A stretch of DNA of 38,982 nt from an uncultured Candidatus Saccharibacteria bacterium (GTDB taxonomy: Bacteria > Patescibacteriota > Minisyncoccia > Phycocordibacterales > UBA10002). The stretch is taken from positions 1 to 38,982 of the forward strand of contig CAYJWA010000002.1 in NCBI GenBank assembly GCA_964373775.1, read 5' to 3'. A program made the position numbers and the translations under genes. This document shows, one piece after another, positions 1 through 38,982 of this stretch. Positions within the stretch are counted from its first letter, which is position 1. Every line of letters begins with the position of its first letter. The notes beneath the pieces were generated by a model, which had not been told where the DNA came from, did not search any database, and saw only the letters and a list, made by a program, of their open reading frames with translations.

Positions 1-55
1 TACCAAAAGCGGTAGATACACTTGACGAATGGTGCACACGAATTTTAGGAAGGCG
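1..55. repeat. Terminal direct repeat. Nt 1-55 recur at 38928-38982 (54/55 identical) and belong to a 42-bp-period tandem repeat.
   Basis: Direct reading: taccaaaagcggtagatacacttgacgaatggtgcacRcgaattttaggaaggcg at both window ends. An extra partial unit lies at 38896-38927. Confidence 0.9.
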
Positions 56-212
56 TACACGAATGGGGGACACCCTGCGCTCCCTGCCCGTGCGTGTCCG
101 CACGCAGGCGGGCGCGCAGGGTCATTCGGGGCGGCCCGCAGGCAGGCGCCCTGCGGTGCCGCTCTCAATTTTTACTTTTCGCATACCCGCAGTGTATCAA
201 AAAGCGATTGAT

Positions 213-252
213 AAAAAAAAGAGGACCTCGGTACCGAAGTGTACCGAGGTCC
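213..252 (-). terminator. Intrinsic terminator (minus strand)
   Basis: 12-bp perfect stem ggacctcggtac / gtaccgaggtcc (223-234 / 241-252), 6-nt loop, and an A8 run at 213-220 that gives U8 on the minus-strand RNA. Confidence 0.8.
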
Positions 253-377
253 CGCATCGTATGGGACCCGACAAAATAAGGGATGTGTCCAGCAAGCGCG
301 TCAAGGAGGTAAGGGTGGGGAACCCTATTGAGGAAACGCGGCCTGCCAGACACAAAAGTCGTTGGAAGAGCGATTCA
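213..377 (-). ncRNA. Candidate small RNA (~165 nt), family unknown
   Basis: Bounded by the promoter at 384-412 and the terminator at 213-252. No plausible ORF. Contains ACCUCCUU, the same string as the 16S rRNA 3' anti-SD tail. Confidence 0.4.
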
Positions 378-383
378 GTACTC

Positions 384-412
384 ACTCTACTCCCCTGCCG
401 GTCTTTTGTCAA
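384..412 (-). promoter_or_regulatory. Sigma70-like promoter, TTGACA-N17-TAGAGT
   Basis: Minus strand reads ttgaca (412-407), a 17-nt spacer, then tagagt (389-384). Confidence 0.5.
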
Positions 413-615
413 AGGAAAGCCGGTGCTGCGGAAACATACAGAGGGAAGAATGATTCTTGGGCAAACTTTCTCTACAGGATTTACGCGCACCGGCAAGTGA
501 AAGCGCCAGCGCCTCTTCGCCCCGCGGTGGGTATTCCGAAACACCCGCCGAAAGGTCTGAACAAGACGCTGGCTAAATTGCTCTGCACTCTATTTTGCAC
601 AACAGCGGTTTTTTG

Positions 616-819
616 TCAATCTCCTATTTTACAAGGTCGGACCTTGTAATGTTTGCGGAGAATGAGAGACACAGACGGTCGTGATGCTGAGGACATTTGC
701 CGTTGTCGGCAATGATCAGTGCAATAGTACCCGCCATGGATATGCAGCATTTCTTCTGCGGGACGGCTGACCGTGCAACGAAAATTACTGCACGGTACGA
801 ATACAACTTTCATCTTCAT
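616..819 (-). CDS. Small YHS/TRASH-like putative metal-binding protein (67 aa)
   Basis: ATG at 819 is preceded by GAAGGA 5-6 nt upstream. MKMKVVFVPCSNFRC...HIHGGYYCTDHCRQ resembles the YHS pattern (Cys ... G-x-YY-x-C-x3-C). The last ~10 aa are encoded by the 21-bp palindrome at 629-649. Confidence 0.45.
   Translation of the reverse strand: MKMKVVFVPCSNFRCTVSRPAEEMLHIHGGYYCTDHCRQRQMSSASRPSVSLILRKHYKVRPCKIGD
629..649. repeat. Palindrome family member (TTACAAGGTCGGACCTTGTAA)
   Basis: Perfect palindrome. The core TACAAGGTC-S-GACCTTGTA also occurs at 5934, 5989 (1 mismatch), 10876 and 10932. Confidence 0.9.
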
Positions 820-924
820 AGTTTTCCTTCTGTTGGGGTTCGCAAAGAACAAATTTGTCGGCTCGGATACGGCATCCGAGCTGTTGAAAGCCGTTGTTGG
901 CTTTTACCTCTCGTCTACAGAACG

Positions 925-953
925 AAAAAACCAACCTCTAAGGTTGGTTTTTT
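925..953. terminator. Bidirectional intrinsic terminator
   Basis: A6-aaccaacct-cta-aggttggtt-T6: a 9-bp stem flanked by A and T runs. Confidence 0.75.
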
Positions 954-1096
954 CGTTGGTATCTTACTTACATCTTCAATCTGTCATCTTACATCTGGCG
1001 CAGCCAACGCAAAAATCAGCCCTTGAGGAAGGTTTTTATACTCATCGTCATCATCATTGCCTTGCGGGATGCGTTGGACTGTTTCGTATGCATTGT
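925..1096 (-). ncRNA. Candidate small transcript (~170 nt): sRNA or near-leaderless mRNA for a 25-aa peptide
   Basis: Promoter at 1103-1130 and terminator at 925-953. An ATG at 1093 lies 10 nt after the -10 hexamer and opens MHTKQSNASRKAMMMTMSIKTFLKG (1016-1093). Confidence 0.4.
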
Positions 1097-1102
1097 ATCT
1101 TC

Positions 1103-1130
1103 AGTATAGCAACCGGCACTTTCTTGTCAA
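1103..1130 (-). promoter_or_regulatory. Near-consensus sigma70-like promoter, TTGACA-N16-TATACT
   Basis: Minus strand reads ttgaca (1130-1125), a 16-nt spacer, then tatact (1108-1103). Confidence 0.65.
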
Positions 1131-1137
1131 TAGTCGC

Positions 1138-1275
1138 GGAAAAGAACAAAACACAGTACATCTACCCTTCGGGGATCTCCCGAAGGGAGACAAAAATTTG
1201 ACGGACTAAAGAAGATTTGTTTTCTGAAAGGGTTTGCGCTTTGTTTGGACACTGGGTTGTTTGTGTTTTGGGCAG
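1138..1275 (+). repeat. Long structured palindromic element, copy 1 (5' arm shorter)
   Basis: Shares the core aaaacacagtacatctacccttcggggatctcccgaagggagacaaaaa and the tgtgttttgg 3' arm with copies at 20077-20266 and 23570-23726. Confidence 0.8.
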
Positions 1276-1393
1276 TTTGAAGCTTTGCGCCCTGTGGATA
1301 AATCGGCTTTCTATTGCGGTGCAAGGGAATATAATGGCCACATACAAAAAGGGTCGCTTAATCTTTTATCTTTTACGAGAGCAAGGTATTTTT

Positions 1394-3022
1394 ATGCATA
1401 AGAAAAACATCTCAATTGCGCTCGCATTTCTTGGCGCCACAGTAGCAATCGGGTGCGGCGCCACGGTCGCGTTTGCGCAGGAAGGGGGAATGCCTCCGTC
1501 CCCTTCGTCTAGTGGAGGTAGCGGTTTTACCTCTCCTTCTTCAGAGCCAATGATTCAACCCGCGCCGAGGATGGAACCGGTTCCGATGATGGATGGAGGG
1601 GGCGGGAATATGCCGCCTCCGCCGGAACGGCCGAATGTGGGACTGCCTTCGGATGGCAGAATGGCGCCGTTTTCACCACGGGGAGATTTTCGCCAGGAGC
1701 AGAAGCCATATCCTGCATCAGAGGCAGAGGTGCGCGCGCGGGTAACTGAAGATATGACCCGGAAGATTACTGAACAGATGACCGAGAAAATTCGGAGCAG
1801 ATATGAAGGGCAGAGACATCCTTCGTCAGGGGAGATGATGCAGAATCAGCAAGGTAGGACCGCTTCGCCGGAGCGACAGCGAGGCGAGCCTTTTGAAGGA
1901 GAGAGATTTATGCCGCCATCCCAAGGGAAAGGACAGCCGTTTATGGGTGGAGGGGATTTCCGCCCGCCCTCCCAAGGAAGCGGTCAGCCGTTTGAGGACG
2001 GCGGGTTTGGTCCGCCGGGGAATTTTGGTCCGGGCGGAGGCGGAAGAGAATTCGGTCCCAGCGGCTTTGGGGGTTCCTGGGGACCGGGCGGCGATGGAGA
2101 GGGAGGTGGATTCAGCGGTCCGAGTGAGGAAGAAATGGGTCAGATGATGGAGGAGCGGGAGAAACAGATGAAGATGCAGCAACTCGCACAAATGAGGCGC
2201 GGCTTCGGCGGCATGGAATCAGGTCTTCGGCAAGTCAAAAAAGTCATTGACCGTTTAATCAAGAAAGGGGTGGCAGTTCCGCAGGAGTATGTCTCATTGG
2301 TGGACGATTTGACGCGGGCAGTGGAAGTGGTGAAGAACGCGGAAGATTTTGACGAGACCGTAGAAGCCGCCATGGAGGTCTTGCAGGAGAAAGGACCGGA
2401 ACTGGGGGATATTGGACCGCGGCTCGGCATGCTGGAGCAATGGCCAAAGGTTCTCTCGCAGGCGGAGAAACAGGTGAAGCGTTTGGAGAGCGTTCTTGCG
2501 AAGACCAAAAAGAGAAAAGGTACGGCAGAGTACGCGGACATTGTCGCAAAGGTGGAAGCGCGCGTTGGCGGCATTCGCTCCCGATACGAAGAAATCAGGC
2601 GCGCGGGCGAGTCCGGCGATTTTGAAGAGGCAATGGACAGCATGCAGGAGTTCTTTGAGGATATCGGAGACGCGCACCGCGAGGTGGGCGTGCTTGACCA
2701 GTTGGGCAATATCGCAAAGATGATTCGCTCCGGCGAGAAGGAGATTGCGAGTTTTGAGAAACAGGTGAAGCGTTTGGAGAAAAGAGGAATTAACGCAAGT
2801 TCCGTTACCGCTTTGATTGCGGAAGGGCGCGCAAAACTTGCGGAGTTGAAAGCGCTCGGCAAGAATGCGGATGCGGAGCCGGAGGACTTCTTTGCGATTA
2901 TGCAGGAGTTGGACGAGCTCCGGCAGCGGGCAACCGATGAGTTTAATCTTCTTCAGGGCCGCGGAGCATCGCAGGAGGGCGCGGTTATCCGTTCGCTCAT
3001 TGAGTTGCGGGAGGGGAGGTAG
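1394..3022 (+). CDS. Secreted protein with a Gly/Pro/Met-rich low-complexity region and a C-terminal coiled-coil region
   Basis: MHKKNISIALAFLGATVAIGCGATVAFAQ looks like a signal peptide. Repeats PPSQG(K/S)GQPF and EKQVKRLE(S/K) are present. Alternative start ATG at 1334. No family recognised. Confidence 0.7.
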   Translation: MHKKNISIALAFLGATVAIGCGATVAFAQEGGMPPSPSSSGGSGFTSPSSEPMIQPAPRMEPVPMMDGGGGNMPPPPERPNVGLPSDGRMAPFSPRGDFRQEQKPYPASEAEVRARVTEDMTRKITEQMTEKIRSRYEGQRHPSSGEMMQNQQGRTASPERQRGEPFEGERFMPPSQGKGQPFMGGGDFRPPSQGSGQPFEDGGFGPPGNFGPGGGGREFGPSGFGGSWGPGGDGEGGGFSGPSEEEMGQMMEEREKQMKMQQLAQMRRGFGGMESGLRQVKKVIDRLIKKGVAVPQEYVSLVDDLTRAVEVVKNAEDFDETVEAAMEVLQEKGPELGDIGPRLGMLEQWPKVLSQAEKQVKRLESVLAKTKKRKGTAEYADIVAKVEARVGGIRSRYEEIRRAGESGDFEEAMDSMQEFFEDIGDAHREVGVLDQLGNIAKMIRSGEKEIASFEKQVKRLEKRGINASSVTALIAEGRAKLAELKALGKNADAEPEDFFAIMQELDELRQRATDEFNLLQGRGASQEGAVIRSLIELREGR

Positions 3023-3075
3023 ACGGGTAGTCTGTCAGTTGATAAGTTGATGCAACGGGAGGTAATAAAGTATTG

Positions 3076-3113
3076 AATACTCCCCCGTCCGCCGCAACGG
3101 ACGGGGGAGTATT
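3076..3113 (+). terminator. Hairpin terminator after the secreted-protein gene
   Basis: 16-bp perfect stem aatactcccccgtccg / cggacgggggagtatt with loop ccgcaa. The T tract is weak. Confidence 0.55.
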
Positions 3114-3157
3114 GCGTTTGCGGAATACACGGAATAAGAACATGGTAGAACATATCA

Positions 3158-3215
3158 AATTACACCACATCCTCTCTCCGTCAACATCGGGTGTTGACGG
3201 AGATGAGGGTCTTCA
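3158..3215. repeat. MITE-like element, partial copy related to the in-frame element in tgt (7163-7228)
   Basis: aaattacaccacatcctctc...aacatcgggtgtt matches the reverse complement of the tgt element. Internal 11-bp hairpin ctccgtcaaca / tgttgacggag. Confidence 0.7.
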
Positions 3216-3219
3216 ATGA

Positions 3220-3303
3220 TGGGCGAGGTGGGACTTGAACCCACAGTTCCTTTCGGAGCACGGTCCTAAGCCGTGTGCGTTTAGCCAATTTCGCCACTCG
3301 CCC
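3220..3303 (-). tRNA. tRNA-Leu (anticodon UAG), class II with a long variable arm
   Basis: Reverse complement GGGCGAGTGGCGAAATTGGCTAAACGCACACGGCTTAGGACCGTGCTCCGAAAGGAACTGTGGGTTCAAGTCCCACCTCGCCCA. Folds as acceptor 7 bp, anticodon loop CTTAGGA and T-loop TTCAAGT. CCA is not encoded. Confidence 0.9.
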
Positions 3304-3365
3304 AAGGTTAATGTAAACCCAGCACCAGGGTCATCACTGGGCATTTTCATCTTTCAATTACCCTG

Positions 3366-3501
3366 TCCGCCCAGTAGGATTCGAAACTTACCGTTTCAGT
3401 ACCCCGATTGGTTTTTCTGTTCGTTCGCCGCGGGCGGACTCCAAAAAAGCTCAATCGGGCTTCAAATCCTACACGAAAGCGCCCCGCGCTTTCTTGGGCG
3501 G
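3366..3501 (-). pseudogene. tRNA-Lys-derived tRNA-like structured element (relic or ncRNA)
   Basis: The 3' 22 nt are identical to the tRNA-Lys 3' end, and the 5' end UCCGCCCA pairs with it. The interior is not a cloverleaf but has several helices. Confidence 0.4.
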
Positions 3502-3515
3502 ACGCGCTTCGCTTG

Positions 3516-3588
3516 TCCGCCCAGTAGGATTCGAACCTACGACCCTCCGCTTAAGAGGCGGGTGCTCTACCAACTGAGCTATGGGCGG
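3516..3588 (-). tRNA. tRNA-Lys (anticodon CUU)
   Basis: Reverse complement CCGCCCATAGCTCAGTTGGTAGAGCACCCGCCTCTTAAGCGGAGGGTCGTAGGTTCGAATCCTACTGGGCGGA. Canonical D and T arms, anticodon loop CTCTTAA, and an unusual C1-G72 pair. Confidence 0.9.
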
Positions 3589-3696
3589 CTACATCATCCG
3601 CGGCGGATGATCGCCCGACCAAAACAAAGTTTTGGTTTAGGGTTTTCTGCTGCGAATAGGTTATAACACAAAAAGACCGAAAATTGAACCTGTGGA

Positions 3697-3723
3697 TTGC
3701 GGCCGCGACCGTTGTGCTATACT
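3697..3723 (+). promoter_or_regulatory. Possible rnpB promoter (TTGCGG-N15-TATACT)
   Basis: -10 TATACT at 3718-3723. The -35 is weak and the spacer is short. Confidence 0.35.
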
Positions 3724-3730
3724 TATCCGC

Positions 3731-4122
3731 AGCCCATTAGGAGTTAATTTCACCCACACACCTTGATGGAAAGTTCTGTGCCTCACGCGAGGTTAGGATT
3801 TTTTTAGCATTCACCACGAGTTTTAGTGAACAGGTCAAGGTGCCGGGGTTCACGACCATGTTGGGCGGACACTAATTCCAACAAAGAGACAGTTCGCTGT
3901 CTCTTTGTTGTTTTTGAGATATACATACCAATCCCAATAGTAGAGCGGAGCTCGCTACGGGACAGGTATACGAATCCGCCGCGGCGGACGAATCAACCTA
4001 TGTCCGACCGGGTCGAACAGGTCTAGGACGAATGGCTACGCATGATGCAGGCATAGGTAACTTCTGAGCGGTCGCACAGAAGTTGCATATATTAGATTTG
4101 TTTGAGATAACTCATTAGGGGG
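3731..4122 (+). ncRNA. rnpB: RNase P RNA (bacterial type A-like, divergent). Boundaries +/- 30 nt.
   Basis: Ordered matches to remembered M1 RNA motifs: GAUGGAAAGUUC (cf GAGGAAAGUCC), CAAGGUGCC, CACGACCA, CAACAAAGAGACA (cf CAACAGAGAGCA), CCCAAUAG, CUAGGACGAAUGGCU (cf CUAGAUGAAUGACU) and GCACAGAAGUU, which is complementary to AAGUUCUGUGC at 3771-3781 (P4-like). Ends CCC-AUUAG-GAGUUA / UAACUC-AUUAG-GGG can pair (P1/P2-like). Confidence 0.7.
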
Positions 4123-4166
4123 AACCGCACGGGTGAATTCTCCGCGGTGTCGCTCTCAAACTTTAC

Positions 4167-5378
4167 ATGGATGACATACAGCTTCCCGAGCCGCAGGCAA
4201 GACACGGGGAAACCGCGTGCCCGTATTGCGGGGACAGTCCAATCCGGCATTTTGAAACCTTTGTGAGCGAGAGCATAGCAAGCGCCGCGAACCAGTGGCT
4301 GTCGTTTCCGGGCATGCGCGCGCTCCACGGATTTGTGGACAGGGTCTCTCTCGGCTTTGCGCGGTTCTTTATTTTTCTGTTCCGCGCGATTGGCGCCGCT
4401 TCTTTTTCGCGCGACATTTTGCGCGCCAGGACTTTGCGCTCCGCGCTCATTTGGCGGGAAGCGCGCAGGCGCGGCATCGCGATGGAGCAATGTATTGCAT
4501 GGGGAAAGCCGACCGAGTGGTACCGCGCCCGACTTCGCGGGAGGTGGCGCTATTTTGAGAGCATTCCGCTTCCGCCTGCGCTTTCGCGCAGGGGGCACGA
4601 GTGGCTTGATGATAAGCACTTGGTTAAGGAGAAATTGCGACGGGCTGGGATTCCCGTTCCGCGCTCGGTTGTTGTAAAAAGCGCGCGCGCCGCCCGCGCC
4701 GCGTTTTTGCATCTTGGCGCGCCGGTTGTGGTAAAACCCTGCACGGGTTCGCGCGGCAGGCATACGACTGTTTTTGTGCCGGATGTTGCTTCATTAGAAA
4801 AAGCGTTTTGGCGTGCGCAAAGAATCAATCATTTTGTCGTCATTGAGGAGTATCTTTCGGGAAGCGTCTGCCGCGGAACCACTGTTGCCGGAGTGCTTCG
4901 CGGATTTCTGAAAGCCGACCCTCCGATTGTTGTGGGAGATGGGAAGCGCACCCTTGCGAAACTGATAGCGGAGAAAAACCGCACCCGTCCAAAGCGGGTT
5001 GCGGAGGTGCTTATCCGCCCGGAACTGACAGAGTTTGTGGCGAGGCAGGGATATGCGCTTTCTGCTGTGCTTCCACAAGGGCAGCGGTTGCCGCTTCTCT
5101 TTCGCACCGGACGGCTTTTTGGCGGCAGAACGCGTGAGATGCTTTCTGAAGTGCACCCCGAGTTTCGCGCCGCGCTCGAGAAGGCAGGGAGAGTCGCGGA
5201 TGCTCCCGTGGTCGGTTTTGATGTTATTATTCCTGACCCAACGCGCGCGCCCGCGGGACAGAAATGGGGAGTTATAGAGGGGAACAGTTTGCCTTTTATT
5301 GACCTGCACGATTTTTCGTTGGAAGGCGCGCCCGCCAATGTCGCCTCCCATATCTGGGATTTGTGGGAGCGGGGATGA
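4167..5378 (+). CDS. ATP-grasp protein resembling the N-terminal/ATP-grasp part of cyanophycin synthetase (CphA). No Mur-ligase-like domain.
   Basis: Motif order VVVKPCTGSRGRHTTV, VVIEEYLSG, PPIVVGDGKRTLAKLIAEKNRTRP, FRTGRLFGG, VHPEF, VGFDVIIPD and IEGNSLPFIDLH matches the remembered CphA ATP-grasp layout. N-terminus has CPYC and one hydrophobic helix. Confidence 0.7.
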   Translation: MDDIQLPEPQARHGETACPYCGDSPIRHFETFVSESIASAANQWLSFPGMRALHGFVDRVSLGFARFFIFLFRAIGAASFSRDILRARTLRSALIWREARRRGIAMEQCIAWGKPTEWYRARLRGRWRYFESIPLPPALSRRGHEWLDDKHLVKEKLRRAGIPVPRSVVVKSARAARAAFLHLGAPVVVKPCTGSRGRHTTVFVPDVASLEKAFWRAQRINHFVVIEEYLSGSVCRGTTVAGVLRGFLKADPPIVVGDGKRTLAKLIAEKNRTRPKRVAEVLIRPELTEFVARQGYALSAVLPQGQRLPLLFRTGRLFGGRTREMLSEVHPEFRAALEKAGRVADAPVVGFDVIIPDPTRAPAGQKWGVIEGNSLPFIDLHDFSLEGAPANVASHIWDLWERG

Positions 5379-5429
5379 GTTCCGCAGCTCGTCCGCGGCA
5401 GACGGACGGTAGTGTGCTACACTGTCAGT

Positions 5430-5912
5430 ATGCCGTATATCGCGCTTGTTATCCTTTTCGGTCTTCTCCTTCTGCCCGCCGTGGGAATGGTCTTTGTCCC
5501 GTTCTTTCCCGCGTTTTGGTATCTCATTGCCCTTGCGGCGATCTTCGGCGCGATTGACAGATTTGTTCATCTGACAATTCTGGACTTTGCGGTCCTTGCC
5601 GCTATCTTTGGCATATCTATTCTGGTTGATTGGGGCGCAGGACTCCTTGGCGCAAAGCTCGGTGGAGCCGCGTGGAAGAGTTTGTTGTACGGAGCAATCG
5701 GCGCGATCGTCGGGTTTCTCATTGCGCCCCCTCTCGGCGTTTTACCCGGACTTTTTGCCGGCGTTCTTTGGGGAGAATTGCAGAGGCGAAGAAACGCGCC
5801 CTCGGCGCTTCGCGCCGCAAGCGGCGCGCTCATCGGCACAGTTACCGGTATGGCGATTAATGCTGTACTCGCGCTTACATTTGTCGCGCTGTTTGTTGCC
5901 TTCGCTCTGTAA
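5430..5912 (+). CDS. DUF456-family membrane protein
   Basis: 4-5 predicted TM helices. GAKLGGAAWKSLLYGAIGAIVGFLIAPPLGVLPGLFAGVLWGEL fits the DUF456 signature. ATG at 5430 is preferred over GTG at 5412. Confidence 0.7.
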   Translation: MPYIALVILFGLLLLPAVGMVFVPFFPAFWYLIALAAIFGAIDRFVHLTILDFAVLAAIFGISILVDWGAGLLGAKLGGAAWKSLLYGAIGAIVGFLIAPPLGVLPGLFAGVLWGELQRRRNAPSALRAASGALIGTVTGMAINAVLALTFVALFVAFAL

Positions 5913-5933
5913 ATCCACGGAACAGCACTGCTG

Positions 5934-5952
5934 TACAAGGTCCGACCTTGTA
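5934..5952. repeat. 19-bp palindrome family member (TACAAGGTCCGACCTTGTA)
   Basis: Perfect 9-bp arms, between convergent genes. Confidence 0.9.
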
Positions 5953-5988
5953 AGATGTCGGGGAACGGCTTAACGATGCCGTTTCTGG

Positions 5989-6009
5989 CTACAAGGTCCG
6001 ACCTCGTAG
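5989..6009. repeat. Palindrome family member (CTACAAGGTCCGACCTCGTAG)
   Basis: 10-bp arms with one mismatch, 37 nt after the previous copy. Confidence 0.85.
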
Positions 6010-6025
6010 ATTTAGTTCCGTGTTT

Positions 6026-6751
6026 TTATTTCGCGTCAGTTCCGTGTTTCCTGTACAGCGGATGCACCGGCACGGCGCGGATTGCGGTAATGACTTCTTC
6101 GTCGCTGTCCGTAATCGTATAGAGTCCGAGGTCTTTTTCGTCAACCGCGTGGTGAAGCAGGAGCATATTTTCCCGCATAAAGCTATTGAGCGGTTCCCAA
6201 AAGTCGCGCCCCACGAGAAAGATCGGCACCCGCCGTATTTTGTGCGTCTGTATGAGCGTGATGAGTTCAAAAAATTCATCAAGCGTGCCGAATCCTCCCG
6301 GAAAGAAAAGGTACGCCTCTGCGGCGAATGAGAGCGCGACTTTTCGCACGAAAAAATAATCAAATTCAACGCTTGCCGTTGTGTATTGGTTGAACTTTTG
6401 GCGTGTGGGAAGACGAATGTTGAGCCCCGCGGATTTGCCGCCTGCTTCAAACGCGCCTCGATTCGCTGCCTCCATAATGCCGGCGCTCCCGCCGGTGAGC
6501 ACTGTGTAGCCAAGTTCTTTTACAATCTTTCCCGCAAGCGCGCGCGCTTTGATATAGTGTTCGCTCTTCTCGGTGAAACGCGACGAGCCAAAAAAGGTGA
6601 CGGAGCGCGGAAATCTGCCGATAAATTCAAACGCTTCGGTGAATTCTTTGTCAATACGAGACACCCGCGCTTTGATTTCGCGCTGTATTTCTTCTTTGGT
6701 AAGAGCGTGTGAAAAGCGCTCGCTGTCGTTCTGATGTCGTGTTGGCGGCAT
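6026..6751 (-). CDS. LOG-family protein (TIGR00730 / lysine-decarboxylase-like; cytokinin riboside 5'-monophosphate phosphoribohydrolase family)
   Basis: VLTGGSAGIMEAANRGA and FFPGGFGTLDEFFE motifs with typical length. Confidence 0.85.
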   Translation of the reverse strand: MPPTRHQNDSERFSHALTKEEIQREIKARVSRIDKEFTEAFEFIGRFPRSVTFFGSSRFTEKSEHYIKARALAGKIVKELGYTVLTGGSAGIMEAANRGAFEAGGKSAGLNIRLPTRQKFNQYTTASVEFDYFFVRKVALSFAAEAYLFFPGGFGTLDEFFELITLIQTHKIRRVPIFLVGRDFWEPLNSFMRENMLLLHHAVDEKDLGLYTITDSDEEVITAIRAVPVHPLYRKHGTDAK

Positions 6752-6834
6752 GTTTGTTTTTCTATTATAGCGATGGGAACGGAAACGAGCAACTTTTTGT
6801 GTGCAAACTGCGCTTTTTTCTTTATACTGTTGCG

Positions 6835-8082
6835 GTGCGATTTCATATTGAAAAGAAAGTGAAAGGGCGAATGGGGCGCGCGGGTATTCTTGAAACCGCG
6901 CACGGCGCTATTCATACGCCGGCTTTTGTCGCGGTGGGGACCAAAGCAACCGTGAAAGCGGTTGCGCCTGATGCGCTTCGTGCCCTCGGTGCCGAAGTCG
7001 TGCTCGGAAATGCCTATCATCTGTATCTTGAGCCCGGGGAGAAAACAGTTGCGCGCGCCGGGGGTTTTGGAAAGTTTATGGGCTGGGACGGGCCCACCAT
7101 GACCGACTCAGGCGGTTTTCAGATATTCTCGCTCGGTGCGGGATTTGGGCGGCACACGGCCAAAATTAGACCACACCTGCACCATTCTAAACATCGGGTG
7201 TTCACCGAGGAGAGGTGTGGTGTAATTTTTGTGCAGATTGATGAAGACGGGGCAATATTCCGCTCGCACCGGGACGGGAGCAAGCATCGGTTTACACCGG
7301 AGCGTTCCATTGAGATTCAACACGCGCTCGGCGCCGACATCATCTTCGCGTTTGACGAGTGCACTTCGCCCGACGCTCCATATAAGTACCAGAAGCAGGC
7401 GATGGAGCGGACGCACCGGTGGGCCCTTCGTTCGCTAGAAGCGAACCGCCGATTAACGCGGATAAGAACGCGGATTGACGCGGATAAATCATATCAGCGC
7501 ACATCAGCGTTACATCAGCGTCCATCTGCGTTATTCGGAATTGTGCAAGGAGGCCGTCACGAAGATTTGAGAAAGCAGAGCGCACGGACAGTTGGCAAGA
7601 TGGATTTCGATGGCTTCGGCATCGGCGGCTCGTTTGGAAGAGAAGATATGGGGAACGCGGTGCGCTCCGTGAATGAAATCCTGCCGGAGGATAAACCACG
7701 GCACTTGCTCGGCATCGGCGGCATTGAAGATTTGTTTTCCGCCGTTGAAAACGGCTGCGACACCTTTGATTGCGTGTCTCCGACGCGCGAAGCGCGCACG
7801 GGTTCGCTGTATACGAAGCGGGGGAGAATAAACATTACCAATGCGCGTTTTCGGACAGAATTTACGCCCATTGATACCGCGTGCGAGTGTTATACATGCT
7901 GTAATTTTACCCGCGCGTATCTCGCACATCTCTTCCGTTCGCGGGAGATTCTCGCGTACTCGCTCGCCTCGGTCCACAATCTTTCGTTTTTCATCAATCT
8001 GGTGCAAAATATGCGACAGGCGATTTTGGGCGGTGTCTTCCACAAGTTTAGAAAAGAATTTTTGCTACACTATAAAAGTTGA
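6835..8082 (+). CDS. tgt: Queuine tRNA-ribosyltransferase
   Basis: (M)RFHIEKKVKGRMGRAGILETAHGAIHTPAFVAVGT aligns with the MKFEL...TPxFMPVGT N-terminus. Also GGFQIFSL, FAFDECT, and the zinc motif CECYTCCNFTRAYLAHL. GTG at 6835 fits orthologue N-termini; alternative ATG at 6871. A TATACT hexamer lies at 6823-6828. Confidence 0.9.
   Translation: MRFHIEKKVKGRMGRAGILETAHGAIHTPAFVAVGTKATVKAVAPDALRALGAEVVLGNAYHLYLEPGEKTVARAGGFGKFMGWDGPTMTDSGGFQIFSLGAGFGRHTAKIRPHLHHSKHRVFTEERCGVIFVQIDEDGAIFRSHRDGSKHRFTPERSIEIQHALGADIIFAFDECTSPDAPYKYQKQAMERTHRWALRSLEANRRLTRIRTRIDADKSYQRTSALHQRPSALFGIVQGGRHEDLRKQSARTVGKMDFDGFGIGGSFGREDMGNAVRSVNEILPEDKPRHLLGIGGIEDLFSAVENGCDTFDCVSPTREARTGSLYTKRGRINITNARFRTEFTPIDTACECYTCCNFTRAYLAHLFRSREILAYSLASVHNLSFFINLVQNMRQAILGGVFHKFRKEFLLHYKS
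7163..7228. repeat. 66-nt MITE-like element with 16-bp terminal inverted repeats, inserted in frame in tgt
   Basis: aaattagaccacacct ... aggtgtggtgtaattt (15/16 complementary). 22 codons with no stop. A related copy lies at 3158-3215. Confidence 0.8.
7452..7531. repeat. Low-complexity inverted repeat array inside tgt (3x ACGCGGATW, then 4x ATC(A/T)GCG)
   Basis: Direct reading. Encodes RLTRIRTRIDADKSYQRTSALHQRPSA. Confidence 0.75.
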
Positions 8083-8083
8083 T

Positions 8084-8638
8084 ATGAACATCAAAGCAAT
8101 CATTATCCCGGGCAATCATGATGATAATCCGGAGGATAAATGGTTCCCGTATCTTGAGCGCGAACTGCCGAAAATCGGTATTGCGGTTATCAACAAGAAG
8201 TTTCCGGACGCGGTACTTGCGCGAAAGAGATATTGGCTTCCGTTTATTGAAGAATTAGGGGCAGATGAAAACACCATACTGATTGGCCATTCATCAGGCG
8301 CAATCGCAGCGCTCTGTTTTGCTGAAACGCACACCATACAAGGAAGCGTTCTGGTCGGCTCGTATGTTTCGCACATGAATGAGCCCGATGAGGTCGCGAG
8401 CGGTTACTTTGATGTTCCGTGGGATTGGGAAAGCATGAAGAAGAATCAAAGATGGATTGTGCAGTTTGCCTCTATTGACGACCCGTTCATTCCGATAGAA
8501 GAAGCGCGGGAGGTGCATCGGAGTCTCAATACAGAATATCACGAGTATACAGACGAGGGGCATTTTGGCAGCCGGGACAACAAAACCGAGTTTCCGGAGA
8601 TCGTTGCGGCGATACAGAGGAATCTGGGGATTGCATAA
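8084..8638 (+). CDS. Alpha/beta serine hydrolase, RBBP9/YdeN family
   Basis: GHSSG nucleophile elbow, later IDDPFIP and EGHF, ~184 aa. Its start lies 1 nt after the tgt stop. Confidence 0.75.
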   Translation: MNIKAIIIPGNHDDNPEDKWFPYLERELPKIGIAVINKKFPDAVLARKRYWLPFIEELGADENTILIGHSSGAIAALCFAETHTIQGSVLVGSYVSHMNEPDEVASGYFDVPWDWESMKKNQRWIVQFASIDDPFIPIEEAREVHRSLNTEYHEYTDEGHFGSRDNKTEFPEIVAAIQRNLGIA

Positions 8639-8803
8639 AAACCGGTTCCTATTCTCCCGCATCGCGGCGTATTCTGATGTTCTTGACCCGTCTGCCGGCG
8701 AGGAAGGGAACATCAGAAAATGCCGGATTATGAGGAATAAAAAAGTAGGGAAAATCGGCGGGTGGGCTTTTTTGCCTGGCGGTGTGATAGGGTACGGGCA
8801 GAT

Positions 8804-9046
8804 ATGAAAGCAAAGATCTTTATCACTCCGCGCAAAGCTCTCCGCCACCCCGAAAGCGAGACGGTCCTCAAGGCGCTTCAAGAACATATCGGGCTTCCCG
8901 ATGCGACCGCTCTTTCTGTCGGCAAATACTATGAAATTGAATTTGACGGCGTTAGTGAGGGGGAAGCTCGAAAACAAGCCGAAGCCCCCGCAAAGAGAGA
9001 AGCGAATCCGATTGTTCAAGACTCAAGAATCGAAATCGAAGCGTAA
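8804..9046 (+). CDS. purS: PurS-like small protein (FGAM synthase PurS fold)
   Basis: 80 aa. MKAKIFITPRKALRHPESETVLKAL...SVGKYYEIEF...ANPIVQDSRIEI parallels B. subtilis PurS (VLDPQG...GKYMEL...ANTVIEDY), but the DPQG motif has diverged. Confidence 0.55.
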   Translation: MKAKIFITPRKALRHPESETVLKALQEHIGLPDATALSVGKYYEIEFDGVSEGEARKQAEAPAKREANPIVQDSRIEIEA

Positions 9047-9156
9047 CACCCACCGGAGACTCACGGGAGAATTGAGGGAGGGAGAGACAAAGTAGCCGCC
9101 CTCTTTTTTATCCGCCATGGCCTGGATGTATGCAGAAATCTGAATTGAGCGCACAC

Positions 9157-9188
9157 AAAAAAGCTCGTCGCTGTAGACGAGCTTTTTT
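9157..9188. terminator. Bidirectional intrinsic terminator
   Basis: A6-agctcgtc-gctgta-gacgagct-T6. Confidence 0.8.
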
Positions 9189-9241
9189 GTGTGGACCGAG
9201 GGGGAGTCAAACCCCAAGAGCGGGCGGTCTCGTCAACCTTA
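9157..9241 (-). ncRNA. Candidate small RNA (~85 nt), family unknown
   Basis: Lies between the promoter at 9248-9275 and the terminator at 9157-9188. Predicted helices GACCG/CGGUC and GGGG-UUUGACU-CCCC. Confidence 0.45.
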
Positions 9242-9247
9242 TGGGGC

Positions 9248-9275
9248 AGTATAGCATTTACTTTGTCCGTGTCAA
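9248..9275 (-). promoter_or_regulatory. Near-consensus promoter TTGACA-N16-TATACT with a perfect DnaA-box 9-mer 6 nt upstream
   Basis: Minus strand reads ttatccaca actcgc ttgaca cggacaaagtaaatgc tatact. Confidence 0.65.
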
Positions 9276-9379
9276 GCGAGTTGTGGATAAGTACCATTCG
9301 CCCCGCCTCACTCAATCTCTCGGCTCTTTATACCATACGGCTTTGTAAGAGTCATCTTCTGCTATATAGTTTTCATGCA

Positions 9380-11677
9380 ATGCAAAAATTCCAGCTGAAA
9401 AGCAAGTTCAGACCCGCTGGTGACCAACCAAAAGCTATTAAGGCATTGGTGGAAGGATTCAAGCGCGGCGAGCGGTATCAAACGCTACTTGGCGTTACCG
9501 GAAGCGGGAAAACCTTCACAGCGGCCAATGTGATTGCGCAGATTCAAAGGCCAACACTGGTGATTGCGCACAATAAAACGCTCGCGGCACAACTTGCGCA
9601 GGAGTACAAAGAGTTTTTTCCGGATAACGCGGTGCATTATTTTGTTTCCTACTACGATTACTACCAGCCGGAGGCGTATCTGCCTATAACCGACACCTAT
9701 ATTGAGAAAGAAGCGCAGATCAACGAGGAGATTGACCGCCTTCGGCACGCGACGACACAGGCGCTTCTCTCGCGCCGAGATGTGATTGTAGTTGCGAGCG
9801 TCTCGTGTATGTATGGGTTGGGAAGTCCCGAGGAATATGAAAAAGTGAATATAAAATTGCAAAAAGGACAGCGCGTCTCTCGCGGCGATGTTTTGCGCGC
9901 GCTCATCGGCATACATTATATACGTACGAACGCAGACCTATCCCCCGGCGAGTGCCGCGCGCTCGGCAATGTGGTGGAGGTAATGCCTCAAAGTGAGCGG
10001 GAGATGTATCGTATTGAGATTAGTGACGAGCTCGTTCAGCGGATTCAAAAGATTGACCCGATTACGCGGAAACTTTTGGAAGAAATAGATGCGTTGTTTA
10101 TTTTTCCGGCAAAACATTTCATCACGCCGGAGGAGGACCGCGCGCGAGCGATTGAGACAATCAAGAGTGAGCTGAAAAACCAGTTGAAGAAATTTGAAAA
10201 AGAGGGGAAATTGCTTGAAGCCGAGCGGCTTAAACGTCGCACCAACTATGACCTCGCGATGATACGCGAAGTCGGCTATTGCAACGGGATTGAAAATTAC
10301 TCACGCCACTTTTCGGGGAAACTCCCCGGCGAACCGCCCGATACCTTGCTTTCATATTTTTCCGCATCTCCAAGGTTCGACCTTAAATCGGGAGAAAGGT
10401 CGAACCTTGGAGATAGTGCAGATTTTTTGACCATCATCGACGAATCTCATGTGACAATTCCACAGCTTCGCGGAATGTATGCGGGGGACAAATCGCGGAA
10501 AGATACGCTTGTCGAACACGGCTTCCGTCTTCCCTCGGCGCGTGACAATCGTCCGTTACAGTTCCACGAGTTTGAGGAGCGGGTAGGGCAAGTGATTTTT
10601 ACCTCGGCGACGCCCGGGCCGTATGAGTTCGAGAAGAGCGGCACAGCAGTTGTCGAGCAGGTCATTAGACCGACTGGATTGGTTGACCCGCAGGTTGAAA
10701 TACGACCGGTAAGCGAGAACTTTTATTCCTCCTTTCCTAAAGGAGGCGCCCCGAATCTTCGAGGGACGGAGGATTTTAAAATCCCTCCTCCGATGTCACA
10801 TCGGAGTGCTCCCTTTAAGAAAGGGAGAAGAGATCGGCAGGGCTACTGCGGACAGATTCAGGACTTTAAAAAATCTACAAGGTCGGACCTTGTAAAAAAA
10901 GAGGGTTATAAAACAGGTTCTTTCACCCGTCTACAAGGTCGGACCTTGTATGGAGGGCAGGTTAAGGATTTCATCGCGGAGGCAGAAAAAGATATCAAAG
11001 CCGGTGGGCGGGTCATTGCGACGACGCTTACGAAGAAAATGGCCGAGGACCTCGCGGCGTTTCTCAAGGAAAAGGGTATCAAAACCGAGTACCTGCACAG
11101 CGACATTTTGACACTGGAGCGGATTATGATTCTGACGCGGTTTCGCAAGGGTGAGTTTGATTGTCTGGTGGGGGTTAATCTTTTGCGCGAAGGGCTGGAC
11201 CTTCCCGAGGTTTCGCTTATCGGCATTTTGGACGCTGACCGCGAGGGGTTTTTGCGTTCGCAGACATCACTCATTCAGATTATTGGTCGCGCGGCGCGCA
11301 ATGTCGCGGGGCGGGTGATTTTGTATGCGGATGTTATTACCGGTTCAATAGAAAAAGCGATTGGCGAGACGAATCGGCGCCGCGCGCTTCAGCTCGCGCA
11401 TAACAAAAAACACGGCATCACGCCGAAAACAATTATCAAAAAAGTGCGTGATATCATCGAAGCCTTCTGCTTGGAGCACGAAAAGGCCGTCAGTCACCTT
11501 ATGGAGATAGACAAAGAAGCGCTGAAAAATAAGACACTCAACCAGTTGCTCAAAGAAAAGAAAGTCCAAATGAACGCGGCAGTCAAAATTCTTGATTTCG
11601 AGACGGCCGCATTGCTCCGCGACGAAATCCGCGAGTTGGAGAAGCTGACACTGCATCCACTTATAATGTATCGCTGA
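9380..11677 (+). CDS. uvrB: Excinuclease ABC subunit B, carrying two in-frame repeat insertions
   Basis: MQKFQLKSKFRPAGDQPKAI...GVTGSGKTF, DESHVT, TLTKKMAEDL, GRAARN and the C-terminal UVR domain. ATG at 9380 fits orthologue N-termini. Confidence 0.95.
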   Translation: MQKFQLKSKFRPAGDQPKAIKALVEGFKRGERYQTLLGVTGSGKTFTAANVIAQIQRPTLVIAHNKTLAAQLAQEYKEFFPDNAVHYFVSYYDYYQPEAYLPITDTYIEKEAQINEEIDRLRHATTQALLSRRDVIVVASVSCMYGLGSPEEYEKVNIKLQKGQRVSRGDVLRALIGIHYIRTNADLSPGECRALGNVVEVMPQSEREMYRIEISDELVQRIQKIDPITRKLLEEIDALFIFPAKHFITPEEDRARAIETIKSELKNQLKKFEKEGKLLEAERLKRRTNYDLAMIREVGYCNGIENYSRHFSGKLPGEPPDTLLSYFSASPRFDLKSGERSNLGDSADFLTIIDESHVTIPQLRGMYAGDKSRKDTLVEHGFRLPSARDNRPLQFHEFEERVGQVIFTSATPGPYEFEKSGTAVVEQVIRPTGLVDPQVEIRPVSENFYSSFPKGGAPNLRGTEDFKIPPPMSHRSAPFKKGRRDRQGYCGQIQDFKKSTRSDLVKKEGYKTGSFTRLQGRTLYGGQVKDFIAEAEKDIKAGGRVIATTLTKKMAEDLAAFLKEKGIKTEYLHSDILTLERIMILTRFRKGEFDCLVGVNLLREGLDLPEVSLIGILDADREGFLRSQTSLIQIIGRAARNVAGRVILYADVITGSIEKAIGETNRRRALQLAHNKKHGITPKTIIKKVRDIIEAFCLEHEKAVSHLMEIDKEALKNKTLNQLLKEKKVQMNAAVKILDFETAALLRDEIRELEKLTLHPLIMYR
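10367..10413. repeat. Perfect 17-bp-stem hairpin element inside uvrB
   Basis: tctccaaggttcgacct (10367-10383), 13-nt loop, aggtcgaaccttggaga (10397-10413). Confidence 0.9.
10712..10954. repeat. 243-nt composite of stacked palindromes inserted in frame in uvrB
   Basis: Hairpins at 10728-10746, 10768-10788, 10790-10804 and 10809-10827, plus 19-bp palindromes at 10876-10894 and 10932-10950. Confidence 0.85.
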
Positions 11678-11729
11678 ATTGCTGAATAACCTTTGTGCAC
11701 ACTTGTCCACAGCGCCGGGCTCTTGTTAT

Positions 11730-11738
11730 TGGTATAAT
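11730..11738 (+). promoter_or_regulatory. Extended -10 promoter element (TGgTATAAT) upstream of the FIST gene
   Basis: ttggtataat read directly. No good -35. Confidence 0.45.
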
Positions 11739-11778
11739 GAGTTGGTTGTTTCCCGCATTAGTTATTCAGTCATAAGTT

Positions 11779-12978
11779 ATGATAAAAGCAAGTGTTGGCC
11801 TCTCGGAGGGAGAGGATTCGTATGCGGTTGGGGCGAACGCGGCGCAGGACGCCTTTGACCGCCTCGGGGCTTCCGACCCGAATGCGGTCGTCGTTTTCTC
11901 CTCCGTTCAATATGACCAGGAGAAGATGATTGCCGGAGTGCGCTCTGTTGCAAAAAATGCGGTGCTGGTTGGTTGCTCAACGGCCGGTGAGATAACGCAA
12001 AACGGTCCGGCAACGCGCCACTCGGTGGCGGTTATGGCGATTAAGGGCGAGGGTATCTCGTTTTACGGAGGGGTAGGCGAGAATATTGCCGGAGGAGCGC
12101 GCGGAGCCGGCCGAACCGCGGCTGATGCGGTAAAGCGGCAAGCGCCGGGCGGGAAACTTGATGCGTTTATCATGCTCCCGGATGTGCTTACGGGGAACGG
12201 GGCTGACATCGTCCGCGGAGTCCTTGAGTCCCTCGGAGAGCATTTTCCGGTTGTGGGAGGCGCGGCCGGGGACGATTTTGAGTTCAAGAAGACATTTCAA
12301 TATCTGAACGATAAGGTGTATTCAGGAGTCGTTGTCGGACTGGGGCTCACGGGGTCGTTTAAGATGGGTATCGGAGTGAAGCACGGCTGGATTCCCGTGG
12401 GTTCACCGAAGACGGTTACCAAATCAAGCGGAGCAGTGCTCCATGAGCTTGACGGCAAGCCGGCGATTAAAATCTACGAGGACTACTTTGGCGCGGAACG
12501 CGCCAAAGAACTCCGCACCGAGGCGTTGGCGCGGCTTGCGATTACCTATCCTCTCGGTATGCAGGTTGTCGGGAGCGACGAGCTTCTTATTCGCGACCCG
12601 ATTACGGTAGATGAAAAAGGGTCAATCACTTGCGCGGCTGAAATACCGGAGGGTTCGGAGATTCGCTTGATGATCGGAAGCCGTGAGGAAGCGGTAAAGG
12701 TGGCGAAGCAAGCGGCGGAGAACGCGATGAAGCAACTCCAAGGCGGCGTGGCAAAGGCAGTCATTATCTTCAACTGCATCGCTCGCAACAAACTTTTCGG
12801 GGAGCACAGCGGCGAGGAGATTGAAGCGATTCAGGAGGCGGTGGGGTCTGATACTCCGCTTATTGGATTTTATACCTACGGAGAACAGGCGCCGCTCGGA
12901 GGCGAAGTGCTCAATATCAACAAGTGCAATCCCGCGTTCCACAATGAGACCGTGGTGATTTGCGTCTTGGGAGAATAA
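11779..12978 (+). CDS. FIST-domain sensory protein (FIST_N + FIST_C)
   Basis: ~400 aa cytoplasmic protein with the FIST layout: VVVFSSVQYD...VGCSTAGEI ... GGAAGDDF ... FNCIARNKLFG ... IGFYTYGEQAP. Confidence 0.8.
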   Translation: MIKASVGLSEGEDSYAVGANAAQDAFDRLGASDPNAVVVFSSVQYDQEKMIAGVRSVAKNAVLVGCSTAGEITQNGPATRHSVAVMAIKGEGISFYGGVGENIAGGARGAGRTAADAVKRQAPGGKLDAFIMLPDVLTGNGADIVRGVLESLGEHFPVVGGAAGDDFEFKKTFQYLNDKVYSGVVVGLGLTGSFKMGIGVKHGWIPVGSPKTVTKSSGAVLHELDGKPAIKIYEDYFGAERAKELRTEALARLAITYPLGMQVVGSDELLIRDPITVDEKGSITCAAEIPEGSEIRLMIGSREEAVKVAKQAAENAMKQLQGGVAKAVIIFNCIARNKLFGEHSGEEIEAIQEAVGSDTPLIGFYTYGEQAPLGGEVLNINKCNPAFHNETVVICVLGE

Positions 12979-13038
12979 GAGCTTGATGTTAGCCGACTTT
13001 TTACTGTTGTTCCGTCCGTCGTGCTGACTCGCGTGCGT

Positions 13039-14064
13039 ATGAAAAGAGTGCAGCAGCAATGGAGGGTATTTCTTGTTCTCTTGATTCCGCTTGCGTTATT
13101 TTTTGCGGTGGGGGGAATTGTTTTTCTTTTTCCCCATGAAGATGTCCTGCATCTTGTCTCGTTTCTCGCGGCGCTTCTCCTCAGTCTGGCAATTCAGGTC
13201 GCGGTGTTTCAGAGACATCTTTTGCCGAATGCCGTTGCCCTCCTAAAATTCAAGCAGATTGTCGCGGAACAGGATCGGGGAGCTCAGCTTCTGGTACGGC
13301 GAGACTTAGAACTCACGCGCGCAAACGAGCGGCTCCGCAATCTTGACGAGGTGAAGTCCAGTTTTATCTCGGTTGTCGCGCATCAGTTGCGCACGCCGCT
13401 CTCCGGCATCAAGTGGACGCTTAATCTCCTGCTCAAGGGCGATCTGGGCGCGCTCTCCCCGGAGCAGCAGACATTTCTTTTTAAGGCATACGAATCAAAT
13501 GACCGGATGATTGCGCTTGTCAATGATATGCTCGGCGCTGACCGCATTGAGTCCGGCAAGATTCGGTATCGGTTCGCTCCGCTTTCGCTACTGGAAGTGA
13601 TTGATGCTGTGCTTTTTGAGCTTTCGCCCGCAGCGAGCGCGAAGGGAGTAACGGTGCAGTTTGCGAAATATCCGGAGGGGCTTCCGCTCGTGCGCGCGGA
13701 CGCGGAGCAGATACGCGCGGTCCTGCAAAATCTTTTGGAAAATGCAATTAAGTATTCTCGCGCGGGCGGCACGGTTCTGCTTACTCTCGCCGCGGGGAGG
13801 GAAGAGGTCACTGTTACCATTAAAGACGACGGTATCGGGATTCCCCGTGAACAGCAAAAGAGCATCTTTGAACGGTTTTTCCGCGCCAGCAATGCCGTGA
13901 AGGTGGAGACCGAAGGGTCCGGGCTCGGGCTTTTTATCGTCAAGAGCATTGTGGAGAAACACGGCGGCCGCATCTGGTTTGAGAGCGAGGAGGGGCGAGG
14001 CGTCACCTTCTATTTTACGGTGCCGGTGGATACGACAAGCGCTCAAAACAAGAAAACGGTTTGA
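13039..14064 (+). CDS. Sensor histidine kinase (2 TM, HisKA, HATPase_c) with almost no extracytoplasmic loop
   Basis: H-box SFISVVAHQLRTPL, N-box QNLLENAIKYS, G-boxes DDGIGIP and GSGLGL. Two TM helices are separated by about 5 residues. Confidence 0.9.
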   Translation: MKRVQQQWRVFLVLLIPLALFFAVGGIVFLFPHEDVLHLVSFLAALLLSLAIQVAVFQRHLLPNAVALLKFKQIVAEQDRGAQLLVRRDLELTRANERLRNLDEVKSSFISVVAHQLRTPLSGIKWTLNLLLKGDLGALSPEQQTFLFKAYESNDRMIALVNDMLGADRIESGKIRYRFAPLSLLEVIDAVLFELSPAASAKGVTVQFAKYPEGLPLVRADAEQIRAVLQNLLENAIKYSRAGGTVLLTLAAGREEVTVTIKDDGIGIPREQQKSIFERFFRASNAVKVETEGSGLGLFIVKSIVEKHGGRIWFESEEGRGVTFYFTVPVDTTSAQNKKTV

Positions 14065-14088
14065 GTCGCCGCTGTTGATAGAAATAAG

Positions 14089-14212
14089 TAGATTAATGTT
14101 GTAAGATTAAGCATAACACAGATTAAAGTTGTAAGATTTAAGTACGACAGTAGAACTCAAAGCCGGATTTCCCTACTTTAATCTTTAATCTTTAATCTGA
14201 AATCTTAAATCT
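14089..14212. repeat. Low-complexity palindromic spacer: 2x ~30-nt AGATTAAWGTTGTAAGATT units facing 4x CTTTAATCT-type units
   Basis: Direct reading. The right-hand units are the reverse complement of AGATTAAAG. Confidence 0.8.
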
Positions 14213-15043
14213 ATGAGCAAGATTCTCCTTATTGAAGACGATATATTTCTGGGAGATGTACTTATGGAAAAGCTCAAAGCCGCAGGCTACGAGGCGCGAC
14301 TTTCTCGCGACGGCGTTTCGGGACTGCGCGCCCTGCGCGAGTGGAAGCCGGATTTGCTTCTCCTGGACATTATTCTGCCGAATAAAAACGGGTATGAAGT
14401 GCTGGAGGAGAAACTTCGCGACAAAATGATTGCAAAGATTCCGGTTATTGTTATCTCTAATTCCGGCCAGCCTGTTGAAATCAACCGCGCCCTGGCGCTC
14501 GGAGTGAAGGATTATCTGGTAAAAGCTCAATTTGACCCCGAGGAAGTGCTTATCAAAGTGCGGCTGCAGCTCTCGGGAGGGGAGACGGCTCCCCGGTCTT
14601 CGCTTCCGGCGGCGCAGGCACAGAAAGGGGGAGAAAAGAACTCCGGCGCCGCTGCTTTGCAGGGGAGAAAGATCATGTGGGTGGAGGACGACAAATTCTT
14701 AAGCGACATCATTGCGCGAAAACTCTCCGCGCAAGGAAGCGTGTTAATTCACGCGAGCGACGGGGGCACGGCTCTGAAGATTCTTGAAAACGAGTCGCCG
14801 GATATCGTGCTTCTCGATATTCTACTTTCCGGCATTGACGGGTATGAGATTCTGAAACGGATGAAATCGGCTGAAAAGACGAAACATATCCCCGTCATTC
14901 TCCTTTCTAACCTGGGGCAGAAGAGCGATGTGGAAAAAGGGAAAGCGCTCGGCGCGGCGCGGTTTCTGATTAAAGCAACCGTTACCTTGGATGAGATTGT
15001 GGAGGAGATAAAAGCCGTTCTGAAAGAAGTAAGCAGTAAGTAG
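14213..15043 (+). CDS. Response regulator with two receiver (REC) domains and no output domain
   Basis: KILLIEDD...LLLLD...VKDYLVKA and KIMWVEDD...IVLLD...FLIKA, joined by a Pro/Ala/Gly linker. Confidence 0.9.
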   Translation: MSKILLIEDDIFLGDVLMEKLKAAGYEARLSRDGVSGLRALREWKPDLLLLDIILPNKNGYEVLEEKLRDKMIAKIPVIVISNSGQPVEINRALALGVKDYLVKAQFDPEEVLIKVRLQLSGGETAPRSSLPAAQAQKGGEKNSGAAALQGRKIMWVEDDKFLSDIIARKLSAQGSVLIHASDGGTALKILENESPDIVLLDILLSGIDGYEILKRMKSAEKTKHIPVILLSNLGQKSDVEKGKALGAARFLIKATVTLDEIVEEIKAVLKEVSSK

Positions 15044-15065
15044 TAAGTAGATAGTAGGGAGAGAA

Positions 15066-15099
15066 AAAGCGGCGGGGAGAGTCCCCGCCGTTTTGTTTT
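15066..15099 (+). terminator. Intrinsic terminator after the regulator gene
   Basis: cggcgggga-gag-tccccgccg followed by ttttgtttt. Confidence 0.75.
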
Positions 15100-15112
15100 G
15101 GGGAAAGGAGAA

Positions 15113-15121
15113 TGGTATAGT
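15113..15121 (+). promoter_or_regulatory. Extended -10 element (TGgTATAGT) upstream of uvrA
   Basis: aatggtatagt read directly. Confidence 0.4.
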
Positions 15122-15169
15122 GTCCGTGCATCACCCTACGGCAAGGCCGCGGGGTCGATTGCGTGCTTT

Positions 15170-15212
15170 CGGTTAAACCTAAAACCTAAATCCATTTAGG
15201 TAGGTTTAACCG
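15170..15212. repeat. Imperfect palindrome built from AAACCTA heptamers in the uvrA 5' UTR
   Basis: cggttaaacctaaaacctaaat cc atttaggtaggtttaaccg, ending 16 nt before the ATG. Confidence 0.75.
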
Positions 15213-15227
15213 ACAGGCAACAAAAGC

Positions 15228-17882
15228 ATGCAGCATCAAGGCGATAAAATCATTGTTAAGGGAGCACGGACACATAACCTTAAGAACATCACGGTTGAGA
15301 TGCCGCGCAATAAACTGATTGTATTCACCGGGCTTTCCGGAAGCGGGAAGTCGTCTTTGGCGTTTGATACGATCTTTGCGGAAGGTCAGCGCCGCTATGT
15401 GGAGTCGCTCTCTGCCTACGCGCGGCAGTTCCTGCGGCAGATGCAGAAGCCGGATGTGGACGAGATTATCGGACTCTCGCCGGCCATTTCCATTGACCAA
15501 AAGAGCCGTTCCAACAACCCGCGTTCAACGGTTGCGACCATTACCGAAATTTACGATTATCTGCGCGTCTTGTTTGCGCGCGTCGGGAAACCGCACTGTC
15601 TTCTCTGCGGGCGAGAAATCAAAAAGCTCTCCAACGAAGAAATTAAAGACACCATTTTGGAAGCGGTTGCGCGCGTGCGGAAAAGCGCTGCCGGGCCGAG
15701 GGTTCTTGGCGTCGCCGTGAGCAACGCGAAGCTCAAACTCTACGCGCCCATCGTCGTCGGGCGCAAGGGCGAGTACTACCAGTTGCTCTACGACTTGCTA
15801 GGAAAGGGGTACGCAGCGGTGAAGGTGGACGGTGTTGAGAAAAAACTGCGCGAGCCGATTGTCTTGGAGAAAAACAAGAAGCACGACATTGATGTGTTGG
15901 TAGACGAATTCTTTCTGTCGGAGCTCGCTAGGGGGAGCGACGCGACGAGGGAGCGTCTGCCGGAGGCAATTGAGCGCGCGCTCCACGAATCGGGCGGGCT
16001 CGTGCGCGTAGAAACATCTGCCGAGAGCAAGATTATTTCCGCCAAGTTTATGTGCCCCTACGACGGCTTTTCGTACCCAGAGGTGGAGCCGCGGCTCTTC
16101 TCTTTCAACTCGCCGTACGGCGCGTGTCCGGAATGCAACGGCCTCGGCACGCGGCATTTCTTCGGAGACGAGCCATGCCCGAAATGCAAAGGCGCGCGGC
16201 TGCGCGATGAATCTCTCCATGTCGTGCTCGGAAGCACGACCGCGGACAAGCGCGGACTGGACGCAGACCTACGCGGAAGGGGAAGCGGCGTAAACATTGT
16301 GCAGTTATCGGCCATGTCCATTGCGGATGCATACGACTTTTTCGTGGAGCTGAAGCTCTCGCCGAAGGAGCGGGAAATTGCCAAAGTCGTGCTCCGCGAG
16401 ATTGAGTCGCGACTGCAGTTTATGATTGATGTGGGTATTGAGTACCTCACACTTGACCGGCGGGCGCATACGCTCTCGGGCGGCGAGGCGCAGAGGATTC
16501 GGCTTGCCTCCCAACTGGGGAGCGGGCTCGTGGGCGCCCTGTATGTGCTTGACGAGCCGACCATCGGACTCCACGCGCGAGATAACGCGCGACTCTTGAA
16601 GACCCTTCTGCACCTGCGGGATATCGGGAACACGATTATTGTAGTGGAACATGATGAGGAAACGATTCTTTCCGCGGATTATTTGGTGGATATCGGTCCC
16701 GGAGCCGGCGTGCATGGCGGATACATTGTCGTTGACGGCGATTTGCAAAAGCTGTTGTCGGCAAAGACGAATGCAAGCAAGTCGCTGACACTTTCGTATC
16801 TGCGCGGCGAGGTGGAGATTGAAGTTCCGGAAACGCGCCGCACGCGAGACAAAGGCGCGCTCAAAATCCGCGGCGCAAAGATCTTCAACATACAAAATGT
16901 TTCGGTGGATGTGCCGCTTGGAAAACTGACGGTGATTACCGGCGTATCCGGTTCCGGCAAGTCCTCGTTTCTGTATGAGATTCTGCACAAAAATCTTCAG
17001 GCGCGGTTTGACCGCAGGTACCGAAGCGCTGAAACCTTTCACTGCAGCTCATTTACCGGTACTGAATACCTTTCACGCGCCATTCTCATAGACCAGTCCC
17101 CGATTGGGCGCACGCCACGCTCCAATCCTGCGACCTACACCGGAGCGTGGACATTCATTCGTGGGCTTTTTGCCGAAACTGAGGAGGCGCGCGTGCGCGG
17201 CTGGAGTCCGAGCCGCTTTTCGTTCAATGTGCCCACCGCAGGCGGGTCCGCCTCGGGCGGAAAAGGGGGTAGATGCGAAGCGTGCCAAGGGAACGGCGAG
17301 ATAGCCGTGGAGATGCACTTTCTCCCGACCGTCTATGTCACCTGTGATGTCTGCAATGGCAAGCGATTTATGAAAGAAACGTTGGAGGTGAGGTATAAGA
17401 AAAAAAGCGCCTACGACATACTTCAGATGACGATTGAGGAGTGTCTTGAATTCTTTGAGGATATCCCCGCGGTAGCCGATCGTTTAAAAACTTTAAACGA
17501 TGTAGGCCTAGGGTATCTAGAGTTGGGCCAATCCGCGACGACCCTCTCCGGCGGGGAGGCCCAACGGGTGAAAATATCCTCGGAACTCTATCGTACGCAT
17601 GTCCAAAAGACCATCTATCTTCTGGACGAGCCGACCGTGGGTCTCCACTACGAAGATGTAAAAAAGCTCATTGAGATTCTTCAGAAACTGGTGGACCACG
17701 GAAATACGGTCGTGGTCATTGAGCACAACATGGATGTGATTAAAAGTTCGGACTATGTTATTGACTTCGGGCCGGATGGCGGCGACGGGGGAGGGCAGAT
17801 TATCGCGAAGGGAACGCCGGAAGAAGTTGCAAGCCATAAGAAATCGTACACGGGGGAGTATTTGCGAAAGGCGCTTGGGTAG
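15228..17882 (+). CDS. uvrA: Excinuclease ABC subunit A
   Basis: [34 protein letters not shown], two ABC modules and zinc-finger cysteines. Confidence 0.95.
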
Positions 17883-17960
17883 ATTTAGGATTTATGATTT
17901 AAGATGTAAGAAAAAAACCAGCCGTTCATACCGACACGACTGGCATGGTTCCCTGGACGG

Positions 17961-18323
17961 TTACGCTCCCAGCGCTTTGAGCAACTGGGAGTCCATCACC
18001 GTGGTGACAAAAATGGCCTTGCTCCTCGAGTCCTCTTCCGGAAACACTGAAGCTTCACCCATCTCCCCCACGACTACGAAGACTTCCCCGCCGTCTCTTT
18101 GAGCAAGTGTAGAAACGGCCACTCTGATCGTCTCGCCCGCTGAAGCACCGATTCCTCCGCGGCAGTCAATGATAACCAGGGTAATGTACGGGTCTTCACG
18201 CAACACAATCCGTGTCGTATTTTCCCCCGTAGCGATGCGATATTTCCCCCCTTTCGCCTCAACGAGTTGGCTTGCCGATTGCATGAAGCCCATTTCTGAT
18301 GACACAATTAGAACCCTCATCAT
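17961..18323 (-). CDS. Hypothetical 120-aa protein, possibly a degenerate receiver-like fold
   Basis: MMRVLIVSSE...LVIIDCRGG recalls a REC N-terminus but lacks the acidic pocket. Start chosen to avoid overlap with uvrC. Confidence 0.4.
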   Translation of the reverse strand: MMRVLIVSSEMGFMQSASQLVEAKGGKYRIATGENTTRIVLREDPYITLVIIDCRGGIGASAGETIRVAVSTLAQRDGGEVFVVVGEMGEASVFPEEDSRSKAIFVTTVMDSQLLKALGA

Positions 18324-18385
18324 TTTTCTTCGCAACCTTGGTTTGGAAGTTGCGCCTTTCTGTTGTGTGATATAGCATATGGAGC

Positions 18386-19858
18386 ATGAATAGTCAAGCG
18401 TTTCCCAAGAGGCGAAGGATTTCAAAATCCCTCCCCCCACCGGGTACTCCCTTTAGAAAAGGGAGAATACCCGATACCCCCGGGGTGTATTTCTTTCTTG
18501 GGCGACCGCGAAGCGGTTTAGCCCGAGGGTCTCTACACCCTAAACCCGCAAGGGCGGGTCGGGTTTTGTATATCGGGCGCGCCGCCTCGCTCCGCAATCG
18601 CGTGCGAAGCTATTTCGCACCTGACATCGCGGAGAAGCGAAGCTCGTGGATTGCGAAGATGCTTACCGAGGCGAAGAGTATTAATTTCCGGAAAACCGAT
18701 TCAGTGCTTGAGGCAATTCTCCTTGAGGCATACCTTATCAAAAAACTTCAGCCGCCATACAATACGGAACAGAAAGACGACAAGAGCTTCAACTGCATCG
18801 TCATCACCGACGAGTCGTTTCCCGCGCTTATGGTCGCGCGTCAAAAGAACATAGACTTTTCCTCGGTAAGGATTAAGCCTGCCCGCCGAAACCTCGGCGC
18901 AGGCGGGGATGAAGGATTAAAGATTCGCGCCGTGTACGGTCCTTTCCCGCACGGTGAGGAACTTCAGACCGCGCTTAAAATCATCCGTAAGATTTTTCCC
19001 TTTCGCGACGATACATGTACGCCGTGCCCCCAAAGTATCAGAGGACATTCCAACATTCTCAAGAATGTTGGAATGTTGTGTCGCCCGTGCTTTAACAGGC
19101 AGATAGGACTTTGCCCGGGGGTCTGCACCGGCGAGATACGCGAGCGGGAGTACGCAAAAACAATTCGGAATATCCGGCTCTTTTTTGAGGGGAAAAAACC
19201 GCGACTGCTGAAACTGCTCAAATCAGAAATGAATGCCGCGGCAAAAGCGCAGGAATTTGAAAAAGCTAGCGTAGTTAAAAAAACCATCTTTGCTCTCCAG
19301 CACATCCAAGAGGTCGCCCTCCTCAAAACTTTTAACTTTACACTTTCAACTTTTAACTTCAGGATTGAGGCCTACGACCTCTCGCATTTCGGCGGAAAAG
19401 AAATAGTCGGCGCAATGGCGGTAGTTCTAAACGGCGTCGCGCAAAAAAGCGAGTATCGCCTGTTCAAACTGCGCGGCATCAGGTCGCAAAATGAAGTTGC
19501 CGGTTTGCAGGAAATTATCCGCCGCCGCTTGAATCATCCGGAATGGCTGTTTCCAGATTTGATTGTCGTTGACGGAAACGAGGTCCAGAAAAATGCGGCT
19601 GAAAAGATTCTGAAAGAATGGGGAAGAGTGATTCCGGTTGCCGCGGTCGTGAAAGACGAGCGCCATCGCCCGCGGGAAATTCTTAACAAGATGCTTGCTG
19701 TCGGGCAACCCTCCTACATTCCGAGGAATGTAGGAATATGGAGCGAACAGCAAGAATTACATGCGGCGATTCTTCTGGCGAACAGCGAGGCGCACCGATT
19801 CGTTCTGAAGTTCCAGCGCAGGCAGCGGCTGGTTAAACGAACCGCTGTGAAAAACTGA
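18386..19858 (+). CDS. uvrC: Excinuclease ABC subunit C. Short form with no C-terminal (HhH)2 domain and several in-frame hairpin insertions.
   Basis: GIY-YIG (PGVYFF...VLYIGRA...RNRVRSYF), UVR domain (EFEKASVVKKTIFALQ), endonuclease domain (IEAYDLSHFGG). Ends ~15 aa after SEAHRF. Confidence 0.9.
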   Translation: MNSQAFPKRRRISKSLPPPGTPFRKGRIPDTPGVYFFLGRPRSGLARGSLHPKPARAGRVLYIGRAASLRNRVRSYFAPDIAEKRSSWIAKMLTEAKSINFRKTDSVLEAILLEAYLIKKLQPPYNTEQKDDKSFNCIVITDESFPALMVARQKNIDFSSVRIKPARRNLGAGGDEGLKIRAVYGPFPHGEELQTALKIIRKIFPFRDDTCTPCPQSIRGHSNILKNVGMLCRPCFNRQIGLCPGVCTGEIREREYAKTIRNIRLFFEGKKPRLLKLLKSEMNAAAKAQEFEKASVVKKTIFALQHIQEVALLKTFNFTLSTFNFRIEAYDLSHFGGKEIVGAMAVVLNGVAQKSEYRLFKLRGIRSQNEVAGLQEIIRRRLNHPEWLFPDLIVVDGNEVQKNAAEKILKEWGRVIPVAAVVKDERHRPREILNKMLAVGQPSYIPRNVGIWSEQQELHAAILLANSEAHRFVLKFQRRQRLVKRTAVKN

Positions 19859-19892
19859 CTTTCCTTCAGAAGCGCTATTACGGATTCAGTTA

Positions 19893-19921
19893 TTGACAGA
19901 AAATAGCCCTTCGGCTATACT
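19893..19921 (+). promoter_or_regulatory. Near-consensus promoter TTGACA-N17-TATACT
   Basis: ttgaca (19893-19898), 17-nt spacer, tatact (19916-19921). Confidence 0.7.
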
Positions 19922-19927
19922 ATCCGA

Positions 19928-20060
19928 ATAACGCTGAAAAGAGTGAGTTGCGGCTATTCCCGACGAGATTACCAGGTGTTTGACCTGATTATCTTGCAGA
20001 GAGAAAACTAGCAATCAACAGAAGCAAAAAGAACCCCTGAAGAGCAGGGGGTTTTGTTGT
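19928..20060 (+). ncRNA. Candidate small RNA (~130 nt), family unknown
   Basis: Lies between the promoter at 19893-19921 and the terminator at 20034-20060. Internal hairpin agattaccaggt / acctgattatct. Only a 22-codon GTG ORF. Confidence 0.45.
20034..20060 (+). terminator. Intrinsic terminator
   Basis: cccctg-aagag-cagggg followed by gttttgttgt. Confidence 0.7.
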
Positions 20061-20076
20061 TATCTGCCTGTTACAG

Positions 20077-20266
20077 AAAGCACGAAACACTTTCTTAAAA
20101 CACAAAGCACAGTATCCAAAGAACCAAACAGACTTCACAAAACACAATACATCCACCATTCGGGGGATCTCCCGAAGTGAGACAAAAATCCAAACGAAAA
20201 GGCAAGTTTGTGTTTTGAGTAGTTTGAAGTTTTGTTTGGAAACCGTGCGGTCTGTGTTTTGGAAAG
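20077..20266 (+). repeat. Long structured palindromic element, copy 2 (upstream of rpoB)
   Basis: Core acaaaacacaatacatccaccattcgggggatctcccgaagtgagacaaaaa. The 3' end gtgcggtctgtgttttggaaag is shared with copy 3. Confidence 0.85.
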
Positions 20267-20303
20267 TTGATATGAATATTATTGGTAACGCAGCTCACCC
20301 TAT

Positions 20304-23300
20304 ATGAGCGCTCACCCGACAGAAGAAGCAATGATGAAAACCGCGCGTCAGAAGAAATATTTTGGCGCATACAAGCCGCCGCTCGCGGAGCTTCCGAATC
20401 TCGTGGCGCCGCAACTCGCTTCGTTTCAGTGGCTTCGGGAGAAGGGTCTCGCGGAAGTGTTTTCCGAATTCTCGTCCATCAAGGATTATTCGGGGAAAAA
20501 GTTTGAGCTTGATTTTACCGGCTTTAAGATTACCGAGCCGAAGTACGACGAATTTTATGCAAAGCAGAACAAGCTTTCCTTTGAGGCGCCGCTGAAAGTG
20601 ACGGTGCGCCTGCGCAACAAAATCGCCGGTTCCGTGAAGGAGCAGGAAATCTTTATGGCGGATTTGCCGCTGATGACAGCGCACGGCACTTTTATCATCG
20701 CCGGCATTGAGCGCGTTATTGTGCCGCAGCTCGCGCGGTCTTTCGGCGTATTTTTTACCGGGGATGAGATTAAGGGGAAAAAGCATTTCGGCGCAAAGAT
20801 TATTCCGGCGCGCGGCGCGTGGATTGAGATTGAGACGGATATTGACGGCGCGTTCTATGTGCGCATTGACCGCAAGCGGAAATTTCCGGTAACCGCGCTC
20901 CTGCGCATACTCGGGGCAAAAAGCGAAAAAGAGATTTCTGAACTCTTTGAAACTTCTCCCCTTGCGCGAGCGCACATACGCGCGACCCTTGCCAAGGACC
21001 ACGCGAAGACAGCAGAAGAGGCATACCTGGAGATTCACAAACGATTGCGGGACGGCGAGATTGGGAGCGTGGAGAATGCCAAAGAGTTCATTCGCTCCAT
21101 TTTTGAGCCGGAACGGTACGACCTCTCCAAAGTGGGGCGGTTCCGCTTCAACAAGAGGTTCGGAAAACCTATGGACGAGAAATCGCTTGAGAGGCGGACA
21201 ATTTCCCTTGATGATTGCGTTACGATTCTCGCGCACATCGCGTACTTGCAGAATACGCAGGGCTCCCGCGAAGATGATATTGACCACCTCGGAAGCCGTC
21301 GGGTGCGTTTTGTCGGAGAACTCTTCCAGCAGAAAATCCGCGTGGGCCTCGCGCAGATGAAACGAAATATCCAGGACCGAATGTCCACCGCAGAGTCAGA
21401 TGTAACGCTCCCCGACAAATTCATCTCTCCCAAGCCCCTGCAGGCGCGCATCAAGGAATTTTTTACCACGAATCAACTGTCGCAGTTCATGCAGCAGGAG
21501 AACATTCTTTCGGAATTGGAGCATCTGCGTACGCTCTCCGCTCTTGGTCCGGGAGGGCTTACGCGCGAGCGCGCGAGCTTTGAGGTGCGCGATGTGCACC
21601 CCTCCCACTATGGTCGGCTCTGTCCCATTCACACTCCGGAGGGACCGAACATCGGACTTATCTTGCGTCTCTCCACTTATGCGCGGCTCAATGACTTCGG
21701 AATGATTGAGACGCCGTATGCGAGGGTGTCCGGCGGGCGCATTACCAAAGAGATTCACTATCTGAACGCGCTGGAGGAAGAACAACATCGCATTTCCCAC
21801 GCGGCAATACCCTCTGGAGCGGACGGAATGATTCTTGCCGAGGAGGTGGAGGTGCGCTTAAACGGAAAGCCGGAACTGGTGAAGCGAAGCGAGGTTGATT
21901 ATATAGACATTGCCACCAATCAGGCATTTTCCATTGCCACCTCCATGATTCCGTTTCTCAATCATGATGACGCGAACCGAGCGCTCATGGGTTCAAACAT
22001 GCAGAAGCAGGCGACGCCGTGTCTTATCCCGGAGGCGCCGCTCGTTGCGACAGGAATTGAGGAGCGGGCCGCGCGCGACACCGGACGGCTTCTCCTGGCA
22101 GCGGCGGATGGAGTCGTTTCTTTTGTGGATGCGCGCCGCATCGTGGTCAAGGAAGCAAAAGGGAAGGAACGGGAATATCGATTGGTCTCTTTTTCCCGCA
22201 CCAACGGTTTTACGGCGTTCCACCAACGTCCCTCGGTCGCGGCGGGCGAGAAGGTAGAAAAAGGCGCCGTGCTTGCCGATACCTCATCCTCCGAGGGAGG
22301 GCAGATGGCGCTCGGACAAAATATTCTTGCCGCGTTCATGTCGTGGTCCGGGGCCAACTATGAAGACGCGATTATTATTTCCGAGCGGTTGGTAAAGAAC
22401 AGTCGTTTTACGAGCATACACATTGAAGAGTTTGTCGTGAATGTCCGCGATACCAAGTTGGGGCCGGAGATCACCACGCACGACATCCCGAATGTTGGCG
22501 AGGCGAAGTTGAAAAACTTGGATGAGGACGGTGTTGTCCGCATCGGCGCCGAGGTCCGTCCCGGAGACATTTTAGTGGGTAAGATTACTCCGAAAGGGGA
22601 ATCCCAGCTTACCCCGGAGGAGCGATTGCTCCGCTCGCTTTTTGGAGAGAAGGCGCGGGATGTGAAAGATACTTCAAAGCGCATGGAGAACGGCAAACGC
22701 GGCCGCGTCTTGAGCGTCAAAGTGTTCTCGCGGGAACGCGGGGATAAGCTGGAGAGCGGCATTATCAAGCGCATTCATCTGGAGGTGGCGGAACTGCGCG
22801 CGGTATCGGTCGGAGACAAGCTTGCGGGCCGGCACGGCAATAAGGGAGTTATTTCCCGGGTGCTTCCGGAAGAGGATATGCCGTATCTTTCGGACGGGAC
22901 CCCGGTTGATATGATTTTAACGCCTTTAGGCGTGCCCTCGCGCATGAATCTCGGGCAGATTTTGGAACTGCATTTGGGGCGCGCGGCGCACGCGCTCCAG
23001 TATCAGGCGATTGTGCCGCCGTTTGCGGGAGCAACGGATACGGAGATTAAAGAAGAGCTCGTGCGCGCCGGATTTCAGGCGAACGGGAAGACGAAACTTT
23101 TTGACGGACGGACCGGCGAGCCCTTCAGTCAGGATATTGCGGTCGGGTATATGTATCTCATGAAGCTTCATCACATGGTTGAGGACAAGATTCATATGCG
23201 AAGCATCGGTCCCTATTCGCTCATTACTCAACAGCCGCTGGGCGGCAAAGCCCAGGGAGGAGGGCAGAGGTTCGGAGAAATGGAGGTCTGGGCTCTTCTC

Positions 23301-23567
23301 GGTCACGGCGCTGCTCACATTCTCCGCGAGATGCTCACAATAAAATCCGATGACATCCTGGGGCGTTCGGCAGTGTTTGACGCGATTGTCAAGGGACGGC
23401 GGTGGAGCGACGCGAATGCCCCCGCTTCTTTCAGCGTGCTTTTGCACACTTTGCGCGGGCTCGCGCTTCAGGTGGAATTGCAGAAGGAAGGAGAGGCCGC
23501 CGCGCCAGTCCACAAAAGGTCGGGGTATGCGGCGCGGGAGCGGATGCGGGAGCGATACTCCGCGTAA
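20304..23567 (+). CDS. rpoB: DNA-directed RNA polymerase subunit beta
   Basis: Full-length collinear beta subunit (GPGGLTRERA, NMQKQA, GRHGNKGVIS, MVEDKIHMRS). Alternative starts ATG at 20331/20334. Confidence 0.95.
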   Translation: MSAHPTEEAMMKTARQKKYFGAYKPPLAELPNLVAPQLASFQWLREKGLAEVFSEFSSIKDYSGKKFELDFTGFKITEPKYDEFYAKQNKLSFEAPLKVTVRLRNKIAGSVKEQEIFMADLPLMTAHGTFIIAGIERVIVPQLARSFGVFFTGDEIKGKKHFGAKIIPARGAWIEIETDIDGAFYVRIDRKRKFPVTALLRILGAKSEKEISELFETSPLARAHIRATLAKDHAKTAEEAYLEIHKRLRDGEIGSVENAKEFIRSIFEPERYDLSKVGRFRFNKRFGKPMDEKSLERRTISLDDCVTILAHIAYLQNTQGSREDDIDHLGSRRVRFVGELFQQKIRVGLAQMKRNIQDRMSTAESDVTLPDKFISPKPLQARIKEFFTTNQLSQFMQQENILSELEHLRTLSALGPGGLTRERASFEVRDVHPSHYGRLCPIHTPEGPNIGLILRLSTYARLNDFGMIETPYARVSGGRITKEIHYLNALEEEQHRISHAAIPSGADGMILAEEVEVRLNGKPELVKRSEVDYIDIATNQAFSIATSMIPFLNHDDANRALMGSNMQKQATPCLIPEAPLVATGIEERAARDTGRLLLAAADGVVSFVDARRIVVKEAKGKEREYRLVSFSRTNGFTAFHQRPSVAAGEKVEKGAVLADTSSSEGGQMALGQNILAAFMSWSGANYEDAIIISERLVKNSRFTSIHIEEFVVNVRDTKLGPEITTHDIPNVGEAKLKNLDEDGVVRIGAEVRPGDILVGKITPKGESQLTPEERLLRSLFGEKARDVKDTSKRMENGKRGRVLSVKVFSRERGDKLESGIIKRIHLEVAELRAVSVGDKLAGRHGNKGVISRVLPEEDMPYLSDGTPVDMILTPLGVPSRMNLGQILELHLGRAAHALQYQAIVPPFAGATDTEIKEELVRAGFQANGKTKLFDGRTGEPFSQDIAVGYMYLMKLHHMVEDKIHMRSIGPYSLITQQPLGGKAQGGGQRFGEMEVWALLGHGAAHILREMLTIKSDDILGRSAVFDAIVKGRRWSDANAPASFSVLLHTLRGLALQVELQKEGEAAAPVHKRSGYAARERMRERYSA

Positions 23568-23569
23568 AA

Positions 23570-23726
23570 GCACAAGCACGAAACAATCTTCTTACAACAC
23601 AAAACACAGTGTCTCCACCCTTCGGGGGATCTCCCGAAGGGAGACAAAAACCCAACGGGGAAATGAGTTTGTGTTTTGAAAAGATTGTGTTTTGTCTGGA
23701 CTTTGTGCGGTCTGTGTTTTGGAAAG
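23570..23726 (+). repeat. Long structured palindromic element, copy 3 (rpoB-rpoC intercistronic)
   Basis: Core acaaaacacagtgtctccacccttcgggggatctcccgaagggagacaaaaa. Starts 3 nt after the rpoB stop. Confidence 0.85.
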
Positions 23727-23770
23727 GGTAAGAAGTTCTTGTTTCGGCTTTGCCAAGTAATCCTTATTGT

Positions 23771-26700
23771 ATGAAATCAAAAACGATCTCCAACTTCAAT
23801 GATTTTGATTCCCTCTTTCTCCGTCTCGCGTCTCCGGATGATATTGTCTCGTGGTCGTTTGGAGAGGTGACGAAGCCCGAGACCATCAACTATCGGACCC
23901 AGAGAAGCGAAAAAAACGGCCTTTTTGACGAGAGGATTTTCGGACCGGACCGCGATTATGAATGTTATTGCGGCAAGTACCGCGGCGTTCGTTACAAAGG
24001 AATCGTCTGCGAAAAATGCGGGGTGGAATTGACGCGCGCCATTGTCCGGCGGGAGAGGATGGGACATATTGAGCTTGCGGCTCCGGTCTCTCATATCTGG
24101 TTTTTGCGGAGCATGCCGTCGCGGCTCGGTCTCGTTCTCGGCATGTCAGCGCTTGATTTGGAAAAAGTCGTTTATTTTGCCGGGTATCTTATCACCCGCG
24201 TGGTGCCGGAAGAGCGGGAGCGGATTTTGCGGGAGCTTGATTCAGAGTACAAGAGCAAGGCCAAAGCTCTGTTGGATGAAAAGGAGCGCGAGGAACTCAA
24301 GGCGCGGTTCCTCCAAGGGAAGCAGGTTGTTGAGGGGCTTCAAGCCGGGGATGTATTGGATGAAGTGGCGTATCACGACTATTCGCGCAAGTACGGCACT
24401 CTTTTTGAAGCCGGAGTCGGCGCCGAAGCAATTTACAATTTGGTCGCGGCGCTTGACCTTGCGAAATTATGCCGCCAACTGGAAGAAGCGCAGACGCGCG
24501 CCGGCGCCGCGGAGCGGGAGCGGCTCTCCAAGCGGCTCTCGCTTCTCCGCTCCATGATTTCGTCCGGCGTCCGCCCGGAGTGGATGTTTCTTACCCGCAT
24601 TCCGGTGATTCCGCCGGCGCTCCGTCCCATGGTTCCTTTAGACGGCGGACGGTATGCGACCTCGGATGTCAATGATCTGTACCGGCGGGTGATTAACCGA
24701 AACAATCGGCTACGGAAACTCAAGGAAATCAAAGCGCCTGATGTGATTTTGCGCAATGAGAAGCGTATTCTGCAGGAAGCGGTTGATTCTCTGATTGATA
24801 ATGCCATCCGTCACGGTGCCACGCAGGCAGGCGCGCAGAGTATTGCGTCGCGGCGCGCGCTCAAGTCCCTTTCTGACAATCTCAAAGGTAAACGCGGACT
24901 CTTTCGCCAAAATCTTTTGGGGAAGCGGGTTGATTATTCCGGCCGTTCCGTCATCGTGGTGGGACCAACCTTGCACTTGCACCAGTGCGGACTGCCGAAG
25001 CATATGGCGCTGGAACTTTTCCGCCCGTTTATCATCCGGAAGCTCTTGGAGCGCGAGCTTGCGTTCAATATCCGCGGCGCCGGGCGGCTCATTGAAGAAG
25101 GCGTCTCCGAAGTATGGGCGATTCTGGAGGAGGTGATTGCTGACAAGTTCGTTCTTCTAAACCGCGCCCCCACTCTCCATCGCTTAGGAATTCAGGCATT
25201 CCAGCCGGTACTCATTGAGGGGAGCGCCATTCAGGTGCACCCGCTCGTCTGTACCGCGTTTAACGCGGATTTTGACGGCGACCAGATGGCGGTGCATGTG
25301 CCGCTCTCGCCCGAGGCGCAGGCAGAGGCGCGCGAAATAATGGCGGCGCACAAAAATATCTTGAAGCCCGGGAGCGGCGACCCGATTGTGTCCGCAAAGA
25401 TGCTTGACATCGTGCTCGGCTGTTGGTGGATGACGAAACTGGTGCCGGGCGCAAAAGGCGAAGGGAAATATTTTGCTTTTCCGAACCGCGCGGTTACCGC
25501 ATTTGATTTCGGCGCGGTTGATTTCCGCGCAAAAATCAAAGTGCTCGGAAGCGAAAAAGGCAAGTATAGCGAATTTAGCGGAAAGTTGTTCGAGACATCA
25601 GTCGGCAGGATTCTTTTCAACGGGGTGCTGCCGGACGATTACCCCTACCTCAATAAGGAGATGGAACGCAAAAGCATGGCGACGCTCGTTGATGAACTGA
25701 TTACCCGTTATGGCATCGCGCGCATGCCGGAGATTATGGACCGTATCAAGGCATTCGGTTTTAAGTACGCGACTCATTCGGGCATCACCTGGGGAATTGA
25801 CGATGTGACGGTTCCCGCGGGGAAGGACGCTGTTATTGCGGCAGCGCGGGAGCGGTCTTTGGCGGTGTTTGTTGAGTGGCGGGAGGGGCTTCTTTCTGAA
25901 GAGGAACGATTGCGGAAAAACATTGAGATTTGGCACGCGGCAAAAGCGCAGGTGGAGAAACTTATCCCCGCGTCGCTTGATAAAAACGGTTCCGTTTATG
26001 ACATGGTATTTTCCGGCGCACGCGGTTCGTTTTCGCAGATTACGCAGATGGCGGGCATGAAGGGGCTTATCCAGAATACGGCGGGGGAGACTATTGAGTT
26101 TCCGATCCTCTCCTGTATGAAAGAGGGATTGACGCCCATTGAGTATTTCATTACGACGCACGGTTCCCGCAAAGGACTTACGGATACTGCCTTAAACACC
26201 GCAAAGGCGGGGTATCTCACCCGGAAGCTCTTCGTGGTGGCGCAGGATGTTATTATTACCGAGGAGGATTGCGGCACGAAGGAGGGAATTATCATCCGGC
26301 GCACCGGAGCCGCGGGCATTGAGGTGTCGTTTGCGAAGAGCATTCGCGGGCGGTTTCTCGCTGCTCCCGCGGTTCTCGCGGACGGAACGGTCTTGTTCAA
26401 AAAAGGACACCTTCTCTCAAAGGGAGATGCGCGGAAGATTGAGGATGCGGGCGTAACCGAGGTCTCCGCCCGCTCTCCGCTCTCCTGCAAAACCGCGGGT
26501 GGGGTATGCGCGCGCTGTTACGGCATGGACTTGGGCAAAAACGAGCCCGTAGGGCTTGGCGAAGCAGTCGGTACGGTTGCCGCGCAAGCAATTGGAGAGC
26601 CGGGAACCCAGCTGACGATGCGCACCTTCCATACCGGCGGCGTTTCGTCACTCGGCGGAGACATCACGCAGGGTCTTCCGCGCGTGGAAGAATTGTTTGA

Positions 26701-27454
26701 AAAGAGGAGCCCCAAAAATCCGGCCGTGGTTTCCCGGACGGACGGCACGGTATTGGAGGTGAAGAGCACGGGGAAAGAGAAGGTGATTATGGTATTGCCC
26801 GAGGCGCCGCAGAAGCGGGGGAAGAAGACGGGAGCGATTGAATACGCGATGAGTTATAATCGCATTCCGTTCGTAAAAGAGGGGCAGCGCGTGAAGAAAG
26901 GAGACATTCTGACCGACGGGGCCGTAGACATTGACGAGCTCTTTGAGTATGGCGGCCGCGAACGCGCGCAGGAATACATTATCGCGGAAGTCGCAAAGCC
27001 CTACGAGTTGCAGGGAGAGACCGTTTCTCGCAAGCACATAGAGGTGATTGTGCGGCAGATGTTCAGCCGGCGCCGCGTCTCTGACGCCGGCGGCACCGCG
27101 CTCTCTGTCGGCGATGTGGTTGATGAGGTGTTTCTTTCGGCGCAAAACGAAGCAGCGCAGGAGCGCGGAGAGGAGCCGGCAAAGACAGAACTTCTCGTTC
27201 TCGGCATCTCGGAGGTGTCGCTCTCGCGCCGTTCCGTTCTTGCGGCCGCGTCATTCCAGCACACGACGCGCGTCCTTATCTCCGCTGCGGTGCGCGGCAG
27301 CCGCGACCACCTGCGGGGACTGATGGAAAATGTCATCATCGGACGGCTCATCCCGGCAGGCACTGGATTTGCGGGAGGTCCTAAAGCGCAGATGATTGAA
27401 GAAGTGCAAGCAGAGTTGGCGCAAGAGGCGTCTGAAGAATTGAATACTCAATGA
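23771..27454 (+). CDS. rpoC: DNA-directed RNA polymerase subunit beta'
   Basis: Zn-finger [34 protein letters not shown] and the trigger-loop region. ATG at 23771 is preferred over the track's TTG at 23750. Confidence 0.95.
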
Positions 27455-27728
27455 GGAGCGTGAAAGGTAACGGAGGTTCTGGCGGCTTACTCGCCTGGTT
27501 TTGTAAGAGCTCTTGTACAGAGCCTCCTTTTGACGGCCAGCAGCAGGCAAAAGACTGCTCTATATTTACCGTGGAGCACTGCAGAGGATATAAAAGCTAT
27601 TTGTGTCTTTGTCAATCCATTTAACTTCTGGCGGGTCTGCTATAGTGGGGAAACACAGAACAGGTGTGGAATAAAAGGTCGCCCCTCTTTTTCTTACTCG
27701 TATCTATTCGCAGTATTGGTATCATCTG

Positions 27729-27845
27729 CCCGCCCGTATCCGCTAGAATGACTCTGTTGGGCTGACCGAATCATTATCCCGACACACTCGTCTGAACGGC
27801 TCGACCGGGCGGGGAGTCATTCTGGCGGGGTGCGATTCGGGCGGG
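27729..27845 (+). promoter_or_regulatory. Predicted structured 5' leader upstream of mreB
   Basis: Nested helices cccgcccg (27729-27736) / cgggcggg (27838-27845) and agaatgactc (27745-27754) / gagtcattct (27814-27823). Ends 17 nt before the ATG. Confidence 0.35.
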
Positions 27846-27861
27846 TATATTGGTATTCTGT

Positions 27862-28875
27862 ATGAGTTTTTTCACCCCCAAACTCGGAATTGACCTCGGC
27901 ACCGCCAACACCTTGGTGTATGTTCCGGGCAAGGGCATTGTGCTCAATGAGCCGTCCGTGGTGGCGGTCTCCGAGCAGGACAATCGGATTCTTGCGGTCG
28001 GGGATGAGGCGAAGAAGATGGTGGGGAAGACACCGGAAGAGATCGTGGCGTACCGGCCCATGAAAGACGGAGTGATTGCGGACTACCGCGTGACCGAGGC
28101 AATGCTCCGGTACTTTATTACGAAAGCCCTCGGCAGATGGAACATCTGGAAGCCGGAAGTGCTCGTTTCTGTGCCCGCAGGCGTTACTTCAACAGAGCGG
28201 CGCGCCGTGATTGAAGCCGCCATCAAAGCCGGCGCGAAGAACGCGTATGTGGTGAAGGAGCCGATTCTTGCGGCAATCGGCGCGGGCATCCCGATTCACG
28301 AGCCCGTGGGGCACATGATTGTGGACATTGGCGGCGGCACCACCGATGTTGCGGTCATATCGCTCGGCGGCATCGTCTCTTCCACTTCAGTCAAGTGCGC
28401 CGGAAACCGCGTTGATTCCGCAATTGCGGATTACATCAAAAAGACCTTTAACCTCGCGATTGGCGACAAGATGGCGGAAGATGTGAAGATAGAGATCGGC
28501 TCTGCTGTTCCGTTGGAGGAGGAACTCTCCCTCCTGATTAAGGGACGCGACTTCATTACCGGGCTTCCGCGCACCGCAGAGGTGAAGACAAATGAAGTCG
28601 TGAAGGCAATCGGCAGGGAACTGCGGGAGATGATTAAATCAATCAAGGATGTTCTGCAGGAGACGCCGCCGGAGCTCTCTGCGGATATTATTGACCGAGG
28701 GATTATTATGACCGGCGGCTCGTCCCAGTTGCGCAACTTTCCGGAGTTGGTCTTCCGGCGGACCGGCGTGAAAGCAGTGCTCGCGAAAGACGCGCTCTTC
28801 TGCGTGGCAAAGGGCACCGGCATCGCGCTCGCGCACCTGGATACCTACAAGAAGTCAGTCATTGCGAAGAGGTAG
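27862..28875 (+). CDS. mreB: Rod shape-determining actin homologue MreB
   Basis: GIDLGTANTLVY, DIGGGTTDVAV and MTGGSSQLRN. Confidence 0.95.
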   Translation: MSFFTPKLGIDLGTANTLVYVPGKGIVLNEPSVVAVSEQDNRILAVGDEAKKMVGKTPEEIVAYRPMKDGVIADYRVTEAMLRYFITKALGRWNIWKPEVLVSVPAGVTSTERRAVIEAAIKAGAKNAYVVKEPILAAIGAGIPIHEPVGHMIVDIGGGTTDVAVISLGGIVSSTSVKCAGNRVDSAIADYIKKTFNLAIGDKMAEDVKIEIGSAVPLEEELSLLIKGRDFITGLPRTAEVKTNEVVKAIGRELREMIKSIKDVLQETPPELSADIIDRGIIMTGGSSQLRNFPELVFRRTGVKAVLAKDALFCVAKGTGIALAHLDTYKKSVIAKR

Positions 28876-28880
28876 GAGAT

Positions 28881-28985
28881 GCAGAACAGGGAACAGGGAA
28901 CAGGGAACAGGGAACATGAAATATGGAATATGAAATATGAAATAGGGAACAGGGAACATGAAATATGGAACATGAAATATGAAAT
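28881..28985. repeat. Heptamer microsatellite array (15 units of AGGGAAC / ATGAAAT / ATGGAAY), including a 2x 42-nt tandem duplication
   Basis: Direct reading. The 42-nt units lie at 28902-28943 and 28944-28985. Confidence 0.9.
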
Positions 28986-29000
28986 CGGCATTTTCCCTGC

Positions 29001-29146
29001 GAGTTATCCCCGTAGTGAATTTTTGCATCGTTGCTGTCGCAACAGTTTAGAAGGGAATTTAGAAAACACAGGATTTTTGGCGTTTTTGAAGTGATTTGCG
29101 ATTTAGCGGCAACGCAATGCGAAAATCTACTACGGGGTTATCCACA
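29001..29146. repeat. ~40-bp imperfect inverted repeats flanking a 66-nt core, upstream of the giant gene. The right arm has a perfect DnaA-box 9-mer.
   Basis: gagttatccccgtagtgaatttttgcatcgttgctgtcgc versus the reverse complement of gcggcaacgcaatgcgaaaatctactacggggttatccac. TTATCCACA at 29138-29146. Confidence 0.7.
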
Positions 29147-29210
29147 GTTTCGTTTTAACGCTTTGACCCGTTCCGCGCTATACTTTCCTTATTAAGGGGG
29201 TTGTCCTCGC

Positions 29211-32200
29211 GTGTTTGTTTTTCGTGTCGGAAAGAACAAGCATGGCTCGTTAAACCTTTCTACTTTTATCATTAGCATTTTTTCTCACACTATGTTCTCT
29301 CCTTTTTTTACGGCGTTGTTGTCTCGTAAAGCGGCAACAACGGGTTTTGCTGTTGCGCGAAGCTGCAGGAAGCGCGCTTTTGGATTATCCGGAGTGTGCT
29401 TTTTTGTTTTTGCGCTCGCCCTTTTATTCGCAGGAGCGGCGCCTGTCCATGCGGCGATTATTGAGCAAGCCCCGGTGATTGACGGGTTCTTTGAGAATAA
29501 TCCGACCATTGGCGGCGGGGCGATTTTGCCGCTCGCCAAGTTCCGGCTCTCGCAGGCAAGCGGTTCGGATACGCTCACCAAAGTCGGCGTAACGCTTGTG
29601 GCGTCCAGCACCATGGCGAATGGTTCCATCTCCCGCCTTTCCCTCTGGAAGGAGTCGGGCACGAAGCCGGGCTTTCAGCTTGATTCCGACACATTTGTTA
29701 CTGGCGCCGCGTCAACCACTGTTACTACTGGATTGCTTGTTGTGCTTCAACCTGGTAACGAGACCCCTGCTGTTGCTGGTACTGAGTATTACATTATCGC
29801 GTCAACCACTGCCGTGTCAGGGCTTACCAACGGCCATGGATTCAATGTGCGTATGGACGCGAACTATGCAAGCACCTCTGCTTTAACCGGGGTCGGAGCG
29901 AATCCGTTTATTTCAAACCGCAAGGTCTCGCTCAATCAAAATGCGACATTGAAGATTAGCGAGGTGAAGATAGGGACGGTCCTGAGTAGCGCCGACGAGT
30001 TTGTTGAACTCTACAACTCCGGCGAGGCAGACATCAATCTCCAAGACCTCCCGCTTGCGGTGCACTCATTCTACGCAAGCGGCAGTTCCACGCCGGGCAT
30101 CCCACTGACCTATTACAAGAAGATTATTCCATCGCACGGTTATTTCCTTATCGCGAGTCAGTCCGGTTACAGCGGAAATGCGCAACCAGATGCAATCTTT
30201 GCCACTTCCACATTCACGGGCATCCTTTTCGCAAATGGCGGACTCTCCATCGCCACCAGCACGGTTGCCGCCTCTGCTACATCCACGGCGATTGACTTTG
30301 TTGGCTGGGGCACCCAGCCCATAACAAGTTGTGAAAACAGCGAGGCAAGCACCACACCATGCGTGCTGACGCTTCTGGAAAATGGCGCGAGCATTGAACG
30401 GCTTGCCACGGGCTACCCCGCGGCATCATCTACCGCCGCTTCTATGGCATCAGGAGGAGTTGATGCTACAAAAGGTAACGGCTTTGACAAGAACTTCAAC
30501 AAGACCGACTTTGTGTTGCAGACCATAGCTAATCCGCAAAACACCTTGAGTCCCGTTGAGTTTCCGTTCGGCGGCGGCGGGACCGACACATCTTCGTTTC
30601 AGGTGCAGGGTTCGTATCCAACAAATGGACAGACAGGCGTTCCCATTGACACGAGATTTTTCGGTTTTAATCTCACGAAGCCGGCCAATGCCGACACGAT
30701 TGCGAGCGTATCTGCGACCACGACAGTAACACTCTTTAAGGTAGTGAATAACGGACCAACGGGCTCAAATCTCTGTTCCAACGTCTTATATAACCCGATG
30801 CCGGGCAGTTTTGAGCCGCAGGTAAAGTGCAATATAACGAGCACCCTAGAGGCAAGCACCTCGTATGTCTTTACAGTAACGAGCGCGGTGCGCGACCTCT
30901 CCGCGAATAATCTTGACCAAGACACATTTTCGCCGGGGAATCAGAATTACGCGGCAACCTCAACCACTGGCGCCGCGGGGCAGACGATGACGAATGTAAC
31001 GCCGCCCTCCGTCATCGGCACTTCTCCGTTCAACGGGAACACCAACATCCCGAGCAACCTCGCTTCTATGGCGGTTGAGTTCTCAACGGACATGAGGCCG
31101 TCCACTATTACCGGCGCAGTGGGAAGCACCACCATTGCTCTGGCAACTTCAGGAGGAACGAGCGTGGCATTTCAGAGTTTCAGTTTCAGCACCTCTACTG
31201 GCAGGAATGTCCTCTCAATGGTTCCCGGGACGCTCGCGGCAAACACGACCTACATCTTGACGATAACGGGAGGCGTCCAGAGCACCAACGGCATAAACCT
31301 CGCAAGTCCTTACTCGTCGCGGTTCACGACGGGCGGAAGCGCCGGTGACACCACAGCGCCGGTGGTCGTCGGAGTCCTGCCGACAAACGCGACTACCATC
31401 GCGGCGAATACCAATGACTTCGTGGTTATCTTTGACGATGCCATGGATGCGTCCACTGCAACAAGCGGCGCGATTACGCTCGCGATTACGAGCGGTCCTG
31501 CCCTTCCCGGCACCGTGCGCTATGACCCTGTGTCCAAAGAGGCGCATTTTGTCCCGAGCAATATCTTGCCGGTCAGCACCGGGCTGACGCTTACCCTGAA
31601 GGGTGCGTCGCTGAAGAATGCTTCCGGAGTGTACCTCGGTTCCAATATCACCAAGACCTGGACTGTTGAAGCGTCAAATACTGACACTACTCCTCCAGCC
31701 GTACTCTATGTCAATGTGGATGAGTTCAGCGTTGCGGTTACCTTTAACGAGGCGGTGAATGCGACTGACGCGACAAACTTGAGCAACTACTCGCTTGTGG
31801 TTGGCGGTCAGACACAGACACCCTCTGCGCTTGCCGGACATACAATTACATACGACGCGTCAACGCGCACTGCCAAACTTTCAGGGCTGCGATTGGCGTC
31901 CGGCGCCGCGGTAACCGCCAGCGTGTCCAATATCAAGGACATCTCCGGAAACAGTATGACTGCGACCGCGGTTTCTTCGGCGACCGTGAACTCGTCAACC
32001 GGAAGCGGCGGCACTGGTGGGTTCGTGGGTCCCGGCTCTTTCACCGGTTCCACCTTTGGAGCGACGACCAATTTTACTTCCGCAGGCATTGGCTTTATGC
32101 CGCCGGTCAACATACGGCCGACCAGTACCTTTATCAGCGCGTCCTCAACATACGCGTTTGAACTCCCGCTCTCCAAGCAGATTAACGCAGGCGGTACCAT

Positions 32201-35200
32201 TGTCATTACCTTCCCGTCAACTTCTGACTTCGGACTTTGCTGCGCCGCAACGACCTCAAGCAAAAATCCGTTTCTCGCGGAGATTAACAAAGACATCAAC
32301 GGTTCTGGAACCGGTACCATCGGCATTCAGACCATTACCAAAGATACGACAGCAAAGACGATTACGCTTACATTGGATACTGCCACGAATTCGGAGGGAC
32401 ATGATTTTCTGCGTTTTTCCCTCGCGGACATGAAAAACCCGTCAATTCCCAAGGGCATTGACAGTTCGGGCTACTCTATTGACATTAAATCCAAGTCGTC
32501 AGCCGGGACGCTCCTTGAGTCATTCAGCGCCAATCCGGTCTATATCACGGGCGGGACTGCGGGAGGCGGCTCCACGACCCAGATTCGCGGCACGGTCTCT
32601 GGAAATGGCGGCAATCTTCAGGGGGTAACGATTCACCTCATGTCTCCGCAGACAGGACCAATGGACGCGACAACCGATTCAAACGGACTCTATTCATTTG
32701 CGGATATTCCAGTCGGCTCGCAATTTCTGACGAATAACTTCGGCGGTGGAAGTGAGTACTACCTCTTCACTGACCCGTTCATCAATCCAACCGGCACATC
32801 AACCGCATTCTTCGGCAACACCATGCCGACTCCGATTCAGGCAACCTCAACATCTCTTTTGACGCGCGATTTTGCGCTGACTGCGACCTCTTCGGCGGTT
32901 AACTTTACGGTAAATCTTACGGCAGCCGCGAATACCTTTTCTTCAACCGAGACAGTTGATGTCTTTGCCGGAGGTCCCGGGCAGTTCGTGGTTCGCACCG
33001 TGACGCCGGGAGCGTCCGCGCTCACCAACGCAGTGCTGACCACGATTCCCATCCCGCAGACGAACGGCAGTTGGGGCGTCGGCATCGGTCCCGCCATGCC
33101 CAAGGGTACGGGAGGCGGTTTTTCTGGACCTCCCACAGCGCCCAACTGGTCCCCGCCGCGACCAATTGAAGTAGTGGTATCAGGGTGTCCGACTGCCTGT
33201 GTCTCTAAAATCGGCGGCACCGCAACGACCTCAAATAACTTTACAATTTCAACGGCCGATAAGAGCATCGTTGGCGTCCTGAAGGACGGAAGCGGTAATG
33301 CGATTGCCAATGCAATGGTCTTCGCCTACTCCGGCGCCAATGGCACTGGCGGTAGCGCACAGACCTCCTCTACTGGCGTCTTTACGGTTAAGGTCGTGAG
33401 CGGCTCGTATGTGCTGGGTGCATTTTCTCCGGGTGTGGGCAAGTCGCGGGAGATTCCTGTCGTGGTGGACTCTTCGGGCAATGTCTTCTTTGACGGTTCC
33501 CAAACCGCATCCGCTTCCTATACGCTCACGATGTCAAAACCGGGTTATACCATTACCGGCCAGGTGACTGACGGCTCAAGCGCGGTCGGAAATGCTCCGG
33601 TCTTCGCCTATCGCACCGACGGATTTGGACGCGCGGACGCAATGAGTGACTCTTCAACGGGCAACTATACGATGTATGTTGATAACGGTACCTGGAAAGT
33701 TAACTCTTTTATTCCCGGATTTGGTCCTATGGATGAACAGACCGTTGTCATCGCAGGCGCAAATCAATCCGGCATCAATTTCGCTCCATCTTCATCGCAG
33801 GCATTCAGCTTGTATTCGGGCAACATCTACGACGACGCGGATAACAACAACATCTTCGCGACATCAACCGAGGGTCTTGTCGGCGCCGTCATCCGGCTCT
33901 CGGGTTCAAGCGGCGTGAATGAAGGGGTCTCGGGCGCGGAGGGCGCGTTCTCTATCCGCGTGAAGTCCGGCAGCGGCTACGCCATTACTGATATCTTCAT
34001 GCCCGGCTATGGCCGCATTGCGCCACTGAACAACGCGGGTACTGCCATCGGCACGCTCAATCTTACGGCCTCCTCAACCAATAACTACATCCGGGTTCCG
34101 AAGCGCAATACCATTACGATTAATGTGAAGGACTCAAGCGGCAACTCGATCAGCGTTAGCAAGGCATTCATTGACCTCTTCAACACGACGACCAAGCAGG
34201 GAACGCATGTAGAGATTACGAGCGCGACCACAACCACCATTCAGGTAGCAACCGGCACATCGCCCACGGTGCGCGCGTATGTGCAGGGCGTGCCGCCGGC
34301 GAATATCTCAGTCGCTTCTGACAGCTCCGGTACCGCGGTCTCAGGCGGCGTTGTCACTGTAGACAACGCGACCGAAGCGATAAAAATCGTCGTGAACACC
34401 GCTTCGGCAAGTTTCTCGCGGGTTCTCGGCACGGTGTACAAAACAGCCGCGACGAGCGGGAACGAACTGGAAGACGCGTGGATTCAGTTCATTGATGAAA
34501 CGAATGGAGTGCACTTCGGGACCCAGGCGACCACTTCCGGCAAGTATGATGTAAGCGCGCAGAATGGCTCGTATCAAGTCATTGTCTCCAAGCCCGGCTA
34601 TATCGGCACCCCGACGACGGTGACGGTTTCCGGTACGACCACGCAGAACTTCATTCTTGATTCGGCGTCGCTGACGATTTCCGGAACGGTAACCGCAGGG
34701 GGAAGTGCGGCCGCTAATGCCTTCGTTCGCGCCGAAAAAGTCGGCGGCGGGCAATCAATCGGGCAGACGAGCACCGACGGCACCTACAGTTTGAGTGTGA
34801 CGGCGGGGACATGGCGGGTCTTTGCGACGGCCGATGGATATTCACAGGGCGCGTCCGCGAGCAACCCAATCACTGTCTCTGGTTCATCGGTAACAGGGAA
34901 AGATGTTGCGCTTTCAACGACGGTCAGCTTGCAATCCAAACTCGCGACCTCAAACACCTTCACTGACACCGCGGCGGGCACCTTTACCGACTCAACCGTC
35001 GGGGTAAATATTGATTTGGATTCAAACGCGCTCGGCTCGGCAGGCAACAATTCGTATATGACGGCGAAGGAGACGAGCAACATCCCGAATACCGCGAGCG
35101 TCAATATTGTCGCGAGCAAAGCAAAAGACATCAATGCGTATTCCGGCGGCTCGCAGGTGAAGAACCTGCAATCCGGCAAGACCGCGACGGTTGACCTCAC

Positions 35201-36692
35201 ATACACCAAGTCAGAACTTGCGGAGACCAGCATTGACACGACGACGGAAGTGGCAAATCTCAAAATGGTCTCCTACAGCGAGGACAAGAAGGAGTGGGAG
35301 GCGCTTTCAACCGTCGCGACATATAAGAGCGACGGCGACGATAACACGGTCGGCACATCCGACGACAGCACGGTAACATCACCCACGGCTTCACTCTCCA
35401 ATGTTGATTATGTCGTCTTTACGGCAGTCGGAACTCACTTCTCGGCTTATGCACTTTCTTCTCCCACAGGCGCCGAGCCGCCCGGCACGCCGGGAAGCGT
35501 TACCGCTACCGCCGGTTCCGGTGTCGGAAGCGCCATCACGATTACCTGGTCCGCGTCCACGAATAATCCGACTGGCTATTATGTCTATCGGAGCACGGAC
35601 AATTCATCGTTTCCCCTGTATGCGACGATCTCAAGCGGCAGTACCTTGACCTACACTGATTCCAATGTCAGCGGCGGGACAACCTACTATTACAAAGTCG
35701 CGGGATTTTCAGACGGCGGTTCACAGGAATCCGCGGCGTCGGCCGCAGTCAATGCCACTTCGGCGACAGCGGGCGGTGGGGGTTCTCCGAGCGGAGGAGG
35801 CGGTGGAGGGGCAAGCTATGGACCACCGCCGCGCGAGCAGAAGATTTATCCAGATGGCACAAAAGTGTATCTGGATGAACTAGGCGCCGCGGCAAAGATT
35901 AAGGAACTGGATGCAAAGTTTGCGAAGACGGTAAGCCCTCTCGCAGCCGCAGCCATAACCGCAAAGACGGTTCCCGCGGAAGCAGTGGCGCAGGCAAGCG
36001 CTGTGGCGCGCGCGGTCTCCCCGGTCTTCAACAAAGACCTGGCGCGAGGAGCGCGCGGCGATGATGTGAAGCGTCTGCAAGAACTTCTGGGAGTTGAGCA
36101 GAGCGGATTCTTTGGTCCACTGACCGAAAAAGCATTAAAGGCGTTCCAAGTGAAGCAGGGTGTTGTCAAGAGTGAGCAGTCAGCCGGGGCAGGGAAGTTG
36201 GGTCCGGCAACGAGGGCAAAGATTGCCGAGGTCTTTGCCGAGACAGCAGCGGTTCCCAGCGCTCCGGCCACGCAAGCGGTAACCGAGGCGGTCGCACAGG
36301 CAGCGGTTGCGGCGCCGTCAATTACGCGCCGTCTTGCCGCGGGTTCGCGCGGAGAAGATGTGAAGGCGTTACAAGCATTCCTTGCGAGCGACAGAAATGT
36401 TTATCCGGAAGGCGAGGCAACCGGTTTCTTCGGAGCCCTTACCCGTAAAGCCGTGCAACGGTTCCAGGAGAAGCACGGAATCGCAAAGCCCGGAGACGAT
36501 GGATACGGCGATGTGGGACCCGCGACCCGCGCGAAGCTCTCGGAACTAAGGGCAGGGGGAACAGCCGCGCCAACTCCGACTTCAGCCGGAGCGAGTCCTG
36601 CAAAAGCAGCCATTGAGAAACAACTCTCTGACGCGCTCAAACAACTGGAAGAGATTCAGAAGCAGCTGAACGCCGTGCTCCCGAAGCCGTAG
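29211..36692 (+). CDS. Giant (about 2470-2493 aa) cell-surface protein: N-terminal signal/anchor, lamin-tail (LTD) domain, several SbsA/Big_5-like Ig domains, multiple CarboxypepD_reg-like beta-sandwich repeats, FN3, and two C-terminal PG_binding_1 domains
   Basis: LTD: ISEVKIGT...DEFVELYNSG. Ig-like: VxGxxPxNGxTxVP repeats. Repeated GxVxDxxGNxxxxAxV...TDxxGxY modules. FN3: ITITWSAS...YYVYRS...TYYYKV. PG-binding: RGDDVKRLQELLG...FGPLTEKALKAFQ, twice. GTG at 29211 follows AAGGGGG; alternative ATG at 29292. Confidence 0.9.
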   Translation: MFVFRVGKNKHGSLNLSTFIISIFSHTMFSPFFTALLSRKAATTGFAVARSCRKRAFGLSGVCFFVFALALLFAGAAPVHAAIIEQAPVIDGFFENNPTIGGGAILPLAKFRLSQASGSDTLTKVGVTLVASSTMANGSISRLSLWKESGTKPGFQLDSDTFVTGAASTTVTTGLLVVLQPGNETPAVAGTEYYIIASTTAVSGLTNGHGFNVRMDANYASTSALTGVGANPFISNRKVSLNQNATLKISEVKIGTVLSSADEFVELYNSGEADINLQDLPLAVHSFYASGSSTPGIPLTYYKKIIPSHGYFLIASQSGYSGNAQPDAIFATSTFTGILFANGGLSIATSTVAASATSTAIDFVGWGTQPITSCENSEASTTPCVLTLLENGASIERLATGYPAASSTAASMASGGVDATKGNGFDKNFNKTDFVLQTIANPQNTLSPVEFPFGGGGTDTSSFQVQGSYPTNGQTGVPIDTRFFGFNLTKPANADTIASVSATTTVTLFKVVNNGPTGSNLCSNVLYNPMPGSFEPQVKCNITSTLEASTSYVFTVTSAVRDLSANNLDQDTFSPGNQNYAATSTTGAAGQTMTNVTPPSVIGTSPFNGNTNIPSNLASMAVEFSTDMRPSTITGAVGSTTIALATSGGTSVAFQSFSFSTSTGRNVLSMVPGTLAANTTYILTITGGVQSTNGINLASPYSSRFTTGGSAGDTTAPVVVGVLPTNATTIAANTNDFVVIFDDAMDASTATSGAITLAITSGPALPGTVRYDPVSKEAHFVPSNILPVSTGLTLTLKGASLKNASGVYLGSNITKTWTVEASNTDTTPPAVLYVNVDEFSVAVTFNEAVNATDATNLSNYSLVVGGQTQTPSALAGHTITYDASTRTAKLSGLRLASGAAVTASVSNIKDISGNSMTATAVSSATVNSSTGSGGTGGFVGPGSFTGSTFGATTNFTSAGIGFMPPVNIRPTSTFISASSTYAFELPLSKQINAGGTIVITFPSTSDFGLCCAATTSSKNPFLAEINKDINGSGTGTIGIQTITKDTTAKTITLTLDTATNSEGHDFLRFSLADMKNPSIPKGIDSSGYSIDIKSKSSAGTLLESFSANPVYITGGTAGGGSTTQIRGTVSGNGGNLQGVTIHLMSPQTGPMDATTDSNGLYSFADIPVGSQFLTNNFGGGSEYYLFTDPFINPTGTSTAFFGNTMPTPIQATSTSLLTRDFALTATSSAVNFTVNLTAAANTFSSTETVDVFAGGPGQFVVRTVTPGASALTNAVLTTIPIPQTNGSWGVGIGPAMPKGTGGGFSGPPTAPNWSPPRPIEVVVSGCPTACVSKIGGTATTSNNFTISTADKSIVGVLKDGSGNAIANAMVFAYSGANGTGGSAQTSSTGVFTVKVVSGSYVLGAFSPGVGKSREIPVVVDSSGNVFFDGSQTASASYTLTMSKPGYTITGQVTDGSSAVGNAPVFAYRTDGFGRADAMSDSSTGNYTMYVDNGTWKVNSFIPGFGPMDEQTVVIAGANQSGINFAPSSSQAFSLYSGNIYDDADNNNIFATSTEGLVGAVIRLSGSSGVNEGVSGAEGAFSIRVKSGSGYAITDIFMPGYGRIAPLNNAGTAIGTLNLTASSTNNYIRVPKRNTITINVKDSSGNSISVSKAFIDLFNTTTKQGTHVEITSATTTTIQVATGTSPTVRAYVQGVPPANISVASDSSGTAVSGGVVTVDNATEAIKIVVNTASASFSRVLGTVYKTAATSGNELEDAWIQFIDETNGVHFGTQATTSGKYDVSAQNGSYQVIVSKPGYIGTPTTVTVSGTTTQNFILDSASLTISGTVTAGGSAAANAFVRAEKVGGGQSIGQTSTDGTYSLSVTAGTWRVFATADGYSQGASASNPITVSGSSVTGKDVALSTTVSLQSKLATSNTFTDTAAGTFTDSTVGVNIDLDSNALGSAGNNSYMTAKETSNIPNTASVNIVASKAKDINAYSGGSQVKNLQSGKTATVDLTYTKSELAETSIDTTTEVANLKMVSYSEDKKEWEALSTVATYKSDGDDNTVGTSDDSTVTSPTASLSNVDYVVFTAVGTHFSAYALSSPTGAEPPGTPGSVTATAGSGVGSAITITWSASTNNPTGYYVYRSTDNSSFPLYATISSGSTLTYTDSNVSGGTTYYYKVAGFSDGGSQESAASAAVNATSATAGGGGSPSGGGGGGASYGPPPREQKIYPDGTKVYLDELGAAAKIKELDAKFAKTVSPLAAAAITAKTVPAEAVAQASAVARAVSPVFNKDLARGARGDDVKRLQELLGVEQSGFFGPLTEKALKAFQVKQGVVKSEQSAGAGKLGPATRAKIAEVFAETAAVPSAPATQAVTEAVAQAAVAAPSITRRLAAGSRGEDVKALQAFLASDRNVYPEGEATGFFGALTRKAVQRFQEKHGIAKPGDDGYGDVGPATRAKLSELRAGGTAAPTPTSAGASPAKAAIEKQLSDALKQLEEIQKQLNAVLPKP

Positions 36693-36741
36693 GAGAAGCG
36701 GTTAGTCCGCCATCTGGCGGATAGCGGTTAGCGTTTAGCAA

Positions 36742-36774
36742 GCAAAATCCTCTGCATGAGGCAGAGGATTTTGC
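36742..36774 (+). terminator. Intrinsic terminator after the giant gene
   Basis: 14-bp stem gcaaaatcctctgc / gcagaggattttgc, loop atgag, T-rich tail. Flanked by inverted CTAAACG-type repeats. Confidence 0.8.
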
Positions 36775-36828
36775 GATTCTTGTCTTTTCTTACTAAACGC
36801 TATACGCTAACCACTAAACGCTTCCCCC

Positions 36829-37575
36829 ATGACTTTCCACATCATCACTCTCTTCCCCCGCGCCTTTGACTCTTACCTCGGAGAGTCCATCTTACAGCGC
36901 GCCATTCTGGACAAGAAAATCAAGGTGAAGTTTTACAACCCGCGCGACTTCGCCGAAGACAAACACAGACGCATAGATCGCGCGCCGTACGGAGGCGGGC
37001 CCGGGATGGTGATTCAAGCGGAACCGGTACTCAAAGCAGTAGAAACTGCTTTGAGAGATTTAAGATTTAAGATTTATGATTTAAGAAAGAAGAAGCTAAA
37101 CACTAAACGCTCTACGCTAAACGTTTTTCCCAAAATCATCTGGCTATCGCCAAGCGGAAAGCAATTTACGAATGAGACCGGTATAAAATTCGCGCAATGC
37201 AGCGACCTTATCATCATCTGCGGGCGGTACGAGGGGATAGACGCGCGCGTGAAAAAAGTTCTACAAGACACGGCACGAATCCGCCGCGGCGGACGAATAA
37301 AATTGGAAGAGATATCAGTTGGACCGTTTGTGCTGACCGGCGGGGAACTGCCCGCAATGCTTCTGATTGATGTAATATCTCGACAGGTAGAAGGAGTGCT
37401 CGGCGACCCTCGCTCGCGCGAGGAGTCGCGAGTCGCAAGTCCGGAAGTGTACACCCGCCCGGAGGTTTTTCTGTATCGCGGAAAGAAATATCGCGTCCCC
37501 AAAATCCTCCTCTCCGGCCACCACCGGAAAATCGACGAGTGGCGACAAAGAAAAAGGAATTTTACGAGCATCTGA
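36829..37575 (+). CDS. trmD: tRNA (guanine37-N1)-methyltransferase, with two in-frame repeat insertions
   Basis: ITLFPRAF, DRAPYGGGPGMV, CGRYEGIDARV, LTGGELPAM and RPEV...VPKILLSGHH. Confidence 0.95.
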   Translation: MTFHIITLFPRAFDSYLGESILQRAILDKKIKVKFYNPRDFAEDKHRRIDRAPYGGGPGMVIQAEPVLKAVETALRDLRFKIYDLRKKKLNTKRSTLNVFPKIIWLSPSGKQFTNETGIKFAQCSDLIIICGRYEGIDARVKKVLQDTARIRRGGRIKLEEISVGPFVLTGGELPAMLLIDVISRQVEGVLGDPRSREESRVASPEVYTRPEVFLYRGKKYRVPKILLSGHHRKIDEWRQRKRNFTSI

Positions 37576-37602
37576 TTCTCGTAACGAGAATCAGATGCTC
37601 GT
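37564..37602. terminator. Perfect 39-nt palindrome spanning the stop codons of convergent trmD and the MFS gene
   Basis: acgagcatctgattctcgt-a-acgagaatcagatgctcgt: 19-bp arms with no mismatch. Confidence 0.85.
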
Positions 37603-38763
37603 GTTCACCTTCTCCATAAGTCCGAAAGCGATGAGGCCGACCAAGATGAGTCCGAGCGCGAGCGAGAGCACTGCGTTCGCGCCAAAGTTCTGCCAGAGTA
37701 AGCCGCCGATGATTCCCGCAAAAAGTACGCCGAAGCCGATGCTTGCATGCAGGAGCCCGTATGCGTTGCCGCGTTCTCCCGCGAGGGTCAGCCGCGCCGC
37801 GAATGAGCGTTGGACCCCGTCCGTGAATGCGTATCCGATGCCGAGGAGTACAAATCCGAACGCGAGCGCGGAGAGCGTGTGGTCGTAAATCATCAAGAGA
37901 TACGCGAGGGCAATCAAGAGATAGCCGCCGAGAATGACGGGCTTATCGCCGACTTTGTCAGCGAGCCGTCCGGCTTTATACGAAAAGAGGGTGTTTGAGA
38001 TATTGAAGAAAAGATAAAAAAGCGGGATAAAACTTATCTCCAGTCCGAGGTCTTGGGTGCGCAAGAGAAGGAGCGCGATGGGGAGATTCGCGAGCGAAAG
38101 AAGGAAGATAATGATAAGGAAGCGCCGGAACTCCTTAGTGTGCGCGGTGAGGCGCAACCGGAGCCGTTTGATGTTTCCCCCTGTTGCGGCGCTTACCTCG
38201 CGGATAAAGGCAAATGAAAAGAGGGCAAGAACGCCAACTACAAATGCGGTAATGAAGACCGTGTTGAATGCTTCCGGCGCTCGCGCGAGAATGAGAAATG
38301 CGACCAATGGGCCAAGAATAGCTCCGGCAGAATCCATGGCTCGGTGAAAGCCGAAACTGCGTCCCAACTGTGCGGAGTTTGCGGAAAGAGAGAGGAGCGC
38401 ATCGCGCGGGGCTTCCCGGATCCCTTTGCCGATTCGGTCCACAATACGAATGCCGAGAATATGCGCAGCCGTGCTGGAAACAAGATAAAACGGGCGCGTG
38501 GCAACAGAGAGCGCGTATCCAAAAAGGGCAAGGGATTTGCGTTGCTCCCATTTATCCGAAAGCCGGCCGGAGATGACTTTTGTTAGATTCGCGAACCCGT
38601 CCGCCACGCCCTCAATGAATCCGAGCGAAGCCGCGCCGGATTTTAAGACCGAGCTGAAGAACGCGGGGAAAACGGAAAGAATCATCTCGTTTGAGAAATC
38701 ATTGAAGAACGAGACGAGCCCCATGAAGAAGACATTTTTTTCTACGCCGAAAAGTTTGCGCAT
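37591..38763 (-). CDS. MFS transporter
   Basis: 390 aa, about 12 predicted TM helices, GRLSDKWEQRK-type loop 2-3 motif. Confidence 0.85.
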   Translation of the reverse strand: MRKLFGVEKNVFFMGLVSFFNDFSNEMILSVFPAFFSSVLKSGAASLGFIEGVADGFANLTKVISGRLSDKWEQRKSLALFGYALSVATRPFYLVSSTAAHILGIRIVDRIGKGIREAPRDALLSLSANSAQLGRSFGFHRAMDSAGAILGPLVAFLILARAPEAFNTVFITAFVVGVLALFSFAFIREVSAATGGNIKRLRLRLTAHTKEFRRFLIIIFLLSLANLPIALLLLRTQDLGLEISFIPLFYLFFNISNTLFSYKAGRLADKVGDKPVILGGYLLIALAYLLMIYDHTLSALAFGFVLLGIGYAFTDGVQRSFAARLTLAGERGNAYGLLHASIGFGVLFAGIIGGLLWQNFGANAVLSLALGLILVGLIAFGLMEKVNTSI

Positions 38764-38807
38764 GCAATACGAATTACGAATAGAATACGAAATACGAATG
38801 GGAGAAC
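38764..38807. repeat. ACGAAT(W) heptamer microsatellite forming the MFS 5' UTR
   Basis: caatacgaattacgaatagaatacgaaatacgaatggg read directly. Confidence 0.85.
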
Positions 38808-38813
38808 AGCGCT

Positions 38814-38822
38814 ATTGTAACA
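38814..38822 (-). promoter_or_regulatory. Extended -10 element (TGtTACAAT) for the MFS gene
   Basis: Minus strand reads atgttacaat. No good -35. Confidence 0.4.
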
Positions 38823-38895
38823 TGGCGACAGAAATCTTTGCTGTGTGCGGATGGACGGGCCCGTTCGTTCATAGCAGATACGTTTAACGAATAGA

Positions 38896-38982
38896 GGTAG
38901 ATACACTTGACGAATGGTGCACACGAATACCAAAAGCGGTAGATACACTTGACGAATGGTGCACGCGAATTTTAGGAAGGCG
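38896..38982. repeat. 42-bp-period tandem repeat at the window end (about 2 units), continuous with nt 1-55
   Basis: ggtagatacacttgacgaatggtgcacacgaa at 38896-38927, then taccaaaagc + the same core at 38928-38969. Confidence 0.9.

What the first reader, a model, noticed from the sequence alone, without database searches (positions are those of the whole stretch)
7163..7228. 66-nt element with 16-bp terminal inverted repeats inserted in frame in tgt
Seen: aaattagaccacacct (7163-7178) and aggtgtggtgtaattt (7213-7228) are complementary at 15/16 positions and flank 34 nt. Total length is 66 nt, i.e. 22 codons without a stop, read as KIRPHLHHSKHRVFTEERCGVI. From memory, E. coli Tgt runs [22 protein letters not shown] here, so this region is expanded in this protein. 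A related copy lies in intergenic DNA at 3158-3215. Inference: a MITE-like insertion tolerated in a surface loop between the GGFQ strand and the following beta/alpha unit.
Basis: partly seen in the sequence, partly recalled or inferred. Interest (0 to 1): 0.65.

Follow-up and report, generated by a model that had tools for sequence, protein, structure and literature searches.

The report
Palindromic repeat translated inside tgt loop
A short hairpin-forming repeat that is scattered around this Parcubacteria genome also sits, read through in frame, in a floppy surface loop of the tRNA-modifying enzyme Tgt, one of several such "protein-coding palindromes" in this genome's housekeeping genes, much like those known from Rickettsia.

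Summary
The inverted repeat is real. Arms 7162-7178 and 7213-7229 pair at 16 of 17 positions, 34 nt apart, in frame in an otherwise intact tgt. About 0.03 repeats of this strength are expected by chance in the window.

It belongs to a dispersed family (F1: AAATTACACCACAC arm, variable stem, AACA-TCGGG-TGTT core). Roughly 10 copies lie at genome-like depth in the source metagenomes, including a full-length ~65-nt copy. Intergenic hairpins with the same arms occur in other metagenomes.

It is not a clean 22-aa addition to an E. coli-like loop.
- All Parcubacteria Tgt carry a 30-74 aa loop here, and the window's is a typical 36 aa.
- The left 27 nt are orthologous to relatives' loop sequence (21/27 with L017).
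- Only the right ~40 nt match the other genomic copies.
- Relatives carry other palindrome families at this site. One is 38/39 identical to an intergenic palindrome in this window.

The same window has in-frame palindromes in uvrB and uvrC. AlphaFold gives pLDDT below 50 only for this loop.

Best reading: a repeat of the REP, MITE or Rickettsia-palindromic-element kind, sitting in a permissive loop whose content keeps turning over. How it moves is unknown. No RNA or protein data exist.

The parts
6835..8082 (+). tgt (queuine tRNA-ribosyltransferase) CDS. The start at GTG 6835 is inferred from homologues (MRFHIEKK); the ORF is open from 6709.
   Evidence: PF01702 family. E = 1e-97 to Z. mobilis Tgt. 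The DSGGFQ and DEC motifs, the nucleophile Asp, and the CxCxxC...H zinc site are all invariant columns.
7135..7242 (+). Lineage-specific hypervariable loop (36 aa: GAGFGRHTAKIRPHLHHSKHRVFTEERCGVIFVQID) between GGFQIFSL and EDGAIFRS.
   Evidence: The loop is 30-74 aa in all 67 relative loci. It is the only long segment with pLDDT below 50 in the AF2 model: residues 109-140 of P0001, which is nt 7123-7218.
7162..7178 (+). Left arm AAAATTAGACCACACCT (F1 arm; encodes K-I-R-P-H).
   Evidence: 16/17 complementary to 7213-7229. Orthologous to AAGATTACACCACAC in the Tgt loop of L017. The 11-mer ATTACACCACA occurs nowhere else in the ~0.56 Mb of relatives' Tgt loci.
7179..7189 (+). Inner left segment GCACCATTCTA, not complementary to the inner right stem. 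CATTCT matches the first 6 nt of the F2 palindrome that relatives carry at this point.
7190..7202 (+). Family core AACA-TCGGG-TGTT (mini-hairpin; encodes KHRV).
   Evidence: Identical at window 3183-3195. AACATCGGG(T/G)G forms the hairpin arms in the Tgt loops of L012 and L002, and occurs twice in direct orientation in L087.
7203..7212 (+). Inner right stem CACCGAGGAG.
   Evidence: Part of the 7188-7231 block that other contigs of the same genome share at 85-93% identity.
7213..7229 (+). Right arm AGGTGTGGTGTAATTTT (F1 arm; encodes R-C-G-V-I).
   Evidence: The similarity of the other genomic copies ends at 7228-7231.
3157..3203 (+). Intergenic F1 copy: arm plus a perfect 12-bp stem around the TCGGG loop, 15 nt downstream of the 3' end of tRNA-Leu (minus strand, 3218-3304).
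   Evidence: About 6 further copies in the same genome, from depth 370 against 54.

Best explanation
The segment is a copy, probably a composite one, of a short dispersed palindromic repeat family that I call F1. The family's layout is a 14-16 nt arm AAATTACACCACAC(C), a variable 9-11 nt stem, the core AACA-TCGGG-TGTT, the complementary stem, and the inverted arm, about 65 nt in all. It belongs to a Parcubacteria (Paceibacterota, Taylorbacteria-like) genome.

It lies in a clade-specific, structurally disordered loop of Tgt and is simply translated. This gives a His/Arg-rich 22-aa stretch that the enzyme tolerates, because the catalytic and zinc-binding residues are elsewhere and intact.

The loop is a permissive site that different palindrome families have occupied repeatedly in related lineages. 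In the window's lineage, the older loop sequence already carried an F1-like arm followed by the start of an F2 palindrome. That sequence was joined to, or overwritten by, the core-plus-right-arm half of an F1 copy. The route was insertion or gene conversion from another genomic copy.

Shown here:
- the inverted repeat
- family membership and copy number
- the intact reading frame
- the disorder of the loop
- the orthology of the left part
- the occupation of the same loop by other families
- in-frame palindromes in uvrB and uvrC

Inferred:
- that the DNA spreads as a non-autonomous element or by recombination
- that the peptide has no function of its own
- the order of events
For: 1. Family membership. 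Besides the tgt contig, 3-4 contigs at genome-like depth match 7188/7190-7228/7231 at 85-93% identity with unrelated flanks. In X1 their depths are 39, 112 and 63, against 59.5 for the tgt contig. One 428-nt contig carries both arms about 65 nt apart. The intergenic copy at 3156-3202 has about 6 further copies, including a tandem pair.

2. The same arms close intergenic hairpins with unrelated interiors in other assemblies: L001, L082, and L084/L085.

3. Permissive loop. AF2 mean pLDDT is 84, and the only long segment below 50 is residues 109-140. The active-site and zinc residues are invariant.

4. Recurrent occupation. 11 of 67 relative Tgt loops carry stems of 10-17 bp, whereas windows of the same length from the same genes average 7 bp and reach at most 11 bp.

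5. Cross-links between coding and intergenic copies. The L086 loop holds ACGAGCATCTGATTCTCGTgACGAGAATCAGATGCTCGT, which is 38/39 identical to the window's intergenic palindrome at 37564-37602. The F2 palindrome in the loops of L005, L007, L017 and L030 is identical or nearly so to window uvrC 19046-19075.

6. Other in-frame palindromes in the window. uvrB 10366-10414 coincides exactly with an 18-aa insertion relative to B. caldotenax UvrB. uvrB 10876-10950 lies within an 81-aa insertion. uvrC encodes HSNILKNVGM from its palindrome.

7. F2 is read in all three frames across genomes. That is what a DNA-level element would show, not a selected peptide.

8. Every palindrome-bearing Tgt loop keeps the reading frame, which argues for read-through translation.
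Against: - No empty site is available, because the closest Tgt is only 71% identical.
- No target-site duplication is discernible, and no transposase with matching ends was found in the window.
- The loop has the typical 36-aa length, so a plain 66-nt gain would also need a deletion of similar size.
- The left 27 nt are shared with relatives.
- The inner stems are not complementary, so this is not a pristine family member.
- The conservation of other palindromes in the uvrB of a 71%-identical relative, next to an unrelated spacer, suggests that such palindromes may be selected rather than merely tolerated.
- No RNA or protein data exist for this organism. Only DNA runs were found.
Confidence: 0.7

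Rival explanations
1. One reading: a recent, clean transposition of a complete 66-nt MITE into a short, E. coli-like surface loop. On this view the element alone accounts for the expansion.
For: Both arms are present. A full-length ~65-nt copy with both arms exists elsewhere in the genome. The length is a multiple of three.
Against: The loop is 30-74 aa in every Parcubacteria relative, and 36 aa here. 7162-7188 is orthologous to relatives' loop DNA, 21/27 identical with L017. The inner stems do not pair. No target-site duplication is visible.
Confidence: 0.08
2. The hairpin, or the double-stranded palindrome, is a functional nucleic-acid signal kept by selection inside tgt. Candidates are a pause or termination signal, an mRNA-stability element, or a binding site for a dimeric protein. 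On this view the peptide is a by-product.
For: Hairpins recur at this loop in 11 of 67 relatives, with compensatory differences between genomes. F4 palindromes in uvrB and in the DUF456/LOG spacer are conserved between the window and L086 at 17/19 and 19/19, while the 37-nt spacer between them is unrelated. Intergenic family members sit where terminators are expected: after tRNA-Leu, between convergent genes, and after an rpoD-like gene in L082. F2 is conserved across many Patescibacteria classes.
Against: Most relatives (56 of 67) have no strong hairpin in the loop. The palindromes at this site belong to different families in different lineages. The inner stem of the tgt copy is degenerate. 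The copy matches no Rfam family and no terminator-like pattern. A terminator inside an essential-looking ORF would be harmful.
Confidence: 0.15
3. The inverted repeat arose in place, by hairpin-templated strand switching that copied the ancestral left arm into an inverted right arm. On this view no dispersed element was involved.
For: The left arm predates the right arm, being shared with L017 and L208. The arms are nearly perfect while the interior is not.
Against: The block shared with other genomic loci (7188-7231) includes the core and the inner right stem, not only the arm, and it has unrelated flanks. Arms of the same sequence occur in other genomes.
Confidence: 0.04
4. The segment is an intervening sequence that is absent from the mature product, through RNA excision, translational bypass or protein splicing.
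For: None directly. The stable hairpin (-29 kcal/mol) resembles the structures used in programmed bypassing.
Against: It has no stop codon and keeps the frame, as does every palindrome-bearing Tgt loop and both uvrB insertions. A removed sequence would not need to. There are no intein or intron signatures.
Confidence: 0.03

Closest known systems
Rickettsia palindromic elements (RPEs; Ogata et al. 2000 and 2002, as summarised in review PMC10969869)
   Same: Both are dispersed palindromic repeats found in intergenic DNA and also inserted in frame in unrelated housekeeping genes. Both are translated as extra peptide segments compatible with the protein fold, and both occur in small-genome, host-dependent bacteria.
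   Different: RPEs are about 100-150 bp and specific to Rickettsia, and each family encodes a conserved peptide. The elements here are 30-66 nt, with no sequence relation to RPEs, in Patescibacteria. At least F2 is read in all three frames. The tgt copy is a composite in an ancestrally expanded loop, not a clean insertion.
REP / REPIN elements (GTAG- or CGTC-tagged palindromes mobilised by RAYT transposases; PMC3733652)
   Same: Similar size (20-70 nt), imperfect palindromes, multiple copies per genome, occurrence as singlets, inverted doublets and tandem pairs, no target-site duplication, and frequent location just downstream of genes.
   Different: There is no GTAG or CGTC head; the conserved head here is AAATTACACCACAC. 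REPs are by definition extragenic. No RAYT gene was seen, although only 39 kb of the genome could be inspected.
Bacterial MITEs that occur inside genes (ERIC/RU elements, PMC2759123; Correia, BOX, and the terminator-like SPRITE, PMC10969869)
   Same: Terminal inverted repeats, small size, no coding capacity of their own, occasional in-frame fusions with host ORFs, and terminator-like hairpins flanked by A and T runs.
   Different: No target-site duplication and no parent insertion sequence with the same ends has been identified. The interior varies between copies while the arms and loop are conserved.
DNA uptake sequences (USS/DUS of Pasteurellaceae and Neisseriaceae; from my own knowledge, not tested here)
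   Same: Short conserved DNA motifs found both as inverted pairs at terminators and inside coding regions in permissive frames, conserved beyond neutral expectation.
   Different: An uptake sequence is one motif per lineage, present in hundreds to thousands of copies. Here several distinct palindrome families coexist at low copy number. No link to competence was tested.

Membership tests
MITE | Terminal inverted repeats bounding a short (about 50-500 bp) non-coding unit | tested here: met
   Arms of 16/17 bp bounding 66-68 nt. A ~65-nt copy with both arms lies elsewhere in the genome.
MITE | Multiple dispersed copies in the same genome | tested here: met
   About 10 loci at genome-like depth in four runs, plus window 3157-3203.
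MITE | Target-site duplication flanking each copy | tested here: inconclusive
   The flanks of the tgt copy, C1, L001, L082 and L084 share only A/T runs that merge with the AAATT/AATTT ends. No consistent direct repeat is visible.
MITE | A related autonomous insertion sequence or transposase with the same ends | not testable with these tools
   No transposase domain was found among the 10 window ORFs scanned. The rest of the genome cannot be retrieved.
MITE | An empty site in a relative or in the population | tested here: not met
   No contig lacks the segment in 6 runs. The closest Tgt is 71% identical and has a different palindrome at this site.
REP/REPIN | Conserved GTAG or CGTC tetranucleotide at one end of the palindrome | tested here: not met
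   The ends read AAATTACACC....
REP/REPIN | Extragenic location | tested here: not met
   This copy lies inside tgt. Other family members are intergenic.
REP/REPIN | Associated RAYT (IS200/IS605-like) gene | not testable with these tools
   Only 39 kb of the genome is available, and none was seen there.
Rickettsia palindromic elements | Sequence membership in one of the RPE families (about 100-150 bp, Rickettsia) | tested here: not met
   The size is 66 nt and the host is Paceibacterota. RPE sequences themselves were not compared.
Rickettsia palindromic elements | In-frame insertion in conserved genes, at a place compatible with the fold | tested here: met
   In frame with no stop. Lies in the only disordered loop of the AF2 model. 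Parallel cases in uvrB and uvrC.
Known structured RNA (Rfam 15) | Match to a covariance model at or near its gathering score | tested here: not met
   Only two tRNAs in the whole window. Nothing better than E = 8 in 7100-7300.

The most novel reading that the evidence does not exclude
Patescibacteria carry superphylum-wide families of short, near-perfect palindromes. Examples are F2 (CATTCYRAYRTTCT-NN-AGAAYRTYRGAATG, more than 120 loci across many classes), F3, F4 and F1. These act at the DNA or RNA level, as terminators or as sites for a conserved protein or an unknown mobilisation machinery. They are recurrently embedded in frame in loops of housekeeping enzymes (Tgt, UvrB, UvrC), where they are kept more strictly than the coding sequence around them. 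On this reading the tgt hairpin is not junk. It is one instance of a functional or actively homogenised intragenic palindrome system that has not been described for this group.
Probability: 0.3. Interest if true: 0.75.

Novelty: new variant of a known kind. Interest (0 to 1): 0.58.

Why it matters
In-frame 'protein-coding palindromes' have been treated as a peculiarity of Rickettsia. Finding the same behaviour in a Parcubacteria genome suggests it is a more general feature of reduced, host-dependent genomes. Here the elements are much shorter, the families are shared between terminator-like intergenic sites and enzyme loops, and a single Tgt loop has been invaded by different families in different lineages.

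There are practical consequences.
- It explains part of the many odd insertions and low-complexity peptides in Patescibacteria proteins, such as HSNILKNVGM, SDSRNENQ and LTRIRTRID.
- It warns annotators and structure predictors that such segments are repeat-derived.
- It supplies markers for repeat turnover.

If the palindromes prove to be selected, as the uvrB comparison hints, they would define an unknown DNA or RNA signal system in a major uncultured radiation.

Tried and rejected
- A gapped two-arm pattern scanned against 185,579 species genomes gave one hit, L001. The window's own genome is not in that collection, so its copies could not be fetched as DNA. They were seen only as Logan contig pieces with 30-nt flanks.
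- The same pattern in the metagenome collection gave four loci. One of them (L083) is AT-rich and probably a chance match.
- Rfam, at gathering threshold on the whole window and at permissive threshold on 7100-7300, gave nothing.
- No RNA runs were found, so RNA-level removal could not be tested.
- I looked for read or contig joints that skip 7162-7229 and found none. Contigs drop rare variants, so a minority allele is not excluded.
- DNA for P0009 could not be retrieved. It is a syntenic relative with a normal-length UvrB of 673 aa and a 36-aa Tgt loop.
- Ogata 2002 (PMC186582) is not held. RPE features are therefore taken from review PMC10969869.
- Four literature searches for Patescibacteria/CPR combined with palindromes, MITE, REP or in-frame insertions found nothing relevant. 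This covers only the held library.
- I considered whether the 11-nt inner left segment was reshaped to avoid an in-frame TAA in the right arm. I dropped this: a symmetric 66-nt unit starting at codon position 2 has no in-frame stop anyway.
- I considered TIGR or CRISPR-like arrays for the tandem copies. The layout of hairpin plus 16-mer in both orientations does not fit.
Full report
**1. What is in the sequence**

The window is a contig of an uncultured Parcubacteria/Paceibacterota bacterium. The best non-self Tgt homologues are 68-71% identical and come from Taylorbacteria-like and other Parcubacteria MAGs.

ORF 6709-8082(+) encodes queuine tRNA-ribosyltransferase. It matches PF01702 and scores E = 1e-97 to Z. 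mobilis Tgt. By comparison with homologues, the true start is probably GTG 6835.

The reported inverted repeat is present. With one more base on each side, the arms are 7162-7178 (AAAATTAGACCACACCT) and 7213-7229 (AGGTGTGGTGTAATTTT), 16/17 complementary with 34 nt between them. Codons start at 7162, so the peptide KIRPHLHHSKHRVFTEERCGVI is encoded by 7162-7227.

The window holds 9 inverted repeats of at least 15 bp, against 0.03 per dinucleotide shuffle. The 82-nt RNA folds at -29 kcal/mol, z = -3.3. The sequence is identical in Logan assemblies of four independent runs, and no contig skips it.

**2. It belongs to a dispersed family (F1)**

It has the same 13-nt head AAATTACACCACA and the same core AACATCGGGTGTT, here closing a perfect 12-bp stem. 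It lies 15 nt beyond the 3' end of tRNA-Leu.

I laid the two copies on the source metagenomes.
- For the tgt copy, 3-4 other contigs match only 7188/7190-7228/7231 at 85-93% identity, with unrelated flanks. Their depths are close to that of the tgt contig (X1: 39, 112 and 63, against 59.5).
- For the intergenic copy, depth rises from 54 to 370 over 3157-3197. That means about six more copies, one of them a tandem pair 50 nt apart.
- One 428-nt contig is hit by both queries. Its left flank reads CAAAAC-AAATTACACCACACCCCTTCCCTG, so it is a full-length unit of about 65 nt with both arms.

The family layout is therefore arm, variable pyrimidine-rich stem, AACA-TCGGG-TGTT, complementary stem, inverted arm.

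A gapped two-arm pattern also finds intergenic perfect hairpins with the same arms but unrelated interiors in other assemblies: L001, L082, and L084/L085. All have stop codons in every frame, and A/T runs outside the stem. The one in L082 lies just after an rpoD-like gene.

**3. The loop is not made by this element**

Relative to solved Tgt structures, about 29 residues are extra here. However, every one of 67 Parcubacteria Tgt loci from the species collection has a 30-74 aa loop between GGFQ.FSL and (E/D)DG. In several clades it is conserved (GAAFGSKVGKLSKV...AGKLAKID, 36 aa). The window's loop is also 36 aa. The K-I that starts the 'element' is the nearly invariant SK(I/V/L) of that loop.

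The nine codons 7162-7188 align without gaps to the loops of two relatives.
- L017: aag att aca cca cac aaa caa cat tct, 21/27 identical, SKITPHKQHS against AKIRPHLHHS.
- L208: 18/27 identical (my count from the printed sequences).

The 11-mer ATTACACCACA occurs nowhere else in the ~0.56 Mb of relatives' Tgt loci. The core AACATCGGG(T/G)G also recurs in relatives' loops: as both arms of hairpins in L012 and L002, and twice in direct orientation in L087.

So the left third of the 'element' is inherited loop sequence that already resembled an F1 arm. In those relatives it is followed by CATTCT, the start of a different palindrome. The part shared with the other genomic F1 copies is the right ~40 nt. 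The two inner stems (GCACCATTCTA and CACCGAGGAG) do not pair.

The simplest history is a composite. An F1 half, or an F1 copy followed by conversion, was joined to an older and already repeat-derived loop. A clean 66-nt insertion into a short loop is not supported.

**4. The loop is a recurrent landing site, and coding palindromes are common in this genome**

Eleven of the 67 relative loops contain stems of 10-17 bp. Windows of the same length elsewhere in the same genes average 7 bp and reach at most 11 bp. The palindromes fall into families.
- **F2**, CATTCYRAYRTTCT-NN-AGAAYRTYRGAATG, encodes HS(D/N)IL.N(V/I)(R/G)M in L005, L007, L017 and L030. L062 and L079 carry related palindromes that fall just outside this pattern. 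The L007 version is identical to window 19046-19075, which lies in frame in uvrC (...SIRG-HSNILKNVGM-LCRPC...).
- **F3**: the loop of L086 contains ACGAGCATCTGATTCTCGTgACGAGAATCAGATGCTCGT. L086 is a syntenic relative with the gene order DUF456, LOG, tgt, Ser-hydrolase, uvrB. This palindrome is 38/39 identical to the window's intergenic palindrome at 37564-37602, between the convergent trmD and MFS genes.
- **F4**, TACAAGGTCSGACCTTGTA, occurs in the window at three intergenic places (630, 5934, 5990) and twice in uvrB (10876, 10932).

UvrB aligned to B. caldotenax UvrB shows two insertions. One is an 18-aa insertion that coincides with the 19-bp-stem palindrome at 10366-10414. The other is an 81-aa insertion that holds the F4 pair.

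A second variable site in tgt itself (7456-7533) is built of ACGCGGAT x3 facing ATC(A/T)GCG(T/C) x4. It also has excess depth in the metagenome, 231 against 59.5.

F2 is widespread. Of 88 occurrences in the 80 loci read, 20 lie in open frames of at least 200 aa and 38 in frames under 80 aa. All three reading frames are used: HSNILxNVGM, IPTFxRMLEC and TFQHSxECWNV. That is the signature of a DNA-level element, not of a selected peptide.

**5. Structure and function of the host protein**

AlphaFold2, run with the 36-sequence alignment, gives mean pLDDT 84 and pTM 0.85. The only long low-confidence segment is residues 109-140, which is nt 7123-7218. The element corresponds to residues 122-143. 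The DSGGFQ and DEC motifs, the nucleophile Asp and the CxCxxC...H zinc site are invariant.

The enzyme therefore looks functional, and the segment looks like a disordered surface loop. Every palindrome-bearing Tgt loop and both uvrB insertions preserve the reading frame. That argues for translation through them rather than removal. No RNA or protein data exist to prove it.

**6. Mechanism and rivals**

The best-supported reading (0.7) is a non-autonomous palindromic repeat of the REP, MITE or Rickettsia-palindromic-element (RPE) kind. It is resident in a permissive loop and maintained or refreshed by insertion or gene conversion.

What argues for something more than tolerance is the uvrB comparison. 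The window and L086 share the F4 pair at the same place and with the same 56-nt spacing. The palindromes are 17/19 and 19/19 identical, while the 37-nt spacer between them is unrelated. An F4 copy is also conserved in the orthologous DUF456/LOG spacer. This points either to selection on the palindromes or to concerted evolution with a conserved family consensus. I give the 'functional signal' reading 0.15 for the tgt copy itself.

Three other readings are unlikely, for the reasons given under rival explanations:
- in-place origin by template switching
- removal from the mature product
- assembly artefact

**7. Comparison with what is known**

The closest analogue in behaviour is the set of Rickettsia palindromic elements. 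As summarised in PMC10969869, there are ten families of about 150 bp, with 44 copies in R. conorii, nearly half of them in frame in ORFs.

This is not a member of that family by size, sequence or host. It also fails the REP definition, having no GTAG/CGTC head and not being extragenic (PMC3733652). It meets only part of the MITE definition: arms, size and copy number, but no demonstrable target-site duplication, parent element or empty site. It matches no Rfam family.

I found no paper in the held library describing in-frame palindromic repeats in Patescibacteria. That is weak evidence of novelty, not proof.

**8. Verdict**

It is a new variant of a known kind: short RPE-like coding palindromes in a candidate-phyla-radiation genome. 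The interest is moderate, and it comes mainly from the wider pattern this copy exposes.

Noticed in passing
window 19046-19075 (uvrC ORF 18386-19858); also about 19760-19790: The perfect 30-nt palindrome CATTCCAACATTCTCAAGAATGTTGGAATG is read in frame as HSNILKNVGM inside uvrC. It is identical to the palindrome in the Tgt loop of another genome (L007). A second related peptide, SYIPRNVGI, lies near the UvrC C-terminus.
   Followed up: partly
window 10366-10414 and 10876-10950 (uvrB, ORF 9191-11677): UvrB carries an 18-aa insertion encoded exactly by a 19-bp-stem palindrome. It also carries an 81-aa insertion holding two copies of TACAAGGTCGGACCTTGTA, a palindrome that also occurs intergenically at 630, 5934 and 5990. 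The pair is conserved at the same site in L086, while the spacer between the two copies is unrelated. A syntenic relative (P0009 contig) has a normal 673-aa UvrB.
   Followed up: partly
window 7456-7533 (tgt, second variable site): Another in-frame imperfect palindrome: ACGCGGAT x3 facing ATC(A/T)GCG(T/C) x4, encoding LTRIRTRIDADKSYQRTSALHQRPSA. It gives about 17 extra residues relative to Z. mobilis Tgt. Metagenome depth is 231 against 59.5, which indicates other copies.
   Followed up: partly
window 37564-37602: A 19+1+19 palindrome lies between the convergent trmD and MFS genes, a terminator position. It is 38/39 identical to the palindrome translated as RASDSRDENQMLV in the Tgt loop of L086.
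   Followed up: yes
window 1120-1290, 20090-20280, 23570-23745: A ~130-160-nt repeat, about 75% identical over three copies, lies immediately upstream of the 1217 gene, rpoB and rpoC. It has a central hairpin CTTCGGGGGATCTCCCGAAG flanked by long inverted arms (AAAACACA... and ...TGTGTTTT). It could be a larger palindromic element or a shared leader or promoter region.
   Followed up: partly
window 1-55 and 38928-38982 (also 38886-38940): The two ends of the window are 98% identical over 55 nt, and the 3' end holds a 42-nt tandem copy. The contig probably broke at a repeat. A small circular molecule is unlikely given the housekeeping gene content.
   Followed up: no
window 28871-28985; 14090-14212; 37056-37101; 17881-17920; 957-996: There are heptamer microsatellite-like arrays (GGGAACA/ATGAAAT after mreB) and AGATTTA/CTTTAAT arrays, which recur in both orientations in several intergenic regions.
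   Followed up: no
L084 1798-1868 and L085 404-474: The same 71-nt F1-armed hairpin locus appears in two metagenome samples. The two records are reverse complements of each other, and I did not check for real differences between them.
   Followed up: no
L098, L117, L127, L129, L137, L143, L156, L161-L163: F2 palindromes also occur in MAGs labelled Verrucomicrobia, Kiritimatiellia, Phycisphaerae and Bdellovibrionales, several of them inside long open frames. This could be bin contamination by Patescibacteria contigs, or the family may reach beyond that group.
   Followed up: no

Follow-up and report, generated by a model that had tools for sequence, protein, structure and literature searches.

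The uvrB gene and its two insertions

The window, i.e. the whole 39-kb stretch of Paceibacteria (CPR) DNA analyzed here, contains a continuous uvrB open reading frame whose product matches solved UvrB structures end to end (PDB search with phmmer, 2fdc_A, E = 1e-227, two aligned blocks), with orthologues 74-75% identical. uvrB is a conserved repair gene that is not generally essential, and the earlier note on this DNA, which had called it essential, overstated its status. The gene and the features within it are as follows.

9383-11677, + strand: uvrB, intact coding sequence of 764 amino acids, host of the hairpin (site 1) and of a composite insert (site 2)
10364-10417, + strand: site-1 extra segment, 18 amino acids relative to Bacillus UvrB (alignment gap), immediately before helicase motif II (DESH)
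10366-10384, + strand: left arm of the hairpin, ATCTCCAAGGTTCGACCTT, with 10372-10384 as shared core and 10366-10371 as locus-specific outer stem
10385-10395, + strand: loop of 11 nt, AAATCGGGAGA, translated K-S-G-E; its reverse complement reads S-P-D
10396-10414, + strand: right arm, AAGGTCGAACCTTGGAGAT, with 10396-10408 as shared core and 10409-10414 as outer stem
10372-10408: dispersed-repeat core of 37 nt (13-nt arm, 11-nt loop, 13-nt arm), delimited from contig depth and the alignment of copies
10712-10954, + strand: site-2 composite insert, 81 amino acids relative to Bacillus UvrB (gap at query 444-524), in the linker between the two helicase domains
10777-10829: second, unrelated dispersed repeat nested in the site-2 insert, recognized by a depth spike and by matches to contigs of 2-4 kb
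10876-10894: 19-nt unit in the site-2 insert, TACAAGGTCGGACCTTGTA, read as (S)TRSDLV
10932-10950: second copy of the 19-nt unit, 56 nt downstream and in a different frame, read as (L)QGRTLY

The hairpin lies in frame in uvrB just ahead of the DESH motif, as the earlier note had described, and the peptide context written there, LLSYF-SASPRFDLKSGERSNLGDSA-DFLTIIDESHVT, is confirmed; the predicted peptide here includes SPRFDLKSGERSNLG. The perfect 17-bp stem with a 13-nt loop reported at that time is real but proved to be the inner part of a longer inverted repeat (10366-10414), with arms of 19 nt, 100% complementary, separated by 11 nt. Likewise, the estimate of roughly 17 extra residues is close to the 18 counted against Bacillus caldotenax UvrB (nt 10364-10417), but the clade has its own baseline loop at this site, PHKADGSPD, over which the net gain is 12 residues (36 nt), with neighboring codons altered; the gain is thus not a clean addition of 37 or 49 nt.

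The 101-nt surround of the hairpin has a folding energy as RNA of -37.9 kcal/mol; 200 dinucleotide shuffles gave -20.4 +/- 3.3, none being as good (z = -5.4), and the arm sequence arose by chance in the window in none of 100 shuffles. An assembly artefact is excluded because the hairpin sequence is identical in independent assemblies of three metagenome runs.

Disorder is predicted for both uvrB inserts, as loops in coil conformation. In the AlphaFold2 model, pLDDT is below 50 over residues 330-345 at site 1, with a structured strand coming after them (E350-354), and about 30 over residues 449-521 at site 2. Both sites also accommodate other inserts: among 120 orthologues, about 25 have one at site 1 and about 45 at site 2. 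The hairpin itself is absent at site 1 from most uvrB orthologues. The unrelated repeat nested in the site-2 insert (10777-10829) has BLAST matches in L183, L192/L194 and L163, and at least two other hairpin-forming repeat families occur in uvrA, uvrB and uvrC.

Two further interpretations of the site-1 segment were set aside. An intein or self-splicing intron is incompatible with its size (18 amino acids, 54 nt, far too small) and with the continuous reading frame, and programmed bypass of the hairpin is unneeded because the uvrB reading frame is continuous and in frame. Nothing in the window except two tRNAs reached the Rfam gathering score, and a permissive RNA-family scan of 10250-11050 returned only a noise match (MIR6426, E = 0.56).

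A palindromic repeat dispersed across Paceibacteria

A 19-nt palindromic unit, TACAAGGTCSGACCTTGTA, underlies both arms of the hairpin, each arm being a variant of it, and family assignment groups unit and arm together (D5). The uvrB hairpin is hence an inverted doublet of this unit variant around a conserved 11-nt loop, and it is a full-length, undecayed copy of its repeat family. Beyond the hairpin, the window holds five copies of the 19-nt unit (0.01 expected), of which two are those of the uvrB site-2 insert and three are intergenic:

630-648: single copy, in a region without a convincing gene
5934-5952: copy between convergent genes for a DUF456 protein and a LOG-family protein
5990-6008: copy with one mismatch, 56 nt from the preceding one, forming with it an intergenic doublet

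The spacing of 56 nt is thus shared exactly by the two doublets, one intergenic and one at uvrB site 2. With five units and one doublet hairpin in 39 kb, unit density is about 1 per 6.5 kb. The tetranucleotide CTAC precedes only three of the five units and is absent from the hairpin. Some intergenic copies of the family resemble terminators: one (L198) combines a 23-bp stem with a following T-run, and the window doublet stands between convergent genes. No transposase or IS was found in the window, nor any Nop/Tas protein among its reading frames.

In four metagenomes, contig depth over 10351-10432 reached 325, 47, 54 and 336, against 62, 13, 8 and 5 in the flanks. The core itself has 4-60 times the contig depth of its flanks, and there are dozens of contigs whose match is confined to about 10371/2-10408 and which diverge beyond it, marking the core as a dispersed repeat of the source metagenomes. 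Among GTDB genomes, the 19-nt unit was found in 100 or more stretches, all of them in Patescibacteria and distributed over at least 31 assemblies, where about 4 would be expected by chance in the whole collection; several metagenome-assembled genomes have 5-9 contigs with unit matches. The form with hairpin and loop was found in 6 GTDB and 18 metagenome contigs. Both forms are absent from the viral contig collection, and a phage vector was rejected on this basis.

Units are enriched outside long reading frames (68%, versus 31% for random positions), the remaining 32% being inside. In other Paceibacteria, the same 11-nt loop, whose invariance is partly imposed by the search pattern, recurs between genes as well as in frame within them, and the arms around it vary in a compensatory manner. 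The hairpin is in frame in IleS (twice), MnmA, LigA, TopA and UvrB, and the 19-nt unit in RecG, TGT, RNase R, a Mur ligase, DinB and DegT, many of these hosts being Pfam-verified. Among the Pfam-verified hosts, hairpin orientation relative to the coding strand is 4:4, and all eight read it in the R-x-D/N-L frame, though four of the six frames are open. [quoted passage not shown] Its doubt that protein-level selection could account for the hairpin was equally justified, since the same DNA occurs between genes, in other genes, in both orientations and, in another lineage, at the other uvrB site.

Conservation and covariation among relatives

At uvrB site 1, the closest relative (L081) likewise has the hairpin, its loop being in reverse complement, and another lineage (L083) has one at site 2 while its site 1 is of the baseline type. 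The earlier note had named one outcome that would point to protein-level conservation, namely relatives with the same residues and synonymous changes destroying the stem; the orthologues displayed the opposite. L081 keeps 29 of the 30 arm nucleotides, its single change preserving a G.U pair, when only 48% of third codon positions are identical gene-wide. Similarly, 9 of 10 arm codons are identical between the window and L081, against 51% gene-wide for codons of identical amino acids (p about 0.013). The loop peptide differs between these closest relatives (KSGE versus FPDS) because the loop DNA has flipped.

The baseline site-1 loop of other lineages, P[HKR]x[AKE][DN]G[TSK][PA]D, drifts freely at third positions (59 lineages). 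We considered this loop as an ancient copy of the unit, CCGTACAAGGCCGAC of L083 resembling TACAAGGTCCGAC, but rejected the idea given the free drift and the lack of resemblance to the unit across the 59 lineages.

Eighteen distinct public hairpin copies were aligned. Within the 13 inner base pairs, the Watson-Crick type changes at four pairs and mispairs are almost absent; covariation scores 0.302 versus 0.144, none of 500 shuffles scored as high, and slid registers collapse.

The flanks of the hairpin are inverted and not direct repeats, ATCTCC/GGAGAT in the window and TTTTCC/GGAAAA in L081, and inverted extensions of at least 4 bp accompany 6 of 20 hairpins and 21 of 121 units. A direct target-site duplication is not seen, and the inverted repeats often present in its place are not predicted by standard cut-and-paste transposition. 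One 17-nt overlapping tandem (L106) and the TA...TA ends of the 19-mer hint at a TA target-site duplication, but TA ends were required by the 19-mer search pattern.

The insertion, which the earlier note had taken to be recent, is not demonstrably so, since a relative with 82% aligned amino-acid identity carries the element at the same site; for this reason, the element is either old and maintained or was re-acquired. Polymorphism, which the earlier note had proposed to look for, was examined through contigs: in three runs the main contigs match the window exactly, and an empty-site joint was not observed among the assembled contigs, which cannot reveal rare alleles.

Origin and maintenance of the element

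We attribute the uvrB hairpin, with a probability of about 0.8, to a small non-autonomous palindromic repeat family, REP/REPIN- and RPE-like, that is endemic to Paceibacteria and is filtered by selection to one hydrophilic frame. The basic unit would be a 19-nt near-perfect palindrome, TACAAGGTC-S-GACCTTGTA, its inverted doublet in uvrB corresponding to a REPIN-like architecture. Copies would spread as DNA, mostly into intergenic regions, and genic copies would survive if the frame is kept, no stop codon is introduced and the peptide falls in a permissive, disordered surface loop. Two such loops of UvrB, one before motif II and the other in the inter-domain linker, would have been colonized repeatedly by different lineages. 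Selection would favor the frame whose peptide is hydrophilic (R-x-D/N-L ... K-S-G-E or S-P-D ... R-x-N-L), while at the DNA level the palindrome would be preserved, its arms changing by compensatory pairs only and its loop flipping at the same orthologous site.

Mobilization was likely transposition-like and, by analogy with REPINs, probably involved a single-stranded hairpin handled by an enzyme acting in trans. A phmmer search in which approximate probes for IS200/IS605 TnpA and RAYT were used gave 0 matches to a Y1 transposase or RAYT in 4,328 reading frames from 1.5 Mb of Paceibacteria loci, which is a weak negative. UvrB presumably remains functional, and the copy in its gene is probably a neutral or slightly deleterious passenger. 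Arms preserved almost perfectly where the synonymous background is close to saturation could also, however, point to a selected function instead of selfish persistence.

A more speculative and rather doubtful extension is that the palindromes are self-maintaining intragenic elements. Fold-back (template-switch) synthesis would perfect them and extend them outward into host codons, loops would flip in situ with the frame intact and, together with other families, such elements would be a major DNA-level generator of the lineage-specific disordered insertions of CPR proteins. If true, self-maintaining palindromes would be a general engine of loop innovation across a whole bacterial radiation.

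Alternatively, the hairpin could be a selected cis-acting nucleic-acid element, i.e. a ribosome pause at a domain boundary, a determinant of RNase III processing or stability, or a binding site for a clade-specific protein recognizing the loop, whose repeated recruitment would then be functional. A loop common to several lineages on covarying stems, the conservation of the arms above the synonymous background, the location of both uvrB sites at domain junctions and the terminator-like appearance of some intergenic copies (the 23-bp stem with T-run and the convergent-gene doublet) are all compatible with such a role. However, with an orientation of 4:4 relative to the coding strand, AAAUCGGGAGA is carried by some mRNAs and its complement by others, which makes a sequence-specific RNA loop function unlikely; moreover, most uvrB orthologues do without the element at site 1, and the search pattern accounts for part of the loop invariance. 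We thus regard a selected cis-acting role as improbable.

It is still more improbable that the motif is a DNA-uptake-like signal (USS/DUS), which biased uptake and recombination would have enriched in these DNA-scavenging bacteria, at places where protein frames and loops tolerate it. The uptake signals known so far lack symmetry, and DUS often occur as inverted pairs near terminators. The clade-specific distribution of the motif, with its "dialects", and the preference of coding copies for one frame and for poorly conserved protein regions recall such signals, but uptake signals occur at about 1 per kb and arise by substitution without a change in length, whereas the copies described here go with length gains, number about 1 per 6.5 kb in the window, are palindromic and are enriched outside reading frames.

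We also tested the units as stem-loop TIGR (tigRNA-like) guide modules or their relics, embedded in frame in the disordered loops of CPR coding sequences. According to a bioRxiv preprint (10.64898/2026.09.09.750476), palindrome-flanked tigRNA units of CPR bacteria can lie in coding sequence with the frame intact and have a conserved CUU at the stem base. The 19-nt unit does contain CUU, and the 56-nt doublet period is close to the roughly 54 nt of the PateTasR tigRNA. The test for two intervals of box C (CNA/CUU), 9-nt spacer and box D (TG/CG) lying at most 15 nt apart was nonetheless negative: the 11-nt loop is too short for two 14-nt intervals, no valid pair of intervals exists in the uvrB doublet, and the intergenic doublet satisfies no more than a relaxed rule, as do 14% of random 75-mers. 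The copies are scattered one by one and not arrayed next to tas, the window has no Nop-domain tas gene, and the intragenic units of the preprint lie in tas itself. On the strength of the interval test and the lack of a tas gene in the window, a tigRNA identity was rejected as scarcely credible.

Finally, an adaptive insertion selected at the protein level, with a loop functional in UvrB and a palindrome that is incidental or the product of local template switching, would suit the hydrophilic peptide, the strongly preferred frame and the tolerance of site 1 to many different inserts, but has a minimal chance of being correct, as the same DNA is found intergenically and in unrelated proteins, the arms are frozen at synonymous positions whereas the baseline loop drifts, the DNA flip changed the loop peptide between the closest relatives, and the segment is predicted to be disordered.

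Implications

Proteins of CPR/Patescibacteria are known for odd lineage-specific insertions whose origin is rarely explained. The repeat family described here provides a concrete DNA-level source for such insertions, in the form of tiny palindromic repeats that colonize the same permissive loops across a class-level clade, in host enzymes spanning repair, replication, translation and tRNA modification. These inserts are homoplasious and hence liable to be misaligned or mistaken for shared derived characters. They also explain low-confidence loops in structure prediction, and dispersed perfect palindromes break contigs in metagenome assembly.

Comparison with known systems

The resemblance to TIGR-Tas systems, i.e. 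palindrome-bounded CPR modules in coding sequence, disordered loops and CUU at the stem, stops short of the paired box C-spacer-box D intervals, the neighboring tas gene and the arrays that tigRNAs need, none of which accompanies this element.

MITEs, including ERIC, Correia/NEMIS and the cyanobacterial MITEs, are likewise small non-autonomous repeats with inverted-repeat ends and in-frame fusions (PMC10969869, PMC2229807). They are usually 50-500 bp long, are flanked by direct target-site duplications and stem from an identifiable IS, whereas the present element is smaller, its flanks tend to be inverted, the direct duplication of MITEs being absent, and no IS lies in the window.

The likeness is closer with REPs and REPINs, which are mobilized by RAYT transposases (PMC3337134, PMC3116915; Bertels and Rainey). 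Both share an imperfect palindromic unit of about 20 nt present in many copies with an extragenic bias, inverted doublets with a short spacer that fold into a long hairpin, fixed doublet spacings (here 11 nt in the hairpin and exactly 56 nt in two doublets) and two orientations. REPINs are however essentially extragenic, while about a third of the units described here lie in long reading frames, in frame, and the host phylum differs. REPs go with a cognate RAYT, a single-copy Y1 HUH transposase that they usually flank. The GTAG/CGTC tag carried at one end by most REPs (PMC3733652) occurs inconsistently here.

The coding copies find their counterpart in the Rickettsia palindromic elements (RPEs), palindromic repeats inserted in frame in unrelated housekeeping genes (Ogata et al. 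2000, summarized in PMC10969869). Both occur in many genome copies, in frame in unrelated genes, where they are translated at fold-compatible positions (here in UvrB, IleS, MnmA, LigA, TopA, RecG, TGT, RNase R, a Mur ligase, DinB and DegT), as well as between genes, and neither is known to encode a transposase. With a length of about 100-150 bp, RPEs carry a conserved peptide module and are restricted to Rickettsia and its relatives; the present element, a 19-nt unit or a hairpin of 37-49 nt from CPR/Paceibacteria, an unrelated phylum, is shorter, and is distinguished by a conserved short loop, covarying arms and flipping at orthologous sites. It thus resembles RPEs although found outside Rickettsia, is 3-8 times smaller and has a loop that can invert, and it offers a tractable case for studying how reading frame and protein structure act as filters on selfish DNA.

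An in-frame palindrome in uvrB

In the uvrB gene of the window, a perfect inverted repeat sits directly before the segment encoding helicase motif II (DESHVT). An earlier note, made from the sequence alone, had described a 17-bp stem; the repeat is real and longer, these 17 bp being the inner part of a 19-bp stem. The sequence was recovered identically in contigs from three independent metagenome runs and is therefore no artefact, and its arm is not expected by chance. RNA folding of the 101-nt surround yielded -37.9 kcal/mol, compared with -20.4 +/- 3.3 in shuffles (z = -5.4). Alignment to the solved structure 2fdc_A confirmed that extra residues coincide with the hairpin and uncovered a second extra segment.

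Features of the hairpin, its host gene and the related 19-nt unit
630-648: single 19-nt unit, in apparently non-coding DNA
5934-5952 and 5990-6008: doublet of 19-nt units, between two convergent genes
9383-11677: uvrB, continuous, 764 aa, matching solved UvrB structures end to end (2fdc_A, E = 1e-227)
10366-10384 and 10396-10414: arms of the inverted repeat, 19 nt each, separated by 11 nt; 18 extra aa directly before motif II (site 1)
10712-10954: second extra segment, 81 aa, where the two helicase domains meet (site 2)
10876-10894 and 10932-10950: doublet of 19-nt units, within the site 2 insert

The window is an ordinary piece of chromosome (tgt, purS, uvrB, a FIST/histidine-kinase/response-regulator set, uvrA, uvrC, rpoB, rpoC, mreB, trmD and the gene of a 2,493-aa surface protein), with no transposase among its genes. 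The best relatives of its UvrB (74-75% identity) belong to Paceibacteria/Taylorbacteria-type Patescibacteria. Across 120 orthologues, the usual sequence at site 1 is LLSYF-PHKADGSPD-FLTIIDESHVT, replaced in the window by SASPRFDLKSGERSNLGDSAD for a net gain of 12 aa. Other, unrelated-looking inserts occupy site 1 in about 25 of these orthologues, and about 45 carry an insert at site 2, where the baseline is VEIRPVNEKGKYGGQIKDF. The peptide words TRSDLV...QGRTLY, RPDLKSGEKSDL and RSNLKGAQGSTL recur across distant lineages at both sites; they are one DNA palindrome translated in different frames.

A repeat family of Patescibacteria

A 19-nt palindrome, TACAAGGTC[C/G]GACCTTGTA (repeat family D5), underlies the hairpin arm, which is one of its variants; the window holds five further copies of this unit where 0.01 would be expected. 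Both doublets have a spacing of exactly 56 nt. Within uvrB, each of the two site 2 copies has its own reading frame (STRSDLV for one, LQGRTLY for the other), which marks the unit as a DNA-level entity. An exact search of one genome per bacterial and archaeal species, for which about four chance hits are expected in the entire collection, matched the 19-mer in at least 100 stretches from at least 31 assemblies, all of them Patescibacteria MAGs, several with 5-9 matching contigs. Only 32% of 117 copies lie well inside open frames of at least 200 codons, against 69% of random positions, so the unit prefers intergenic DNA yet is often intragenic; Pfam confirmed in-frame hosts encoding RecG, TGT, RNase R, Mur ligase, DinB and DegT. 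Matches to the hairpin-with-loop form (13-nt arm, AAATCGGGAGA, 13-nt arm) came from 6 GTDB contigs and from 18 contigs of JGI metagenomes, and copies lie in frame within two orthologous IleS genes, MnmA, LigA and TopA. Neither form occurred in a viral contig collection. Contig depth in the source metagenomes rises to 4-60x that of the flanks over 10351-10432, and dozens of small contigs match 10371/2-10408 only, diverging beyond, which delimits a 37-nt shared core and shows it to be multi-copy in these communities.

Conservation and probable mobility of the element

Aligning 18 distinct copies showed pairing of the inner 13 bp almost without exception, with four positions that switch Watson-Crick type (e.g. 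14/36, GC 11 and AU 7; 12/38, UA 12 and CG 5). Covariation scored 0.302 versus 0.144 in shuffles, none of 500 reaching it, and pairing falls to 26-52% in slid registers; since the search pattern prescribed the loop, its invariance carries no independent weight. The closest relative, L081, bears the element at the same uvrB site. Across the whole gene, third codon positions of the two are 48% identical and only 51% of identical amino acids share a codon, whereas 9 of 10 codons in the arms (29/30 nt) are identical (p ~0.013), the sole change retaining a G.U pair; synonymous changes breaking the stem, which by the earlier note would have spoken for conservation of the protein, are clearly absent from these arms. 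In 59 other lineages, by contrast, third positions of the baseline site 1 loop drift freely. Taken together, these comparisons speak for maintenance of the palindrome at the nucleic-acid level.

The loop of L081 is, with two mismatches, the reverse complement of that in the window, reading FPDS instead of KSGE. Likewise, the IleS genes of two other loci, L202 and L189, contain the element at exactly corresponding nucleotides; their arms agree and their loops are opposite (RFNL-KSGE-RLNL and RFNL-SPD-LRLNL). Since the arms are mutual reverse complements, such a flip amounts to inversion of the whole element with length and frame kept, and the two orthologous pairs favour in-situ inversion or site-specific re-insertion. 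In a more distant relative (L083, ~64% identity), site 1 is baseline and the element lies at site 2, with an identical loop and decayed arms.

Stop codons are absent from all six frames of the 19-mer and from four of the six frames of the 37-mer. All eight Pfam-verified hairpin hosts use the frame AGG-NNN-RAC-CTT (R-x-D/N-L), four in forward and four in reverse orientation, which yields charged, hydrophilic residues; the 19-mer is mostly translated as TRSDLV. An AlphaFold2 model of UvrB (44-sequence alignment, mean pLDDT 70) places both inserts in coil with pLDDT <50 (residues 330-345 and 449-521), flanked by well-predicted core elements. The element would spread at the DNA level, followed by selection for reading frame and permissive loops.

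Locus-specific flanks prolong the palindrome by at least 4 bp in 21 of 121 units and in 6 of 20 hairpins, far above the 0.4% per copy expected by chance. The outer 6 bp in the window (ATCTCC/GGAGAT) are locus-specific, and the outer stem of L081 is built from the host's conserved Tyr-Phe codons. Possible explanations are insertion at the apex of pre-existing hairpins, outward stem growth by fold-back templated synthesis, or subfamilies with longer arms.

Other repeats and oddities

The site 2 insert is composite, combining several further small hairpins with the 56-nt doublet and with 53 nt (10777-10829) that belong to a different dispersed repeat family. It also harbours a second GQ(I/V)xDF motif (GYCGQIQDF, 10841-10867) besides the functional YGGQVKDF (10949-10972), which suggests that a stretch was duplicated locally or that insertions are layered. 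In-frame inserts that form hairpins and are specific to the lineage also lie in uvrC (18872-18907, 18497-18547 and 19045-19076, the last a 15-bp perfect palindrome) and uvrA (17232-17261). The UvrC segment IKPARRNLGAGG matches PARRSLGAGG at site 2 of a UvrB from another lineage (P0058), pointing to a third palindromic repeat family. The TGT protein (tgt, 6709-8082) has an extra segment, RLTRIRTRIDADKSYQRTSALHQRPS, ahead of the conserved ALFGIVQGG; similar '(T)QI(D/S)ADG' words in UvrB site 1 inserts from other lineages (P0040, P0046 and P0051) hint at yet another family common to different genes. The IleS-type tRNA synthetases of the Paceibacteria loci L189 (2536-6306) and L202 (2693-6364) are unusual domain fusions, with a complete histidine-phosphatase domain (His_Phos_1) inserted mid-synthetase.

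A conserved element of ~120 nt occurs three times (1145-1277, 20136-20268 and 23598-23728; 62-88% identity), immediately before a 601-aa low-complexity ORF, rpoB and rpoC. Inverted repeats flank each copy, which also contains a hairpin (GGGGATCTCCCGAAGGGAGAC); the element may represent a common leader, promoter or RNA motif. Several intergenic regions (14090-14199, 17881-17912 and 37056-37101) have recurring AT-rich AGATTTAAGATT-type repeats and inverted repeats, perhaps promoter or terminator motifs that they share. Tandem 7-nt units (GGGAACA/TGAAATA variants, 14-nt period) span 28871-28985, between mreB and the Big_5/PG_binding surface-protein gene. The window ends (1-55 and 38928-38982) repeat each other directly over 55 nt at 98% identity, and a third copy, offset by 42 nt, lies near the 3' end (38886-38940); this may be an assembly-breaking repeat or an assembler overlap falsely suggesting circularity. 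The gene content is chromosomal.

Comparison with known systems

The uvrB hairpin belongs to a palindromic repeat family spread across the clade and is set in frame in a predicted disordered loop of UvrB, which supports the earlier inference of an in-frame insertion of a palindromic element. No Rfam family matched it, and the searchable literature yielded no account of elements of this kind from CPR bacteria. A stem-loop tigRNA unit (bioRxiv 10.64898/2026.09.09.750476) was rejected on account of the too small loop, the lack of a box C-spacer-box D pair in the uvrB doublet and the lack of a tas gene in the window, as was an uptake signal, the element being neither dense, asymmetric nor substitution-born. 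RPEs and typical MITEs are far larger, and MITEs have direct target-site duplications, which the uvrB element lacks. The closest anatomy is that of REP/REPIN sequences: a palindromic unit, inverted doublets forming a hairpin, fixed spacings and two orientations (PMC3337134). In contrast to these, the GTAG/CGTC tag is inconsistent and one third of the copies are intragenic; no RAYT was found with approximate probes among 4,328 ORFs from 1.5 Mb of Paceibacteria loci, a weak negative. Rickettsia palindromic elements behave in parallel (PMC10969869). While not demonstrably a member of any described family, the element would work like REPIN- or RPE-type selfish DNA.

Follow-up and report, generated by a model that had tools for sequence, protein, structure and literature searches.

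The uvrB gene described here raises a simple question: what are the 81 additional codons that interrupt an otherwise normal UvrB protein, and how did they arise? The gene occupies positions 9383-11677 on the forward strand of the stretch of DNA that was analysed (the window, 38,982 nt), and it encodes 764 amino acids counted from MQKF, within a single open reading frame that opens at 9191 (9191-11677). Its product matched UvrB of B. caldotenax with an E-value of 1e-227, and every UvrB Pfam domain was found. The nearest UvrB relatives in a protein search were those of Taylorbacteria/Paceibacterota, and the 39-kb contig is that of a Patescibacteria/CPR bacterium near Taylorbacteria.

The extra codons at 10712-10954 (forward strand) are in frame and stop-free, as the initial annotation had stated, and their sequence is as quoted there. 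They occupy the loop that joins the VRPV strand to the GQVKDF helix (UvrB insertion hot spot 3), where domains 1a and 3 meet; in comparison with solved UvrB structures, residues 444-524 remained unaligned between IRPV and GQVKDF. CPR relatives are already six residues longer than B. caldotenax UvrB at this hot spot, so that the lineage-specific excess amounts to ∼75 codons (∼10721-10948) and not 81. The insert frame was stop-free in 0.8% of shuffles, and the remaining five frames contain 1, 5, 2, 4, and 6 stops. The insert gave no Pfam match, Rfam identified only two tRNAs over the whole window and nothing in the insert region, and the 243 nt were strongly structured as RNA (z = -3.85). AF2 modeled residues 448-522 as coil with a pLDDT below 35; the UvrB model was poor overall (pLDDT 58.5, 25 sequences) and supports no more than the prediction that the insert is unstructured. 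Taking these data together with those presented below, we consider that the 243-nt segment is probably a serial pile-up of REP/REPIN-type repeats in a permissive surface loop of UvrB, and not a protein domain.

Components of the insert and further copies in the window

The 243-nt segment is composite, and consists of a palindrome of ∼110 nt, an additional copy of a native peptide segment (GYCGQIQDF), and a hairpin-spacer-hairpin unit. The earlier suggestion of nested or serial insertions was borne out, the insert being a serial, nested stack of separate elements. The first of these (10722-10831, forward strand) is an imperfect long palindrome centered at 10777/10778, which we refer to as a family-2 element. 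Its two arms (10726-10754 and 10801-10829) are 29 nt long and 76% complementary, and each has a small hairpin with a stem of 8 inside it (10728-10746 and 10809-10827). All palindromes that had been listed for the insert are present, but GGAGGATTTT/AAAATCCCTCC proved imperfect (14-nt arms, 79%), and the CCGATG..CATCGG palindrome extends to a stem of 9 at 10788-10806. In the UvrB frame the family-2 element reads as ..SSFPKGG..KIPPPMSHRSAPFKKGR.., and it belongs to a dispersed family: a full-length homologue is intergenic in locus L078 (5027-5165), half-elements occur in L021 and L098 (alaS leader; in frame in AlaRS as KIPPAEDGSAPFTKGR), and a further half-element lies at 18424-18470 (forward strand) at the 5' end of the uvrC ORF in the window.

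Between both elements, at 10841-10867 (forward strand), GYCGQIQDF repeats, in diverged form, the native Y-x-GQIxDF segment. It fits Y.GQIQDF, the consensus of the relatives, and shares 16 of 27 nt with the resumed copy LYGGQVKDF (10946-10972). The resemblance of GQIQDF (10850-10867) to the resumed GQVKDF, from which duplication of a target segment had been proposed, is therefore real; the duplication itself is less secure, since the same element is present in the close relative L101 with the same right-hand junction but without a duplicated segment. The extra copy suggests that one step was a local duplication or illegitimate recombination and not a clean insertion.

The third component is a family-1 (REP) unit at 10874-10950 (forward strand), in which two TACAAGGTCGGACCTTGTA hairpins with stems of 9 (10876-10894 and 10932-10950) are separated by a 37-nt spacer. 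The first hairpin reads as TRSDLV and the second, which lies in another frame, as QGRTLY. In architecture, 56-nt period, and right junction the unit matches those in uvrB of L101 and L111. That this palindrome also occurs in intergenic DNA was confirmed for a solitary copy at 629-649 (forward strand), and for a complete hairpin, 37-nt spacer, hairpin unit on the reverse strand at 5932-6013 (hairpins 5934-5952 and 5990-6008). The spacer of this intergenic unit is 65% identical to that of the L101 unit inside uvrB; homology between the two that includes the spacer supports duplicative spread. Altogether, the TACAAGGTCGGACCTTGTA 19-mer gave 10 strand-matches at 5 sites in the window, compared with none in 100 shuffles, and 33 perfect hairpins (stem at least 8, loop at most 9) were present where dinucleotide shuffles contained 6.1 ± 1.9. 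Five of the 33 fall inside the 243-nt insert. The palindromes thus recur elsewhere in the window, and they do so in other genomes as well.

A second uvrB insert of 18 codons, overlooked in the initial annotation, is located at hot spot 1 (∼10361-10414, forward strand). It contains an inverted dimer at 10366-10414, CCAAGGTTCGACCTT-N11-AAGGTCGAACCTTGG, whose 19-nt arms are 100% complementary and which is translated as PRFDLKSGERSNLG. This dimer is a REPIN-like variant of the family-1 hairpin. An orthologous insert exists in L103, and at least 20 dimers with a like architecture were found elsewhere.

Because two hairpin pairs share a 56-nt period and have unrelated spacers of 37 nt, a CRISPR-like or TIGR-like mini-array was also considered. 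This idea was dropped because most pairs are inverted and have other spacings, spacers recur between loci, and a Y1 transposase adjoins the repeat.

The family-1 hairpin and its candidate transposase

The family-1 core, AAGGTC-S-GACCTT (usually TACAAGGTCSGACCTTGTA), is widespread. The exact 19-mer occurred in at least 100 public genome stretches, all taxonomically named ones being Patescibacteria, and its carriers span different candidate phyla, including Parcubacteria-group and Saccharimonadota records. In many Patescibacteria the family is present as single hairpins, inverted dimers, and spaced pairs, and single MAGs carry nine to twelve loci. Among adjacent pairs 33 of 51 were inverted and favoured spacings of 24 and 27-28 nt, and direct pairs were 43-65 nt apart. 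Copies begin with TAC, or with GTAC beside transposase genes; the GTAG or CGTC tetranucleotide of classical REPs was absent from family-1 copies. Open frames of at least 200 codons hold 42 of 123 exact copies (34%, compared with 67% of random positions, a depletion of about two-fold), while 66% of copies and 33% of random positions fall outside such frames, so that about one third of the copies are intragenic. Nearly all host frames checked (19 of 20) have Pfam domains, and the host genes include AddA-like (twice), RecG, DinB, RadA, RNase R, TGT, MnmA, MurA, and transketolase. The repeat family seems undescribed; the literature returned nothing on the core sequence and nothing linking RAYT or REP to Patescibacteria.

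A candidate for the enzyme that moves these hairpins is encoded next to them in related genomes. The gene at L010:3282-4004 matches Pfam Y1_Tnp (PF01797) with 31.4 bits (cut-off 23), and its sole NCBIfam match is REP_Tyr_transpos (NF047646) with 41.8 bits, below the RAYT cut-off of 80. Judged by sequence, the L010-type transposase is a distant branch outside the curated RAYT equivalog family NF047646. Homologues were present in 14 loci, in 11 of which (L010, L062, L027, L026, L092, L040, L074, L017, L077, L079, and L016) a family-1 core overlaps the matched gene stretch or lies within ∼250 nt of it, and full-length transposase genes are directly flanked by family-1 core copies. Three other hairpin classes flank transposase homologues of their own (L129, L112, and L016); in L129 and L112 the cognate hairpins were found only around the transposase gene and not in the neighbouring uvrB in the sequence examined. 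The transposase has more than 4500 homologues, and in 40 sequences the HUH motif PNHFH and the tyrosine motif Y-I-H-L-N-P are invariant. Searches against PDB by sequence were uninformative (phmmer nothing; with a profile only E = 0.13 to ISDra2 TnpA), and it was the fold search that settled the likeness to RAYT: with an AF2 model of pLDDT 84.7, the top Foldseek match was 4ER8 (E 6e-5, TM 0.61, 13% identity), a structure of the E. coli RAYT in complex with a REP hairpin, and the IS608 and ISDra2 TnpA structures came next. Sampled loci yielded one transposase gene per MAG, apart from REEB237 with two diverged homologues, and 4 of 9 full-length transposase genes contain their cognate hairpin as part of the reading frame. 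The 39-kb contig, from which alone the genome of the window is known, has no RAYT gene, and the transposase link therefore rests on relatives.

By analogy with the E. coli RAYT and IS200/IS605 TnpA, a RAYT-like enzyme would recognise the single-stranded hairpin, cut and rejoin DNA, and thereby spread the repeats genome-wide. We propose that, intergenic space being scarce in CPR genomes, many insertions land in genes. Selection would then spare only those that are a multiple of three in length, stop-free, and located in tolerant loops, and such selection would have turned three UvrB loops into what are now graveyards for repeat elements.

We also considered whether the palindromes could have been generated in situ, by template switching, fold-back synthesis, or slippage at fragile loops followed by outward growth, with no transposase involved. 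Several features are in line with this idea. The insert contains palindromes of palindromes (10726-10829 is symmetric about 10777/8), the asymmetric centre base is kept even in inverted dimers, and 26% of copies have variable yet mutually complementary flanks, which fit in-situ growth as well as transposition. Many lineage-specific site-3 hairpins, moreover, have no known copies elsewhere, and site 1 of uvrB in L104 is a simple TCTGCG tandem. However, in-situ genesis leaves unexplained why an identical 19-mer occurs in different candidate phyla, why spacers are homologous at unrelated loci, and why Y1 transposase genes are tightly flanked by four hairpin classes. We therefore regard it as an unlikely origin of the insert, while in-situ growth may contribute later to elements that have already been inserted.

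Base-for-base conservation across distant lineages could also mean that the hosts use the hairpin, be it for DNA uptake, for protein binding, or as an RNA hairpin with a regulatory or stabilising role, and that it is functional in uvrB. Seven of the ∼22 host genes are DNA-repair genes, which recalls uptake sequences, reportedly biased towards genome-maintenance genes (Davidsen et al. 2004). In one Nomurabacteria bin, in addition, the hairpin immediately precedes TGnTATAAT-like boxes. The association with a transposase nevertheless explains the conservation, as the hairpin would be the recognition site of the enzyme, and the two-fold depletion from long open frames argues against a selected signal. 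Ordinary REPs show a repair-gene bias too (PMC3733652), which may reflect long modular proteins with tolerant linkers. An intrinsic terminator was discounted, as on both strands the hairpin has T-runs on its 5' side and A-runs on its 3' side. A selected host signal thus appears quite improbable.

Comparison with known repeat systems

The proposed accumulation of mobile REP/REPIN-type repeats places the insert close to the REP/REPIN-RAYT systems of E. coli, Pseudomonas, and others (Nunvar 2010; Bertels & Rainey 2011; Messing 2012, 4ER8), with which it shares a multicopy short hairpin. Further likenesses are the inverted dimers and spaced, BIME-like clusters, the Y1 HUH transposase gene with its own hairpins on its flanks, and the pairing of different enzyme lineages with different hairpins. 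Unlike in those systems, the GTAG/CGTC tag is replaced by a TAC or GTAC head, the transposase is a remote relative (13% identical to 4ER8, with an NCBIfam score under the cut-off), and about one third of copies are intragenic instead of the usual few. In addition, one 19-mer is found across candidate phyla together with diverged enzymes, and the hairpin is self-carried by 4 of 9 transposase genes. IS200/IS605 elements and their miniature derivatives (PATEs) are related in that they, too, depend on a Y1 HUH enzyme, which works on subterminal hairpins of single-stranded DNA, and the direct hairpin-spacer-hairpin units look like IS200/IS605 miniature elements with left and right ends. In contrast to IS200/IS605, the transposase is apparently single-copy in most sampled genomes and only the hairpins multiply, and the best structural and NCBIfam matches are RAYT and not IS200 TnpA.

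Rickettsia palindromic elements (RPEs; Ogata et al. 2000) are reportedly palindromic repeats that sit in frame in essential genes of a small genome, are translated, and are tolerated on protein surfaces. RPE-1 is 100-150 bp in size, and it is not known to have a transposase. The initial annotation had drawn this analogy, which is apt: here, too, insertions are in frame and stop-free in conserved genes at sites that are empty in orthologues, although, the organisms being unrelated, the resemblance is functional only. Family 2 (∼110 nt) is similar to RPE-1 in size and shape, and family 1 to the short RPE-4 and RPE-6. The accompanying claim of an apparently different element system did not hold, since the repeats are REP/REPIN-like and linked with a Y1 transposase of the RAYT type. 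Di Nocera et al. 2013 equated RPE-4 and RPE-6 with REPs, and described single or dimeric REPs in frame inside known genes (PMC3733652). Many hosts of those intragenic REPs function in replication or repair (uvrA, uvrB, UvrD-type helicases, RecB, Pol I, and DnaE2); the clusters encode 43-82 amino acids, and tolerance in flexible linkers was proposed (PMC3733652). Their study dealt with other organisms (Opitutus, Rickettsia, Thauera, and others) and other repeats, and contained no CPR genome. Since intragenic REPs in repair genes and RPEs have already been described, the phenomenon itself is not new.

What is added here is a concrete element family and a candidate enzyme, which would explain odd variable loops in proteins of tiny uncultured bacteria. 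Such loops would be repeat DNA rather than domains, which is how they should be handled in annotation and structure prediction. It would also extend REP-RAYT biology, studied mainly in Proteobacteria so far, to the candidate phyla radiation, which offers a natural test bed both for the load of selfish DNA that essential proteins tolerate and for the question of inheritance or exchange of RAYT-hairpin pairs. A more far-reaching and still doubtful proposal, which we put forward tentatively, is that CPR bacteria harbor an undescribed deep REP-RAYT branch that combines a constant hairpin with a diverged enzyme, carries its own hairpin, and is a major loop generator. Candidate phyla have the 19-mer in identical form although their enzymes have diverged as far as ∼43% identity; if the proposal is true, this constancy implies either an extreme co-constraint or transfer that has occurred repeatedly among CPR lineages. 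The frequent presence of an in-frame cognate hairpin in the transposase gene, in one fixed loop and for three hairpin classes, would then hint at self-regulation, and the system would be a major source of lineage-specific loops on CPR housekeeping and DNA-repair proteins.

Fate of the insert and uvrB inserts in relatives

An alignment of 25 relatives (69-81% identity) showed that inserts at three hot spots vary in length and sequence or are absent, and no homologous domain was found at the insert site. Over 85 uvrB loci, the excess at site 3 ranged from 6 to 80 amino acids, and the reading frame was intact in all 85, which makes translation the likely fate of the inserts. Most likely, then, they are transcribed and translated as a disordered loop at the domain 1a/3 junction, and UvrB function is not abolished. 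The strong RNA structure of the segment might instead mean that it is removed on the way to the mature protein, whether as an intron, through translational bypass, or by intein excision. Against this stand a length that is a multiple of three in a frame rarely stop-free by chance, and the variable inserts that are in frame and stop-free in 85 of 85 loci, as nothing would enforce this if they were removed. Signs of a self-splicing intron or an intein were likewise absent, with no Rfam match in the region and no Pfam match in an insert that, at 81 amino acids, is too small for an intein; removal is thus very improbable. We give almost no credence to a lineage-specific functional domain, for which only the open frame speaks and against which stand the lack of a homologous domain in relatives and the predicted coil, or to an assembly artefact. 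Repeats can in principle mislead assemblers, but L101 and L111, which were assembled independently, have an identical unit and junction, and similar units are present in NCBI, JGI, and ENA records.

As regards the mobility of the proposed REP/REPIN-type repeats, the searches revealed no near-identical genome in which the site is empty (the closest were at 72% in one metagenome scan and 74% in a protein search), and mobility is accordingly deduced from distribution, not observed. The right-hand junction is common to the window, L101, L102, and L021, which could reflect one old, vertically inherited insertion instead of repeated targeting. In other lineages, many of the inserts at site 3 are unique hairpins that may not be repeats. 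Compared with controls taken from the same gene, 18 of the 26 distinct inserts at this site had far better folds (mean z -3.05). Finally, one and the same ∼36-nt C6/G6 hairpin is present at sites 2 and 3 of uvrB in L103, which again supports duplicative spread.

Composition of the uvrB insert

In an alignment to solved UvrB structures, residues 444-524 of the window UvrB were unmatched between ..IRPV and GQVKDF... This is the 81-codon insert proposed in the initial annotation (10712-10954), whose transcription agreed exactly with the sequence and whose named palindromes were all found. Its length needs qualification, since CPR relatives already have 6 residues more than Bacillus caldotenax UvrB at this point, which leaves a lineage-specific excess of only ~75 codons. 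The 19-mer hairpin TACAAGGTCGGACCTTGTA (family 1) occurred at 5 places in the window versus 0 in 100 shuffles, and 33 perfect hairpins with a stem of at least 8 were present versus 6.1 +/- 1.9 expected, 5 of them within the 243-nt insert. The RNA fold z-score of the insert was -3.85, its open frame was retained in only 0.8% of shuffles, and the remaining five frames contained 1 to 6 stops each. These repeat, hairpin, fold and frame signals are far beyond chance. A second uvrB insert that had been overlooked (~10361-10414; 18 codons) consists of a perfect 19-nt inverted repeat.

The first part of the insert (10722-10831) is a long imperfect palindrome (family 2) centred on 10777/10778, with 29-nt arms that are 76% complementary and each contain a small hairpin of their own. 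The third part (10874-10950) consists of a hairpin, a 37-nt spacer and another hairpin, with the 19-mer translated as TRSDLV in one copy and as QGRTLY in the other. Between them, 10841-10867 codes for GYCGQIQDF, which is closer than the resumed LYGGQVKDF to the native Y.GQIQDF of relatives. The earlier suggestion that a target segment had been duplicated stood in part: the similarity of the two copies is real (16/27 nt identical), but in L101, a uvrB locus of another genome, a unit of the 10874-10950 type has the same right-hand junction and no duplication of the GQIQDF segment. A later local duplication or illegitimate recombination is a more likely origin of GYCGQIQDF than a target-site duplication. 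The right-hand junction is common to four species and may reflect one old insertion; an empty site was sought among the relatives (closest UvrB 74% identical) and none was found.

Variable UvrB sites and dispersed repeats

Relatives do not share a homologous domain at the insert site. The inserts of 25 UvrB relatives cluster at three hot spots, namely before DFLTxIDESH (site 1), before VVEQVIRPTGL (site 2) and between VRPV and YxGQIxDF (site 3), where they vary in length and sequence or are missing. Across 85 uvrB loci collected by tblastn, independently of gene calls, the site-3 excess over B. caldotenax ranged from 6 to 80 aa, the maximum being that of the window, and the uvrB frame was uninterrupted in all 85. 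Compared with controls of equal length from the same gene, 18 of 26 distinct site-3 inserts folded much better (mean z -3.05). By these comparisons, the uvrB insert is repeat DNA rather than a protein domain.

The insert was shown to be assembled from dispersed palindromic repeats of at least two families, whose palindromes were found both elsewhere in the window and in other genomes. An intergenic unit of the window (5932-6013) is homologous to the unit within uvrB of L101, with 24/37 spacer positions identical when counted by hand. In the uvrB locus L103, one ~36-nt C6/G6 hairpin is present at site 2 and again at site 3, and the site-1 insert of the window is orthologous to that of L103. Family 2 has a full-length intergenic homologue in locus L078. 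Half-copies were found in locus L098 (one in the alaS leader, another in frame inside AlaRS), in locus L021 and within the window itself, where the half-copy lies at the 5' end of uvrC. These homologies indicate that the elements have spread duplicatively. The L098 half-element at 4269-4328 terminates in AAAGGGAGAATAAAACATG right at the alaS start codon, and its 3' arm may serve as the alaS ribosome-binding site. In the window's copy, CCTCCTTT/AAAGGAGG joins one arm resembling an anti-Shine-Dalgarno sequence to another resembling a Shine-Dalgarno sequence.

Scanning one genome per species for exact matches, we found the 19-mer in at least 100 stretches, and all taxonomically named records were Patescibacteria. 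Carriers included Taylor-, Lloyd-, Nomura- and Kaiserbacteria (Parcubacteria-group), one Levybacteria and several Saccharibacteria; NCBI taxonomy places Parcubacteria-group lineages and Saccharibacteria in different candidate phyla. The copies were arranged as single hairpins, inverted dimers or spaced direct pairs, with 33 of 51 adjacent pairs inverted and spacings concentrated at 24 and 27-28 nt; about one quarter had at least 3 additional complementary base pairs of variable sequence beyond the core. In Nomurabacteria Gx485_bin132 (L004, L023, L034, L035, L037, L038), TGgTATAAT-like boxes recurred 15-17 nt after the 19-mer, which may thus overlap promoters there.

Well within open frames of at least 200 codons lay 42 of 123 exact copies at the loci examined, versus 67% of random positions, an approximately two-fold depletion that is yet far from exclusion. 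Pfam domains were present in 19 of 20 19-mer-bearing frames checked, and the host genes include those for two AddA-like helicase-nucleases, RecG, DinB, RadA, RNase R, a Mur ligase, TGT, MnmA, MurA, aminotransferases and transketolase. The TRSDLV frame was used in 24 of the 42; it places the hairpin's sole asymmetric base at the third position of a codon, where a change is synonymous. Intragenic 19-mer copies are a general habit.

A RAYT-like transposase and a proposed mechanism

In L010, a Lloydbacteria locus, a gene is bracketed on both sides by units of hairpin, 45 nt and hairpin. Its product contains YHVYNRG, MPNHFHVLL and YIHLNP motifs and matches Pfam Y1_Tnp above threshold; its sole NCBIfam match, under that model's cut-off, is the REP-associated tyrosine transposase (RAYT). 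Homologues were present at 14 of the loci examined, and at 11 of these a 19-mer core copy overlaps the matched gene stretch or lies at most ~250 nt away, core copies directly flanking full-length transposase genes. Three other homologues have different flanking hairpins: AGATAGAG-N7-CTCTATCT (L129), CAAAGGGSGCCCCTTTG (L112) and CGAAGGTTSAACCTTCG (L016). One hairpin class per enzyme lineage is the pattern expected of REP-RAYT pairs. An AlphaFold model based on 40 sequences (pLDDT 84.7) had as its top PDB match 4ER8, the E. coli RAYT with bound REP hairpin (E 6e-5, TM 0.61); the IS608 and ISDra2 transposases ranked next. In related genomes, one of the insert's repeat families was shown to be physically linked to a RAYT-like enzyme. 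Public data contain more than 4,500 members of this transposase family; those with a named source are all from Patescibacteria and bear no annotation other than "transposase" or "hypothetical".

Among nine full-length RAYT-like genes, four contain their own cognate hairpin in frame, all at the same loop just before AYxLMPNHFH (L010 3438-3458; L062 aa 53-59; L129 2479-2501; L112 1644-1664). These hairpins belong to three classes, read VQGPTLY, KIESKALSG and SAKGRPLH, and could reflect self-targeting or autoregulation. In L129 (2310-2969) and L112 (1480-2166), two unrelated loci retrieved solely for their uvrB, the RAYT-like gene directly precedes uvrB.

We propose that a RAYT-like enzyme, as linked to the hairpins in related genomes, would mobilise them via single-stranded DNA, and that selection would retain only insertions that are in frame, stop-free and within tolerant loops. 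The product would be translated as a disordered loop at what we take to be the start of UvrB domain 3, from the alignment to solved structures and the domain boundaries that Theis et al. reportedly described in 1999. In an AF2 model of UvrB that was poor overall, residues 448-522 were coil with pLDDT <35.

RAYTs are single-copy transposases associated with REPINs (PMC5581495). R. conorii uvrB contains two single REPs (Di Nocera et al. 2013, PMC3733652), intragenic REP clusters can code for 43-82 amino acids, and Rickettsia RPE-4 and RPE-6 are REPs (PMC3733652). In view of these findings the uvrB insert is of a known kind: palindromic elements inserted in frame, as the initial annotation supposed, were supported, but not a system different in kind. 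Unlike classical REPs, the 19-mer hairpin has no GTAG or CGTC tag, and in the literature we found no paper containing its core sequence or connecting REP or RAYT with Patescibacteria.

The contig and its other repeats

The window, an entire contig of 38,982 nt, encodes tgt, uvrB, a FIST protein, a histidine kinase, a response regulator, uvrA, uvrC, rpoB and rpoC. Its UvrB was nearest to Taylorbacteria/Paceibacterota MAG proteins (at most 74% local BLASTP identity, or 81% at most over aligned columns) and gene order is conserved, so that the window is a chromosome fragment from a Patescibacteria (CPR) bacterium. A 2,493-aa ORF spans 29211-36692, and a Pfam search with the 601-aa ORF at 1217-3022 gave no match. 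The same 55 nt occur at both contig ends with one mismatch (1-55 and 38928-38982, also 38886-38940), as a 42-nt tandem repeat at the 3' end; this could mean that a tandem array bounds the contig, or that circular assembly produced an artefact.

A third repeat of ~130-170 nt (mean identity 75%) lies upstream of ORF 1217 (1145-1277), upstream of rpoB (20097-20268) and in the rpoB-rpoC spacer (23598-23728), and is a long palindrome around CCCTTCGGGGGATCTCCCGAAGGG with flanking arms CACAAAACACA and TGTGTTTTG. An 18-aa insert of CGCGGAC-type short repeats is present in uvrA (16233-16290), and a uvrB insert in locus L121 is composed of similar ACGCGGAC repeats. Two hairpin stretches in uvrC (19045-19076 and 19712-19735; stems 15 and 11) share ACATTCC/GGAATGT arms, the second falling at an alignment gap relative to solved UvrC. 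Intergenic heptamer tandem arrays are located at 28884-28985, 14090-14212, 17881-17912, 37056-37101 and 957-996, with units GAACAGG/ATGAAAT, and AGATTTA/CTTTAAT in both orientations.

Follow-up and report, generated by a model that had tools for sequence, protein, structure and literature searches.

A hairpin-array repeat of Paceibacterota resides in essential genes beyond uvrB and uvrC

Insertions in the uvrB and uvrC genes

The 38,982-nt stretch of DNA analysed here (the window) is a chromosome fragment from an uncultured CPR bacterium of groundwater. It encoded UvrB, a FIST protein, a histidine kinase, UvrA, UvrC, RpoB, RpoC, MreB and a surface protein of 2493 residues, and the contig had a terminal repeat of 55 nt, which may reflect either a circle or a repeat. 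The closest relatives of its UvrB and UvrC were found in MAGs of Candidatus Paceibacterota, Ca. Taylorbacteria and Parcubacteria, and the host is judged from these relatives to be a member of the Paceibacterota (Parcubacteria, near Ca. Taylorbacteria). Identity to the closest relatives was 74% at most for UvrB; UvrC was 61% and 56% identical to the orthologues at loci L059 and L001 respectively. The uvrB gene (9380..11677, forward strand, 765 amino acids, starting at the ATG that aligns with solved UvrB) showed the Pfam domains UvrB_inter, UvrB, Helicase_C and UVR. The uvrC gene (18386..19858, forward strand, 490 amino acids) encoded a short form of the protein with the domains GIY-YIG, UVR and UvrC_RNaseH_dom.

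A composite in-frame insertion of 243 nt (81 codons; 10712..10954, forward strand) was located in uvrB between the sequences encoding VEIRPV and GQVKDF. It was delimited by the DNA of the empty site at L061 and by alignment with the B. caldotenax UvrB (PDB 2fdc, E = 1e-227), which gave two blocks split by the insert: residues 445-525 had no counterpart and fell between residues 427 and 429 of 2fdc, where the two helicase halves meet. Within the insertion, a full copy of the element (about 107 nt; 10723..10829, forward strand) was detected by nhmmer (E = 2.6e-24, model positions 2-102). It comprised five hairpins with perfect stems, H1 (10728-10746), H2 (10747-10767), H3 (10768-10788), H4 (10788-10806) and H5 (10809-10827), and in its RNA fold (-48.8 kcal/mol, z = -3.66 with respect to shuffles) a short stem enclosed all five. 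The same insertion also held a second palindrome family, TACAAGGTCGGACCTTGTA, in two copies (10876-10894 and 10932-10950, together 10876..10950, forward strand; repeat families D5, I22 and I23). They were read as STRSDLV and LQGRTLY, the same peptides being present at the same site in the UvrB of several relatives, and the corresponding DNA in L062. A separate in-frame palindromic insertion of 54 nt (10364..10417, forward strand) lay just before the DESH motif. Its arms (inverted repeat I24; 19 nt each, 10366-10384 and 10396-10414) were 100% complementary, and it corresponded to an 18-residue gap with respect to 2fdc and was variable in relatives.

Among the 60 closest UvrB proteins, most had RPVNAKGKYGGQIQDF at the VEIRPV/GQVKDF site and many had other, different inserts there, so this site is an insertion hotspot. 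It harbored a full antisense copy of the element in L058 (protein P0014; E = 2.7e-22) and a diverged antisense copy in L059 (E = 4.5e-7), and was empty in L061. Derivation of the sense copy of the window by inversion of an ancestral antisense copy was rejected: its H2 and H4 were unrelated to those of L058, and the two copies are therefore separate arrivals. The UvrB inserts may form a disordered surface loop, as weakly suggested by an AlphaFold2 model in which both had pLDDT values below 50 and no secondary structure; the suggestion is weak because the whole model was poor (mean pLDDT 62, pTM 0.39, 50 homologues).

In uvrC, the insertion was a partial in-frame copy of the element, its 3' part (51-54 nt; 18413..18465, forward strand), with H3 (18417-18434), H4 (18435-18444) and H5 (18447-18465). 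The span of the profile HMM match (E = 9.5e-15 over 18406-18468, model positions 35-103) also included a remnant of H2, and the copy folded into two strong hairpins (z = -3.49 with respect to shuffles). The original prediction had taken this segment for most of an N-terminal extension, but the N-terminus (MNSQAF.K) was conserved in L059 and L001. The window protein began with MNSQAFPKR-RRISKSLPPPGTPFRKG-RIPDTPGVYFF, and its relatives lacking the insert with MNRQAFLKK-RLPDTPGVYFF (the syntenic relative L059/L060) or MLSQAALK-RFPDTPGVYFF (L001). Since the N-terminus was shared with these relatives, the 17-18 codons of the element were inserted internally. At the DNA level the insertion was a clean block of 51 nt with respect to L059 and 54 nt with respect to L001, placed after approximately codon 9 and about six residues before the first strand of the GIY-YIG domain. 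The uvrC copy is best explained as belonging to a different subfamily from the uvrB copy.

Alignment of DNA and protein with L001 and L059 identified an unrelated small-hairpin insertion of 48 nt, also in frame (18502..18549, forward strand), which lies in the GIY-YIG domain and separates the strands GVYFF and YIGRA. The uvrC of L001 (Parcubacteria GW2011_GWA2_49_9) had an insert at another position which aligned with the uvrB of the window over about 110 nt, and the uvrA of the same locus also contained a copy.

The proposal that uvrB and uvrC share an element of two hairpins agreed with the letters at 10768-10827 and 18417-18465, although the unit had been drawn too small: uvrB contained five successive hairpins (10728-10827), not two. 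Entry of a single element family into both genes was supported by the two profile HMM matches and by the relatives without the uvrC insert. Exact matches to CTCCCTTTnnnAAAGGGAG were found in the window at 10809-10827 and 18447-18465 only (0.20 expected by chance; 0 of 100 shuffles reached 3 matches), and exact matches to GGATTTnAAAATCCCTCC at 10771-10788 and 18417-18434 only (0.13 expected by chance).

Architecture and distribution of the element

The full unit measured approximately 105-110 nt (approximately 105-165 nt across copies) and was composed of five hairpins. In an alignment of 39 non-redundant copies, three of these were conserved in sequence, H1 (CCTCCTTT-nnn-AAAGGAGG), H3 (GGAGGATTTT-AAAATCCCTCC) and H5 (CTCCCTTT-nnn-AAAGGGAG), as were the ends of the element (a yTTATT lead and a AATTAAGA tail). 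The other two, H2 and H4, kept their pairing despite unrelated sequences when copies were folded one by one: both formed hairpins in almost all copies, with about 24 different stems, and H4 had 24 different 5' arms among 29 unique sequences. Mean MFE values were lower than in chimeras made of the 5' half of one copy and the 3' half of another (arm-swap control) and lower than in mononucleotide shuffles, both for H4 (-5.2 kcal/mol vs. -2.4 and -1.9 respectively) and for H2 (-5.7 kcal/mol vs. -3.5 in both controls). Paired variants were also observed in H1 and H3 (e.g. CCCCCTTT/AAAGGGGG). Folding of individual copies and the arm-swap control took the place of alignment-based structure: RNAalifold found H1, H3 and H5 in a MAFFT alignment but missed the variable H2 and H4, owing to their misalignment, and an alignment of copies of mixed lengths was likewise structurally inconsistent.

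One subfamily (L020, L025, L049, L050, L057, L034) had an additional outer inverted repeat of about 17 nt (AGGACTTAYRCRTTTGG / CCAAAYRYGTAAGTCCT), absent from both window copies and from most of the copies within genes. The 3' arm of H1 and the next two bases formed AAAGGAGGTG in most copies (AAAGGAGGCG in the uvrB copy of the window). Taking the canonical 16S 3' tail of textbooks, this sequence is its perfect complement, and the 5' arm of H1 mimics the tail. The pairing maintained in H2 and H4 is covariation in a descriptive sense, and can come from selection on the fold or from the self-correction of palindromes by template switching; with two possible sources, covariation alone is no proof of function.

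Forty-one loci from approximately 18 groundwater or sediment data sets were recovered when public metagenome contigs were scanned with the pattern GGATTTNAAAATCCCTCC-N(2-32)-CTCCCTT, whose 24 specified bases would give less than one hit by chance (rough estimate). All 41 also had the conserved parts located outside the search pattern. A profile HMM built from 26 copies detected exactly two copies in the window with nhmmer, and one or two additional copies on several other contigs, some of them half-units beginning in the H3 loop; fragments (H3-H5 halves) and nested insertions were common. Ten of the 37 non-redundant metagenome copies (approximately a quarter) were inside long ORFs, as were both window copies; the remainder were intergenic, with no consistent orientation or position with respect to the neighboring genes, every arrangement being found. 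A scan of viral contigs gave no matches.

These loci also bear on whether the similarity of the two window sites might be due to chance in CT/AG-rich, low-complexity sequence, which the absence of further copies would have favored, or to misassembly. There were indeed only two copies in the window, and the arms were rich in purines or pyrimidines. The exact double matches stood against an expectation of 0.13-0.20, the homology of the 41 independent loci extended beyond the search pattern, and identical loci bearing the insert were obtained from separate samples (L027/L037, L029/L032, L039/L042/L056 and L023/L055), which disfavors an assembly artefact. The similarity thus went beyond chance, and the probability left to either explanation is negligible.

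A second alternative is that the element is a functional motif of structured RNA or single-stranded DNA under selection (for example one that stabilises an mRNA, acts as an attenuator, binds a protein or sequesters Shine-Dalgarno-like GGAGG motifs in its hairpins), whose spread would be secondary. The five-hairpin plan with covarying H2 and H4, the outer stem of some copies, the arm complementary to the (textbook) 16S 3' tail, and the persistence of copies at orthologous MurD and UvrB sites across divergence are all in its favor. It is compatible with a dispersed repeat family, but as the main explanation we consider it unlikely: the intergenic copies lacked any consistent arrangement relative to genes, both orientations were present inside genes, fragments and nested insertions were frequent, and template switching can maintain pairing without function. 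Nor did the element correspond to an Rfam family: at the gathering score, Rfam 15 gave two tRNAs only in the window, leaving the element unmatched, and five full intergenic copies had no match even at E <= 1. Full-text searches for such elements in CPR, Parcubacteria and Patescibacteria gave nothing relevant within the library searched, and no earlier description of the element was found in Rfam or in this literature.

Reading frames of the copies within genes

Copies in the sense orientation were present in UvrC at another site (L001/L018), UvrA (L001), MurD (L039, L040), a Zn-dehydrogenase (L023) and a PD-(D/E)XK nuclease (L019); antisense copies were present in RpiB (L027), TruB (L035), Dus (L044) and a large surface protein (L048). 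The host ORFs were intact, with Pfam domains flanking or spanning the inserts in UvrB, UvrC, MurD, RpiB, TruB, Dus, ADH_zinc_N and PDDEXK_1. A special link with excision repair was rejected in view of murD, rpiB, truB, dus, the Zn-dehydrogenase, the nuclease and the surface protein; copies in nucleotide-excision-repair genes turned up because these were the loci fetched.

The reading of H5 as PF(K/R)KGR in both window genes was correct (APFKKGR in UvrB, TPFRKGR in UvrC), but the conclusion drawn from it, that a single frame is tolerated, did not hold. H5 was alone in sharing its frame, because the H4 spacers differ in length, and H3 was read as EDFKIPP in uvrB and as RRISKSLP in uvrC. Across host genes, H3 was read in each of the three sense frames and in a single antisense frame: EDFKIPP/EDLKIPP (uvrB of the window, L018, L039), the RRILKSL type (uvrC of the window), GGF(K/Q)NPS (L019, L023, L040) and, antisense, GGILKSS (L027, L035, L044, L048, P0014). 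The third sense frame of H5 was usually closed by CTT-TAG/TAA; the other two were open.

The element had no coding capacity of its own, its copies being no more open than shuffled sequence (means of 1.8 and 1.7 of six frames respectively). All 12 coding copies were open in the frame of the host gene, which, with a mean of 1.8 open frames in six, would be very unlikely unless they were translated (0.3^12 as a rough estimate). In the H3 frame where TTT-TAA would be a stop, the three copies using it all carried A or C at the center of the hairpin; T occupied this position in 21 of 27 intergenic copies. Two MurD orthologues had the element at the same site and read H3 in different frames, because the lengths of H2 and H4 differed with a net effect that preserved the frame. 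This shift with the overall frame kept places the constraint on total length and stops, and not on a particular peptide. Both in MurD and in UvrB, copies persisted at orthologous sites in spite of the divergence of the genes.

From these patterns we infer translation of the copies within genes, which would add peptides of 17-40 residues to the host proteins. Predicted peptides spanning the insert (RRISKSLPPPGTPFRKGR, EDFKIPPPMSHRSAPFKKGR) or its junctions (AFPKRRRISK, TPFRKGRIPDTPGVY, GTEDFKIPPPMSHR) follow from this reading. A 45-residue insert peptide gave zero candidates in a word-indexed protein search, and P0121, the sole match in an exhaustive search of representatives, was discarded as an unrelated translated CRISPR-like repeat array. 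The strong local secondary structure of the inserts might suggest removal from the mRNA, as in an intron, or bypass by the ribosome in a translational hop, and the inserts would then be untranslated. An insert that is skipped needs neither to be in frame nor to be free of stops, but all coding copies were both and stops were avoided at the H3 center; there was no intron-like match in Rfam. A length of 50-110 nt is, moreover, far below that of self-splicing introns and too small for one. Removal or bypass is accordingly highly improbable, and translation is the preferred reading.

Spread of the family and comparison with known systems

The two window sites are likely to be copies of a dispersed, modular family of palindromic repeats of the Paceibacterota, which spreads across sites and would be translated when it lies in genes. 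Members of the same family were present or absent at orthologous sites, in both orientations, at many genomic sites and mostly between genes, with repeated use of permissive loops, and the family is probably selfish. Copies have arrived independently at many sites in either orientation; those surviving in genes would be the ones with a length that is a multiple of three, without stops in the host frame, and placed in a permissive surface loop or linker. Such survivorship under purifying selection may account for the frame, the lack of stops and the location of the coding copies.

Target-site duplications were detected neither at the filled and empty uvrC sites, nor at the uvrB site, nor around intergenic copies, and no autonomous partner, transposase or parent element was found, the search with the outer repeat covering 60 loci, in which this repeat adjoined elements almost exclusively. 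As a best guess, folded single-stranded hairpins are either mobilised in trans or copied, and no target duplication is left; chemistry of the IS200/IS605 or REP/RAYT type and microhomology-guided template switching are candidates. A match of 7-8 nt to the H5 3' arm, AAAGGGAAG, was already present at the empty UvrB site and also came close to the 3' arm of H1, and the AAAGGRRG arm abutted native UvrB sequence in both the sense and the antisense insertions; the uvrC target showed a weaker resemblance to the arm sequence. On the basis of these two events, microhomology or folded single strands may have guided integration.

The resemblance of AAAGGGAAG to the H5 arm could also be taken to mean that the hairpins were made in place in each gene by local inverted duplication (quasi-palindromes, template switching), with no element arriving; the missing target duplications and the small hairpins nested in the loops of other hairpins would fit. 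But the sequences and order of H1, H3 and H5 recurred in approximately 40 unrelated contexts, including intergenic ones, which makes an independent local origin of these hairpins impossible, and formation in place is very improbable overall. Arrival of copies from a dispersed family remains our preferred explanation.

A broader proposal, which is possible but speculative, is that the element represents a hitherto undescribed, self-propagating "hairpin-array" class in CPR, spreading through folded single-stranded DNA or microhomology without target duplication, seeding loops in essential proteins and explaining part of the lineage-specific insertions of CPR; arms resembling SD/anti-SD sequences might also affect translation. 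What is established is narrower: the element is more widespread than two excision-repair genes, and is a hairpin-array repeat of the Paceibacterota residing in essential genes, where its translation is deduced from sequence. In-frame coding palindromes have so far been regarded as special to Rickettsia. The occurrence of an unrelated, structurally more elaborate family in the Paceibacterota would reveal a general route of protein evolution, in which selfish DNA makes new surface loops in essential enzymes, and would give some of the many unexplained CPR protein insertions a definite origin. Such inserts inflate protein length, split domain matches, and can mislead gene calling and the alignment of marker genes for phylogeny. 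Hotspots such as the inter-domain linker of UvrB mark permissive sites, and conserved and covarying hairpins without target duplication offer a handle on mobilisation in organisms with very few recognisable transposons.

Several known systems share features with the present family. The yeast mitochondrial byps and the T4 gene 60 hop are also short hairpin-rich inserts within coding sequence, but these are skipped by the ribosome, with frame and stops left free, whereas the coding copies described here were all in frame and open. MITEs, BOX, ERIC, Correia and MIRU elements are likewise short repeats without coding capacity that occur in many copies and fold strongly; BOX shares the modular build of the present element, and MIRUs, which contain signals for translation, allow read-through. 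The terminal inverted repeats of about 17 nt in some copies recall MITEs in part, although the window copies lacked them and neither a target duplication nor a parent insertion sequence was found among the loci compared. In-frame residence in essential genes is unusual for these elements.

The REP/BIME/REPIN sequences of proteobacteria, mobilised by RAYT, have in common with the present family short imperfect palindromes in mosaic clusters, a structure more conserved than the sequence, the absence of target duplication, and the gathering of other repeats at the same spots. REPs are extragenic by definition, whereas approximately a quarter of the present copies were intragenic.

The closest known parallel is the RPEs of Rickettsia, dispersed repeats of about 150 bp with an unknown mechanism of mobilisation, which are found in frame in many unrelated genes and are translated (Ogata et al. 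2000, 2002, summarised in PMC10969869). Both families are dispersed, measure about 100-150 nt and readily form hairpins, and are present between genes and in unrelated housekeeping genes, where the copies are in frame, the host ORF is intact and the insert would be read as an extra peptide. The present host, however, belongs to a free-living or episymbiotic CPR lineage and not to Rickettsia, with no grounds for expecting related sequences, and the element is a string of five short hairpins, of which three are conserved and two vary, instead of one long palindrome; its use of several frames and both orientations leaves no single conserved element peptide, and fragments and nested hairpins are frequent. 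Given the different host phylum, the modular architecture, the lack of a single peptide and the two orientations, the family was not filed as RPE; in a comparison made by description and not by alignment to an RPE consensus, it appears as an analogue of the RPEs rather than one of their members.

Palindromic inserts in uvrB and uvrC

A second family of palindromes, TACAAGGTC(G/C)GACCTTGTA, was present in five copies in the window. Three were intergenic (628-648, 5933-5952 and 5990-6008) and the other two lay within uvrB (10876-10894 and 10932-10950), where they read as STRSDLV and LQGRTLY; these peptides were also found at the identical site in the UvrB of several relatives. The native UvrB motif Y-x-G-Q-(I/V)-(Q/K)-D-F occurred twice, at 10845-10868 and 10951-10974, on either side of this TACAAGG pair, and one locus (L062) carried the TACAAGG pair only, without the five-hairpin element. 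The doubled motif may have come about through unequal recombination, one allele contributing the five-hairpin element and the other the TACAAGG pair. At the empty UvrB site of another relative (L061, 4321-4335), the uninterrupted target GCAAAAGGGAAGTAT included AAAGGGAAG, near-identical to the arm of the element's terminal hairpin, a likeness that could represent target microhomology.

Other hairpin inserts were located in both genes. In uvrB, 18 residues directly ahead of the DESH helicase motif were contributed by a perfect palindrome whose arms measured 19 nt (ATCTCCAAGGTTCGACCTT ... AAGGTCGAACCTTGGAGAT, 10364-10417), at a site which varied among relatives. Further in-frame hairpin inserts were present in uvrC (18502-18549, 19045-19076 and 19712-19735), one of them adding 16 residues within the GIY-YIG beta-hairpin. 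Two uvrC palindromes, which read as NILKNVGM and YIPRNVGIW, had the ACATTCC/GGAATGT arms in common.

Arms and nested hairpins of the five-hairpin element

The 3' arm of H1, the first hairpin of the element, together with the two bases that follow it, read AAAGGAGGTG in most of the aligned copies (alignment A1), with AAAGGAGGCG in its place in the window's own copy (10728-10746). AAAGGAGGTG is the perfect complement of CACCUCCUUU, the canonical 3' tail of 16S rRNA; the 5' arm of H1, CCTCCTTT, resembled this same tail. H3 and H5 likewise had GGAGG/GGGAG opposite CCTCC/CTCCC. Hairpins also appear to be nested inside hairpins in copies of the element: three copies (L018, 9419-9445; L038; and L047) had a mini-hairpin (AGTCTACGACT / AGTCGTAGACT) within a loop or an arm, and two further copies (L022 and L028) had a larger hairpin (CCCGCCCGACTGAA...TTCAGTCGTTCGGGCGGG) inserted after H1 and before H2.

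Other repeats and the contig ends

A conserved block of approximately 130 nt (families D3, D4 and D15; 1145-1277, 20136-20268 and 23598-23728), containing the hairpin CCCTTCGGG-ggatct-CCCGAAGGG, was located upstream of a 601-aa ORF, rpoB and rpoC, and could be a leader or regulatory motif common to the three. The region separating mreB from the giant surface protein gene contained a tandem array built from 7-nt and 14-nt units (GGGAACA / TGAAATA; family D1, 28871-28985). A/T-rich repeats of the AGATTTAAGATTT type (families D7, D8, I2, I4, I6 and I13; 957-996, 14090-14212, 17881-17920 and 37056-37100) were found in several intergenic regions of the window, in both orientations.

The first 55 nt of the window (1-55) and the last 55 were identical at 54 of 55 positions, and an additional 42-nt tandem copy preceded the contig end (38886-38982). 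The gene order across this junction (giant protein, TrmD, MFS, contig end/start, ATP-grasp, DUF456, LOG, TGT, uvrB) was matched, as a circular permutation, by that of a syntenic relative (L059/L060). It is possible that the contig closes on itself or that one repeat contains both of its ends; a circle of 39 kb bearing rpoBC and uvrABC would be odd.

Repeated inserts in the UvrC of more distant relatives

The UvrC of more distant relatives (L004, L007 and L009) contained other repeated peptide inserts, e.g. SLQPLPSFQREGRLSSKIFAQSGDQAKFSAAVSD, at two separate positions of one and the same UvrC. Unrelated repeat families may therefore behave likewise in other CPR lineages.

Follow-up and report, generated by a model that had tools for sequence, protein, structure and literature searches.

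Nested palindromic repeats in the rpoB-rpoC spacer of a Patescibacteria bacterium

Introduction

In Escherichia coli, the spacer between rplL and rpoB contains an attenuator and an RNase III site, forming a structured, co-transcribed intercistronic RNA that tunes the synthesis of the RNA polymerase subunits. Here, we analyze a stretch of 38,982 nucleotides (the window), a chromosomal piece of a Patescibacteria bacterium whose genes include uvrB, uvrA, uvrC, rpoB, rpoC, mreB, tgt, and trmD, and whose RpoB finds its best matches in Candidatus Taylorbacteria (82–93% BLAST identity). Its rpoB-rpoC spacer is comparable to the E. coli site in that a structured intercistronic RNA, presumably co-transcribed, lies within a polymerase operon and could tune subunit synthesis. 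It differs in that the hairpin lies between rpoB and rpoC rather than between rplL and rpoB, has no terminator, is a member of a repeat family and is not conserved in outgroups. Patescibacteria genomes are very small and streamlined, so that an essential operon is not where selfish repeats would first be expected. The locus holds two nested layers of hairpin repeat within the rpoBC operon, at a site where the sequence has repeatedly been replaced within the clade.

In architecture and placement the window element resembles Correia elements, REP/REPIN sequences and miniature inverted-repeat elements (MITEs), and its central core resembles the Rickettsia palindromic elements (RPE) in behavior. 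Correia elements can serve as binding and cleavage sites for RNase III, with altered expression of neighboring genes as a result (PMC2649163). Like the window element, these repeats of Neisseria (CREE/NEMIS) are dispersed, 100–200 nt long, bounded by inverted-repeat ends and located intergenically beside genes, and they form a long hairpin; they are co-transcribed with their neighbors, as is presumed for the window element. The likeness extends to general architecture only: there is no sequence similarity, the phylum is a different one, the arms of the window element consist of short reiterated units, and a second mini-element is nested at its apex. Neither a TA target duplication, an IHF site or a promoter generated by the ends, nor the 26-bp repeats of the Neisseria type, was found in the window element.

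Intercistronic REPs stabilize upstream mRNA, and REPs near a stop codon stall ribosomes (PMC12306157; PMC3733652). Several features recall the REP, BIME and REPIN sequences of Proteobacteria: the core is a high-copy imperfect palindrome of 36–39 nt, inverted arrangements yield larger hairpins, and the base of the stem lies 2 nt past the rpoB stop codon. Unlike a REP, the core consists of two 6-bp hairpins in tandem instead of a single stem, and it has no GTAG/CGTC tag at its end; the window showed no RAYT transposase, and copies of the core also occur in coding sequences, whereas REPs are by definition extragenic. This last property is known from RPE, which, like the core, are found inside long open reading frames (ORFs) with the frame kept; small mobile repeats at intergenic and intragenic sites have been reviewed (PMC2229807). 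RPE are about 100–150 nt long and belong to one genus, whereas the core is much shorter, unrelated in sequence and present in several Patescibacteria lineages. Finally, the palindromic repeats of organelles (hairpins of sponge mitochondria, and those of Volvox and fungi) are described as selfish sequences that invade the spacers of small genomes, nest and turn over fast (PMC2800124; PMC2670323; PMC7218506). Invasion, nesting and turnover are alike in the window element, but the hosts are eukaryotic organelles and there is no homology.

The window element thus lacks defining features of Correia, REP/REPIN and MITE sequences: no target duplication, tag, strict extragenic placement or cognate transposase was seen. 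No description of such repeats was found in the literature on Patescibacteria (CPR).

The rpoB-rpoC Spacer

The rpoB gene (β subunit of RNA polymerase, 1087 aa) occupies positions 20304–23567 on the plus strand, ends with a TAA stop codon at 23565–23567 and encodes the six Pfam Rpb2 domains 1, 2, 3, 45, 6, and 7. It is followed on the same strand by rpoC (β′ subunit, 1227 aa counted from the ATG; 23771–27454), with Pfam Rpb1 domains 1–5; the ATG at 23771 opens the MKSK start common to relatives. The 203-nt spacer between them (23568–23770) had been proposed to consist almost wholly of one structured element, and this is borne out. Nearly all of it is predicted to form a single long hairpin (copy C, 23570–23753; MFE −67.5 kcal/mol, z = −3.44), and none of 200 dinucleotide shuffles folds as well. 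The original prediction had placed the element at 23570–23726, ending 45 nt before the rpoC start codon. Its start stands, but the structure reaches 23753, about 27 nt further in the 3′ direction, which leaves only 17 nt unpaired before the ATG. The 31 outer base pairs are predicted in helices of 3, 4, 8, 8, and 8 bp; the length criterion for RNase III is at least about 20 bp of near-continuous double-stranded RNA.

The outer stem is formed by the 5′ arm (23570–23607), which holds the CA-rich unit CAAAACAC (23600–23607), and by positions 23714–23753 of the 3′ arm. Alignment with copy B (see below) and with the orthologous spacer of the related contig L008 shows that about 35 nt are missing from the left arm of copy C. 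The GT-rich 3′ arm (23667–23753) carries three TGTGTTTTG motifs (at 23670, 23686, and 23713) and is conserved in all six aligned family members. As in MITEs, the ends of the element are terminal inverted repeats (CTTTCnnAAAACACAG ... CTGTGTTTTGGAAAG). Its apical loop contains a twin-hairpin mini-palindrome, the core (23613–23651), with the organization TCC(A)CCC-TTC-GGGGGA, TCTCCC-GAA-GGGAGA, C, AAAAA. The 17-nt linker that follows the hairpin (23754–23770) is the ribosome-binding region of rpoC; neither the MFE nor the centroid structure pairs any of it, and it contains no strong Shine-Dalgarno sequence.

A sequence scan of positions 23568–23770 found no sigma-70-like promoter and no intrinsic-terminator-like site on either strand, as had been predicted, and a G+C-rich hairpin followed by a T-tract, as expected of an attenuator or intrinsic terminator, is likewise absent from both strands of the spacer. 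The same scan did detect the promoter (11 of 12 positions) and the terminator 5′ of rpoB. Co-transcription of rpoB and rpoC across the spacer is the simplest reading, so that the element would be transcribed within the rpoBC mRNA. The spacer belongs to no Rfam family: at the gathering threshold the whole window yielded two tRNAs only, and permissive scans (E-value up to 10) of 23540–23790 and 19850–20320 returned chance-level matches (E 0.5–9), far under the gathering scores. Public k-mer contigs from the same population end within the high-copy core (23626–23643); the presumed join across the core is backed by synteny and by the complementarity of the arms, not by a single spanning Logan contig.

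Copies of the Element in the Window

The original prediction held that the same structure precedes both polymerase genes. This is correct for copy B (about 20078–20268, plus strand), but a third copy, copy A (about 1140–1277, plus strand), had been missed. Copy B is located between the terminator of the rpoB leader and rpoB itself. It is the most complete of the three, with arms of 51 nt that are 71% complementary and a mini-palindrome at 20151–20189, and it folds significantly better than shuffled sequence (z = −3.13). The decayed copy A, which has retained a mini-palindrome (1159–1197) and lost most of its left arm, lies 5′ of an unrelated gene (ATG at 1395), the product of which is a secreted protein of low complexity. 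Its fold is no better than that of shuffles (z = −0.28), and this profile is the expected look of a decaying repeat.

All three copies, which lie within 39 kb, are on the same strand. The 23-nt pattern of the core has three matches in the window against none expected, and TGTGTTTTG has nine against 0.33 expected, every one of them within the three copies; repetition of the element in the window is far above chance. A DNA-uptake sequence was ruled out, the arm motif being restricted to these copies. By inspection, no direct repeat beside copies A, B, and C suggests a target-site duplication, and no transposase, including those with a Y1 domain, was present among the scanned ORFs of the window. 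With no other mobility signature found either, the label “mobile” would rest on distribution and copy number.

A query with the right arm retrieved true homologues in metagenome contigs from related Candidatus Taylorbacteria (L014, L018, L021/L024, and L026). These adjoin other genes, one of which is metG-like (a methionyl-tRNA synthetase-like start, judged by N-terminal sequence), and have different apices without the mini-palindrome.

The Core Mini-Palindrome

Sequence depth over 23620–23649 is 81–100 times that of the flanks in three metagenomes that contain the same population; the arms reach only about twice that of the flanks, in line with copies B and C. Contigs carrying further copies of the core have a depth equal to that of the genome of the window in each sample, and the flanking contigs track the depth of this genome too. 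Together, this indicates tens of core copies per genome, in agreement with the three present in 39 kb, where copy number is the summed k-mer depth of contigs and may overcount about two-fold and include other community members. The core is therefore a high-copy palindrome of 36–39 nt, as short as the palindromes of REPs.

The core pattern also matched seven other genomes, from Parcubacteria, Azambacteria, Saccharibacteria, and other Patescibacteria, in near-identical copies. There, it is a bare 36-nt unit (GTCNCCC-TAC-GGGNGA, TCTCCC-GAA-GGGAGA, C, AAAAA), equivalent to 12 codons, with no stop codon in any of the three sense frames. At five of the seven loci the core lies inside a long ORF, in sense orientation and with the frame kept, and it is thus not strictly extragenic as a REP would be. 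The positions within ORFs are 7839–7877 in L001, 3410–3448 in L002, 308–346 in L003, 3194–3232 in L004, and 377–415 in L007. The encoded peptide reads ...SPxGGSPEGRQK... or ...LPTGDLPKGDKK..., and inspection of the translations suggests that the host ORFs are polA, an NDH-type oxidoreductase, a membrane glycosyltransferase, L31 (at the C-terminus), and UvrD.

Across 12 copies of the core, the twin-hairpin fold pairs 91.7% of cells compared to 81.8% for a single long hairpin, a key pair of which is broken in 7 of the 12 sequences. The putative twin-hairpin fold is supported by covariation, one pair occurring as CG, UA, AU, and UG. A covariance model of the core matches copy C at 58.4 bits, copy C being among the sequences used to build it. 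The model recovered no copies beyond the set from which it was built. Searched with it, the DNA retrieved from related Taylorbacteria and the remaining contigs contained none, and the viral contigs scanned for the core gave no match.

Spacers of Related Genomes

To place the spacer in its history, about 10 kb on each side of rpoB was read in relatives, and RpoB identities to the window were taken from a MAFFT alignment. The closest relatives, L008/L009 (RpoB 94%), have a spacer of 215 nt with arms and flanks homologous to those of the window, where the arms are of the CAAAACAC type. A compensatory change, TAC/GTA in the window and TAA/TTA in L008, is apparent in the aligned outer stem, and the core is absent. 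Copy B corresponds to the L008 spacer hairpin with a 36-nt insertion exactly at the apical loop. Three relatives with an RpoB identity of 84% carry an unrelated, CGAAT-type hairpin in spacers of 133 nt (L010), 116 nt (L012), and about 106 nt (L029). The spacer of about 88 nt in L030 (83%) contains a hairpin of the AGATTAAAG type, and that of L028 (83%) is reduced to 37 nt with remnants of the motifs only. The outgroups L031, L032, and L033 (76–77%) have spacers of 11, 23, and 26 nt, respectively, without a hairpin.

A significant spacer hairpin (z about −4 to −5 versus shuffles) is thus found in six of the seven subclade members, and it belongs to at least three unrelated sequence families. 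Long rpoB-rpoC spacers are therefore a derived feature of one subclade; the site has been occupied by at least three unrelated hairpin families, and the hairpin has been lost in one lineage. The rpoB-rpoC gap of this Taylorbacteria subclade repeatedly receives or keeps such hairpin repeats.

Short spacers in relatives, together with polymorphism or absence of the element among near-identical strains, had been named beforehand as signs of a neutral insertion. The first of these is seen, in the short spacers of the distant relatives and L028, and the nearest relative is without the core. The second is not: near-identical contigs from the population showed no presence/absence polymorphism of the element.

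The Region Upstream of rpoB

Upstream of copy B and rpoB lies a compact unit on the plus strand (19893–20062). It starts with a strong sigma-70-type promoter, TTGACA-17-TATACT (19893–19921), which agrees with the consensus at 11 of 12 positions, continues with a leader of about 110 nt that contains the conserved blocks GAGTGAGTT(C/G)CG, ATCTTGCTAAGC, and AACTAGCAA, and ends with an intrinsic terminator (20030–20062). The unit has been kept in all nine related loci (L009, L010, L012, L028, L029, L030, and the outgroups L031–L033), with an insertion of about 90 nt in L028 and L030; in the outgroups the leader unit is present and the hairpin element absent. It has no match in Rfam. We regard it as a candidate leader of rpoBC, of the attenuator or riboswitch-like kind, or else as a possible small RNA in its own right. 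It is this unit, and not the hairpin, that is the counterpart of the E. coli attenuator.

The gene order in most relatives is trmD, an MFS gene on the minus strand, the leader, and rpoB. In the window and in L009, the leader and rpoB follow uvrC, and in the window the trmD-MFS pair is found at the far end (18386–20303 and 36829–38763). The uvrC-leader-rpoB order is a subclade-specific rearrangement.

Other Hairpins in the Window

About half of the intergenic regions of the window contain long hairpins. Besides copy C, hairpins without a T-tract are present between a histidine kinase gene and a response regulator gene (14119–14199), between mreB and the gene for a giant surface protein (29001–29143), between the latter and trmD (36717–36812), and in the gap at 5913–6025, among others. 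The AGATTAAAG motif family of the L030 spacer also builds the hairpin at 14119–14199. In a scan that misses gapped hairpins such as that of copy C, non-coding DNA contained seven strong ungapped inverted repeats in 6.0 kb, among them a hairpin in the gap between the histidine kinase and the response regulator, and coding DNA five in 33 kb, so that their density is about eight times higher in non-coding DNA. The longest MFE helix, determined in a sliding window, did not separate coding from intergenic DNA.

Discussion

The element in the rpoB-rpoC spacer is a small dispersed palindromic repeat. We think it likely that it is a selfish or tolerated hairpin repeat with generic RNA effects of the REP and Correia kind, and not an RNA dedicated to the polymerase. 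It would have been built in two layers. The first is an imperfect inverted repeat with long arms, one CA-rich and the other GT-rich, that consist of CAAAACAC/GTGTTTTG units; it was probably in place in the rpoB-rpoC spacer before the window and its closest relative diverged. The second, the mini-palindrome of 36–39 nt, would be a separate high-copy mobile mini-element that landed later in the apical loop.

Within the rpoBC mRNA, the element is predicted to fold into about 31 outer base pairs and additional inner helices, with the last 17 nt before rpoC single-stranded. Most likely, its sole contribution is this additional hairpin in the mRNA of both genes. By analogy with REP and Correia sequences, the likeliest effect would be to offer RNase III a double-stranded target and/or to obstruct exonucleases and the terminating ribosome, and through such processing or protection the rpoB and rpoC segments of the mRNA would have separate fates. 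That the hairpin leads to processing or uncoupling of the rpoBC mRNA is plausible, and transcription, folding and cleavage of the element may occur in vivo. The hairpin is dispensable, as its loss from L028 and the short spacers of the outgroups show. If such hairpins are processed, they would give organisms that have few regulators a simple and evolvable means to uncouple β and β′ synthesis; otherwise, the locus indicates how large a load of selfish DNA these genomes tolerate. In either case, spacers of this kind mimic dedicated riboregulators and call for caution in annotation.

Two further readings, taken together, can be put forward only tentatively. According to the one, the core is an undescribed mini-element that spreads among Patescibacteria, into the loops of hairpins and in frame into essential genes; it would be a miniature counterpart of RPE, but distributed across phylum-level lineages. 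The other holds that the Taylorbacteria have recruited an interchangeable, structure-only hairpin module that separates the expression of rpoB and rpoC, which would explain why a hairpin persists through at least three replacements of its sequence.

Taken by itself, an intercistronic module that is selected for structure only (an RNase III site, mRNA stabilizer or translational uncoupler), for which any hairpin repeat suffices while the sequence turns over, is in our view unlikely. Persistence of a hairpin at this exact site in six of seven subclade members despite complete sequence turnover may mean selection for structure, but L028 has lost its hairpin, the outgroups work with 11–26 nt, and the site is not special, given similar hairpins in many other gaps of the window. 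In the window, L010, L012, L029, and L030, the base of the stem lies 0–3 nt past the stop codon and 8–17 nt remain free ahead of the start codon; such tight filling would suit a module, and is equally expected where the whole spacer is inserted DNA. The compensatory change in the outer stem between the window and L008 also argues for selection on structure, and the absence of presence/absence polymorphism among the population contigs counts against the selfish-repeat reading. A comparison of strands (G-U pairs and MFE, sense versus antisense) gave no consistent direction: the sense strand has the better fold in the window and in L008, and a clearly worse one in L010 (−26.3 versus −40.6 for the antisense strand), L012, and L030. 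The comparison therefore gives no sign that the sense RNA in particular has been under selection.

The original prediction favored an RNA linked to the polymerase, placed before both rpoB and rpoC to balance β and β′, for example through autogenous binding. Significantly structured, sense-strand copies do lie directly 5′ of both polymerase genes. However, the third copy stands before an unrelated gene, other members of the arm family adjoin the metG-like gene and further genes, and the mini-palindrome at the center of the element is a high-copy sequence common to several phyla, occurring in tens of copies in the genome and also in coding genes of distant Patescibacteria. Moreover, the hairpin 5′ of rpoB in the closest relative is a different one, built from ACACGGAAC/GTTCCGTGT units, and only the promoter-leader-terminator unit is conserved at that position in all relatives. 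We regard a polymerase-specific function of the hairpin as very unlikely; the conserved leader is the better candidate for real regulation of the polymerase.

It seems highly improbable that the element acts primarily at the level of DNA, through cruciforms or through GTGTTTTG arrays that bind a protein, in nucleoid organization, recombination or as a single-stranded substrate of a transposase, with RNA effects that are incidental. The arm motif, although repeated in inverted arrays, is confined to the three copies and not found genome-wide, and neither a candidate binding protein nor a Y1 transposase was seen in the window. The similar folding energy of both strands of the element, with the antisense strand favored in several relatives, and the GATC inside a near-perfect palindrome of the core would be compatible with such a role. 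The orientation of the core, sense in five of five coding insertions and in all three window copies, fits a bias linked to transcription or replication and decides nothing.

TIGR-Tas systems are common in Patescibacteria, and their tigRNAs are hairpins with variable stems, sometimes with an inner hairpin, that occur in CPR bacteria (10.64898/2026.09.09.750476). A known small-RNA gene (a stem-loop tigRNA of TIGR-Tas or a CRISPR repeat) or an assembly artefact, of which the break of contigs in the core might be a sign, is nonetheless extremely improbable, and the tigRNA reading was rejected, as the three aligned copies show no conserved box C/D-like motif on either side of the inner region, the scanned ORFs of the window include no Nop-domain (Tas) gene, Rfam gives sub-threshold noise only, and the locus was recovered identically in three to four samples, with the arms present in independent assemblies of the closest relative.

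Further Repeats in the Window

A second repeat family, composed of AGATTTAAG / CTTAAATCT units, is present in the window at 14083–14212, 17881–17912, 37056–37100, and 957–996. It forms the hairpin that separates the histidine kinase gene from the response regulator gene and is found again in other gaps; the rpoB-rpoC hairpin of L030 belongs to this motif family too.

Palindromes were also observed inside the uvrB ORF (828 aa), at 10366–10414 and 10876–10950. One of them consists of two units of the REP-like repeat TACAAGGTCGGACCTTGTA, a sequence also found intergenically at 628–648 and 5932–6008. UvrB is usually shorter than 828 aa, and these palindromes have the appearance of insertions into a repair gene that keep its frame.

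Just 3′ of mreB, positions 28871–28985 consist of 7-nt tandem repeats (variants of GGGAACA and TGAAATA). This tract is followed by the hairpin of about 140 nt at 29001–29143, 5′ of the surface-protein gene (2493 aa). In the related contig L010, a reverse-transcriptase gene (RVT_1, 326 aa; 1153–2133) lies a few kb 5′ of rpoB.

The last intergenic region of the window (38764–38982) contains CGAAT-type motifs that resemble those of hairpins in related genomes. A 55-nt direct repeat with 98% identity is common to both ends of the window (1–55 and 38928–38982, and also 38886–38940), so the window may be a contig that closes on a repeat.

Follow-up and report, generated by a model that had tools for sequence, protein, structure and literature searches.

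The two copies of the cassette and their surroundings

The window, that is, the whole 38,982-nt stretch of DNA analysed here, is a piece of the chromosome of a Candidatus Taylorbacteria-like bacterium (Parcubacteria, CPR) and carries tgt, uvrB, uvrA, uvrC, rpoB, rpoC, mreB, a gene for a 2493-aa surface protein, trmD and a gene for an MFS transporter. We found two exact copies of a 24-mer, ACGAATCCGCCGCGGCGGACGAAT, both on the plus strand (Table 1), whereas a search of the whole window at up to three mismatches yielded no third copy and the chance expectation in the shuffled window was 0. As the sequence-only reading had described, the same 24-mer occupies both sites, and at each of them the perfect 12-nt palindrome CCGCCGCGGCGG lies between direct ACGAAT repeats. 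The palindrome measures 14 nt if the adjoining T/A is counted, and the likeness of the two sites stops at 24-27 nt, the flanks of each copy on either side being continuous with the locus in which it lies. This cassette is the unit of a dispersed short repeat, in which a GC palindrome (a 5-7 bp hairpin) serves as the spacer between two RCGAAT words. Folded in isolation, the 24-mer forms only a hairpin of 5 bp closed by a CGCG loop, and its energy of about -8 kcal/mol is no better than that of shuffled sequences. The copies are followed on the 3' side by CAACCT and AAAATT with no U tract, and the terminator scan called no intrinsic terminator at either copy.

Table 1. Positions of the cassette copies and related features in the window.
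Feature	Position	Strand	Remarks
ACGAAT words and long-hairpin repeat	1..176	+	words at 25, 38 and 59, then GC-rich repeat of ~120 nt at 57-176
Hairpin ATCATCCGCgGCGGATGAT	3593..3611	.	4 nt upstream of tRNA-Lys
Cassette copy 1	3970..3993	+	identical 24-mer; intergenic, 174 nt upstream of ATP-grasp gene
Motif TCCGCGGTGTCGCTCTCAAACTTTAC	4141..4166	+	abuts ATP-grasp ATG (4167)
trmD (tRNA m1G37 methyltransferase)	36829..37575	+	248 aa; PF01746; homologs 64-79% identical; two lineage-variable insert sites
TrmD insert site 1	37056..37123	+	AGATTTA x4 (37056-37086), then CTAAACG-like x4 (37094-37123)
Cassette copy 2, ACGAAT-CCGCCGCGGCGG-ACGAAT	37275..37298	+	in frame in trmD, peptide ARIRRGGRI
TACGAAT word array	38764..38807	+	directly upstream of minus-strand MFS gene start (38763)
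Terminal 42-nt tandem repeat with ACGAAT words	38886..38982	+

ACGAAT was revealed to be the most over-represented hexamer of the window, with 32 occurrences on the plus strand versus 4 on the minus strand (7-14 expected). Its presence in the array before the MFS gene and in the terminal tandem repeat, noted previously, was confirmed, the latter being built of 42-nt units; positions 38928-38982 are 98% identical to positions 1-55. The long-hairpin repeat near the window start has homologous counterparts in L082 and L052, two loci in which ACGAAT-palindrome-ACGAA(T) precedes the long hairpin. The paralogous site of the window (38-64) reads ACGAAT-TTTAGGAAGGCGTAC-ACGAAT, with a different spacer in the place of the palindrome. 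Additionally, the uvrB gene of the window is interrupted in frame by other hairpin repeats, one family of which is also found in intergenic DNA, which indicates that this genome tolerates such inserts.

Copy 1 had been assigned to the tip of a helix in rnpB, and one element family had been proposed to target both protein-coding and structural-RNA genes. RNase P RNA was undetectable anywhere in the window. In particular, the Rfam scan of the window at gathering score revealed two tRNAs and nothing else, the RNase P models gave 0 matches in 3580-4200 even at E<=10, and scans of the window, the copy 1 region, the window start and 20 related loci detected tRNAs only. The window does not contain GAGGAAAGTCCGGGC, a motif conserved in RNase P RNA, and the sole match to the P4/CR-I motif GAGGAAAGUCCGGGC, at 4425-4439 on the minus strand, has three mismatches, lies inside the ATP-grasp ORF and is at chance level. 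Moreover, a strong intrinsic terminator (3879-3920) just upstream of copy 1 splits the putative rnpB region. Set against these results, the by-eye resemblances to rnpB (GGAAAGTTCTG, at about 3767, and ACAGAAGTTGC, at about 4068) are loose, and it is highly improbable that copy 1 interrupts an RNase P RNA gene and that the element targets structural RNAs; without rnpB in the window, the latter statement has no basis here. What is supported is that both copies belong to one repeat family present in coding DNA, namely trmD, and in non-coding DNA. The cassette is thus a real and unusual repeat that was partly misassigned when copy 1 was read as part of rnpB.

A local helix can nevertheless form at copy 1, which lies in the loop of a possible hairpin between GGGACAGG and CCUAUGUCC (3960-4005); with z = -1.2, this hairpin is no better than shuffled sequences. 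The 26-nt motif TCCGCGGTGTCGCTCTCAAACTTTAC recurs at 150-175 and also ends the long-hairpin repeat in L082 and L052. As it adjoins the gene next to copy 1 as well, the surroundings of copy 1 are linked to the long-hairpin repeat family. The hairpin upstream of tRNA-Lys, regarded earlier as a looser relative of the cassette, does exist, but its likeness to the cassette is confined to the TCCGC..GCGGA core, and it is at most a possible relative.

The insert sites of TrmD

Besides its Pfam domain, the TrmD ORF contains the SAM-binding knot motifs GRYEGID and VLTGGE, and its matches to solved structures in the PDB reached E values of about 1e-41. The named proteins among its best homologs are labelled Taylorbacteria or Parcubacteria. 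Copy 2 is translated in the trmD frame as A149-R-I-R-R-G-G-R-I157 and leaves the ORF intact. Upon alignment with PDB 4mcb, a gap of 11-12 residues was found precisely at the cassette, between GRYEGID and S(I/V)G..VLTGGE, which bears out the expansion of about 12 residues before SVGPFVLTGGE that had been noted relative to E. coli TrmD. A second break, of about 18 residues, follows TrmD residue 74. The translation of insert site 1 is DLRFKIYDLRKKKLNTKRSTLN, in which TAT in place of TAA avoids a stop codon, and its heptamers are also found in intergenic arrays at 17881-17911 and 36793-36822. At the RNA level, no structure beyond the 5-bp hairpin was found at the trmD copy. The least confident stretches of the AlphaFold model include both insert sites (80-98 and 152-154), which is weakly informative, as the model has a mean pLDDT of 62 and is too poor to place the insert.

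An alignment of 34 Taylorbacteria-type TrmDs revealed that both insert sites are hypervariable. The basal form of site 2 is RVKKA-FKVEE, and about half of the relatives contain 8-40 additional residues there, rich in R-I/R-M. At the DNA level, seven Taylorbacteria trmD loci show that such inserts consist of one to four RCGAAT words in an array; that of L070, for example, reads ATGCGAAT CAACGAAT TCATGCGAAT GCCGCGAAT. The comparison of trmD with relatives, which had been suggested earlier, revealed RCGAAT words at the same loop and the palindrome in none of the seven. The 3' junction ACGAATAAAAtTGGA is common to the trmD genes of the window, L067 and L069, and because these relatives share the junction and are without the palindrome, the word array is older than the palindrome. 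An IS adjoins trmD in L066; no RCGAAT words were found at its ends, and it is unrelated.

The closest trmD relative can be aligned in two ways. In one alignment, the window has gained 18 nt, corresponding to the palindrome and one word; in the other, which is preferred by MAFFT, ACAAAT-GCC-ACGAAT of the relative faces ACGAAT-CCGCCGCGGCGG-ACGAAT of the window, and a spacer has been replaced with a gain of 9 nt. As this closest TrmD is just 79% identical, the boundaries of the insertion are ambiguous between 9 and 18 nt. Relatives also read AAT-GCCGCG-AAT at the TrmD site, and GCCGCG is present in the palindrome too.

Distribution and word context in other genomes

The 21-nt core GAATCCGCCGCGGCGGACGAA was searched in GTDB contigs with one genome per species, requiring only GAAT...ACGAA flanks. 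It matched 65 loci, whereas by our own estimate the size of the database alone would give fewer than about one match; the 24-mer is not unique to its two sites in the window. Of the 76 core occurrences, 31 were the full 24-mer, more than for any other form. About eight matches were judged to be fortuitous hits to coding sequence of GC-rich genomes and rejected (L017, L031, L041, L047, L048, L058, L065), and the remaining ones lie in repeat contexts. The latter comprise five species of Dehalococcoidia, with 16 copies in S34_266 and 4 in OZ219949 (a record titled chromosome); one Bacteroidaceae MAG with 7 copies; Patescibacteria H51-bin152_1 with 3 copies; one locus each in Moranbacteria, Gracilibacteria, Saccharibacteria, Omnitrophica and Planctomycetota; 2 copies in Elusimicrobia (L032, L056); and single copies in several species of Acidobacteriota. 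Several of the cassette-bearing genomes have a GC content of only 36-47%, at which chance occurrence is negligible. The exact 24-mer was also present in 11 further metagenome contigs, all CPR-like and of 42-51% GC. It was found in 0 of 2.9 million viral contigs, and where plasmids and phages from cultured hosts were searched, nothing beyond partial, chance similarity in GC-rich DNA was detected. The cassette family is thus found with identical sequence in uncultivated bacteria from many phyla.

In these genomes, the cassette is nearly always flanked by two RCGAAT words, and the words without a palindrome far outnumber those with one. With or without the palindrome, they form arrays, commonly with a 10-bp period. 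CPR-like contigs contain abundant words, often separated by 4-nt spacers, as in ACGAAT GGCT ACGAAT and GCGAAT GCCT GCGAAT. The intergenic spacers of Dehalococcoidia contain inverted arms of three words each, CACGAATnnnCACGAATnnnCACTAAT ... ATTAGTGnnnATTCGTGnnnATTCGTG, and in a subset of them, one arm has the palindrome where a 3-4-nt spacer would otherwise follow its first word. The word count of an arm is the same whether or not it contains the palindrome (for example, CACGAAT-palindrome-ACGAAT versus CACGAATggaCACGAAT).

The position of the cassette differs among groups. In Dehalococcoidia, at least 14 loci have it at a constant place and in a single orientation: the arm with the palindrome adjoins the downstream ribosome-binding site and lies 15-35 nt from the ATG. 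Two orthologous Dehalococcoidia sites retain a perfect 24-mer, which proves nothing because their flanks are 86-91% identical. In L015 and L082, the cassette is followed after 15-25 nt by a TATAAT box and then by an ATG. In other CPR contigs, it directly follows stop codons, sense or antisense to the next gene, and both position and orientation vary. In Acidobacteria, the core is located at the tip of larger hairpins, and its flanks are not direct repeats (aGAAT...cGAAa). Among approximately 80 copies, the trmD copy was the only one in a real coding sequence. Other long open frames across the cassette were rejected as spurious GC-rich frames or chance coding matches.

Origin of the cassette and comparison with known systems

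The explanation that we favour, though tentatively and with somewhat less than even confidence, is that the cassette is a dispersed palindromic unit copied between arrays of RCGAAT words by template switching or short-patch conversion. In template switching, a nascent strand would move to a second template inside one RCGAAT word, extend across the palindrome and return inside the following word; short-patch conversion between arrays would be an alternative route to the same product. New lineages would have been reached by horizontal transfer of cassette-bearing DNA. In trmD, the recipient was an older array of RCGAAT words in the hypervariable loop between GRYEGID and SVGPFVLTGGE, and the event added 9 nt by a spacer swap or 18 nt in the form of the palindrome and one word, with the frame kept. 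The resulting Arg/Gly-rich peptide, IRRGGR, would be tolerated by selection because the array lies in a hypervariable loop, and the cassette in trmD is probably selfish or neutral, by analogy with Rickettsia palindromic elements.

Judged from the sequences, the RCGAAT words appear to pre-exist and the palindrome to replace a short spacer, since Dehalococcoidia arms have equal word counts with and without it, the paralogous window site contains the TTTAGGAAGGCGTAC spacer, and the trmD relative reads ACAAAT-GCC-ACGAAT. For the flanking words, the sequence-only reading had offered a target-site duplication or a microsatellite-primed insertion. The equal word counts of the arms argue against the former, and the ACGAAT flanks are probably not a duplication made by insertion. 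The latter proposal comes close to the data, as the flanks are tied to the other ACGAAT repeats of the window. Copying is preferred to transposition because the word number is conserved, because two-word sites with other spacers exist, and because Acidobacteria show no evident target-site duplication. Several observations stand against copying: a homology of six bases is very short for conversion; copy-choice alone leaves the exact identity across phyla unexplained, for which selection for function could account; the fixed position and orientation in Dehalococcoidia look functional or targeted; and the coding copy is just one among approximately 80.

A functional cis-element, in which the word arrays are binding sites for a conserved protein or promoter parts and the palindrome is an operator or 5' UTR hairpin kept by selection, would explain the constant placement upstream of the ribosome-binding site or ATG in Dehalococcoidia and upstream of the TATAAT box in L015 and L082, as well as the 10-bp phasing common among the words and the letter-perfect 24-mer across phyla; the trmD copy would then be a by-product or an internal regulatory site. 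We nevertheless consider this unlikely: neither orientation nor position is constant among the CPR contigs and window copy 1, an essential coding sequence contains one of the copies, no Rfam family corresponds to the element, the hairpin folds no better than shuffles, and near-perfect identity of many copies is more typical of recent copying than of operators. It is quite unlikely that the cassette is a genuine miniature transposon that an enzyme acting in trans inserts at ACGAAT targets, either as an 18-nt unit (the palindrome and one ACGAAT) or as a 12-nt unit with a 6-bp target-site duplication. Such an enzyme could be an HUH/Y1-type single-strand transposase recognising the hairpin and an adjacent short motif, or a DDE enzyme binding RCGAAT words as subterminal sites. 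The direct ACGAAT flanks at both window copies and 31 other loci are consistent with this view, as are the trmD of L069, which can be read as an empty site with a single word, the location in the loops of larger hairpins (Acidobacteria and window copy 1), the strand bias of ACGAAT and the inverted Dehalococcoidia arms, which, with three 10-bp-phased words per arm, resemble transposase-binding ends. The constant word number of the arms, which leaves no duplication, and the Acidobacterial copies without matching direct repeats argue against it. Furthermore, no linked transposase was found, the ends of the IS that adjoins trmD in L066 are unrelated, viral contigs, plasmids and phages contained 0 copies, and we know of no precedent for a transposon of 12-18 nt.

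An independent origin of every copy, in which CCG/CGG slippage and the correction of quasi-palindromes act on adjacent words and nothing is copied from site to site, would be compatible with the core being (CCG)2(CGG)2 and with the GCCGCG shared by the TrmD site of relatives and the palindrome, but the occurrence of the identical 24-mer twice in the window and at more than 40 loci elsewhere, AT-rich genomes included, makes it implausible and, in our judgment, very improbable. An assembly chimera or sequencing artefact, with unrelated sequences joined at the shared 24-mer, is extremely improbable: the contig does end in repeats, with 1-55 matching 38928-38982, but the colinearity of trmD with its homologs continues before and after the cassette, the two flanks of copy 1 are able to pair, and different projects have yielded the cassette in long contigs as well as in a record titled complete chromosome.

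A broader proposal, which we regard as rather unlikely, is that the RCGAAT arrays and the invariant palindrome, ACGAAT-CCGCCGCGGCGG-ACGAAT, constitute an undescribed system shared horizontally among CPR bacteria, Dehalococcoidia, Elusimicrobia, Bacteroidota and Acidobacteriota: either the smallest known mobile cassette with a dedicated recognition protein, or a portable promoter/operator module, which may be able to invade loops of essential proteins. If confirmed, an extremely small palindromic cassette that is letter-identical across distant, mostly uncultivated phyla would imply either that non-coding DNA often spreads horizontally or that an undescribed recognition machinery is conserved. 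Essential, conserved CPR enzymes (TrmD and UvrB) take up intergenic-type repeats in their loops, which bears on the origin of many lineage-specific inserts in CPR proteins, on gene calling and protein annotation in metagenome-assembled genomes, and on the insertion tolerance of the knotted SAM-binding fold of TrmD.

A literature search identified no published description of the cassette, the nearest work being that on Rickettsia palindromic elements (RPEs) and miniature inverted-repeat elements (MITEs), and nothing relevant beyond these on RCGAAT words, LDSRLRGNDK-type peptides or palindromic inserts in Patescibacteria. Among known processes, quasi-palindrome or template-switch mutagenesis resembles the copying that we infer, in that a hairpin-forming segment is copied via short flanking homology, but it is known as a local mutational process and not as a route by which a dispersed family spreads. 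In cyanobacteria, the same genomes contain HIP1, a very short GC palindrome present in a great many copies, and STRR, which are tandem arrays of heptanucleotides; HIP1 is 8 bp long and is spread throughout coding DNA. The window, too, combines a short palindrome with heptamer arrays, although the sequences and taxa are different. REP, BIME and REPIN elements, which RAYT transposases of the Y1 HUH type mobilise, are likewise short GC-rich hairpins in many copies, mostly extragenic, and the inverted doublets of Dehalococcoidia are reminiscent of REPINs. REPs have a 5' GTAG/GTGG head and are species-specific, whereas the cassette is without this head, is flanked on either side by (A)CGAAT, does not differ among many phyla and has one intragenic copy. 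No RAYT gene was identified in the sequence covered, namely the 39-kb window and loci of 8 kb.

Bacterial MITEs, such as Correia, Nezha and Chunjie, are non-autonomous elements with inverted termini that are intergenic and occasionally in frame (PMC10969869). They measure 50-500 bp and have a target-site duplication and a related IS, whereas the direct repeats of the cassette appear to be pre-existing, and no parent element with related inverted repeats was found in the loci examined. RPEs are generally known as dispersed palindromes that occur in intergenic DNA and in frame in conserved genes at permissive sites, with the ORF kept (for context, PMC1779305 and PMC10969869). The cassette exhibits this feature, as it has an in-frame copy in trmD and an intergenic copy and is absent from the trmD of relatives. 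RPEs are about 100-150 bp long and restricted to Rickettsia, whereas the cassette comprises 12-24 nt within RCGAAT-word arrays, is identical across phyla, has a CPR host and has just one coding insertion found. Being five times smaller, in another phylum and cross-phylum in distribution, the cassette is not a member of the RPE family, and what it has in common with RPEs is the in-frame placement of a dispersed palindrome at a permissive site of a conserved gene, together with intergenic copies.

Repeats within coding sequences

Upon comparison with the solved UvrB (2fdc), we found that uvrB (9191-11677) contained two in-frame inserts, at 10365-10420 and 10715-10955. In the first insert, an inverted repeat with perfect 19-bp arms (ATCTCCAAGGTTCGACCTT/AAGGTCGAACCTTGGAGAT) coded for 18 residues, and in the second, a chain of short hairpins in which TCTACAAGGTCGGACCTTGTA was present twice coded for 81 residues. 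A pair of 21-nt palindromes with 56-nt spacing was found both within uvrB and intergenically, with DUF456 and LOG genes on either side; these palindromes are a second repeat family common to coding and non-coding DNA. Additionally, uvrC and uvrA carried perfect hairpins, among which CTCCCTTTagaAAAGGGAG was similar to a hairpin of the uvrB insert. The Tgt protein, the gene of which contains tandem repeats, comprised 457 residues versus 357 positions in the Pfam TGT profile, and the profile match was split into two stretches.

At TrmD site 1, the lineage-variable insert site (37056-37123 and the Taylorbacteria relatives L066-L072), heptanucleotide tandem repeats were translated in all three frames, with potential stop codons mutated. 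The unit varied with the species (AGATTTA, CTAAACG, CTACACG, CTAAAAA or CTAAAAG), and in L066 hairpins coding for ...LDSRLRGNDK stood in place of such an array. Heptamer arrays of differing units were also found in intergenic spacers of the window, several of them immediately upstream of start codons.

Coordinates of repeats, hairpins and candidate RNAs in the window and, where an L-number is given, in loci elsewhere
Feature	Context	Positions	Strand	Remarks
21-nt palindrome family		628-648, 5932-5952, 5988-6008, 10874-10894, 10930-10950		TACAAGGTC(G/C)GACCTTGTA
Perfect hairpins	uvrC CDS	18447-18465, 19045-19076, 19712-19735		8-15-bp stems
Perfect hairpin	uvrA CDS	17479-17501		stem within 8-15 bp
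Tandem repeats	tgt (6709-8082)	7447-7533		periods 10-12 and 21
Tandem heptamer arrays	intergenic spacers	14176-14212, 15024-15057, 15175-15190, 17881-17911, 28884-28985, 36717-36822, 38766-38799		
Tandem heptamer array	inside uvrC	19327-19359		
Long-hairpin element		57-176; L082 1584-1703(-); L052 about 1499-1700(-)		conserved, ~120 nt, GC-rich
Unannotated stretch		3640-3920	+	~250 nt; ends in intrinsic terminator 3879-3920, 14-bp stem
Conserved leader, repeated	upstream of orf601, rpoB, rpoC	1145-1275, 20136-20266, 23598-23726		~130 nt, CCCTTCGGGgatctCCCGAAGGG hairpin
REPIN-like spacers	Dehalococcoidia, intergenic	L061 2512-2661, 3517-3663; L059 749-894; L035 1454-1601		

Candidate RNAs and contig ends

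The long-hairpin element varied in its tip insertions, terminated in CCTGCGGTGTCGCTCTCAAACTTTAC and had no Rfam match. In L082 it was followed by a terminator-like hairpin; the element may therefore represent either a small RNA or a further repeat. The unannotated stretch, in which neither an ORF nor an Rfam match was found, is possibly an undescribed small RNA.

The two contig ends (1-55 and 38928-38982) showed 98% identity over 55 nt, with one mismatch, and both lay within a 42-nt tandem repeat. The contig break probably fell in a dispersed repeat; a true 39-kb circle is unlikely, since the contig carries housekeeping genes.

Repeat architecture in other bacteria

In one Bacteroidaceae MAG (L037 about 4400-4520; L002, L007, L013 and L003), several copies of the palindrome of the 24-mer cassette were found among AAATACG/AAATCAG heptamer arrays, and further arrays (TAACCGT and others) were present. 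The same combination of palindrome and heptamer arrays was observed in the window. The Dehalococcoidia spacers contained inverted arms, each with three 10-bp-phased CACGAAT/CACTAAT words. Their outer ends, TTATCCACGAAT, were near a DnaA box in sequence, and the inverted-arm layout was similar to that of REPINs.
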